A stretch of DNA of 13,889 bases from the NCBI GenBank assembly GCA_964373695.1, contig CAYJVT010000011.1, positions 8,046-21,934 of the forward strand, in the 5' to 3' direction. A program made the translations under genes and the position numbers. Under the pieces are notes generated by a model. It was given only the letters and a program-made list of their open reading frames with translations. It did no database searches and was not told the DNA's origin. Source of the stretch: an uncultured archaeon. Lineage in GTDB: Archaea > Aenigmatarchaeota > Aenigmatarchaeia > GW2011-AR5. Of the stretch, positions 1-13,889 are shown piece by piece; position 1 is the first letter of the stretch, and the number at the start of each line of letters is the position of its first letter.

Positions 1-196
1 CGCCGTCAAAGCTTTCATCTTCCAGTACGGCCGGGAGAACAAGGTATAAGGTCTGGTCCTGGCGGCCGTGATGTTGGCTTTCATTGAGTATGGCGACAAA
101 CACTTCATAATGAAATCCAGGACTCAGAGCTCTCTGGAGCGGTGACTTCACATCGTCGTCATCTGCCTTGGCGATTTCCTTGATGCCGAGGAGCAT
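1..196 (-). CDS. Possible 5' part of a hypothetical gene running off the left edge (MLLGIKEIAKADDDDVKSPLQRALSPGF...)
   Basis: Open frame from ATG at 196 to the window edge with GC-rich third positions. No RBS is visible, no family is recognised, and it abuts the first CRISPR repeat. Confidence 0.3.
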   Translation of the reverse strand, partial: MLLGIKEIAKADDDDVKSPLQRALSPGFHYEVFVAILNESQHHGRQDQTLYLVLPAVLEDESFDG

Positions 197-200
197 GGCT

Positions 201-378
201 CTTGCACGACATCCCACACCAATCTGGGATATGGAACTGGTGGATGGCGAGAGAGCCATCGGGAAGGACAGACCTTGCACGGACATCCCACACCAATCTG
301 AGATATGGAACTCAAGGGGGGAATAGAATATATGGAACCATCTTGCCAAGGGGAGATACTTGCACGACATTCCACACC
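201..378 (+). CRISPR. Degenerate CRISPR mini-array 1: full repeat 201-237, repeat with a 1-nt insertion 274-311, 3' repeat remnant ATATGGAAC 330-338, 5' half repeat 359-378
   Basis: CTTGCACGACATCCCACACCAATCTGGGATATGGAAC at 201-237 is identical to the repeat at 4166-4202. The 36-bp spacer spans 238-273. The second interval (312-358, 47 bp) contains a repeat 3' remnant. Confidence 0.9.
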
Positions 379-381
379 TAA

Positions 382-429
382 TGGCCTCTTCCAAGGCCAC
401 GAGCCGAGGCCAAGGCACTCGGCGAATCC
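382..429 (+). ncRNA. tracrRNA-like two-hairpin element, copy A1 (class alpha)
   Basis: GGCC-TCTTCCAA-GGCC, then GCCGAG-N9-CTCGGC, then GAATCC. Near-identical to 3758-3806. Loop TTCCA is complementary to TGGAA at the repeat 3' end. Confidence 0.7.
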
Positions 430-454
430 TATTACGTCTGCCAATATCCTTTCA

Positions 455-510
455 TGGCGTCTTCCAGCGCCAAGAGTTGAGTCTTCGGAACTCAACAAAT
501 CCCACACCAA
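455..510 (+). ncRNA. tracrRNA-like two-hairpin element, copy A2 (class beta)
   Basis: GGCG-TCTTCCAG-CGCC, then GTTGAG-N9-CTCAAC, then AAATCCCACACCAA. The final ATCCCACACCAA equals repeat nt 11-22. Stem sequences differ from A1 but pairing is preserved. Confidence 0.7.
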
Positions 511-525
511 GTAGTTTGAACAAAG

Positions 526-570
526 AGGCTGTTTCATTCAGCCTGATGGCGTCTCTTCGGTGACGCCGAC
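526..570 (+). other. Two-hairpin element B with similar architecture but a different loop
   Basis: AGGCTG-TTTCATT-CAGCCT (526-544) followed by GGCGTC-N8-GACGCC (548-567), in the 5' region of effector 1. Confidence 0.4.
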
Positions 571-604
571 GAAATAAATGAACGACCAACCACGGAGGAA
601 ATCC

Positions 605-2209
605 ATGAAGCCCGATTATCCGATCCTCAGCATCAAGATTCTTGTCAGCAGGATGGGAAGCGATTCAGACGACTTCTCCTTCCCCGGAAGAAAATCCCTT
701 TCCTTCATTCCGCGAGAAAGATTCGTCTCTTGTCTTTCCCGCATGCAGGAAGAAGTGTCAAGGCACTACAACCGCTGCATGAGGGAGATGTTCATTACAT
801 TCGCCAGTTCCAACAGGCTCCGGCAGTCAGACGTAACCCGGTGCACGAAGCCCGTGACGCCGGTTCTGGGGGCGTACATACGCAATGGCCTCGCCTCGAA
901 ACTGGCTGCAACTTTCCGCAGGCGGGAGATGGCCTTCGCTTCGGCTAGGCTGCCTTCGGCTAACAGCAGCCTTCCCGTCCCGTTCTCCGCGGGATTCTCC
1001 CTAGGCATGACTGACAGGGAAGAGTTTGCAGTCTGTCTGCCACTTCCCTCATCCTTCCTAGGCATGGAAGGGAAGAATATCCAGGTTCCCCTCATCGTCT
1101 CTACGAAGTCCCGCGAGAAGCGAGTCATGAGACAAAGGAGGAAAATGGGCAGCGACTGGCACGGGAAGTCCACGGACGAAGTGGTGATGGGGCTGAAGAG
1201 CGGAAGATACATGTCTTCCTACTGCGAGGTGTTCTGCCGCGACGGCAGGATATGGATAAGCCTCTCCGTGAAGTTGCGGAAGGCCCCATGCCCAGAATGC
1301 AGCAGCGATATGTGGACCGAGACGAAAACGACCAGATGCCTCTCCTGCCACTCGACTGGGAAGGTTGTTAAGGAAGACGAGAAGGGTAGGAAGAGGACGA
1401 TCTGCGAGGGCTGCGGCGAAAGCCATTTCGAGCCTCTCTATCGTTGCGGCAGTTGCGGCTTCAAGATTTACAAGGGCGGCCTTGACGAACTGAGCATTGT
1501 AGGTGATGGTCTCGATCCGGCCGTGACGGGCGGTATCAACTTCGGCGTCGGGAAGTTCGCCTGCTGCGCGACCAACTCGGGAGATGAACACTTCATCATC
1601 GGCGGGTCGGAGATTGTCAACCTCAACACGGAGTTTGCCGGCCGCCGCTGGGAGATGAGCAGGCAGAGCCGTGTCAACAGGGGGGGACGGGGCATTAAAT
1701 ACAAGTTCAGGCCCTACGAATCCATGTCCCGGCGCATGGACGAGAAGCGCAGGACCGTCATAAGGCAGATGGCTGCCGAGATAGTCCTCTTCTTCAGCGA
1801 GCAGCGGGCTTCCACCGTCTTCATGAACAGCATGAGAGGCGTCAAGGACTCCCCTGTTCCCTGGAATTTCTTCCAGATGTTCCAGATAAGGAACGTTCCT
1901 TATGGGGAGTTTATCGCTGCCATCAAGCACGCCCTCGCCAAGGAAGGCATCGCCAGCCTGTTCATTGACGAGAAGCAGTCGGAGGGCGAGAAGGTTGATT
2001 TCTTCGACTTCACTTCCCAGCTCTGCCACAGATGCGGCCATTGGAACAGGCACTTCACCTTCCAGTGGCGCCAGGAGAACGGCTTCCCGCCGTTCAGATG
2101 CAGCAGTTGCGGCAGAGAGTTCGACCCTGATTTCAATGCGGCCAAGCGCGCCTCCATGGGAGCAGATCACATCGCAGCTGTGGAGGGAATCGTGGCTCGC
2201 GACGAGTAA
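605..2209 (+). CDS. Cas12f/Cas14-like (TnpB-family) RNA-guided effector 1, predicted nuclease-dead, 534 aa
   Basis: GGAGG RBS at 594-598 before ATG 605. C-terminal RuvC-like layout: GGINFGVGKFACC (RuvC-I, Asn at the Asp position), STVFMNSM (RuvC-II, Asn at the Glu position), TSQLCHRCGH...CSSCG zinc finger, and DPDFNAA (RuvC-III). Extra 4xCxxC insertion before RuvC-I. Flanked by CRISPR arrays. Confidence 0.85.
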   Translation: MKPDYPILSIKILVSRMGSDSDDFSFPGRKSLSFIPRERFVSCLSRMQEEVSRHYNRCMREMFITFASSNRLRQSDVTRCTKPVTPVLGAYIRNGLASKLAATFRRREMAFASARLPSANSSLPVPFSAGFSLGMTDREEFAVCLPLPSSFLGMEGKNIQVPLIVSTKSREKRVMRQRRKMGSDWHGKSTDEVVMGLKSGRYMSSYCEVFCRDGRIWISLSVKLRKAPCPECSSDMWTETKTTRCLSCHSTGKVVKEDEKGRKRTICEGCGESHFEPLYRCGSCGFKIYKGGLDELSIVGDGLDPAVTGGINFGVGKFACCATNSGDEHFIIGGSEIVNLNTEFAGRRWEMSRQSRVNRGGRGIKYKFRPYESMSRRMDEKRRTVIRQMAAEIVLFFSEQRASTVFMNSMRGVKDSPVPWNFFQMFQIRNVPYGEFIAAIKHALAKEGIASLFIDEKQSEGEKVDFFDFTSQLCHRCGHWNRHFTFQWRQENGFPPFRCSSCGREFDPDFNAAKRASMGADHIAAVEGIVARDE

Positions 2210-2281
2210 ACTGCCACTTCCGCAGGCAAAAGCTGTGCTTTCGGGCATGGCAATTCTATGCGGAACAAACAAGGAGATCCT

Positions 2282-3652
2282 ATGCAAATTCTTCCGAGAT
2301 ACTTCAGGTTCCGTGTCACGGGCCCCGAAGGAATTTTCAGGGCCCTGTCGAAACTCAAGTCCGTGACCGTCAACGCCTTCAACACAGGCGTTGTCAGGCG
2401 TTATCATGGCGAGACACCCTTCCTTCCGGAAGAGCTGTTCGGCAATCCCATGCTGCTCTCGGGCATGAAATCCCAGCTCGCGGAGATGTACGACGATGAT
2501 GCCATCCAGAACGACCGCATCTCGCTTCCGACCCAGGCCTACGACAGGATGAGAGTGAGGTTCGAGTCCAAGCACGGCCTCATGCTAGAAAGGCGAGGCG
2601 ACAGGTACGCGCTCCTGCTCGTCTTCCCTGCCTTTTCGATCATGGAAGGCGACAAGGGAAAACTGGCCGAATTCTCCGGAGAATCTGCCGAACTCTCTGT
2701 AGAGATAAGCGGTTCTGTGAAAAGGCGAGACGGAAAATTCCAACCTGCTTCTCATCTCACAGAAGTCGCCTCGCGCATCATGGATGGCACCTACATCAGC
2801 TGCCGGTGCGAATTCTTCCACCATAGGTATCAGGGGTGGGTACTGAATCTGGTAACGTACAATCAGGGCATCGACTGCCTGGAGTGCGGAGCGGACTCTT
2901 GGGAAGAGGCTGGCGAAGTTGTCGTGTGCATGTCATGCGGCCATTCTTACAGTCAGGAAGTATTCTCCCGGATGATGGCGGAGAACCTGAAGCCTCTGCC
3001 CGATGTCAGCTGCGGCATCATGATAGGGCTTTCGACTCCTCTCATCTTCTCTTCCACCGGCCACGAGAGGCGCAGTGTATTCCCAGGAGAGGCTGAGCAC
3101 ATGAGCGGCGTCATCAGGGCCCGCGTCATGTTGCGCCACAAGGGTAACTGGAGCAGCTGGGAAGAAAGGTGGGAAAAAGCGGAAGCTGGTTACAGAGAAC
3201 GCGCCAGGAGAATCGCGGACGGCTGGCGGCGGGTAGTGTATGAACAGGGCGTGCGCAAGACGCGCGCCTCCTGCATCTGGATGCTGAGACATCCGGGAGA
3301 GTGGAATTACTTCACTTACAACCGGCTGCACTTCTTCGAGCCGTCCGATGTCATGGGAGAGGTAAGCAGTTGGCTGTCTTCCCCTCAACGGAAGCACGTG
3401 ATGGAAGTGAGGTTCATGGACGAGGAGTTTACGGAAAGGCATGAAAAACCTTTCGACCCCAGCATGCTGTTCCGTCTCTGCCACTCCTGCGGCAGGCTGT
3501 ATCCCTCTCTTCCCCATCCGCTGCCCAGAGACAAGCGCGGCCGGTTCCCTCTATTCGAATGCGTCTGCGGAACCAAGACGACGCTCGACGCCAATGCCGC
3601 CAAGAACCTTGCCGGCGGCGAGGAGACGATGGGAAAGATCGCTTCGCTGTAG
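2282..3652 (+). CDS. Cas12f/Cas14-like (TnpB-family) RNA-guided effector 2, predicted nuclease-dead, 456 aa
   Basis: AGGAG RBS at 2272-2276 before ATG 2282. N-terminal RYFRFRV strand, CGIMIGLSTPLIFS (RuvC-I, Met at the Asp position), SCIWMLRH (RuvC-II region without Glu), CHSCG...CVCG zinc finger, and LDANAAKNLA (RuvC-III, canonical DxNAAxNI/L). Extra CLECG...CMSCG ribbon. Confidence 0.85.
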   Translation: MQILPRYFRFRVTGPEGIFRALSKLKSVTVNAFNTGVVRRYHGETPFLPEELFGNPMLLSGMKSQLAEMYDDDAIQNDRISLPTQAYDRMRVRFESKHGLMLERRGDRYALLLVFPAFSIMEGDKGKLAEFSGESAELSVEISGSVKRRDGKFQPASHLTEVASRIMDGTYISCRCEFFHHRYQGWVLNLVTYNQGIDCLECGADSWEEAGEVVVCMSCGHSYSQEVFSRMMAENLKPLPDVSCGIMIGLSTPLIFSSTGHERRSVFPGEAEHMSGVIRARVMLRHKGNWSSWEERWEKAEAGYRERARRIADGWRRVVYEQGVRKTRASCIWMLRHPGEWNYFTYNRLHFFEPSDVMGEVSSWLSSPQRKHVMEVRFMDEEFTERHEKPFDPSMLFRLCHSCGRLYPSLPHPLPRDKRGRFPLFECVCGTKTTLDANAAKNLAGGEETMGKIASL

Positions 3653-3660
3653 AAAAACGG

Positions 3661-3691
3661 AAGGGCGGGCTTGAAAGGGGGCCCGCCCTTT
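3661..3691 (+). terminator. Strong GC hairpin 8 nt after the effector 2 stop: terminator, processing signal or 5' stem of the downstream RNA
   Basis: AAGGGCGGGC (3661-3670) pairs perfectly with GCCCGCCCTT (3681-3690). The U tail is only short, so termination may be leaky. Confidence 0.5.
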
Positions 3692-3693
3692 CA

Positions 3694-3742
3694 TGGCCTC
3701 TTCCAGGGCCATAAGTCGAGCTTACGAGACTCGACAAATCCC
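3694..3742 (+). ncRNA. tracrRNA-like two-hairpin element, copy A3 (class beta)
   Basis: GGCC-TCTTCCAG-GGCC, then GTCGAG-N9-CTCGAC, then AAATCCC. Preceded by CCTTTCA, exactly as A2 is. Confidence 0.72.
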
Positions 3743-3757
3743 TGCTTAATTGTACTC

Positions 3758-3806
3758 TGGCCTCTTCCAGGGCCACGAGCCGAGGCCAAGGCACTCGGCA
3801 AATCTC
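3758..3806 (+). ncRNA. tracrRNA-like two-hairpin element, copy A4 (class alpha)
   Basis: GGCC-TCTTCCAG-GGCC, then GCCGAG-N9-CTCGGC, then AAATCTC. The tail ATCTC is complementary to the GAGAT repeat variant of the adjacent array. Confidence 0.72.
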
Positions 3807-3871
3807 TGACCTACTGACAATGTTCTGCAGGAAATCGAGTGAAATGGTCGAAAATCGTCGAATCCACGGCT
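3807..3871 (+). promoter_or_regulatory. Putative leader of CRISPR array 2
   Basis: Non-coding stretch before the first repeat. It ends CACGGCT, and array 1 is preceded by CATGGCT. Confidence 0.45.
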
Positions 3872-4202
3872 CTTGCACGACATCTCACACCAATCTGAGA
3901 TATGGAACCCGAGCATAAGGAGCCTCAAAGCGCACACCAAGACGCACTTGCACGACATCTCACACCAATCTGAGATATGGAACCGTCGTTCCCACTATCA
4001 GTCCCCACGCACTCAAGCACTTGCACGACATCTCACACCAATCTGAGATATGGAACCGAATCCACGTGCAGACTTGCCATGACCCTCACTAACTTGCACG
4101 ACATCTCACACCAATCTGAGATATGGAACAGACATATTCAATTCGTCTGCTCGACGACCCCGCTACTTGCACGACATCCCACACCAATCTGGGATATGGA
4201 AC
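3872..4202 (+). CRISPR. CRISPR array 2: 5 repeats of 37 bp and 4 spacers (38, 36, 36, 36 bp)
   Basis: Repeats at 3872, 3947, 4020 and 4093 are CTTGCACGACATCTCACACCAATCTGAGATATGGAAC. The repeat at 4166 is the ATCCC/GGGAT variant. All spacers are unique. Orientation is inferred from the GGAAC 3' end, typical of type V-F repeats. Confidence 0.97.
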
Positions 4203-4315
4203 AAGCTTGGCCTCTTAGAGGCTCGTAATTCTCTAAAGGCTGAACTCCGGTAACCGAGAAGCAATCAAGAACGCCTTCCCATGGCGTTCTCCCCTTCCTG
4301 CATAAGGAGAAGAAC

Positions 4316-4474
4316 ATGCGGAAAGCCGTTCCATTCATCATTGCAGTTCTCGTCCCCGTCGGCTGCATCATCGCGATGCAGAACGGCATCCACATCAACG
4401 GCCAGGACGGCCTCTTCTGCTTGTCAGCGTTCCTCCTATGGAAGCTTGTCAGCATGAAAAAGGTAAGAGAATGA
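4316..4474 (+). CDS. Small hypothetical membrane protein, 52 aa (MRKAVPFIIAVLVPVGCIIAM...)
   Basis: AAGGAG RBS at 4304-4309, two hydrophobic segments, and an ATGA stop/start overlap with the next gene. Confidence 0.65.
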   Translation: MRKAVPFIIAVLVPVGCIIAMQNGIHINGQDGLFCLSAFLLWKLVSMKKVRE

Positions 4475-5007
4475 GCATGCAGAACCCATTCAGCACGCCC
4501 GAGCTGGTTCAGGCAGCGAGGAAGGAGGCCGATACGCTGGTGGACGAGTTCCTGCAGAACCCGGAAGACCCGGAGGTCGTGAACGACATCCTGCACTGTG
4601 GGGACGCCGAGATGTATTCGAAGTCCCTGTCGCTGCAGATGCTTGCCATGGGTGGAGGGTGTACAGAACATGAGGAGTTAAGTGCGGCCGAGCTGGAGAT
4701 TGCAGCAACCCGTCTGCAGGCGATGCTTCATACAGGAACGTTTCTGATGGAGCGGCTCGGGAGAGAGAAATTTCCCGAGGCGGCAAATATGAAGGACATC
4801 GTCAGAGCGTCCCATTTCATTGTTTGGAAGGCCCGTGACGATGTCGTTGAGATGCTCCATATGTCGGAGCAAGAGCCGGAGGAAGAAGTCGTCGGGACGG
4901 AAACGAACGAGGATGGGCCATCGGAGACATCGCTGACACCTCGGGCTGTTCTACTGTTTCTCATCCTGTTCGCCTGCATCGTCATCCTCATCAGGACATG
5001 CGGCTAG
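4471..5007 (+). CDS. Hypothetical helical protein with an acidic linker and C-terminal membrane anchor, 178 aa
   Basis: ATGA overlap start at 4471. C-terminal AVLLFLILFACIVILI transmembrane segment. Confidence 0.75.
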   Translation: MSMQNPFSTPELVQAARKEADTLVDEFLQNPEDPEVVNDILHCGDAEMYSKSLSLQMLAMGGGCTEHEELSAAELEIAATRLQAMLHTGTFLMERLGREKFPEAANMKDIVRASHFIVWKARDDVVEMLHMSEQEPEEEVVGTETNEDGPSETSLTPRAVLLFLILFACIVILIRTCG

Positions 5008-5076
5008 GGAAAGGAGTCACGAACACGGATTCATATCTCCCCATTTTCCAACCTTCTCCCCAGAAGAGAGCGGGAA

Positions 5077-5277
5077 ATGAAACGCAAGTATAACTGCCCT
5101 GCATGTGGCGGCTTCCTCTCTTTGGATAAACAGGAGAAGAATGAAGAGGAACTTCAGGTTGACGCCACGTGCCGTGCCTGCGGATTCAGGGGAATGGCAA
5201 TCCTCGCGATAAACAACGGCATCGTGAGATGGCCGGAGCGTATAAGATTCGAGAAGCTTGATGTACTCGTCGTGTAG
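5077..5277 (+). CDS. Small zinc-ribbon protein, 66 aa
   Basis: CPACG...CRACG pair. Confidence 0.72.
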   Translation: MKRKYNCPACGGFLSLDKQEKNEEELQVDATCRACGFRGMAILAINNGIVRWPERIRFEKLDVLVV

Positions 5278-5325
5278 CCAAGCGGAATTCACACTCACTC
5301 GCACAGTTGAATAGGGAGAAACATC

Positions 5326-5595
5326 ATGGGGAAGGATGGCCTTACAGCCGGTGGAGTGCAGGTGTCGCTCAGGGCCGTGGTGGAGCGGCTTGACGATTTC
5401 ATCGAGGAAGAAATCGAGCCGTCAAGGAGGGATGACGGCAAGGCAGAGGCCGCCTACAACCTCAGGAGAGGATTTGCCGCCAGATTACCCGGAGGCGGCG
5501 GCGACGTGACGGAAGCGTGGCCGCTCAAAAGGGCGGAGAGCTTCTGCAGGAGCTACGGCGGCACGGTGGAGGGGCTCCGGGGAGCTGAAGCATGA
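5326..5595 (+). CDS. Hypothetical protein, 89 aa
   Basis: GGGAG RBS upstream and an ATGA overlap with the next ORF. Confidence 0.65.
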   Translation: MGKDGLTAGGVQVSLRAVVERLDDFIEEEIEPSRRDDGKAEAAYNLRRGFAARLPGGGGDVTEAWPLKRAESFCRSYGGTVEGLRGAEA

Positions 5596-5702
5596 AGGCC
5601 GGGAAGCCGAAGGACCGGAAGGAAGAGAAGGGCAACGGCCGCGACCGCGCGTGCATCAGGCGCTCCAGCAGGCACGTGGCCCGCAACGGCAGACGCCACT
5701 GA
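5592..5702 (+). CDS. Small basic hypothetical protein, 36 aa (MKAGKPKDRKEEKGNGRDRACIRRSSRHVARNGRRH)
   Basis: Fills the gap exactly: ATGA overlap at 5592-5595, and its stop is followed by the GGAGG RBS of the next gene. Confidence 0.45.
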   Translation: MKAGKPKDRKEEKGNGRDRACIRRSSRHVARNGRRH

Positions 5703-5713
5703 GGAGGAAGCTC

Positions 5714-5965
5714 ATGAACGCATCATTCGCTTCGCTCGTTACCCTCGACGCTCTCTTCGTCATGTTCTGCGGCCAGCAGCTCGTCAAGCCGGAAGTAAAC
5801 ATGAAGGTGAGGGACGACGACGGCGAGCGGCTTGTGAAGGCGCAGCTTCGGGTCATCGTGCCCTGCGAGATGAAGATGCCCGCGGACAAGTGGATTCTCG
5901 TGATGGAAGTTGTTGAGGACCCGGCCGGCAAACTCGTCGGCATAATGCTGAAAGGGAGGACGTGA
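5714..5965 (+). CDS. Hypothetical protein, 83 aa
   Basis: GAGGAGG RBS at 5701-5707 favours ATG 5714 over the upstream GTG. GC3-rich codons. Confidence 0.7.
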   Translation: MNASFASLVTLDALFVMFCGQQLVKPEVNMKVRDDDGERLVKAQLRVIVPCEMKMPADKWILVMEVVEDPAGKLVGIMLKGRT

Positions 5966-6067
5966 GAGGAAGGAGAGCGCATCAACACGAGAGGAAAGTA
6001 GTTTGTTCATGAAGCACTGCCAGAGCAAGAAACCTGTAAGGAGGAAGAAGTCAGGAGACGTAGCAAT

Positions 6068-6322
6068 ATGGAAAGCATAGAGAGCTGGTGGCGGGTTTTC
6101 AGATACTTGCAGCAACGGCGACCCGGCAGGCCGGATATCGGATGCCCGACAAACAGGCTGATGACGTGTCTGATAACGGGCCGCGTCGGGAAAAAAGCCA
6201 AGGACAGGCTGAAGGCACATATCTTGGTGTGCGAGTCATGCCTGTTCTTGGTGGTGAAGGTCGCCATTTCACGATCCCAATGGGACAAAACTTCCGAAGA
6301 AGAGAAAGCACATGTCAGATGA
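6068..6322 (+). CDS. Stand-alone zf-HC2/ZAS (zinc-binding anti-sigma) domain protein, 84 aa
   Basis: C-x24-H-x3-C-x2-C motif (GCPTNRLMTCLITGRVGKKAKDRLKAHILVCESC). AGGAG upstream. No transmembrane or sensor domain. Confidence 0.65.
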   Translation: MESIESWWRVFRYLQQRRPGRPDIGCPTNRLMTCLITGRVGKKAKDRLKAHILVCESCLFLVVKVAISRSQWDKTSEEEKAHVR

Positions 6323-7022
6323 GAAGGACAGGAGCTTCGCGAGAGGCATCGCGCACCACTTCAACAATGCCCTTCATGGCATCTTGGGGAATCTTCAGCT
6401 TGTCATGAAGCACGAGCTTCCCGAAGAGGCCGCGGAGTCAGTCAGGGTCGCTGATAAATCGGCCACGAGACTTGCCGCTCTTGTCAGGCAGATGCTCGAC
6501 TTCATGAAAGCCGGGGACATCGCGCCGAGAGAGTTCCCCATATCGGGTGTCGGCAGGCTCATGGAAGACGAGTTCAAGAGCTTGGCCGGCCGTATCCAAC
6601 TCATCATCGACCTCCCGGCCGTCGTATTCACAGGAGACGCCGACAAGATCGTACTCATGCTGCGCCTGCTTGTCCAGCGCTCGGTGGAATCGCTGGAAGG
6701 CAGGGAAAACGGTCGGATAGTAGTGAGCGCGTTTCCAACAAGAAAGGAAGTGTCCGGGAAACGCAGGGATTTCCTCGTCTTCAGCGTCACGGACAACGGC
6801 CCGGCCATTCACGAGAACATGCTGGGTCACGTCTTCGAGCCGTTCTTCAACCCGACGGAACCGAACATACCAGGCGACCTGAAACTCGCCACTGTCAGCG
6901 CGATAGCGGCAGCGCACGGAGGATGGGCCGAATGCAATTCGGGCAATGCGGGGGCCATGTTCTCGGTGTACCTGCCGGCGGCAAAGCAAGAACCGGCTAC
7001 ATCGGAGAATCACATCGGCTGA
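6312..7022 (+). CDS. Sensor-less histidine-kinase-like protein (HisKA + HATPase_c), catalytically degenerate, 236 aa
   Basis: H-box GIAHHFNNAL, D-box DNGPAI, F-box FEPFF and terminal AHGG are recognisable. N-box asparagines and the G2 box GxGLG are missing (LMLRLLVQRS; PGDLKLA). Confidence 0.85.
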   Translation: MSDEKDRSFARGIAHHFNNALHGILGNLQLVMKHELPEEAAESVRVADKSATRLAALVRQMLDFMKAGDIAPREFPISGVGRLMEDEFKSLAGRIQLIIDLPAVVFTGDADKIVLMLRLLVQRSVESLEGRENGRIVVSAFPTRKEVSGKRRDFLVFSVTDNGPAIHENMLGHVFEPFFNPTEPNIPGDLKLATVSAIAAAHGGWAECNSGNAGAMFSVYLPAAKQEPATSENHIG

Positions 7023-7096
7023 AAGGACACCGGCACTAAGAACGAAAAACGAAGTGATTGCAGTAAACGCAGTTCACATTGACGGAGGGAATTGAA

Positions 7097-7675
7097 GTGA
7101 AAGCAGCAAGAACAATATTCTGCATCGTCATCGCCGCCCTGCTCTGCGCTGTTTGGGTTTCGCATCTCCACAAGAACTGGATGGTTGGCCTTGTCGGCGG
7201 CGCTGGAGCCGGCTTCCTGGTGGACTTTTTCGCTTTTGTATTGCCGGAATCCAGGAACGACAGGAAGAGGTTCCGCAAGGTCTTCGGCTTCTATCCCAAT
7301 CCTGGCGGTGATGCAGTTACGAGAGAAGCCGAGCTCAGGATCATCGGGCACAAAAGGGCAGTTCTCATCGAAGAGCTGGCCCGTGTGATGAGGATAATCG
7401 AACAGCTCGAGGCGAACTTCCGGATAACAAATTCGAATCGCGGGGAAATAATCGGAAGCCACACAAGGAAGTTGACGACTCAGCGAGAAGCGGCTTTTGC
7501 TATCCACCGGCAAATGGAGGAGATCGAGTGCCTGGCAATCAGGTTCGGGTACTGGGCCGCCCCTGAACCGAAGGTAGATGCGGTTGAGGCGCCGGCTCTG
7601 GTCACAGGCTCTAACGGCGACATCCCGAAGCCTGAGCCCGCCACAACTGTTTCACAACAGCCTCGGGTAGCCTGA
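7097..7675 (+). CDS. Hypothetical membrane protein with two N-terminal hydrophobic segments and a coiled-coil-like cytoplasmic part
   Basis: GGAGGG RBS at 7084-7089 favours GTG 7097. IFCIVIAALLCAVWV and LVGGAGAGFLVDFFAFVL hydrophobic stretches. Confidence 0.72.
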   Translation: MKAARTIFCIVIAALLCAVWVSHLHKNWMVGLVGGAGAGFLVDFFAFVLPESRNDRKRFRKVFGFYPNPGGDAVTREAELRIIGHKRAVLIEELARVMRIIEQLEANFRITNSNRGEIIGSHTRKLTTQREAAFAIHRQMEEIECLAIRFGYWAAPEPKVDAVEAPALVTGSNGDIPKPEPATTVSQQPRVA

Positions 7676-7702
7676 AGCTGCCGTCACGAAAGGAGCATTC
7701 CC

Positions 7703-7819
7703 ATGCTACTGTTCGCCGTCTTCGTCGTTGCTGTCGCAGTGCTCGCCCTCCTGTTCATATGGTGGGAAGAGCACAAGAGGAAGAGAAACAGGCAGCGCCC
7801 GTCGAGGATGTACGAGTAG
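7703..7819 (+). CDS. Small single-pass membrane protein, 38 aa (MLLFAVFVVAVAVLALLFIWWEEHKRKRNRQRPSRMYE)
   Basis: AAGGAG RBS at 7690-7695. Transmembrane helix followed by a basic tail (positive-inside pattern). Confidence 0.65.
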   Translation: MLLFAVFVVAVAVLALLFIWWEEHKRKRNRQRPSRMYE

Positions 7820-7997
7820 AGAAGGCCGCGGATGAAGAGGGGGCCCCGGTAATCCTTTGTTGAGAGGCGAAGGATGTGGGACATGTGGGCGTCCGCCGGG
7901 GCCCTCCAAAACCGAAACCGGTAGTAGTGAACCGAAGAAAGGAGGCAGCTCTTGCCTACATAAGAAGAGAAGTTAACCCGAACGAGGAGAACACACC

Positions 7998-8957
7998 GTG
8001 TTCTACATCCTGAGCATGTTCATAGCAGCTGCGTTCTTCTTCTTCATGAGGTGGTATGGGAAATTCATCGCCGAGAAGGGCACTTCTTCGCTGCCGCGGC
8101 TCTTGGGCAGGAAAATCAGGAAGGCCGCCGCCGCCATCTTGGTGGTGTGGGCCGGACTTCACACCATTCTCGGCTCGGTGAACCAGATTCCGGCAGGCAA
8201 TGTCGGCGTGGTCTACGAATTCGGCGCTATCGTCGACCAGGTTGGTGAAGGCCTGCAGTTCGTGGCGCCATGGAAGTCGGTGACAGTGGCCAGCATTCAG
8301 GTACAGGGTCACAAGTTCAATGACGCGAACAAAAACACTCTCACCGCTTTCAGTGAGGAGACACAGGAGGTCCTCATCTGGGCGACGCTCAACATCCGGG
8401 TGTCGCCAAGGGCAATCCAGGATCTGTACCGCACCGTCGGCCCGAACTACTTCGACATCGTGGTTGCTCCCCGCGTCGCCCAGAGCTTCAAGGATGAGAC
8501 GGTGAAGTACAAGAGCGTTGACATTGCTCCGAACCGCGAGGGCATCCGCCAGAAGGTGCGTGAAAAGCTCGAGAGCGAGCTGAGCTCCGTGTATTCCATC
8601 GAGGTTGTCGACATGCTCCTCGACAATATCGACTTCCAACCCGGCTTCAAGGCGGCCATTGAGGCCAAGCAGATTGCCACCCAGCAGGCCCTGGAGGAGG
8701 AGCAGAAAGTTGTCAAGGCGCGGCACATGGCGGAGCAGGCCGTCGAAAAGGCCATTGGTGAAGGCAATGCCATCCTGGCAGTGGCTGAGAAACAGGCCGA
8801 AGCCAACCTGAAGCTCAGCCAATCCCTGACGCCGGCCCTGATCCAGTACACCATGGTTCAGAGGCTCAGCGACAAGATTGGGGTGATGATACTGCCGCCG
8901 GGTCAGAACTTCATCCTGGGCGCTGATGTCCTGAGGGGAGCTTCGATGGTGCCCTGA
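7998..8957 (+). CDS. SPFH (band 7/prohibitin) family membrane protein, 319 aa
   Basis: GAGGAG RBS, N-terminal TMs, IPAGNVGVVYEFG...GEGLQFVAPW, and the C-terminal AAIEAKQIATQQA...EAEQ-type coiled coil typical of prohibitin-like SPFH proteins. Confidence 0.92.
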   Translation: MFYILSMFIAAAFFFFMRWYGKFIAEKGTSSLPRLLGRKIRKAAAAILVVWAGLHTILGSVNQIPAGNVGVVYEFGAIVDQVGEGLQFVAPWKSVTVASIQVQGHKFNDANKNTLTAFSEETQEVLIWATLNIRVSPRAIQDLYRTVGPNYFDIVVAPRVAQSFKDETVKYKSVDIAPNREGIRQKVREKLESELSSVYSIEVVDMLLDNIDFQPGFKAAIEAKQIATQQALEEEQKVVKARHMAEQAVEKAIGEGNAILAVAEKQAEANLKLSQSLTPALIQYTMVQRLSDKIGVMILPPGQNFILGADVLRGASMVP

Positions 8958-8977
8958 GCCCAACCTACCCACAGCAG

Positions 8978-9026
8978 AAAGGAGAAGATGAAGCCGAAAG
9001 GAGCCATGAAGGCGTCTTCTCTTTTT
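8978..9026 (+). terminator. Probable intrinsic terminator after the SPFH gene
   Basis: AAAGGAGAAGATG (8978-8990) pairs with CGTCTTCTCTTTT (9013-9025) using G-U pairs, with a U-run at 9022-9026. The loop is unusually long. Confidence 0.45.
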
Positions 9027-9084
9027 GCCTGATTTGTCAATTAAACGGGATGCAAAGTTATGGGCTTTGCATATGAAGTAGTCA

Positions 9085-9132
9085 AGAAACCTTATCTTTA
9101 AATAATTGGATATTAATATCATGTTAAGGTGA
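9085..9132 (+). promoter_or_regulatory. Archaeal-style promoter/operator/SD of the TA operon
   Basis: TTTAAATA at 9097-9104 (TATA-like), perfect palindrome GATATTAATATC at 9109-9120 (candidate antitoxin operator), and AGGTGA SD at 9127-9132. Confidence 0.5.
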
Positions 9133-9137
9133 TATTA

Positions 9138-9371
9138 ATGGTGAAGGCAATTGTAGAGCTGAACGAACATGCAAACAGGGTTATCAATGTAGTAAAGGCC
9201 AAGTATGACCTTAAGGATAAGTCTGCCGCGATAAATACTATGGCTCTTCAGTACGAGCAGGAGATTTTAGAGCCCGAATTAAGACCAGAGTTTATCGAGC
9301 GCCTCAAGAAAACAGAGAAAGAGCCCACGAAGAAAGTAAAAGACTTTGCCAGAGAGTTTGATATTGAATGA
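9138..9371 (+). CDS. DUF2683-family antitoxin, 77 aa
   Basis: MVKAIVEL...NVVKAKYDLKDKSAAIN...EILEPELRPEFIERLKK resembles archaeal DUF2683 proteins. It sits directly upstream of, and overlaps (ATGA), a RelE-type toxin. Confidence 0.8.
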   Translation: MVKAIVELNEHANRVINVVKAKYDLKDKSAAINTMALQYEQEILEPELRPEFIERLKKTEKEPTKKVKDFAREFDIE

Positions 9372-9634
9372 GCTATGAGGTTGAAATCAGAGACCATCTA
9401 TACGAGCTCTTCGAGAAAATGAAGAAAAAGGAAAGACAGAAACTAGAAATAATCAACAAAAAAGTCAAAGAAATCAGCGAAGAGCCTTATAGGTACAAGC
9501 CACTCAAGGCTCCGATGCAACATATGCGCCGTGTACATATAGCCGGAAGCTTTGTTCTCATATTCTCTGCAGATGAGAAAAGAAAAACACTTATTTTAGA
9601 AGAATTTACCCATCACGATGAGGCTTACAGGTGA
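9368..9634 (+). CDS. relE: RelE/ParE-superfamily type II toxin (archaeal RelE/YafQ-like mRNA interferase), 88 aa
   Basis: YKPLKAPMQHMRRVHIAGSFVLIF...FTHHDEAY motif pattern, size and basic composition, and TA operon layout. Confidence 0.88.
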   Translation: MSYEVEIRDHLYELFEKMKKKERQKLEIINKKVKEISEEPYRYKPLKAPMQHMRRVHIAGSFVLIFSADEKRKTLILEEFTHHDEAYR

Positions 9635-10061
9635 ATTGCAAAGCCAGAGTTCTTTCATAATCTGCCAGTAGTCCCACTACAATAGTCTTTAATATATTCG
9701 ACTGACAAGTATCTGGTAACTGATATGTGGGGTGTGAGTCCCCTGACAGCCCTCCGAACTGAAGATACATCCATTACCTTCCAGCCGCGACGAACCTAAA
9801 TAGATTCCGTGGTTGGCAGGACATCAAAAACACCCGCGCCCCACAGGGACGCGTTGATGCACCGCCGCGAGCCGGCTGAAAGGAGATGGAATCACCTCCG
9901 GAACGGAATTCATTTTTCATATTCCAGATTACGTCAAATTCGTCCTGAAACGCACGAAGGACACTGGAAAGACAAATCCTATAAGAGAGAATCGGCATTC
10001 AAGTCCGTTCTTCTAGAATGCTGCTCTCATTTACCAGAGATGAACGAAAGGAAGGCGAACC

Positions 10062-11816
10062 GTGAAAAAGATGGCCAACATTGTCCTGTCAATACTCGCG
10101 GTCACAGGACTTGACGCGATGAGGACAGACGCTTCAGCCCAGACACAATCTGGGATGACTATCACGACAAATTTTCCTGACACGCTCACGACAGGTATAG
10201 AGTTTTTGAGTGTGTATATTCAATCTGGCACAAGCGTATCATGCAGATACTCTTATACCACGGATTCGTACAACTCCATGGACCCCAGGACGACTCTGAA
10301 ATACGGTCCATACATCTGGCTTGTTTCAGGATTCGCCTCCGGCGAGAACACTATCAATGTCGCCTGCATGGACAACAGAGGCAATGAGGGGAAGCTGACA
10401 ATAAGGTTCTTTGTTGGACCGCTACTGTCAACGAATTTCCCCAAAATTATCACGACAACCAAGGCTTTGTTGCACGTGAATGCCACTTCCGGCTTCTCAT
10501 GCAGATACTCCACTGAAACGGACTCCTACGACTCCATGGAGGGTGTAACGTTAACAAACTCTCCATACGTATGGCTCATCACAGGCCTGACGAACGGCGA
10601 GAAGACGGTTTACGTCGCCTGCACGGATGGCAGGGGCAATGAACACAAGCTGACGGTGAGGTTTGTCGTGGACATACCTGGACAGGGAAGTCCAGTCTCT
10701 GGCGCCGGGGGCGGCAGGCAAGTACCTCCTTCGGAGCGCGGAATCATTGTCGCCAAGTTCGATACTGTGTCCCTCAACGGCTCTGTAACTACGGACGAGA
10801 TAAGCTACAAGGTCTTGGTGCCGAGAACTTCGGTTCCACTGAACCAGACATTCCCGATCAGAATCCAGATTCTCGGGGCCGACCGTTTGTTCGAAAGAGG
10901 CAGTCCCAGGAGGATGCTGATTCCCGGCGGGTTGGCCGTGTATGTATACGACGACGCGGGATACATGGCAGCCCCATCAACCATGCGGGTTTACAACTCA
11001 TATACAAAGTCTTACGAAGACATCAGGCCTCCCGAGCCTTTGGAAGAGGCTATTCTGGGGTTCGTGCGTGGAGGGCTGGGACTTTTTCTGGGCGTAGCAT
11101 CGACATTGGTAAACGTGCACGGGTTCGGAATAGCCGCGAATCTCGCGTACCATGCAGGCCAGGCTGCAGGCACGGCTCTTCTTGGAGAGAGCCCAAGGAG
11201 CACAGTTGAAAAGCAGAACCGCCTTCTGGAGATAGAAAGATATCTCGACAAATATGAGATACCGGTCTATTCAACACGGGTTGTGGATACAGGGGGATTT
11301 GAGTTCGAGGTCCCCCTTTCCTTCAGCAGGAGACAGACGTCCGTCTATATAGCAATAGGCCAGGTGATGACATCACGCAAATGGTATGATTCCCGTCTCG
11401 GGCTGGAAACCAAATCATATCCACCCAGGCTTATCATACTGCCCCTGGACAATTTGCGTGACCTGAGTTCCCCGCCGCCTGCAGGTCGTATGGCTGCGAT
11501 AGATGCATCTCCTGACAATGCAGCTTTTTCAGACAACCCGGCGTCTAGTGGCCTGTCCAATTCCCCGAACCCCTTCAACTCCTCGACGCAGATCACCTTC
11601 AAACTGGACGAGGAGCAGGATGTGACACTCGAGATACGTTCCATGACCGGCCAGCTTGTCAGGACGCTCGTCGATTCGAGGATGGAAGCCGGCATCCACG
11701 CCATTCATTGGGACGGAAAAAACGGCGCTGGCGACAACGTGGCATCAGGTATCTATCTGTGCCGGCTGAAGGCTGACAATCGGACAACAATGAGTAAGAT
11801 GACACTGATCCAGTAA
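10062..11816 (+). CDS. Secreted/surface protein with two tandem Ig-like repeats and a C-terminal FlgD_ig/T9SS type A sorting-like domain, 584 aa
   Basis: Signal peptide MKKMANIVLSILAVTGL...ASAQ. C-terminus NSPNPFNSSTQITFKL...G.LVRTLVD....AGIHAIHWDGKN..G..VASGIYLCRL is characteristic of FCB-superphylum secreted proteins. Confidence 0.88.
   Translation: MKKMANIVLSILAVTGLDAMRTDASAQTQSGMTITTNFPDTLTTGIEFLSVYIQSGTSVSCRYSYTTDSYNSMDPRTTLKYGPYIWLVSGFASGENTINVACMDNRGNEGKLTIRFFVGPLLSTNFPKIITTTKALLHVNATSGFSCRYSTETDSYDSMEGVTLTNSPYVWLITGLTNGEKTVYVACTDGRGNEHKLTVRFVVDIPGQGSPVSGAGGGRQVPPSERGIIVAKFDTVSLNGSVTTDEISYKVLVPRTSVPLNQTFPIRIQILGADRLFERGSPRRMLIPGGLAVYVYDDAGYMAAPSTMRVYNSYTKSYEDIRPPEPLEEAILGFVRGGLGLFLGVASTLVNVHGFGIAANLAYHAGQAAGTALLGESPRSTVEKQNRLLEIERYLDKYEIPVYSTRVVDTGGFEFEVPLSFSRRQTSVYIAIGQVMTSRKWYDSRLGLETKSYPPRLIILPLDNLRDLSSPPPAGRMAAIDASPDNAAFSDNPASSGLSNSPNPFNSSTQITFKLDEEQDVTLEIRSMTGQLVRTLVDSRMEAGIHAIHWDGKNGAGDNVASGIYLCRLKADNRTTMSKMTLIQ
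10164..10673 (+). repeat. Tandem intragenic domain duplication of ~83 aa (10164-10418 and 10428-10673)
   Basis: Both copies read TNFP...SCRYS..TDSY.SM......PY.WL..G...GE.T..VAC.D.RGNE.KLT.RF.V. Confidence 0.85.
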
Positions 11817-12209
11817 TCGGCGGCATGATATTCATGAGGATGTCACAGGCCGCGTCTGACGGAAATCCTGCCGCCCTTAGCCGAAAGGAGGTGCGTCAAG
11901 CCCATATAACATGATATAACATGACGCCTGTCAATTTTTGTGGAGCTATAGGCTCCGTAGGCCTGAAAGCAGAAATCCCAGTCAGACGTGGTGAAATCGG
12001 AGATTCGGCATGAAGAGCACCACTCTGAACCAGACCCGTCGCACCCGGCACATACCATCGCACGACGTCCTGAAGAAGGTGACGGTGCAGGGCCCGGCGG
12101 CAACAGCCCATCCGACAAGAAGGCAGCAGACGAGGTGACGTCTCCGGCGATGACCTCCAACAACAGGAGCCTGCGCACGGCCGAGGACCGTGTAGGCAGG
12201 TGCTGAACA

Positions 12210-12249
12210 GGCAGGGAGCTTCTCGGCTACCTCATAGGAGTTCCCTGCC
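12210..12249. other. 11-bp stem hairpin whose 5' arm recurs at 12810-12825
   Basis: GGCAGGGAGCT pairs with AGTTCCCTGCC (one G-U). There is no U-tract on either side. Confidence 0.45.
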
Positions 12250-12413
12250 GGTGTCCGCCTCAACCCCAACAGGAGGGCTAGAACCGCACGGCGGGCGTGA
12301 GACCACAGACGCATTCCATATACGCGTTTGCATTCCGCAGGATTCAACCTAAGGCAGCCGCAGCTGAAGGTGAATCACATCCGATATCCCCATCGGGTTT
12401 TGCAGAGGGTCTC

Positions 12414-12701
12414 ATGCCCAGGGCAGGGCCGGAATGTCAATGGCAGAAAGTTCCCGGTACATCCGGCCCTGCCCACAAAATCCGAAAGGAGTTCAACCTC
12501 ACAGAATGGGACATAAGAGAAACAAAGAGGAAGAAAGCGAAAAAATTCCGCAGGAAAATGGCGGAGCTGGACGTGGAGATTGACAAGGCTCAGGCTGCCG
12601 CCATGAGAAGCCTCGCTGACATCGAGCGTCTTGATAAGGAGATGGAAGAAGACAGCCCTGAGTGGAGGGCGTTCCTAGAAGAGGTCGATGCCAAGGCATA
12701 G
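12414..12701 (+). CDS. Hypothetical basic/acidic helical protein; start uncertain
   Basis: The C-terminal ~60 aa (KRKKAKKFRRKMAELDVEIDKAQ...) look like a genuine coiled coil. GAGGG lies upstream of ATG 12414. Confidence 0.45.
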   Translation: MPRAGPECQWQKVPGTSGPAHKIRKEFNLTEWDIRETKRKKAKKFRRKMAELDVEIDKAQAAAMRSLADIERLDKEMEEDSPEWRAFLEEVDAKA

Positions 12702-13146
12702 TCCAGGAAGAGGGCTTCCTGAGTATAGTCCGGCATGGGGTTGCGGATCTGACCCATGCATTCAGCCGAGGACAACAATCCGCTGCCGCAGTTGCAGTTA
12801 ACACTCACTAGGCAGGGAGCTTCTCCTCGGCCAGATCGTTGACACGATCCCACCGGCCGGGAAGAGACTGCTCAACTGAGGGCCTGCCGCGCGCCGGAGA
12901 GCCATGCGATTCAATTCTCCGGCTGCAGTTCACCGGTTAACCGTTCGTGAAAGGGGGTGAGTCCAAAGGGCACTCAAGTAAGGCCCACTGCATCCGCAAG
13001 GATGTACGGTCGCTCGTCGAGATACAGACCGAAGACGCCTGATAATTCCCGCTAGCGAAGATGAGGAGCCACAAGACCACTCTTCGGCTCCAAGAAGTCT
13101 TCCAACAGCCGGATTAGAAGGCGTCTCATGACGCGGAGGAACCGCC

Positions 13147-13278
13147 ATGCTGTCGAATTATCCGAACCCGTTCAACAGGATGTTGGGCACCGGCTACATC
13201 GACACCAAGAGCTTGGTGTTCCATCCCGAACGGCGCGATGAAATCAGCCTCTTCACCAAGCTGGTGACGTCGGCGTAG
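13147..13278 (+). pseudogene. 43-aa mini-ORF beginning with the T9SS/FlgD CTD signature (MLSNYPNPFN...), a probable gene fragment
   Basis: GGAGGA RBS at 13135-13140. NYPNPFN motif without the rest of the domain. Confidence 0.4.
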
Positions 13279-13506
13279 TTTCTGCATCAAGCCGACAAGA
13301 GGCAAGCAGAAGAAGGCGGGCGGAGCTCTCATGACAATGCCATGGAAGGCTTGTATGCAGTTTTGAGAGCCCCGCCCGCCGAGTTTTCTTGCTGTATACC
13401 GCACCAAGGATATGGGTTCGAACACAATTCCAGAAAATGAAGGAGAATTTTCTATGATGGTTCTGCGGGCGGCAAACCATCAACCCCCAACAACGAGGTA
13501 GAAGCC

Positions 13507-13719
13507 ATGAGCAAAGAATGGCACATCATCAGCGCAGAAACAGACACAACCGATGCGATGGCAGTGGGCGTTGCCAATGCCTTACTGCCAGGCCCGGATG
13601 TGGAACCGATCAAGACCTACACAGTGGAACACGAAGGATCCGGGGAAACCCGGCAGGTCGTCGCAAGGGACGAAACCCAGCTCGGCGAAAAGATCGCTGA
13701 GGGGGAATTCTGGAAGTAA
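13507..13719 (+). CDS. Small acidic hypothetical protein, 70 aa
   Basis: GAGGT RBS upstream, natural-looking composition, and a downstream terminator. Confidence 0.65.
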   Translation: MSKEWHIISAETDTTDAMAVGVANALLPGPDVEPIKTYTVEHEGSGETRQVVARDETQLGEKIAEGEFWK

Positions 13720-13824
13720 CGTTGTACCTGCCGCCCGCAGCACAGACGCATTATTAATAGAGTCTGCAGGCTGAGTATGAAGACGTACCCCCCTCATTTT
13801 TGTCCACTCACCCCCATTTGCGTC

Positions 13825-13857
13825 GGGAGAACGTCAGCGAACGCTCTCCCTTTTTTT
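13825..13857 (+). terminator. Rho-independent terminator
   Basis: GGGAGAACGT/ACGCTCTCCC stem (one mismatch) followed by T7. Confidence 0.75.
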
Positions 13858-13889
13858 GTTCATTCTGTCAATTTAAAGGGATATAAACA

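Follow-up and report, generated by a model that had tools for sequence, protein, structure and literature searches.

The window analyzed here, a 13,889-nucleotide contig segment from an uncultured, DPANN-like archaeon whose genome measures about 1 Mb, contains a two-gene locus (window positions 578–3652) encoding tandem paralogs of Cas12f (Cas14a-type), 543 and 464 amino acids in length. On balance, the locus appears to be a nuclease-dead derivative of the V-F1 (Cas14a-type) systems whose two paralogs function as an RNA-guided DNA binder or repressor, and structural modeling suggests that this binder or repressor is probably a heterodimer. The locus represents a variant of type V-F and not a new type, which narrows an earlier note's description of a candidate new CRISPR system. 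The same note's view of a multi-component RNA-guided DNA-binding system that does not cut its target is supported, at the level of sequence, by membership in the Cas12f family, dead RuvC motifs, a tracr-like RNA core, and a self-targeting spacer.

Both genes lie on the plus strand, separated by 48 bp, with the first paralog (P0001) at 578–2209 and the second (P0002) at 2258–3652, in agreement with the proposed operon of two TnpB/Cas12f-family genes, both of which prove to be Cas12f. The likely start of P0001 is the ATG at 605, which follows a GGAGG motif and yields the 534-amino-acid gene call seen in other assemblies, while the database call for P0002 starts at the ATG at 2282 and is 456 amino acids long. 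A GC-rich hairpin followed by TTTCA, read from the sequence, lies directly 3′ of the P0002 stop codon (3664–3689, plus strand). An independent Logan assembly from another sequencing run (L034, corresponding to window 625–3901) reproduces the cassette with both genes at 100% identity, and an assembly artefact was rejected on this basis.

Profile searches place both proteins in the Cas12f family. P0001 matches the PADLOC models for Cas12f (1.5e-46) and Cas14a (3.6e-29) and the solved Un1Cas12f1 structures 7l48/7c7l (4e-29), and reaches an E-value of only 0.81 against Cas12m. The Pfam Cas12f1-like_TNB domain is detected in P0001 (9e-10) and P0002 (2.4e-4). The AlphaFold2 model of P0002 (pLDDT 82.7) has 7c7l_A as its best Foldseek match (1.7e-17), and all of its top matches are Cas12f. 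The two proteins are full-length paralogs at 23% identity (BLASTP E-value 5e-10), and both retain the Cas12f sequence and fold, with a WED/REC N-terminal half, a RuvC domain, and a zinc-finger TNB/Nuc domain; every zinc-binding cysteine is kept. In an insertion shared with an active relative (P0009), additional zinc ribbons separate the WED-like region from RuvC-I. An exhaustive phmmer search returned 121 hits, the best being canonical Cas12f proteins from cas1-cas2-cas4-cas12f-tracr-array loci; the closest relatives are CRISPR-associated Cas14a-type proteins and not TnpB. A tree of 27 Cas12f proteins does not place the two paralogs within the family: P0001 and P0002, the latter with its ortholog P0103, sit on long branches, and the tree supports no claim of one shared origin or of two separate ones.

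The intact RuvC triad expected of type V-F is missing from both paralogs. In Un1Cas12f1 the triad consists of D326, E422, and D510 (PMC8053092), and a HMMER alignment positions N321, N417, and D518 of P0001 at these residues. P0002 has a methionine in the RuvC-I aspartate (D326) column and an insertion that breaks the RuvC-II glutamate (E422) column, and keeps D444. All 25 of the other aligned relatives, fragments included, retain D/E/D. Because each paralog lacks two of the three RuvC carboxylates, the RuvC-I aspartate and the RuvC-II glutamate, neither should cut DNA, which bears out, as far as sequence can, the nuclease-dead state first proposed for them. P0103, the sole known ortholog of P0002, is also dead, with a leucine in the D326 column. 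P0002 and P0103 share their dead motifs at 40% identity, suggesting that the inactive state is old and has been maintained.

Four short elements resembling miniature tracrRNAs flank the genes on the plus strand: A1 (382–428), A2 (455–501), A3 (3694–3740), and A4 (3758–3804). A1 and A4 are identical at 45 of 47 positions, giving three sequence variants in all (A1/A4, A2, and A3). The tail of A2 continues into ATCCCACACCAA, which equals repeat nucleotides 11–22, and the AAAUCUC tail of A4 is compatible with pairing to the UGAGAU arm of the repeats beside it. Each element folds into the same two hairpins (z from −3.1 to −3.5), and none of the 12 base pairs is broken in any copy, with compensatory double changes preserving three of them. 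The elements reproduce the Stem 3/Stem 4 core of the canonical V-F1 tracrRNA, in the order Stem 3 loop/AR:R1, Stem 4, and tail; in Un1Cas12f1, the Stem 3 loop forms AR:R1 and is followed by Stem 4, which lies between the two monomers (PMC8053092). Two related systems (L020 and L019) are laid out alike, except that their second stem is longer. In L020, the loop UUUCAA is complementary to the UUGAAA that ends the repeat of that system, just as the UUCCA loop of the A elements complements UGGAA, so the loop covaries with the repeat end across systems. Folding and covariation thus uphold the structured nature of the four elements claimed earlier, but their claimed complementarity to the repeat end is not borne out energetically: duplexes with the last 17 nucleotides of the repeat are no better than those of shuffled controls. 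As the pairings span only 5–6 bp, the argument for these elements rests on positional homology. An Rfam search of window positions 1–4400 returned nothing meaningful.

An adjacent, same-strand array with repeats of about 37 nucleotides, as expected of type V-F, is present downstream of the genes. This main array (3872–4202, plus strand) comprises five 37-nucleotide repeats, starting at 3872, 3947, 4020, 4093, and 4166, and four unique spacers of 36–38 nucleotides; the repeats are identical or compensated, and their spacing of 73–75 nucleotides matches that of L020, whose repeats are also 37 nucleotides long. The locus has two repeat variants belonging to one repeat family. Upstream, also on the plus strand, a first repeat of the CCC/GGG variant (201–237), identical to the last downstream repeat, is followed by a 36-nucleotide spacer, U1 (238–273), for which no match was found, and by a second, degenerate repeat of 38 nucleotides with a 1-nucleotide insertion and a mismatched internal stem (274–311). 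Beyond it, a decayed stretch (312–378) retains a 9-nucleotide repeat tail (330–338) and a 20-nucleotide repeat head (359–378), and its AT-rich segment at 322–336 is a possible archaeal TATA box by sequence. Given the insertion and the partial repeats, the upstream "array" is a degenerate remnant with one full spacer. Of the two arrays with the same 37-bp repeat and full-length unique spacers reported earlier, the downstream one therefore stands, while the upstream one reduces to a decayed two-repeat remnant.

The system is rare. No ortholog of P0001 was found, a word-indexed protein search recovered only P0002 itself for P0002 and nothing for P0001, and a profile built from P0002 and P0103 found no third member. 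The P0002 family was not detected in JGI metagenome contigs or GTDB genome contigs, and among 371 genomes of the phylum no P0002 homolog was seen, save one marginal Cas12f-type hit. Likewise, searches of the remaining genome, of 43 family genomes, and of the metagenome and genome contigs gave no further copy of the 37-nucleotide repeat. Overall, the system is a singleton among more than 5 billion proteins plus the metagenome and genome contig sets, and no published description of it was found in the literature.

Cas12f, the smallest CRISPR effector in wide use, acts as an asymmetric homodimer, and only one of its subunits reads the PAM and cuts. Modeling predicts a comparable association between the two paralogs: the P0001–P0002 complex scored 0.71 in three of three runs, with at least 63% contact agreement and partner pLDDT of at least 77, compared with 0.00 for the best of three controls. 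The mark reached by this score is also reached by 58 of 80 solved complexes and by 2 of 110 mismatched pairs. The predicted interface joins P0001 residues 61–77/120–129 to P0002 residues 35–49/83–98, and its H63, Y64, M68, and L125 align with the Un1 dimer residues Y121, Y122, I126, and L182. The model joins the paralogs through the known Cas12f dimer interface, and the prediction may only recall the solved homodimers.

The locus can be read in another way, with two independent homodimeric dead effectors, each using its own tracrRNA variants and sharing one repeat type. The symmetric REC1 interface residues are kept in both paralogs, and the three A-element variants and two repeat variants would suit such a division. 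P0103, moreover, lies on a contig with just 1431 bp upstream of it and no P0001-like gene call in that stretch, so P0002-type proteins may work without a P0001 partner and the two proteins need not form an obligate complex. This arrangement is nevertheless improbable given that the genes lie 48 bp apart in one orientation with a single repeat family, that the heteromeric model clearly outscores its controls, and that two fully redundant dead binders, sharing a repeat yet only 23% identical, would not easily persist. The heterodimer remains the favored architecture.

The spacer at the tracr-side end of the main array, D1 (3909–3946, plus strand), is the only one of five spacers with a match. 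It is identical at 38 of 38 positions to the minus strand of a different contig of the same genome (C3:33740–33777), within a conserved gene for a 68-amino-acid C2H2 zinc-finger protein. This gene is shared by 33 of the 43 family genomes and neighbors the genes for the RFC large subunit and uS9/uL13. The host genome is a metagenome bin in which locus and target occupy different contigs (C11 and C3), both of which are syntenic with same-genus genomes. The target is preceded on its 5′ side by TCGTTT, a T-rich flank with TTT adjoining. The D1 guide corresponds to the coding strand of the target and would thus pair with the template strand, the effective orientation for repression by dCas12a (PMC5460296). 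No match in the host genome turned up for D2–D4, U1, or the post-array segment, even with anchored 20-nucleotide seeds, and none in INPHARED phages; D2–D4 also gave none in IMG/VR. A spacer that matches the host's own genome in full, beside a T-rich PAM, is in keeping with silencing rather than cleavage, and a guide against an own gene combined with non-cutting effectors makes the switching off of a gene likelier than the destruction of invaders. The suggestion of silencing or gene regulation in the earlier note is supported to that extent.

Self-targeting spacers are often accidents, and such an accident could have rendered an active Cas12f toxic, favoring by selection mutations that inactivate the nuclease and leaving a decaying V-F locus whose parts are now functionless. 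The degenerate upstream array, the lack of adaptation genes in cis, the singleton status of the system, and the position of the self-matching spacer at the tracr-side end would all suit this scenario. However, both open reading frames run unbroken for 543 and 464 codons and retain every zinc-ribbon cysteine, the P0002 model is confident, the four RNA elements preserve their structure through compensatory changes, and the five downstream repeats are identical or compensated. The dead motifs shared by P0002 and P0103 at 40% identity also indicate that inactivation long preceded a spacer that is still identical at 38 of 38 positions. Decay is accordingly a poor explanation for the locus, with a low probability similar to that of the paired homodimers.

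For the favored reading, a retained RNA-guided binder, the following mechanism is proposed. A single cas12f gene would have given rise to two tandem, co-oriented, and strongly diverged paralogs, whose products would pair as a heterodimer in the manner of the asymmetric Cas12f dimer, using the REC1 helical interface of the homodimer. The guide would consist of a crRNA, formed by the 3′ part of the 37-nucleotide repeat and then the spacer, together with one of the four 47-nucleotide mini-tracrRNAs. The first-hairpin loop UUCCA would pair with the repeat end UGGAA and the tail AAAUCYC with the repeat segment GRGAU, pairings that would correspond to anti-repeat:repeat duplexes 1 and 2 of Un1Cas12f1. 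The complex would bind double-stranded DNA at a 5′ T-rich PAM and remain bound. With D1, it would sit 63 nucleotides inside the 68-amino-acid C2H2 zinc-finger gene, on the template strand, and block transcription elongation in the manner of engineered dCas12a; the remaining spacers presumably silence unknown mobile elements. The most specific form of this proposal, an obligate heterodimer in which PAM/heteroduplex reading and scaffolding are split by gene and which, with a tracrRNA of about 47 nucleotides, regulates the zinc-finger gene on behalf of the archaeon or an element, is put forward more tentatively.

No cas1, cas2, or cas4 gene occurs in the window, as noted before, or in C11:1–8300. 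Another contig of the host genome (C13) carries cas1-cas2-cas4 with a gene for a Cas14b-like effector, and any spacers still being acquired would be supplied in trans by the adaptation genes of this second V-F system. The locus itself lies in a GC-rich island of about 14 kb (approximately C11:3300–17150), with a GC content of 0.54–0.58 compared with about 0.49 for the genome. The island was not found in the two same-genus genomes, which contain both flanks and are only 76–81% complete. This setting raises the question of who benefits from the same mechanism: the island could be an integrated mobile element that silences the host zinc-finger gene and rival elements. The failure to find it in those genomes and its GC content would be in keeping with this idea, as would the HerA/CedD-like ATPase and ParE/YafQ-like toxin encoded near its borders and the precedent of a "dCas14" in huge phages (PMC7162821). 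Searches found no integrase, tRNA gene, or flanking direct repeats, however, and the incompleteness of the same-genus genomes weakens the comparison. A mobile-element weapon is less likely than not, though a stronger contender than decay or paired homodimers.

Among known systems, Un1Cas12f1/Cas14a.1 (V-F1; 7L48, 7C7L; PMC8053092) is the closest solved relative of both paralogs. The two systems share 37-nucleotide repeats, spacers of about 36 nucleotides, T-rich DNA on the 5′ side of the target (here, the single D1 match), aligned dimer interface residues, and a DPANN-type archaeal host. They also appear to share a tracr core in which a short hairpin, its loop pairing with the end of the repeat, is joined by a second stem and an anti-repeat tail. 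Unlike Un1Cas12f1, which is encoded by one homodimer-forming gene, the present locus has two diverged genes, both without the RuvC-I aspartate and RuvC-II glutamate, and lacks cas1/cas2/cas4. Its tracrRNA is only about 47 nucleotides long and present in four copies, its repeat has its own internal hairpin, and its effectors carry the additional zinc ribbons between the WED-like region and RuvC-I.

A natural dead Cas14 with a spacer against a host gene is already known from huge phages. This "dCas14" lacks a catalytic residue and is accompanied by a spacer matching a host chromosomal gene, which its authors read as repression (Al-Shayeb et al. 2020, PMC7162821). It is a single, phage-borne effector gene with a bacterial host, in contrast to the two paralogs on an archaeal chromosomal island described here, each of which has lost two catalytic residues. 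In dCas12f-σE, a naturally nuclease-dead Cas12f homolog uses a guide RNA to bind DNA and activate transcription (PMC13472631; PDB 9N9C/9N9M); these systems occur in Bacteroidota, are coupled to rpoE, and use one or a few stand-alone guides of 85–105 nucleotides with no CRISPR array. The P0002 model matches 9n9c at 3.2e-09, but this reading was rejected given the archaeal host, the true array and two effector genes, and the lack of a sigma-factor domain in any neighboring open reading frame. TldR proteins are RuvC-inactivated, RNA-guided repressors of host genes from the TnpB/Cas12 lineage (PMC10705468, PMC13622181). They derive directly from TnpB and consist of a single gene with an omega-RNA-like, fixed-target guide immediately 3′ of it and no array or tracrRNA; the array and Cas14a ancestry seen here led to rejection of this reading.

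The type V effectors Cas12m (V-M) and Cas12k (V-K CAST) also bind double-stranded DNA without cutting and act as single effectors. Both belong to other Cas12 branches than P0001 and P0002, and Cas12k requires Tn7 genes. No Tn7-like tnsB/tnsC/tniQ Pfam domains were found in the window or in the 8 kb upstream, and a CAST was rejected accordingly.

If the roles of the Cas12f subunits are split over diverged genes, the locus would reveal what each subunit can do without and would offer a template for engineering smaller or orthogonal heterodimeric binders. The 47-nucleotide tracrRNA core and the hairpin-bearing repeat would represent a natural minimal guide scaffold. To our knowledge, regulation in DPANN archaea is barely understood, and a non-cutting system that carries an exact guide to a conserved host gene would make CRISPR-based gene regulation in these organisms directly testable.

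Two tandem Cas12f genes form the core of the locus. P0001 (543 aa; 578-2209, plus strand) and P0002 (464 aa; 2258-3652, plus strand) are encoded in the same orientation with a gap of 48 bp; gene calls in other assemblies start them at ATG 605, which is preceded by GGAGG, and at ATG 2282, respectively. Downstream lies an array of five copies of a 37-nt repeat (3872-4202), spaced at 73-75 nt, with all spacers unique. Of the two arrays described in the earlier note, this one stands; the upstream one is, judging from its sequence, a decayed remnant, consisting of one perfect copy of the repeat (201-237), then a spacer of 36 nt, a degenerate 38-nt copy (274-311) and two repeat fragments. Four 47-nt elements, A1 (382-428), A2 (455-501), A3 (3694-3740) and A4 (3758-3804), are placed between repeats and genes. 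Two more hairpins lie between A2 and the P0001 start (525-566): AGGCTG..CAGCCT (525-543) and GGCGTC..GACGCC (547-566), the latter similar to hairpin 1 of A2, with the loop TCTTCGG. An antisense open reading frame of 505 codons on the minus strand (1058-2575) overlaps both paralogs; most likely it is no real gene but a side effect of the GC-rich coding sequence.

The genome assembly (1.02 Mb, 60 contigs, 91% complete) contains no further copy of the 37-nt repeat outside the locus, whose array is the only one assembled. A contig 100% identical to window positions 625-3901 occurs in an independent assembly of a different sequencing run, so the cassette is not an assembly artefact. Runs ERR4904391 and ERR3478686 contain the cassette. 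An archaeal SSU rRNA, the RFC large subunit and an archaeal uS9 were detected, and the organism resembles a DPANN-type archaeon with a genome of about 1 Mb, the type of archaea in which Cas14 was first discovered (PMC8053092). The archaeal SSU rRNA model match on contig C12 (16799-22150) is split into three pieces (16799-17937, 18688-18800 and 21925-22150), a pattern that points to large insertions or introns within the 16S gene, or else to a copy that is fragmented or duplicated.

The earlier note's view of the two genes as diverged Cas12f-like effectors is borne out by profile, sequence and structure searches. P0001 matches the Pfam family Cas12f1-like_TNB (9e-10), the PADLOC models for Cas12f (1.5e-46) and Cas14a (3.6e-29), and the solved V-F1 effector Un1Cas12f1 (7l48/7c7l; 4e-29). 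An exhaustive phmmer search of 1.84 billion representatives returned 121 matches to P0001, and the best two, which were examined, lie within textbook cas1-cas2-cas4-cas12f-tracr-array loci. P0002 and P0001 are paralogs over their full length (23% identity, E 5e-10); the top structural match of the P0002 AlphaFold model (pLDDT 82.7) is Un1Cas12f1 (7c7l_A, 1.7e-17), followed by other Cas12f structures. The only ortholog of P0002 among 5.8 billion clustered proteins is P0103 (40% identity). A zinc-ribbon insertion before RuvC-I, with the motif PC-x-x-C-x4-W, is common to P0001, P0002, P0103 and the active relative P0009. In a 27-protein Cas12f tree, long branches kept the paralogs from being placed.

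Both effectors are computationally nuclease-dead, as previously claimed. The RuvC triad of Un1Cas12f1 consists of D326, E422 and D510 (PMC8053092). P0001 has N321 and N417 at the first two positions and retains D518; P0002 has a methionine at the first, a 4-residue insertion disrupting the E422 column, and D444 at the third. In P0103 the first residue is a leucine and the insertion is shared with P0002; D/E/D is intact in every other relative aligned, including fragments. Because P0103 shares dead motifs with P0002 at 40% identity, the inactive state is old and conserved, and no recent lesion. The insertion is followed by an acidic residue, E in P0002 and D in P0103, that might substitute for E422; as aligned, the active site of both proteins stays incomplete anyway, the RuvC-I aspartate being missing.

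Each A element folds into two hairpins joined by a 3-nt linker and followed by the tail AAAUCYC; the first hairpin has 6 bp and the invariant loop UCUUCCA(A/G). Folding z-scores range from -3.1 to -3.5, and all 12 pairs are kept in all four elements, with compensatory double changes at three. Two canonical relatives have tracrRNA regions of the same fold: a 6-bp hairpin capped by a loop of 7 nt, then a linker of 4 nt, a second stem that is longer, and a tail that stays single-stranded. In one of them (L020), the first-hairpin loop UUUCAA complements the repeat end UUGAAA, as UUCCA complements UGGAA in the window locus, so loop and repeat end covary between systems; the L020 tail is complementary to the middle of the L020 repeat. 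In Un1Cas12f1, the guide is positioned by the loop of a 5-bp Stem 3, which forms anti-repeat:repeat duplex 1, a long Stem 4 runs between both protein copies, the crRNA retains just 17 nt of repeat, and sgRNAs shortened to under half their length are still active (PMC8053092). Since their layout matches Stem 3/Stem 4 of Un1Cas12f1 and the relatives, the A elements are best read, by analogy, as miniaturised V-F1 tracrRNA cores.

When an A element is co-folded with the final 17 nt of the repeat, its tail AAUCYC pairs with GRGAU. The earlier note's structured, tracrRNA-like elements are upheld in their fold, and the repeat-end complementarity it described amounts to 5-6 bp with energies no better than shuffles, so the case for pairing rests on layout homology. 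The repeat itself contains a hairpin, AUCUCA/UGAGAU, which in two copies reads AUCCCA/UGGGAU, a compensated change. Its 5' arm resembles the A-element tail. Either the cis hairpin or the trans pairing of repeat and tail may be used. The segment after the last repeat (4203-4240) is similar to hairpin 1 of the A elements (TGGCCTCTTAGAGGCT); it could represent a terminator or a fifth, degenerate A element. It would double as the guide of the last crRNA, for which genome and phage-record searches found no target.

Complex prediction with P0001 residues 10-543 and P0002, using our own alignments, points to a possible heterodimer. The pair scored 0.71 in three runs (best of three controls, 0.00), with at least 63% of contacts shared between runs and a partner pLDDT of at least 77. 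Of 80 solved complexes, 58 attained this mark, as did 2 of 110 mismatched pairs; these counts hold only roughly for a prediction made with our own alignments. The predicted interface joins P0001 61-77 and 120-129 with P0002 35-49 and 83-98. Among its residues are P0001 H63, Y64, M68 and L125, which align with the Un1Cas12f1 dimerisation residues Y121, Y122, I126 and L182. Because Cas12f homodimers have already been solved, this result shows likeness and is no proof of binding. The 8.1-kb contig of P0103 (run SRR22388346) extends only 1431 bp upstream of the gene and has no P0001-like gene call there, which would speak against an obligate P0001:P0002 pair; five small calls downstream on that contig have an array-like look.

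Neither the window, as the earlier note had seen, nor the 8 kb upstream contains cas1, cas2 or cas4. Contig C13 carries these genes together with a Cas14b-like effector, truncated by the contig end to its N-terminal 421 residues (C13:1-3153, L025:2-3153, minus strand; PADLOC 1.4e-42 for the effector; cas1 2137-3153, cas2 1836-2132, cas4 1249-1932). This is a second, probably canonical V-F system, whose array is absent from the assembly, and it could supply spacers in trans. On contig C11, of which the window covers 8046-21934, positions 384-3223 and the window from ~9100 onward are syntenic with same-genus genomes, and the ~14 kb between are not. This GC-rich stretch (C11 ~3300-17150, window to ~9100; GC 0.54-0.58 vs ~0.49 for the genome), absent from two same-genus genomes, has the appearance of an acquired island. 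Searches revealed no integrase, tRNA gene or flanking (att-like) repeat; its content is mainly small ORFs lacking Pfam matches, plus a HisKA/HATPase protein (window 6312-7022).

Several neighbouring genes were also observed. Just past the right island border, an AT-rich stretch holds a ParE/YafQ-like toxin ORF (window 9368-9634); a small ORF (9129-9371), which may encode the antitoxin, overlaps its start. A 584-aa protein (window 10062-11816) of this archaeal genome has a C-terminal FlgD_ig/Por_Secre_tail (T9SS sorting) domain, which is usually associated with Bacteroidota. Upstream of the island on C11, a 669-aa HerA/CedD-like DNA-translocating ATPase (L004:883-2892) has a C-terminal winged helix (F-93/Lrs14-like) and 76% DNA identity in a same-genus genome.

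Spacer D1 (3909-3946), the first after A4, matches the organism's own chromosome at 38 of 38 positions (C3:33740-33777). An anchored search gives the target 5' flank as TCGTTT, a T-rich PAM of the Cas12f kind; within the array, D1 is flanked by TGGAAC. The target lies 63 nt into a gene for a 68-aa C2H2 zinc-finger protein (C3:33637-33840, L003:7638-7841, minus strand) with the conserved C-terminal motif SKIGSGFKGKNRV(I/V)IS. The gene is single-copy in 33 of the 43 genomes of the family and neighbours the RFC large subunit and uL13/uS9 genes, and a same-genus genome without the locus carries an identical 44-nt stretch of flank and protospacer. The spacer equals the coding strand, so its crRNA would pair with the template strand, the orientation giving strongest repression with DNase-dead Cas12a (PMC5460296). 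With D1 as a guide, a cutting system would turn on its own chromosome, and a dead one would repress the gene. None of the remaining spacers has a match in the genome or in phage records, and D2-D4 have none in viral contigs.

To our knowledge, the natural dead relatives dCas12f-sigmaE (PMC13472631), TldR, Cas12m and Cas12k are all single-effector systems, whereas two paralogs occur here. A huge-phage 'dCas14' carries a spacer against a host gene, read as repression (PMC7162821). Full-text literature searches returned no natural Cas12f heterodimer or two-gene Cas12f. The locus is a variant of type V-F, one that is real, rare and structurally coherent. Its family assignment, dead active sites, RNA structures and self-match are computed results, and we infer expression, repression, the heterodimer and the mode of RNA pairing. 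A conserved host gene is matched by at least one of the guides, and the most likely reading of the locus is an RNA-guided DNA binder or repressor assembled from miniature tracrRNAs and two dead paralogs.

Follow-up and report, generated by a model that had tools for sequence, protein, structure and literature searches.

A current goal of engineering is to shorten the guide RNAs of Cas12f, which are long. The published single-guide RNA (sgRNA) of Cas14a1 is composed of GGGCUG-CUUGCAU-CAGCC-UAAU-GUCGAG-(22 nt)-CUCGAAAC-AAAUUCAUUU, followed by the repeat part ...GGAAUGCAAC. The Cas12f pseudoknot corresponds to repeat:anti-repeat 1 (R:AR-1) and stem 5 to repeat:anti-repeat 2 (R:AR-2). In three canonical loci of the same class (G089 L024, G214 L027 and G216 L025), cas12f, the tracrRNA and the array follow one another on one strand, and the loop of the pseudoknot hairpin is complementary to the repeat end. 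The locus studied here shares this layout and this complementarity, whereas each canonical locus has a single core, a long anti-repeat and intact RuvC motifs. An open reading frame (ORF) of ~330 aa lies upstream of cas12f in G089 and G216, at the usual position of cas1.

The window analysed here, a whole stretch of 13,889 nt, contains on its + strand, in this order, array 1, units u1, u2 and u5, gene A, u6, gene B, u3, u4 and array 2. We consider it quite likely that the units are paralogs, each a copy of the pseudoknot core of a tracrRNA of Cas14a/Cas12f1 type, and we infer their transcription, processing, protein pairing and regulatory output. This kind of RNA is known; its multiplied and miniaturised form is unusual.

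Units u1 to u4 and their distribution

A preliminary description had placed four two-hairpin units of ~49 nt at positions 382, 455, 3694 and 3758. All four were confirmed, all on the + strand, and two diverged copies (u5 and u6) were added. Unit u1 (382-430) consists of hairpin 1 (382-399, loop CUUCCA), hairpin 2 (403-423) and the tail GAAUCC. The core of u2 (455-503, within a feature spanning 455-521) leads directly into a degenerate version of repeat nt 11-37, beginning with AUCCCACACCAA, which equals repeat nt 11-22 exactly, and continuing with GUAGUUUGAAC. The GUCGAG/CUCGAC stem of u3 (3694-3742, tail AAAUCCC) has the stem letters of Un1, and u4 (3758-3806) extends into a co-linear anti-repeat tail (3801-3832), the whole feature covering 3758-3832. 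Single ~49-nt units are spaced by 15-25 nt. Between the end of gene B and u3, adjoining both, the sequence contains a GC-rich hairpin (3665-3690), which possibly forms the 5ʹ stem of a composite tracrRNA or else a structure at the end of a transcript.

Each of u1-u4 folds into a hairpin of 6 bp with a 6-nt loop and another of 6 bp with a 9-nt loop, with z values of -3.5 to -4.2 against shuffles. The compensatory stem changes claimed earlier were borne out: in a MAFFT alignment of u1-u4, 48 of 48 stem cells were paired and three pairs had changed at both positions (one CG/GC exchange in hairpin 1, two of CG/UA in hairpin 2). The covariation score was matched by only one of 500 shuffles, and slid registers paired 21-44%. 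The loop CUUCCA was invariant across the four units. Units u2 and u3 are 70-74% identical to u1; the cores of u1 and u4 are 96% identical, and their tail homology stops at the start of u2. Since the U·G pairs in hairpin 1 of three of the four units would be A·C mismatches on the opposite strand, the + strand is the RNA strand.

The u1-u4 pattern occurred four times in the 1.02-Mb genome, never outside this locus, and the unit family was absent from the rest of the genome and from 69 genomes of the order. Searching a metagenome collection with the exact pattern returned chance matches in coding sequence only, and Rfam gave no match to the units. All six units share the strand of the cas genes and occupy non-coding stretches of the locus before gene A, between A and B, or after B. 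Their being hairpin-rich, repeated and intergenic, and the position of u3 behind the GC-rich hairpin after gene B, would also fit generic elements acting at the DNA level, such as REP-like repeats, terminators, transposon ends or recombination sites. Such an origin is hardly credible, given six copies at a single locus on a single strand and none elsewhere in the searched genomes, the strand-specific G·U pairs, hairpins without following T-runs, no tnpA, and loops complementary to repeat ends.

Complementarity to the repeats and the two leader units

CRISPR array 1 (201-380, +) is decayed: two repeats (201-237 and 275-311, the latter lengthened by a 1-nt insertion) are followed by the last 9 nt of a repeat (330-338) and by the 5ʹ half of another (359-380). 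Array 2 (3872-4202, +) contains five 37-nt repeats, all ending AUAUGGAAC, with an internal hairpin that reads AUCUCA/UGAGAU in four of the five and AUCCCA/UGGGAU in the last. As the preliminary description had proposed, UUCCA in the invariant loop of u1-u4 is complementary to UGGAA near the repeat 3ʹ end (positions -6 to -2), and this holds in all seven repeats. By complementarity and covariation, the register is that of UUGCA:UGCAA in Un1 and G089. The second proposed contact, between the tail AUCC/AUCU and the repeat GGAU/AGAU, also stood up to inspection, the tails AAUCC, AAAUCCC and AAAUCUC being complementary to GGAU, GGGAU and GAGAU, respectively. The tail letter tracks the repeat variant, with AUCUC (u4) beside GAGAU repeats and AUCC(C) in the other units with GGGAU.

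The tail duplex predicted in trans for u1-u3 comprises only 4-7 bp and competes with the internal hairpin of the repeat. The tail of u4 is able to pair co-linearly with repeat nt 1-30, making it the sole repeat-long anti-repeat among u1-u4; its energy of -19.8 kcal/mol is not exceptional and is equalled by 2.6% of 38-nt segments on the + strand of the window (p ~0.01-0.03). The G089 RNA core, located between cas12f and the array, comprises a UUGCA-loop hairpin, a stem, and AAAU plus the anti-repeat, and with respect to the gene stop and the array, u4 occupies the position that the tracrRNA has in G089. The layout of the Un1Cas12f1 tracrRNA given in the preliminary description agrees with the published sgRNA. 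The earlier label of a minimal Cas12f tracrRNA core is largely upheld by the architecture, the effector, the pseudoknot covariation and the similarity of u2, u3 and u5; as only u4 carries a full anti-repeat, "minimal" fits the repeated core and not necessarily the mature RNA.

Unit u5 (526-583, +) is located in the 5ʹ leader of gene A. Its hairpin 1 (526-544) has the GGCUG/CAGCC stem of Un1 and the loop UUUCAUU, and is followed by a UUCG-capped hairpin 2 (548-567), a 9-nt linker and AAUGAAC. Unit u6 (2211-2266, +), a degenerate copy with a search match of E 0.017, lies in the 72-nt spacer between genes A and B; its hairpin 1 (2212-2228) has 4 bp and the loop ACUUCCGCA, and its hairpin 2 (2232-2251) is likewise UUCG-capped. 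Both u5 and u6 carry a complement to their own loop 7-9 nt past hairpin 2. In u5, UUCAUU (533-538) faces AAUGAA (577-582), with a chance of ~0.002 for such a 6-mer at the observed offset. In u6, UUCCGCA (2218-2224) faces UGCGGAA (2259-2265), followed by C; the simulated chance of 0.03 applies to a 5-mer only, and we estimate ~0.001 for the 7-mer. In a six-unit alignment (MAFFT, not fitted to structure), 93% of stem cells were paired, 7 of 12 pairs were changed on both sides, and none of 500 shuffles reached the covariation score. The second stem is present in all six units. Loop and partner covary in four pseudoknot variants: UUGCA:UGCAA (Un1 and G089), UUCCA:UGGAA (u1-u4), UUCAUU:AAUGAA (u5, in cis) and UUCCGCA:UGCGGAA (u6, in cis). 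Units u5 and u6 have the appearance of omegaRNA-like cis scaffolds placed before genes A and B.

It could be argued that u4, with its full anti-repeat, is the sole working tracrRNA and that the other units are functionless by-products of duplication and recombination in a decaying locus. Such a history would account for the confinement of a repeat-long anti-repeat to u4, for the 96% identity of u1 to u4, with tail homology ending at u2, for the truncated repeats and insertion of array 1, for the run of u2 into a degenerate repeat part, and for the 4-bp hairpin 1 of u6. We consider it unlikely, because u2, u3, u5 and u6 have diverged by 26-50% while keeping both helices through two-sided changes, the loop is invariant among u1-u4, and the loops of u5 and u6 have changed jointly with their cis partners, which argues against neutral decay.

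Genes A and B have u5 and u6, respectively, directly in front of their ribosome-binding sites, and the position that a guide would take after each unit overlaps these sites. Moreover, the sequence after u5, u6 or u2 had no second match of at least 14 nt beyond chance in the 1.02-Mb genome. These observations would suit units, chiefly u5 and u6, that serve as cis-acting leader or operator elements of the cas mRNA, through which the proteins control their own translation, or as decoys, and not as partners of guide RNAs. As an account of the units, this is very unlikely: u1-u4 lie outside the leaders, the complement of their loop is the end of the CRISPR repeat and not a cis partner, and the layout matches the canonical tracrRNA position in G089. 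A leader role of u5 and u6 may be additional to the tracrRNA reading without replacing it.

Effector proteins and proposed mode of action

Gene A (605-2209, +) encodes a 534-aa protein of Cas14a/Cas12f1 type that matches PDB 7l48/7c7l (Cas12f1/Cas14a.1) with an E value of 4e-29. Two of its three acidic RuvC residues are lost (Un1 D326 and E422 are both N) and D510 is kept. Gene B (2282-3652, +; 456 aa) is paralogous to A but diverged (23% identity, E 5e-10); it has M in place of the RuvC-I D and has lost the region of the RuvC-II E. Its sole relative among 1.84 billion representatives searched was P0002, at 40% identity. Spacer 1 of array 2 (3909-3946, +) matches the host chromosome at 38 of 38 positions (G000:C3:33740-33777). 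This protospacer, the only one found, lies in a small C2H2-like ORF and has GTTT at its 5ʹ flank; with the spacers oriented as the tracrRNA model predicts, the TTT falls 5ʹ of the target. The full-length match to a host gene and the 5ʹ TTT flank suggest gene regulation.

Under the tracrRNA reading, the whole locus would be transcribed from the + strand. In each core, the loop of hairpin 1 would pair with the last repeat nucleotides just 5ʹ of the guide, and hairpin 2 and a short anti-repeat would follow. Units u1-u4 would bind repeat transcripts in trans at two points, the loop (UUCCA/UGGAA) and the tail (AAAUCYC/GRGAU), with u4 contributing an extra repeat-long duplex, and docking would restore the guide-pseudoknot-stem scaffold bound by proteins of the Cas12f/TnpB family. 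Units u5 and u6 would supply the 3ʹ strand of the pseudoknot in cis, like an omegaRNA or a single guide, from the leaders of genes A and B. As both proteins lack RuvC carboxylates and a spacer matches a host gene, the output is likely RNA-guided DNA binding for gene regulation instead of cleavage. With two paralogs defective in RuvC and a spacer that perfectly matches its own host beside a T-rich flank, the locus points to RNA-guided gene regulation, possibly a natural CRISPRi, in a small archaeon; to our knowledge, documented cases of such regulation come chiefly from bacteria and phages so far.

The six diverged ~50-nt cores form a natural mutagenesis series, with three joint changes of loop and partner. 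This co-change indicates that the pseudoknot hairpin and one stem are the conserved minimum of a Cas14a-type scaffold. Three forms occur in one operon, namely the cis scaffolds u5 and u6, the trans units u1-u4, and repeats with their own stem-5 (anti-repeat) hairpin, and the repeats share letters with a unit tail (AUCCCACACCAA after u2). Their coexistence bears on the origin of tracrRNA and crRNA from omegaRNA, a question that can be tested in a single 4.3-kb construct. A bolder and rather doubtful extension is that the locus is a living intermediate in the splitting of an omegaRNA-like single guide into tracrRNA and CRISPR repeat, and that its two nuclease-dead paralogs form a multi-scaffold regulatory system that would silence a host gene, with u5 and u6 feeding back on the translation of A and B.

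Comparison with Cas12f tracrRNAs, omegaRNAs and dCas12f systems

In pairwise comparison with the Un1 core, u5 and u2 were similar at p<0.0005 and u3 at p 0.0065, whereas u1, u4 and u6 were not significant by sequence similarity alone. The preliminary description had called for a covariance-model comparison with Cas12f tracrRNAs, and this gave only sub-threshold cross-hits. With a model built from Un1 and G089 only, three of the five best hits were u5 (the best), u3 and u2, all in full register; the units scored 5.8-11.2 bits, which is below significance and within the background of other loci. Models built from the units did not find the canonical tracr cores.

Compared with the Un1Cas12f1 (type V-F1) tracrRNA, from its pseudoknot hairpin through stems 3-4 to the start of the anti-repeat, the locus shows similarity in the order of elements, the GGCYG-type stem, the CUUxCA loop, the UAA linker, the GUCGAG/CUCGA stem, the UUCG cap (u2, u5 and u6), CAAAU ahead of the anti-repeat, and a loop complementary to repeat positions -6 to -2, a pentamer. 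The RNA is likewise encoded next to a Cas14a-type gene and a 37-nt repeat with ends of CTTGCA...GAAC type. It differs in that there are six copies here and one core in Un1, and in that the hairpin 2 loop has 6-9 nt here and 22 nt there. Furthermore, three of the four trans units retain an anti-repeat of only 4-7 nt, the repeat has its own internal hairpin, and the effector lacks equivalents of D326 and E422. Single units also lack 5ʹ stems 1-2, whereas a canonical Cas12f1 tracrRNA totals ~140-200 nt; a composite RNA spanning 3665-3832 (GC hairpin, u3, u4 and tail, ~170 nt) would reach the usual length.

Units u5 and u6 resemble omegaRNA (PMC10097598) in having the pseudoknot 3ʹ strand in cis, at the point where a guide would begin. 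Matches of spacers to host genes have been reported for some CRISPR-linked dCas12f, and one such spacer is present here. The RuvC-defective proteins are shared with dCas12f-sigmaE (PMC13472631) and TldR (bioRxiv 10.1101/2023.11.30.569447), but this locus has neither a sigma factor nor an HTH gene next to it. Those systems come from Bacteroidota or enterobacterial phages, whereas the present host is a small archaeon (archaeal 16S, 1.02-Mb genome), DPANN-like in our judgment. In contrast to TnpB omegaRNA, dCas12f-sigmaE and TldR, this locus retains CRISPR arrays and trans, tracr-type scaffolds alongside the cis ones.

Layout of the locus and its repeated units

The window comes from contig C11 of a 1.02-Mb, 91%-complete genome assembly, and every element listed in the left 4.3 kb of the window lies on the + strand. 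DNA identical to it is also present in ERR3478686 and ERR4904391. The order begins with a decayed mini-array, whose repeats start at 201 and 275 and which also has a 9-nt repeat end at 330 and a half-repeat at 359; it is followed by the two-hairpin units u1 and u2 (starts 382 and 455), a further two-hairpin element, u5 (526–583), and gene A (605–2209), which encodes a 534-aa Cas14a/Cas12f1-type protein. Then come u6 (2211–2266), inside the 72-nt spacer between genes A and B, gene B (2282–3652), a GC-rich hairpin, u3 and u4 (starts 3694 and 3758), and array 2 with five repeats (3872–4202). The 37-nt CRISPR repeat reads CTTGCACGAC-ATCYCA-CACCAATC-TGRGAT-ATGGAAC, and its internal 6-bp hairpin exists in two compensating versions. 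The sole TATA-like stretch upstream of u1 is GAATATAT at 324–331. Between 312 and 358, the segments 3ʹ of repeat 2 (TCAAGGGGGGAATAGAAT and ATATGGAAC, then CATCTTGCCAAGGGGAGATA) have CAAGGGG..GA.TA in common; rather than true short spacers, they seem to be a duplicated, degenerate end of a repeat. Some 5 kb upstream, a HerA/DUF87 ATPase gene is present (L021, G000:C11:883-2892); its product has weak TrwB-like domain and F-93 winged-helix domain matches, a hint that an integrated mobile element may make up this region.

The preliminary description had reported four copies of a two-hairpin element with compensatory stem changes. All four are real: the z-scores for the two-hairpin fold were −3.5 to −4.2, 48/48 stem cells pair with three pairs changed on both sides, and pairing fell to 21–44% when the registers of the alignment were slid. 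The U.G pairs make the structure strand-specific. The count itself has to be raised to six, with the diverged u5 and u6 added. When the covariance model of the four units (R1) was run unfiltered, its fifth-best match was in the A–B spacer (2211–2260, E 0.017), and the model built from the pseudoknot core of the published Un1Cas12f1 (Cas14a1) tracrRNA and that of genome G089 (R2) matched best in the window at 526–580, followed by u3 and u2. The R2 matches were counted as a pointer only, since each score was below significance and similar to the background in other loci. In a MAFFT alignment of the six units that was not fitted to the structure, 93% of the stem cells pair, the unpaired cells being due to a one-column register shift in hairpin 1 of u6. 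In this alignment, 7/12 pairs were changed on both sides and the covariation score was reached by no shuffle, a covariation that is within this one locus and not cross-species.

The 18-nt hairpin-1 pattern occurs in the genome four times and no more, and the covariance model of the six units (R3) gave six matches in the host genome, all within the locus. Across 69 further genomes of the order, R3 gave no match at E ≤ 0.01, and it gave none in the canonical loci. No Rfam match was obtained across the whole window at E up to 1. Searched as an exact pattern, the unit had no match in viral contigs; the nine loci recovered from metagenome contigs all lie in coding DNA, lack the second hairpin and match by chance. 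The units might alternatively be REP-like, as had been raised earlier, or terminator elements, but as all copies are restricted to one locus and one strand, both readings were rejected.

Comparison with canonical tracrRNAs

The published Cas14a1 sgRNA reads GGGCUG-CUUGCAU-CAGCC-UAAU-GUCGAG-(22 nt)-CUCGAAAC-AAAUUCAUUU, and its scaffold is joined to GAAUGAAGGAAUGCAAC, followed by the guide. In the literature, repeat:anti-repeat 1 constitutes the Cas12f pseudoknot and repeat:anti-repeat 2 forms stem 5, and a guide-PK-stem core is described as shared by omegaRNA and all Cas12 guides. The genome G089 belongs to the same class and has a canonical Cas14-type locus, in which the interval between cas12f and the array contains GGGCAG-CTTGCAT-CTGCC-TAACA-TCGAG-(21 nt)-CTCGA-AATACAAATTCAG, and the repeat ends 3ʹ in AAATGCAAC. 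The core of G214, also from a canonical locus, is GGGCGC-CCGTTGCTA-GCGCCC-CCAA-CTTTCC-GCTTCGGC-AGGAAAG, then a long anti-repeat, with GGATGCAAC as the repeat 3ʹ end. Unit u3 reads UGGCC-UCUUCCAG-GGCCA-UAA-GUCGAG-(9 nt)-CUCGAC-AAAUCCC, with an element order identical to that of the Un1 and G089 cores and many letters in common. The Un1-like order given in the preliminary description was thus borne out against both the published sgRNA and the G089 interval. Its predicted pairing of the hairpin-1 loop with the repeat end is also consistent with the sequences, UUCCA:UGGAA here and UUGCA:UGCAA elsewhere, with the loop and repeat pentamers changed jointly in the same register.

In local alignments to the Un1 core with 2000 shuffles, u5 and u2 beat all shuffles and u3 all but 0.65%, while the similarity of u1, u4 and u6 was not significant. 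The proposed covariance-model comparison gave a divided result: R2 points at u5, u3 and u2, but with scores below significance. Neither R1 nor R3 detected the tracr cores of G089, G214 and G216 (a third genome with a canonical locus). As even R2 missed the G214 core, the three models depend too closely on sequence to serve as a family test. A MAFFT alignment of the canonical cores with the units was not obtained, owing to the loops of 22 nt versus 9 nt. On the − strand of the G214 locus (L027, G214:C4, same order), two large ORFs (2965–4548 and 5714–7387) sit either side of the tracrRNA and array, one of 557 aa and the other of 527 aa.

Trans tails, cis complements and repeat junctions

Complementarity between the unit tails and the repeat had been proposed as well, and it holds to different extents. 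The tail AAAUCCC of u2 and u3 would pair with GGGAU, and AAAUCUC of u4 with GAGAU, the variant present in 4/5 repeats of the adjacent array; GAAUCC of u1 is complementary to GGAU only. The u4 tail extension (3801–3832) is a co-linear complement of repeat nt 1–30, with 23 bp in three blocks and a duplex energy of −19.8 kcal/mol, compared to −21.7 kcal/mol for the G089 control. This energy is equalled by 2.6% of the 38-nt windows on the window's + strand, and chance duplexes of −28 kcal/mol were found elsewhere in the window; the value of the u4 anti-repeat is in its position and register, not its energy. A window-wide duplex scan found no second anti-repeat on the + strand. Unit u4 is separated from the gene B stop by 106 nt and from the array by 66 nt, compared to 98 nt past the stop for the G089 core. 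Because the GC hairpin and u3 occupy the site of canonical tracrRNA stems 1–2, a composite RNA of about 170 nt (3665–3832) is as plausible as separate 50-nt RNAs.

In u5, the loop UUUCAUU has a 6-nt perfect complement in AAUGAAC, 9 nt past hairpin 2, and in u6 the loop ACUUCCGCA has a 7-nt perfect complement in UGCGGAAC, 7 nt past hairpin 2. Both partners end 3ʹ in GAAC, as does the CRISPR repeat. The simulated chance of the u5 6-mer was about 0.002; for u6, 0.03 was simulated for a 5-mer only, and about 0.001 for the 7-mer is our own estimate. The pseudoknot model draws its strongest support from within the locus from these three joint changes of loop and partner. Since they carry the loop complement in cis, u5 and u6 are predicted to be single-guide-like (omegaRNA-like) scaffolds. 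They sit in the leaders of genes A and B, where their would-be guide positions cover the ribosome-binding sites, and these guides had no other match in the host genome.

Units and repeats also adjoin each other. AUCCCACACCAA, 3ʹ of u2, equals repeat nt 11–22 and continues to a degenerate ...UUUGAAC, and u1 directly adjoins the 5ʹ half-repeat; these junctions may reflect scaffold–repeat recombination or common descent of the two. At 359–521, the u1–u2 stretch is flanked by the 5ʹ half-repeat (nt 1–20, ending in ATTCCACACC) and a degenerate 3ʹ part (nt 11–37, starting with ATCCCACACC), as though the scaffold units had split a repeat or recombined with one. The starts at 382, 455 and 526 have a 71–74-nt period, which is that of the CRISPR array.

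Effectors, spacer target and known systems

Gene A matched the Un1Cas12f1/Cas14a.1 structures at E 4e-29. In its alignment to Un1, D326 is replaced by N, E422 by N and D510 is kept, and the residue states were the same in a multiple alignment with four same-class Cas14-type proteins. Gene B (456 aa) is a paralog of A (23% identity, E 5e-10); in the multiple alignment, its RuvC-I position is occupied by M and a deletion falls at RuvC-II. Both proteins retain the third RuvC aspartate. On this homology and these residue losses, the locus is classed as type V-F-like, with two effectors predicted to be nuclease-defective. Searched exhaustively against 1.84 billion representatives, gene B had a single relative, P0002 (40% identity), whose gene is on an 8.1-kb Logan SRR22388346 contig, has no A-like neighbour there and is preceded by 955 nt free of genes. 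For gene A, word-index searches found no relatives, a GTDB phylum search gave distant Cas14/TnpB-like matches only, and a related-locus search returned G089 itself and nothing more. Against phages, tblastn gave nothing but TnpB-like matches for gene A and none at all for gene B.

The host is probably DPANN-like, judging by its small genome. Its 16S rRNA scored 505 bits with the archaeal model versus 293 bits with the bacterial model; the gene (G000:C12:16799-22150) probably carries large insertions, as the archaeal-model match is split in three over about 5 kb. Apart from the effector locus, contig C13 carries a cas1-cas2-cas4 module (L061, G000:C13:1-3153); the GC content there is only about 33%, and the contig has no assembled array. 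The module is followed by an ORF without a Pfam match, at least 421 aa long, that runs off the contig end. This module may be a second CRISPR system or an adaptation module feeding the arrays of the effector locus.

The first spacer of array 2 (3909–3946) matched another host contig at 38/38 positions (G000:C3:33740-33777, L057:5741-5778), within a small C2H2-like ORF that neighbours an RFC-like AAA+ gene. Genes for ribosomal L13, S9 and RNase P p30 lie within 12 kb around the protospacer, and the GC content of both contigs equals that of the rest of the genome. Four other spacers had no match in the host genome, nor did their 24-nt seeds match any viral contig exactly. Read in the sense of the spacer, the protospacer has GTTT as its 5ʹ flank. 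Cas12f1 uses a T-rich 5ʹ flank, and this supports the strand assignment. Taken with the dead RuvC sites, the host-matching spacer and its GTTT flank favour binding over cutting as the putative activity, which would resemble a natural form of CRISPR interference with a host gene.

Architecture, loop/repeat covariation and effector context support the proposed identification, as to kind, as a candidate Cas12f tracrRNA core, and we consider it likely that a single operon contains multiplied guide-RNA scaffold modules of the Cas14a-tracrRNA type. In bacteria, nuclease-dead Cas12f is reported to occur with CRISPR arrays and guides directed at the host (PMC13472631), and TnpB-derived repressors are known. 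The novelty lies in the arrangement: six copies, coexisting cis and trans forms, very short anti-repeats in trans, a pair of dead paralogs and an archaeal host.

Follow-up and report, generated by a model that had tools for sequence, protein, structure and literature searches.

The Cas12f structures that we found reported are all dimers of two identical subunits that perform different jobs. The closest described system to the locus presented here, Un1Cas12f1 (Cas14a.1, type V-F1; 7c7l, 7l48), is an active nuclease of this kind, with a tracrRNA of ~140 nt and adjoining cas1-cas2-cas4 genes. Naturally dead Cas12f homologs are known from Bacteroidota, where the guide-bound dCas12f-sigmaE proteins bind DNA and act on host genes (Hoffmann et al., Nature 2026, PMC13472631), the complex being an asymmetric dimer on one guide (PMC13472631; preprint 10.1101/2025.06.10.658880). 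These single-gene homodimers activate transcription; they have a C-terminal truncation that removes part of RuvC, share an operon with an HTH gene and with rpoE, whose sigmaE product has an extended C-terminal domain, and rely on one chimeric guide with no array. The same study describes a CRISPR-array-associated dCas12f cluster (Extended Data Fig. 1, PMC13472631), in which dead Cas12f proteins beside arrays with host-gene guides are proposed to be repressors; this cluster is bacterial, has one effector gene and guides to efflux-pump promoters, and is described only bioinformatically. TldR, the TnpB-like nuclease-dead repressors, and the binding-only Cas12m/Cas12k are likewise RuvC-dead members of the TnpB/Cas12 superfamily that act by DNA binding.

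Here we describe an archaeal locus with two Cas12f1-type genes, casA and casB (products A and B), within a 13,889-nt stretch of DNA that was analysed as a whole and is called the window (Table 1). Un1Cas12f1 is the best sequence and fold match of both proteins, and shares their clade and their domain order; further common features are a same-strand CRISPR array, whose repeats end in ...GGAAC, and a T-rich flank 5' of the only target known. In contrast to Un1Cas12f1, the locus has two diverged genes that lack the RuvC-I Asp and RuvC-II Glu, only 47-nt RNA modules, and no adaptation genes; A and B carry zinc-ribbon insertions before RuvC-I and lack the N-terminal, zinc-finger portion of REC. From dCas12f-sigmaE the pair differs in having two paralogs with full-length C-termini (TNB finger and RuvC-III kept), arrays and an archaeal host, with no sigma gene nearby. 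Compared by description only, it differs from the array-associated dCas12f cluster in its two effectors and in a guide match inside a coding region. TldR and Cas12m/Cas12k belong to other superfamily branches, and unlike casA-casB they are single proteins with omegaRNA or other guide architectures.

Both genes lie on the + strand, in open reading frames that may begin at 578 or 605 (casA) and at 2258 or 2282 (casB), of which the public gene calls use 605 (534 aa) and 2282 (456 aa). The initial annotation had described intact, co-oriented paralogs 72 bp apart, each with its own ribosome-binding site. The coordinates bear this out: the gap spans 2210-2281, GGAGG and AGGAG motifs precede the two starts, and the frames are open across 534 and 456 codons, with equal GC and GC3. 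Since no terminator-like signal was seen in the 72-nt gap, and a strong hairpin, likely the end of the casA-casB transcript, follows casB, the two genes are probably co-transcribed, as judged from the sequence. The locus forms a GC-rich island in the genome of a DPANN-like archaeon of ~1 Mb (1.02-Mb assembly), and its gene order (array-modules-casA, then casB-modules-array) resembles two back-to-back units. An identical copy of the locus is present in two further public samples, the Logan copy being 100% identical to the window. Pfam and NCBIfam scans of the neighbouring ORFs found neither cas1-cas2-cas4 in the window nor a sigma factor gene among those ORFs; a cas1-cas2-cas4 set is present on a separate contig (C13) of the assembly.

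Table 1. Features of the casA-casB locus, in window coordinates
Feature	Position	Strand	Basis or remark
CRISPR array 1, degenerate	201-378	+	full repeat 201-237, 7-mismatch repeat 275-311, last 9 nt of repeat 330-338, half repeat 359-378
47-nt two-hairpin module, alpha copy 1	382-428	+	direct-repeat family D2; -23.6 kcal/mol, z -3.7
47-nt two-hairpin module, beta variant 1	455-501	+	compensatory changes in hairpin 2
GGAGG Shine-Dalgarno-like motif	594-598	+	6 nt 5' of casA ATG 605
casA, 534-aa predicted nuclease-dead Cas12f1-type protein	605-2209	+	phmmer, Pfam, codons, fold
casA double zinc-ribbon insertion	1289-1471	+	between last WED strand and RuvC-I; canonical Cas12f1 without it
casA RuvC-I Asn312	1538-1540	+	Un1Cas12f1 D326 aligned to N
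casA RuvC-II Asn408	1826-1828	+	Un1Cas12f1 E422 aligned to N
casA TNB finger	2024-2113	+	
casA RuvC-III Asp509, kept	2129-2131	+	codons
AGGAG Shine-Dalgarno-like motif	2272-2276	+	5 nt 5' of casB ATG 2282
casB, 456-aa predicted nuclease-dead, strongly diverged Cas12f1-clade protein	2282-3652	+	sequence, profile, fold, codons
casB single zinc-ribbon insertion	2876-2944	+	same site as in casA
casB RuvC-I Met247	3020-3022	+	codons
casB RuvC-II position Leu335	3284-3286	+	codons
casB TNB finger	3479-3571	+	
casB RuvC-III Asp436, kept	3587-3589	+	codons
GC-rich hairpin then TTT, immediately 3' of casB stop	3663-3691	+	-28 kcal/mol, z -4.0
47-nt two-hairpin module, beta variant 2	3694-3740	+	
47-nt two-hairpin module, alpha copy 2	3758-3804	+	96% identical to alpha copy 1
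CRISPR array 2	3872-4202	+	five 37-nt repeats, four spacers 36-38 nt
Array-2 spacer 1	3909-3946	+	38/38 match to host C2H2 zinc-finger gene, contig C3

A and B are true paralogs inside the Cas12f1/Cas14a clade. As the initial annotation had noted, they share little sequence identity (23% over 462 BLASTP columns, E 5e-10) and an equal domain order, which appears in the alignments as well as in the AlphaFold2 models: WED strand, short helical REC, WED sheet, CxxC..CxxC insertion, RuvC-I, RuvC-II, TNB zinc finger and RuvC-III. The casA product matches Pfam PF07282 and, by phmmer, Un1Cas12f1 (7l48/7c7l; E 4e-29); for B, a profile built with its relative P0004 matches Un1Cas12f1 (7c7l) at E 2e-10. 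In Foldseek the top matches of both models are all Cas12f, the best full-length ones being 7c7l for A (E 1.7e-18) and 8j3r for B (E 2.5e-14). In a tree with TnpB-like outgroups, two canonical Cas12f1 proteins fall into one clade with A and with B plus P0004 (support 100/100), and the branches of both A and B are long. The best tree places A as sister to B plus P0004 (76/85); a sister relation of A and canonical Cas12f1 also survives the topology test (p-AU 0.16). Two lineage-specific insertions absent from canonical Cas12f1 are common to A and B, the zinc ribbon sharing C-x-x-C-x-x-D-x-W-x-E among A, B and P0004, and these shared insertions favour a common duplicated ancestor. We regard A and B as members, long separated from each other, of a lineage derived from Cas12f1 (Cas14a).

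The RuvC triad reads N-N-D in A, M-(L)-D in B and L-(L)-D in P0004, while 65 of the 66 viral relatives aligned beside these three have an intact D-E-D. The Asp to Asn change in A is minimal, and both substituted codons are AAC. In 16 relatives there is no variation at the TNB cysteines, the RuvC-III Asp or the Arg that corresponds to R490, and A and B retain all zinc-binding cysteines. On the strength of these substitutions, both proteins are predicted to be nuclease-dead and no longer able to cut DNA. The inactivation is an independent, archaeal one inside the Cas12f1 clade.

A single 37-nt repeat family, noted also in the initial annotation, flanks both genes (201, 275 (degenerate), 3872, 3947, 4020, 4093 and 4166), with identical repeats on the two flanks; it was not found elsewhere in the 1.02-Mb assembly, and A and B would both draw on it. 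Four 47-nt modules, which have no match in Rfam, show stable folds and covariation. The annotation had further suggested that each paralog has its own tracr class (alpha or beta), an assignment that the modules do not bear out: their three variants are not partitioned by flank. Pairing with 5 nt of the repeat would be open to the module loop UUCCA and likewise to the tail AAAUC(U/C)C; modules gain no more from cofolding with the repeat than from cofolding with shuffled versions of it.

A new finding is the perfect match of array-2 spacer 1 to a conserved host C2H2 zinc-finger gene, which is present in 32 of 41 related genomes and in 28 of 31 genera. The spacer pairs with the template strand ~65-100 nt inside the gene, and the 5' flank of the protospacer, TCGTTT on the protospacer strand, is T-rich and PAM-like (GTTT/TTTC). 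Such a match to a conserved host gene speaks for RNA-guided silencing or binding. For spacers 2-4 and the spacer of array 1, neither a self-match nor an exact 24-nt match to viral contigs was seen. RNA-guided binding to DNA without cutting is most likely how the locus works, and it probably silences genes.

In ~15 billion proteins the B family consists of B and P0004 only, the latter being 40% identical to B and also dead in its RuvC triad. The 8.1-kb contig of P0004 holds no second Cas12f gene, which speaks against an obligate pair, albeit from a single contig (n=1); a partner gene could sit elsewhere in that genome. The nearest relatives of A are ordinary single-gene, active Cas12f1 loci adjoining cas1-cas2-cas4. 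In profile scans, 371 genomes of the phylum yielded no further tandem or dead pair, and the 64 loci recovered from viral contigs, all with the D-E-D triad intact, included no tandem pair and only one case of two non-adjacent matches. Both genes are absent from sixty close relatives of the genome. Word-index searches returned nothing for A and only B itself for B; pattern scans with A, B and the B plus P0004 alignment recovered no relatives from collections of genomes, metagenomes and viral contigs. A tblastn search of phage and plasmid records with A gave only TnpB-level matches (24-28% identity), and the ESM Atlas only generic TnpB/TNB clusters. A 56-aa protein that heads the 90% cluster of A is unrelated, a clustering artefact.

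We propose that A and B form separate complexes that load guides from one crRNA pool, a reading to which we give a probability of roughly 45% and which is somewhat likelier than an obligate A-B dimer. The two proteins would be transcribed together, between two small arrays and four structured RNA modules. A, the conservative and Un1-like protein, would probably still be a homodimer. B would be a reduced form, and the one relative known for it is solitary. Both would bind DNA under RNA guidance without cleaving it, in the manner of CRISPR interference, and the spacer-1 guide on the template strand of the zinc-finger gene would block its transcription. Counting for separate complexes are the lone P0004, the single-gene relatives of A, the loss from B of a REC stretch involved in dimer contact, and the back-to-back layout. 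On the other hand, effectors that are only 23% identical would both need to accept the same repeat and modules, and the near-identical RNAs of the two flanks (alpha 96%, repeats identical) fit one shared RNA better than a pair of independent systems. Redundancy would be expected of two dead binders that share guides, yet A and B are both intact, with equal GC and GC3, and the lone-homolog argument comes from one contig. Of the suggestion that the paralogs are independent effectors, each with its own tracr class, the independence is thus slightly favoured and the separate classes are not.

Alternatively, A and B might form an obligate or preferential heterodimer, a duplicated homodimeric Cas12f1 in which each paralog kept one protomer role. 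The PAM-reading, R-loop-sensing role of protomer 1 would then fall to A and the scaffold-bound role of protomer 2 to B, and DNA would be bound by the mixed dimer with a single guide RNA. The tight operon, the one homogeneous repeat and module family for both proteins, and the shared insertions together with the sister grouping of A and B plus P0004 fit such a history, and long A and B branches are expected after role partitioning. The losses are also asymmetric. Of 213 canonical-invariant columns, 81 are kept in A and 54 in B; A retains a lid-like RGGRG..KFRP.E segment and a TSQ.C..CGH motif, both lost in the B lineage, and protomer 2 of Un1Cas12f1 does not use the lid and the catalytic pocket (PMC8053092). 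However, no clear complementarity emerges from the losses: the B lineage retains a mere 10 canonical columns that have gone from A, and no clean complementary pattern was seen at the PAM residues (S142, R163, Q197, Y202) or cap residues (F341, R343) of Un1Cas12f1, where N-terminal alignments differ between methods. The B lineage also lacks ~20 residues after the REC 'YN' motif, a stretch that in Un1Cas12f1 includes I118, Y121, Y122 and I126, four of the five residues of the homodimer patch (PMC8053092), so that B has no obvious means of making the canonical REC-REC contact with A. Further points against mixed dimers are the absence of an A-type neighbour from P0004, the lack of any other tandem pair in the scanned genomes and viral loci, and the surviving topology in which A joins canonical Cas12f1. 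The obligate heterodimer put forward in the initial annotation is therefore not supported, P0004 having no Cas12f partner on its contig and the nearest relatives of A being single-gene, and we consider a mixed dimer, obligate or preferential, somewhat less likely than separate complexes. To the same modest degree, it is conceivable that A and B are a natural heterodimeric class 2 effector from a Cas12f1 duplication, now a nuclease-dead repressor of the conserved zinc-finger gene.

It is improbable that only one of the two proteins is a guide-bound effector, the other being either a recently disabled, decaying nuclease, silenced because of the self-targeting spacer in the array, or a guide-free accessory or regulator. 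The minimal Asp to Asn changes in A and the many nuclease-linked motifs that it keeps would fit a later inactivation than that of the B lineage. A nuclease still active beside an array that it shares, with a perfect self-match in it, would be lethal, and the upstream array is decayed. Decay of either protein is at odds with two fully open frames, kept zinc cysteines, good Shine-Dalgarno motifs, matching composition and the identical locus in two further samples. We reject a sigmaE-type activator for the lack of a sigma gene nearby, and a TldR for the CRISPR arrays and the placement in the Cas12f1 clade.

If the heterodimer were true, the division of the protomer jobs between two genes would reveal how such asymmetry arises in evolution, and engineers could address the two halves of the smallest CRISPR effectors, DNA-reading and scaffold-binding, one by one. 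Should A and B act separately, as we favour, the locus still presents an independent archaeal loss of cutting in the Cas12f1 clade, with its arrays kept and a perfect guide to a conserved host gene. A natural CRISPR-interference circuit in DPANN-like archaea thereby becomes directly testable.

The casA and casB genes lie in the same orientation with 72 nt between them, and each follows its own Shine-Dalgarno-like motif (GGAGG 6 nt 5' of the casA start; AGGAG 5 nt 5' of the casB start), in agreement with the initial annotation. Since the gap carries no terminator-like signal and folds no better than shuffled sequence (z -1.3), while a strong hairpin and then TTT stand immediately 3' of casB (-28 kcal/mol, z -4.0), we infer a single transcription unit. 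GC content is equal in the two genes (0.57 each) and GC3 is similar (casA 0.75, casB 0.71), in a genome with a GC of 0.486.

Features of the casA-casB locus, in window coordinates
Feature	Position	Strand	Description
mini-array	201-378		decayed; upstream of casA
two-hairpin modules (two, 47 nt)	382-428, 455-501		upstream of casA
casA	605-2209	+	ORF, 534 aa from the ATG of the public gene calls
casB	2282-3652	+	ORF, 456 aa
two-hairpin modules (two, 47 nt)	3694-3740, 3758-3804		downstream of casB
array 2	3872-4202		five repeats; downstream of casB

The host genome is small, archaeal and about 91% complete, and an archaeal SSU rRNA was found; the rRNA model matches contig C12 (16799-22150; L046-L048) as three pieces across 5 kb, resembling a 16S gene interrupted by large insertions or introns. 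GC is 54-58% across the cas locus and the small genes that follow it in one direction (window 1-8500), against 48.6% for the genome, consistent with an island gained by horizontal transfer; neither an integrase nor a capsid gene was observed there. Among the co-oriented small genes is a 236-aa histidine kinase core (HisKA and HATPase_c; 6312-7022) without a sensor domain. Further downstream (10062-11816), a 584-aa protein of this archaeon ends in a domain matching a bacterial type IX secretion sorting tail (Por_Secre_tail/FlgD_ig).

The casA product, A, matches the canonical type V-F1 protein Un1Cas12f1 (Cas14a.1) with an E-value of 4e-29. The casB product, B, barely matches by itself (E 0.03), and a profile of B with its one relative, P0004, reaches 2e-10. 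With AlphaFold2 models built from shallow alignments of 16 rows (pLDDT 66 for A, 74 for B), the top full-length Foldseek matches were Cas12f structures (E 1.7e-18 and 2.5e-14, respectively). In a tree with TnpB-like proteins of the same phylum as outgroups, one clade with 100/100 support unites A, B with P0004, and two canonical Cas12f1 proteins. The little identity seen at first reading between the paralogs amounts to 23%. A, B and P0004 share two features absent from canonical Cas12f1. In the stretch linking the last WED strand to RuvC-I, all three carry a zinc-ribbon insertion (CxxC..CxxC; two ribbons in A, one in B) that shares the motif C-x-x-C-x-x-D-x-W-x-E, and ahead of the TNB finger they have an acidic insertion some 12 residues long. 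Given these insertions, the like GC and GC3, and a best tree that places A as sister to B and P0004 with a support of only 76/85 and leaves the alternative, A next to the canonical proteins, unrejected (p-AU 0.16), duplication of one ancestor is favoured but not proven.

Both proteins are nuclease-dead by sequence: where Un1Cas12f1 has D326, E422 and D510, the residues are Asn, Asn and Asp in A, and Met, Leu and Asp in B. The TNB cysteines, the R490-equivalent Arg and the RuvC-III Asp are unchanged in 16/16 aligned relatives. A is the more conservative paralog, retaining 81 of the 213 columns identical in the two canonical proteins (B, 54), among them a lid-like RGGRG..KFRP.E segment and a TSQ.C..CGH motif that the B lineage has lost. 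Its catalytic changes are also of the minimal kind (Asp to Asn). Both points suggest that A was inactivated later than the B lineage.

The 37-nt repeat occurs on both flanks of the gene pair and nowhere else in the 1.02-Mb assembly, which bears out the proposed single repeat family. All four modules have two-hairpin folds, with compensatory changes in hairpin 2. In each, a hairpin whose loop might base-pair with the repeat is followed by another hairpin and a tail that might also pair, a layout reminiscent of tracrRNA stems 3 and 4 in Un1Cas12f1 (PMC8053092); in nested cofolding, the energy gain was no greater than with shuffled repeats. Two are near-identical alpha copies, one per flank, and two are differing beta variants. 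As the GAGAU and GGGAU repeat isoforms are likewise each present on both flanks, the RNAs form one pool rather than gene-specific sets, and the earlier suggestion of a separate tracr class for each paralog is not supported. An extra hairpin (GGCGTC..GACGCC) resembling module hairpin 1 lies between module beta-1 and casA (500-604), and a 10-nt tandem, AAATCGTCGA, stands immediately 5' of array 2 (3842-3862). Elsewhere in the assembly, contig C13 (1-3200; L041, L045) carries cas1-cas2-cas4 and then an AT-rich ORF (33% GC) that is cut off by the contig end after at least 415 aa; the N-terminal part is TnpB/Cas12-like, with no Pfam or PDB match. Possibly this ORF encodes a second type V effector, perhaps an active one, with its array missing from the assembly, and spacers might be acquired in trans through the C13 set.

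In a complete HMMER search of 1.84 billion cluster representatives, P0004 was the only relative of B to emerge (468 aa, 40% identity, E 1e-101), and profile search of a 5.8-billion-cluster index added none. P0004 is dead at the same two positions as B and lies at 1432-2838 on an 8.1-kb contig known from its gene list alone, among whose gene calls there is no second Cas12f-like gene; the others are small ORFs, genes of ordinary metabolism (ketol-acid reductoisomerase and NAD-binding oxidoreductase domains), and a PIN-domain gene. Non-coding RNA and array sequence may account for the 955 bp without genes upstream and for five consecutive small ORF calls downstream. The nearest relatives of A are ordinary active Cas12f1 proteins, encoded by single genes adjoining cas1-cas2-cas4 (or cas4 on a shorter locus). 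No other tandem or dead pair was found in 60 close relatives, 371 genomes of the phylum and 64 viral loci. Co-occurrence, proposed at the outset as a check on obligate pairing, thus speaks against it, as a single comparative datum (n = 1, a short contig, a sensitive search based on B). One of the 64 viral loci, the IMG/VR contig L081, has two Cas12f/TnpB-like genes (857-2062 and 4302-5729; one D-E-D, one D-G-D), which are 2.2 kb apart and not in tandem. The protein cluster that takes in casA at 90% (P0008, P0009, P0010) is listed under an unrelated 56-aa, phage-like DUF5052 protein; this database artefact conceals the 534-aa casA product from cluster-based look-ups.

We give a probability of roughly 45% to A and B acting in separate complexes, a reading favoured by the solitary P0004 and by a back-to-back locus layout that resembles two units. 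Both observations count against the mixed A-B dimer originally proposed, which we regard as possible but somewhat less likely. Its best argument is a uniform RNA set, a pool shared by both proteins, beside proteins only 23% identical; the single operon, the probable common ancestry and the intactness of both genes despite apparent redundancy also favour it, and the lid and active-site features shed by the B lineage are those unused by protomer 2 of Un1Cas12f1. However, some 20 residues that follow the REC 'YN' motif are missing from the B lineage; in Un1Cas12f1 this stretch holds the dimer-patch residues I118, Y121, Y122 and I126 (PMC8053092), so the known dimer contact is absent on one side, with the proviso that N-terminal residue mapping onto Un1Cas12f1 varies with alignment method. 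Moreover, the losses are not clearly complementary, as only 10 canonical columns lost by A are kept in the B lineage. The literature search turned up no heterodimeric Cas12f, and the published dCas12f-sigmaE effector is an asymmetric homodimer (10.1101/2025.06.10.658880). That one of the two is a relic or accessory seems improbable.

The first spacer of array 2 (3909-3946) is identical at 38/38 positions to a site on contig C3 of the same genome (33740-33777, minus strand; L011:4741-4778); the remaining spacers have no self-match and no exact 24-nt viral match. The protospacer-strand 5' flank, TCGTTT, is T-rich and reads GTTT or TTTC according to the position of the repeat end. The protospacer lies 65-102 nt into a 69-codon C2H2 zinc-finger ORF, divergently oriented from the adjoining replication factor C large subunit gene; the strand bound by the guide would be the template strand of the ORF. 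Because this gene occurs in 32/41 related genomes and 28/31 genera, with 96% identity within the genus, the target is a core host gene and not a mobile element. The self-match together with dead effectors points to DNA binding, which would block transcription of the zinc-finger gene. Alternatively, the self-spacer might simply be tolerated, with no nuclease able to cut. Dead, array-linked, self-targeting Cas12f is an already known kind, since guides matching host promoters are noted by Hoffmann et al. for a dCas12f cluster associated with CRISPR arrays (PMC13472631). The present locus differs from known dCas12f in having two diverged paralogs in a single operon and an archaeal host, and its proteins in their zinc-ribbon insertions and full-length C-termini.

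Follow-up and report, generated by a model that had tools for sequence, protein, structure and literature searches.

The window, that is, the whole stretch of 13,889 nucleotides analysed, holds a type V-F CRISPR system of the Cas12f1/Cas14a clade with a duplicated effector gene, in a small-genome DPANN-like archaeon (Table 1). The two effector genes are adjacent and their products share 23% identity. Neither copy has the canonical RuvC-I Asp or RuvC-II Glu, and both frames are open (543 and 464 codons). Arrays A and B, built from one 37-nt repeat family, flank the effector genes and are the sole CRISPR arrays assembled in the genome; four of the repeats of array B are identical. Four two-hairpin elements also flank the effector genes. 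In these elements 44 of 44 cells are paired, and three of the pairs show compensatory changes. RNAduplex scans gave no clear tracrRNA anti-repeat, Rfam returned no match, and the putative fixed-guide stretches adjoining the hairpin elements had no genomic match.

Table 1. Positions of the locus features, numbered from the first letter of the window
Feature	Position	Strand	Evidence
CRISPR array A: repeats 201-237 and about 275-311 (one indel), degenerate stretch, 5' half-repeat 359-378	201..378	+	
Two-hairpin RNA-like element, two copies (382-428, 455-501); candidate guide-scaffold/tracr-like RNA	382..501	+	covariation
Effector 1, 543-aa Cas12f1 (Cas14a)-clade protein with altered RuvC site	578..2209	+	phmmer E 4e-29 to 7l48; PF07282; model pLDDT 81.6
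Effector 1 Asn321 (AAC), RuvC-I Asp position	1538..1540	+	phmmer, MAFFT alignment
Effector 1 Asn417 (AAC), RuvC-II Glu position	1826..1828	+	phmmer, MAFFT alignment
Effector 1 acidic insertion after RuvC strand beta5, starting Asp464-Glu465	1967..2005	+	alignment with relatives
Effector 1 Asp518 (GAT), RuvC-III Asp kept	2129..2131	+	phmmer
Effector 2, 464-aa divergent Cas12f-fold protein (public gene call: Met9 start, 456 aa)	2258..3652	+	AlphaFold2 model, Foldseek
Effector 2 Met255 (ATG), RuvC-I Asp position; Leu in P0102	3020..3022	+	alignment, model
Effector 2 Leu343 (CTG), RuvC-II Glu position; Leu in P0102	3284..3286	+	alignment, model
Effector 2 acidic insertion after beta5, Asp388-Glu389-Glu390 onward; confidently predicted helix	3419..3457	+	model, alignment
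Effector 2 Asp444 (GAC), RuvC-III Asp kept	3587..3589	+	alignment
Two-hairpin element, two more copies (3694-3740, 3758-3804)	3694..3804	+	
CRISPR array B: five 37-nt repeats, four spacers of 36-38 nt	3872..4202	+	
Spacer B1, 38/38 match to own chromosome	3909..3946	+	

The gene pair is present in two further independent assemblies. Positions 625-3901 of the window are 100% identical in the Logan assembly ERR4904391, without any polymorphism, and in the ERR3478686 assembly a gene for the identical effector 2 protein follows a Cas12f-like gene of 534 aa. The substitutions are thus not assembly errors. The CRISPR locus is part of an approximately 9-kb region that has a higher G+C content and is without a DNA match in same-genus genomes. 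Also encoded in this region, by co-oriented genes, are an SPFH protein, a histidine kinase lacking a sensor and small proteins whose family is unknown. Positions 9100-13889 are contiguous with the CRISPR locus and syntenic with same-genus genomes, and gross mis-binning of the contig was rejected on this ground; a chimeric join at this contig is possible. The window holds no cas1-cas2-cas4 adaptation module. Such a module is found on contig C13, together with a different, truncated Cas12f2-like gene. Positions 1-190 of the window were considered as a continuation of that truncated gene and rejected, as the composition differs and there is no matching frame. The nearest active relatives, P0003 and P0008, are in canonical cas1-cas2-cas4-cas12f loci with the module adjacent.

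Spacer B1, one of six, gave the sole protospacer found, a perfect match at G000:C3:33740-33777. The protospacer occupies the sense strand of a gene for a 68-aa C2H2 zinc-finger protein, within the coding region and not in the promoter, and its 5' flank (gtcgTTT) is T-rich and PAM-like. The target gene is surrounded by the genes for L13, S9, RFC and RNase P p30 and is conserved, being found in 22 of 26 related genomes. Spacers B2-B4 and A1 had no exact 24-nt match in viral contigs and no match in 70 genomes of the order or in the organism's own genome.

RuvC sites of the two effectors

In effector 1 the RuvC Asp-Glu-Asp triad is replaced by Asn-Asn-Asp. A phmmer search of the PDB aligned the protein to Un1Cas12f1 (7l48), with N321 on D326, N417 on E422 and D518 on D510; PF07282 scored 39 bits, above the cut-off. 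Among the 30 nearest full-length relatives (MAFFT), the RuvC-I residue is Asp in 26, His in three and Glu in one, and the RuvC-II Glu is present in 29. In the larger set of relatives the RuvC-II column is Glu in 102 of 108. An Asn at RuvC-I is seen also in 12 of 108 distant relatives, which retain the Glu and the Asp (an Asn-Glu-Asp clade), so that Asn may not always mean a dead enzyme. The catalytic losses are not the sole departures of effector 1 from its family, since 13 of 40 well-conserved family columns are lost. The closest relative is 31% identical, a word-index search found none, and the protein sits on a long branch in the tree.

Effector 2 carries Met-Leu-Asp in place of the triad. 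Its match to Cas12f by sequence is weak, and PF07282 scored 21.6 bits, below the cut-off. The AlphaFold2 model (pLDDT 83.8) has a Cas12f fold, with Un1Cas12f1 as the top Foldseek match (E 5.5e-17). M255 is located at the end of strand 247-255 and L343 just after strand 337-342, and N321 and N417 are placed equivalently in the model of effector 1. The TnpB-like architecture, with RuvC split by the C-terminal zinc ribbon (TNB), is present in the effectors (PF07282 for both, phmmer for effector 1, Foldseek). The effector 2 type is rare, with two members among billions of proteins: a word-index search matched effector 2 to itself alone, scans of metagenome contigs and genome contigs found no relative, and a profile built from effector 2 and its sole known relative, P0102, recovered nothing further. 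P0102 is intact and 40% identical over the full length. It has Leu at both the RuvC-I and the RuvC-II site and retains the RuvC-III Asp and the zinc ligands.

The original prediction had described the loss of the RuvC-I Asp and the RuvC-II Glu from both intact reading frames, with the RuvC-III motif and the zinc ligands kept. This description holds. Every coordinate and codon that it gave for the altered sites is correct, and the two losses are borne out by phmmer, by the alignments and by the models. The comparison with Un1Cas12f1 places the effector 1 residues on the catalytic ones by sequence and the effector 2 residues at the same strand ends by model. The RuvC-III Asp-x-Asn-Ala-Ala motif and the four C-terminal TNB zinc cysteines are found in both proteins. 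The prediction had further taken the intact frames as a sign of selection rather than decay. For effector 2 this is supported. P0102 is non-acidic at both sites, so the altered site is older than a deep split and has been retained in frames that stay open; across the 40% identity between the two proteins there is no stop or frameshift, and the zinc ligands, the RuvC-III motif and the dimer-interface elements are conserved. For effector 1, whose best relative is so distant, selection is not directly shown. Two other observations count for maintenance: the elements of the Cas12f dimer interface are intact in the prediction, and the genome tolerates a spacer that matches it perfectly next to a T-rich PAM.

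The beta5 insertion and the history of the losses

An acidic insertion of 11-12 residues directly follows RuvC strand beta5 in effector 1, effector 2 and P0102, and a nearby Lys is changed to Ala or Pro in the same three proteins. Both features are absent in the 105 other relatives. These features bear on the order of events. The original prediction had proposed that the catalytic residues were lost independently in each paralog, after duplication, and two observations favor this proposal in addition to the differing replacements (Asn/Asn versus Met/Leu). In the quick maximum-likelihood tree, effector 1 and the effector 2 clade do not group together, and the active relative P0008 also has a zinc-ribbon insertion before RuvC-I. 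Yet, all three proteins are on long branches, which makes their placement in the tree unreliable, and an AU test did not reject their monophyly (p 0.49, log-likelihood difference 0.64). The beta5 insertion and the loss of the conserved Lys are rare changes that unite the three. In light of this evidence we consider independent loss unlikely. It is simpler, and more likely, that the site was inactivated once, in an ancestor that preceded the duplication, and that the positions no longer constrained then drifted. In view of the long-branch problems of the quick tree, this reading rests on the beta5 insertion common to the three proteins and on the AU result.

The insertion itself may be either a structural plug or part of a rearranged site. 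It brings a conserved Asp-Glu (effector 1) or Asp-Glu-Glu (effector 2 and P0102) to a position immediately after beta5, and these acidic residues could, with the strictly kept RuvC-III Asp, form an alternative metal site, in which case the proteins would still cut or nick, perhaps with altered specificity. There is precedent, as rearranged RuvC-II sites in which a Glu compensates, likened to the beta5 Glu of RuvX, are described for TnpB and Cas12 (PMC10691335, section 8). The rearranged TnpB and Cas12 proteins (RIIr, PMC10691335) resemble the present ones in having lost the RuvC-II Glu and in having conserved acidic residues beside beta5, and the Asn-Glu-Asp clade among the distant relatives also fits. 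The described rearrangements, however, keep the RuvC-I Asp, whereas here the residue is Asn, Met or Leu, of which Met and Leu cannot bind metal. The nearby Lys, conserved elsewhere, is lost from all three proteins. Moreover, a DNA cutter should not tolerate a 38/38 PAM-flanked self-match in a conserved gene, as seen in this consensus assembly. A cleaving rearranged site is thus, in our judgment, very unlikely.

Probable binding without cleavage and the alternatives

Both effectors have lost the cutting residues and B1 matches a host gene perfectly; DNA binding with no cut is, for these reasons, the most likely activity of the system. Binding is how natural nuclease-dead Cas12f, TnpB and Cas12m act (PMC13472631, PMC10691335). 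We favor, with moderate confidence, the view that the locus encodes a nuclease-dead RNA-guided DNA binder, an archaeal two-subunit variant on the theme of dCas12f, Cas12m and TldR. The predicted functions, namely loss of cleavage, retained binding, dimer formation and a roadblock outcome, would combine as follows. The effectors would assemble on the guide RNA as a Cas12f-type dimer, possibly of effector 1 with effector 2, recognize PAM-flanked DNA and form an R-loop without a cut. The effect would come from occupancy, with transcription or replication blocked at the target. The targets would include at least one host gene, that of the zinc-finger protein, in whose coding region the crRNA would base-pair to the template strand. 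The catalytic loss would have taken place once, before the duplication, along with the acquisition of the acidic insertion beside the active site.

Among the considerations that count against this binder model, a self-targeting spacer is equally expected from a silent or defunct system, silencing of a gene that is conserved across the order could be costly, and the RNAduplex scans gave no clear anti-repeat. The first of these leads to the possibility that the locus is a defunct remnant, with effectors that neither bind nor cleave and a B1 spacer that is neutral in a silent system, while the work is done by another type V-F system, intact and encoded elsewhere in the genome. Degraded systems classically carry self-targeting spacers (PMC6990116). 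Here array A is degenerate, the locus is without adaptation genes, which reside on contig C13 with the truncated Cas12f2-like gene, effector 1 has its long branch and its lost conserved columns, and the family is extremely rare. Against decay stand the two long open frames and the conservation of the key motifs and interface elements between effector 2 and P0102. The identical repeats of array B and the maintenance of pairing in all four hairpin elements through compensatory changes argue in the same direction. We regard a remnant as quite unlikely.

A different role for dead effectors would be that of a targeting module that recruits another activity, with the partner encoded by the downstream co-oriented island genes or elsewhere. 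Cas12k with a Tn7-like transposase and dCas12f with sigma-E are precedents (PMC13472631, PMC10691335). The G+C-richer stretch around the locus, unmatched in the genus, with its small unknown proteins, histidine kinase and SPFH protein, offers candidates. Transposase, sigma factor, HTH protein, integrase and nuclease families went undetected in the window. The neighbors of P0102 on its contig are different genes, for a ketol-acid reductoisomerase and a PIN protein, which indicates that there is no conserved partner. Recruitment is the least probable of the alternatives and appears to us highly improbable.

Returning to the binder model, we predicted the complex of effector 1 with effector 2. 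The heterodimer gave an ipSAE of 0.71, compared to 0.01 for the best control, a score that may only reflect likeness to the solved Cas12f homodimers. Of 80 solved complexes 58 attain this mark, as do 2 of 110 mismatched pairs. Contact agreement among the model runs was at least 61%, with partner pLDDT of at least 76, and both chains contribute their equivalent REC helix and S-L-P loop to the modeled interface. Duplication could have split an asymmetric homodimer into two specialized nuclease-dead subunits, giving a natural obligate heterodimeric dCas12f that the DPANN-like archaeon, or an island in it, would use for programmable repression of invaders and of a conserved zinc-finger gene of the host. 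No effector 1-like gene is directly upstream on the P0102 contig, which weakens the case for an obligate heterodimer, and we hold this elaboration to be rather unlikely.

Comparison with known systems

Un1Cas12f1 (Cas14a.1, type V-F1; 7l48, 7c7l) is the best sequence match of effector 1 and the best fold match of effector 2. The likeness extends to the TNB zinc ribbon, the RuvC-III motif, an adjacent CRISPR array with 37-nt repeats, the T-rich 5' flank of the protospacer, the predicted dimer via REC-lobe elements and the small-genome archaeal host, as reported for Cas14. There are also differences. Here the RuvC-I Asp and the RuvC-II Glu are replaced in both genes, and there are two diverged genes instead of one. 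The present proteins have an extra zinc ribbon before RuvC-I, in addition to the acidic insertion after beta5. The locus is without cas1-cas2-cas4, and four short two-hairpin elements were found in place of a clear anti-repeat or tracrRNA.

Natural dCas12f proteins are Cas12f derivatives with an inactivated RuvC. A subset of them keeps CRISPR arrays, with guides that match host promoters, suggesting repression (PMC13472631). They are bacterial, mainly from Bacteroidetes, their C-terminal truncations remove part of the RuvC site, and most are linked to rpoE/HTH genes (PMC13472631). In contrast, the C-terminus, the RuvC-III Asp and the zinc ribbon are intact here, the window has no sigma or HTH gene, the host is archaeal, the gene is duplicated and the self-target is inside a coding region. 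Cas12m (type V-M) and TldR are likewise RNA-guided DNA binders derived from TnpB or Cas12, which silence by occupancy after gradual or complete RuvC inactivation. They differ in belonging to other clades, as single genes not built on the Cas12f dimer, and the guide of TldR is a fixed omega-RNA, not the product of a CRISPR array. Among the traits of nuclease-dead binders, catalytic substitutions conserved among relatives are seen in effector 2 and P0102, effector 1 having no such relative, and guides that match host genes or promoters have their counterpart in B1, with its match to a coding region.

Naturally nuclease-dead relatives of Cas12 and TnpB are a growing class of RNA-guided regulators, of which the reported examples found in the literature are bacterial and single-gene. 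If the binder model is correct, small-genome archaea and the Cas14a clade would join this class through the locus. The protomers of Cas12f would then be separately encoded in a compact pair, making the division of labor in the dimer directly testable, and the B1 self-match with its PAM is a ready natural target for a repression assay.

Catalytic positions of the two paralogs

The original prediction was that two adjacent Cas12f-type paralogs, effector 1 and effector 2, lost RuvC catalytic residues independently, through selection for binding without cleavage rather than decay. Its residue assignments were borne out. Effector 1 aligned by phmmer to the reference enzyme Un1Cas12f1 (PDB 7l48, E 4e-29), with Asn321, Asn417 and Asp518 (codons AAC, AAC and GAT) placed on Asp326, Glu422 and Asp510, respectively. 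HMMER, run exhaustively against 1.84 billion representatives, gave 121 relatives of effector 1, the best at 31% identity. Among its 30 nearest full-length relatives, the RuvC-I Asp is present in 26 and the RuvC-II Glu in 29; the latter column is E in 102/108 relatives. Effector 2 shares only 23% identity with effector 1 and is barely detectable by sequence in the PDB. The top Foldseek match of its AlphaFold2 model (pLDDT 83.8) is Un1Cas12f1 (E 5.5e-17). In this model strand 247-255 ends in Met255 and Leu343 lies just after strand 337-342, which matches the effector 1 model, where strands 313-321 and 411-416 have Asn321 and Asn417 at their ends. The RuvC-III Asp and all four cysteines of the C-terminal zinc ribbon (TNB) are retained in both proteins, as had been predicted. 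The Logan assembly of ERR4904391 agrees with window 625-3901 at 100% identity. In run ERR3478686, a 534-aa gene with a Cas12f TNB domain is followed immediately by one for an effector 2 protein identical to that of the window. Among distant Cas12f/TnpB-like relatives, one clade (P0081, P0121, P0116, P0099, P0097, P0079, P0078, P0069, P0065 and others) has a conserved Gly-Ile-Asn-Arg-Gly-Ile, with the RuvC-I Asp replaced by Asn and the Glu and RuvC-III Asp kept.

Origin and persistence of the altered sites

Independent loss in each paralog was not upheld. Effector 1, effector 2 and P0102 (the one known relative of effector 2, encoded on a Logan contig of SRR22388346) have in common 11-12 residues inserted just behind the RuvC strand beta5. 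The insertion starts Asp-Glu, is rich in acidic residues and gives a spacing of 27-28 residues, versus 16 in 99/108 relatives. All three have lost a Lys that 94% of relatives retain, and their monophyly is not rejected by the AU test (p 0.49). The simplest history is a single inactivation with insertion before the duplication; later drift at the freed positions would have produced the different residues of today's effectors. P0008, an active Cas12f1, may be the nearest active relative of both, judging from the zinc-ribbon insertion before RuvC-I (Cys-Pro-x-Cys...Trp) that it has in common with them, but it is without the beta5 insertion. It is encoded at L033:6001-7869, with Asp-Glu-Asp in its active site, within a cas1-cas2-cas4-cas12f locus.

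The same insertion raises the alternative of a rearranged, still active site, as the conserved Asp-Glu(-Glu) after beta5 occupies the position of the catalytic Glu in RuvX-family enzymes; rearranged TnpB sites have been compared to a RuvX-like arrangement by Altae-Tran and colleagues (PMC10691335). An Asn at RuvC-I is also found in 12/108 distant relatives that retain the Glu and Asp. We consider this alternative unlikely, as the described rearrangements retain the RuvC-I Asp, and Met or Leu, the RuvC-I replacements in effector 2 and P0102, are unable to bind metal.

On selection as opposed to decay, the prediction stood for effector 2. P0102 is intact and 40% identical to it over the full length, with Leu at both RuvC-I and RuvC-II and with the Asp and zinc ligands retained. 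Since P0102, too, is non-acidic at both sites, the altered site predates the divergence of the two and has persisted in an open frame, an outcome that neutral decay would not yield. Effector 1, on a long branch and without a close relative comparable to P0102, keeps 543 codons open and 27/40 well-conserved family columns; here selection is presumed.

Modeled dimer surface, arrays and a self-matching spacer

The heterodimer model of the two effectors gave an ipSAE of 0.71 (0.01 for the best control), a mark reached by 58/80 solved complexes and 2/110 mismatched pairs, with contact agreement of at least 61% between runs and partner pLDDT of at least 76. The modeled interface is near-symmetric (residues 61-77 and 120-130 of effector 1, 35-49 and 83-98 of effector 2). 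Because Cas12f homodimers are already solved, this result shows, at the level of the model, that both effectors keep the family dimer surface, and says nothing on mutual preference. No gene resembling effector 1 lies directly upstream on the contig that encodes P0102, and this speaks against the pair being obligate. Cutting by the Cas12f homodimer is done by just one of its RuvC sites (PMC12255294). With both paralogs altered, their residues would leave no canonical RuvC site in any dimer combination.

The effector genes, 48 nt apart, are flanked by two CRISPR arrays with one common 37-nt repeat (see table). The assembly has no other complete Cas12f-like genes and no other CRISPR locus. In the two-hairpin elements pairing holds in 44/44 cells of the proposed helices, with compensatory changes in three pairs; Rfam gave no match. 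Window 359-525 comprises a 5' half-repeat (359-378), two hairpin elements and a segment similar to the repeat's 3' half (~500-525), and looks as if one repeat had been split by hairpin modules. The sequence after it had no genomic match.

Features of the effector locus, the edge of the putative island and contig C13
Feature	Location	Strand or orientation	Remarks
Array A	window 201-378		degenerate
Two-hairpin element, 4 copies	window 382-428, 455-501, 3694-3740, 3758-3804		~47 nt; flank effector genes
Effector 1 ORF	window 578-2209	same as effector 2	543 aa
Effector 2 ORF	window 2258-3652	same as effector 1	464 aa
Array B	window 3872-4202		five repeats, 4/5 identical
DUF2683 protein	window 9129-9371		overlaps toxin gene by 4 nt
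YafQ/ParE-like toxin	window 9368-9634
cas1	C13, L014 2137-3153	minus
cas2	C13, L014 1836-2132	minus
cas4	C13, L014 1249-1932	minus
ORF after cas4	C13, L014 2-1264	minus	421 aa, cut by contig end; weak NCBIfam Cas12f2 match (E 1.8e-5)

Spacer B1 (3909-3946) is identical at 38/38 positions to the host's own genome (G000:C3:33740-33777). The protospacer lies on the sense strand of a gene for a 68-aa C2H2 zinc-finger protein (nt +64 to +101 of the CDS); the strand bound by the crRNA would thus be the template strand. Cas12f recognizes a T-rich 5' PAM, which the 5' flank, gtcgTTT, fits. The target gene, found in 22/26 related genomes, neighbors genes for ribosomal proteins L13 and S9, a replication factor C-like AAA+ protein and RNase P p30; protospacer and flanks are identical in a same-genus genome, G001. 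A cutting system should not tolerate such a match; a dead nuclease would, and a silent locus equally would. For the other spacers, neither the own genome nor 70 genomes of the order nor viral contigs gave a match.

Nuclease-dead Cas12k, Cas12m, TldR and dCas12f are known from nature. Cases of CRISPR-associated dCas12f with guides that match host efflux promoters have been noted (PMC13472631), and altered catalytic sites are on record within Cas12f branches (PMC10691335). The present locus differs from the known cases in being archaeal and of the Cas14a clade, in its duplicated effector gene with both copies altered, in its intact C-terminus and in its natural self-target. No natural tandem or heterodimeric Cas12f was found in the literature searched, the coverage of which was incomplete.

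Host genome and putative island

The genome (1.02 Mb, 60 contigs, 91% complete; relatives 0.4-1.2 Mb) has a small-subunit rRNA that scores best with the archaeal model, and we infer a small-genome, DPANN-like archaeon as host. This rRNA matches the model as three separated pieces (C12:16799-22150): model positions 1-1478 span only 1139 nt, and two further fragments are found downstream, at distances of up to 5 kb, which suggests insertions or odd assembly.

Window 9100-13889 (42-55% G+C) shares synteny with same-genus genomes. For window 1-9100, which includes the CRISPR locus, two same-genus genomes gave no DNA match; its G+C is 54-58% (genome ~48%). From both observations we infer an acquired island, the left end of which a scaffold gap seems to hide. 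The window scan revealed no transposase, sigma factor or nuclease partner. The cas1-cas2-cas4 genes on contig C13 could supply adaptation to the effector locus in trans. Together with the truncated ORF they probably represent a second type V-F system (L014:2-3153), its array not assembled; Mre11/Rad50-like genes adjoin them. The DUF2683 and YafQ/ParE-like genes are likely a toxin-antitoxin pair at the island edge, and window 9129-9634 lies within the part of the window with the lowest G+C. Window 10062-11816 encodes a 584-aa secreted-looking protein with FlgD-Ig and Por_Secre_tail (type IX secretion sorting) matches, unusual for an archaeon.
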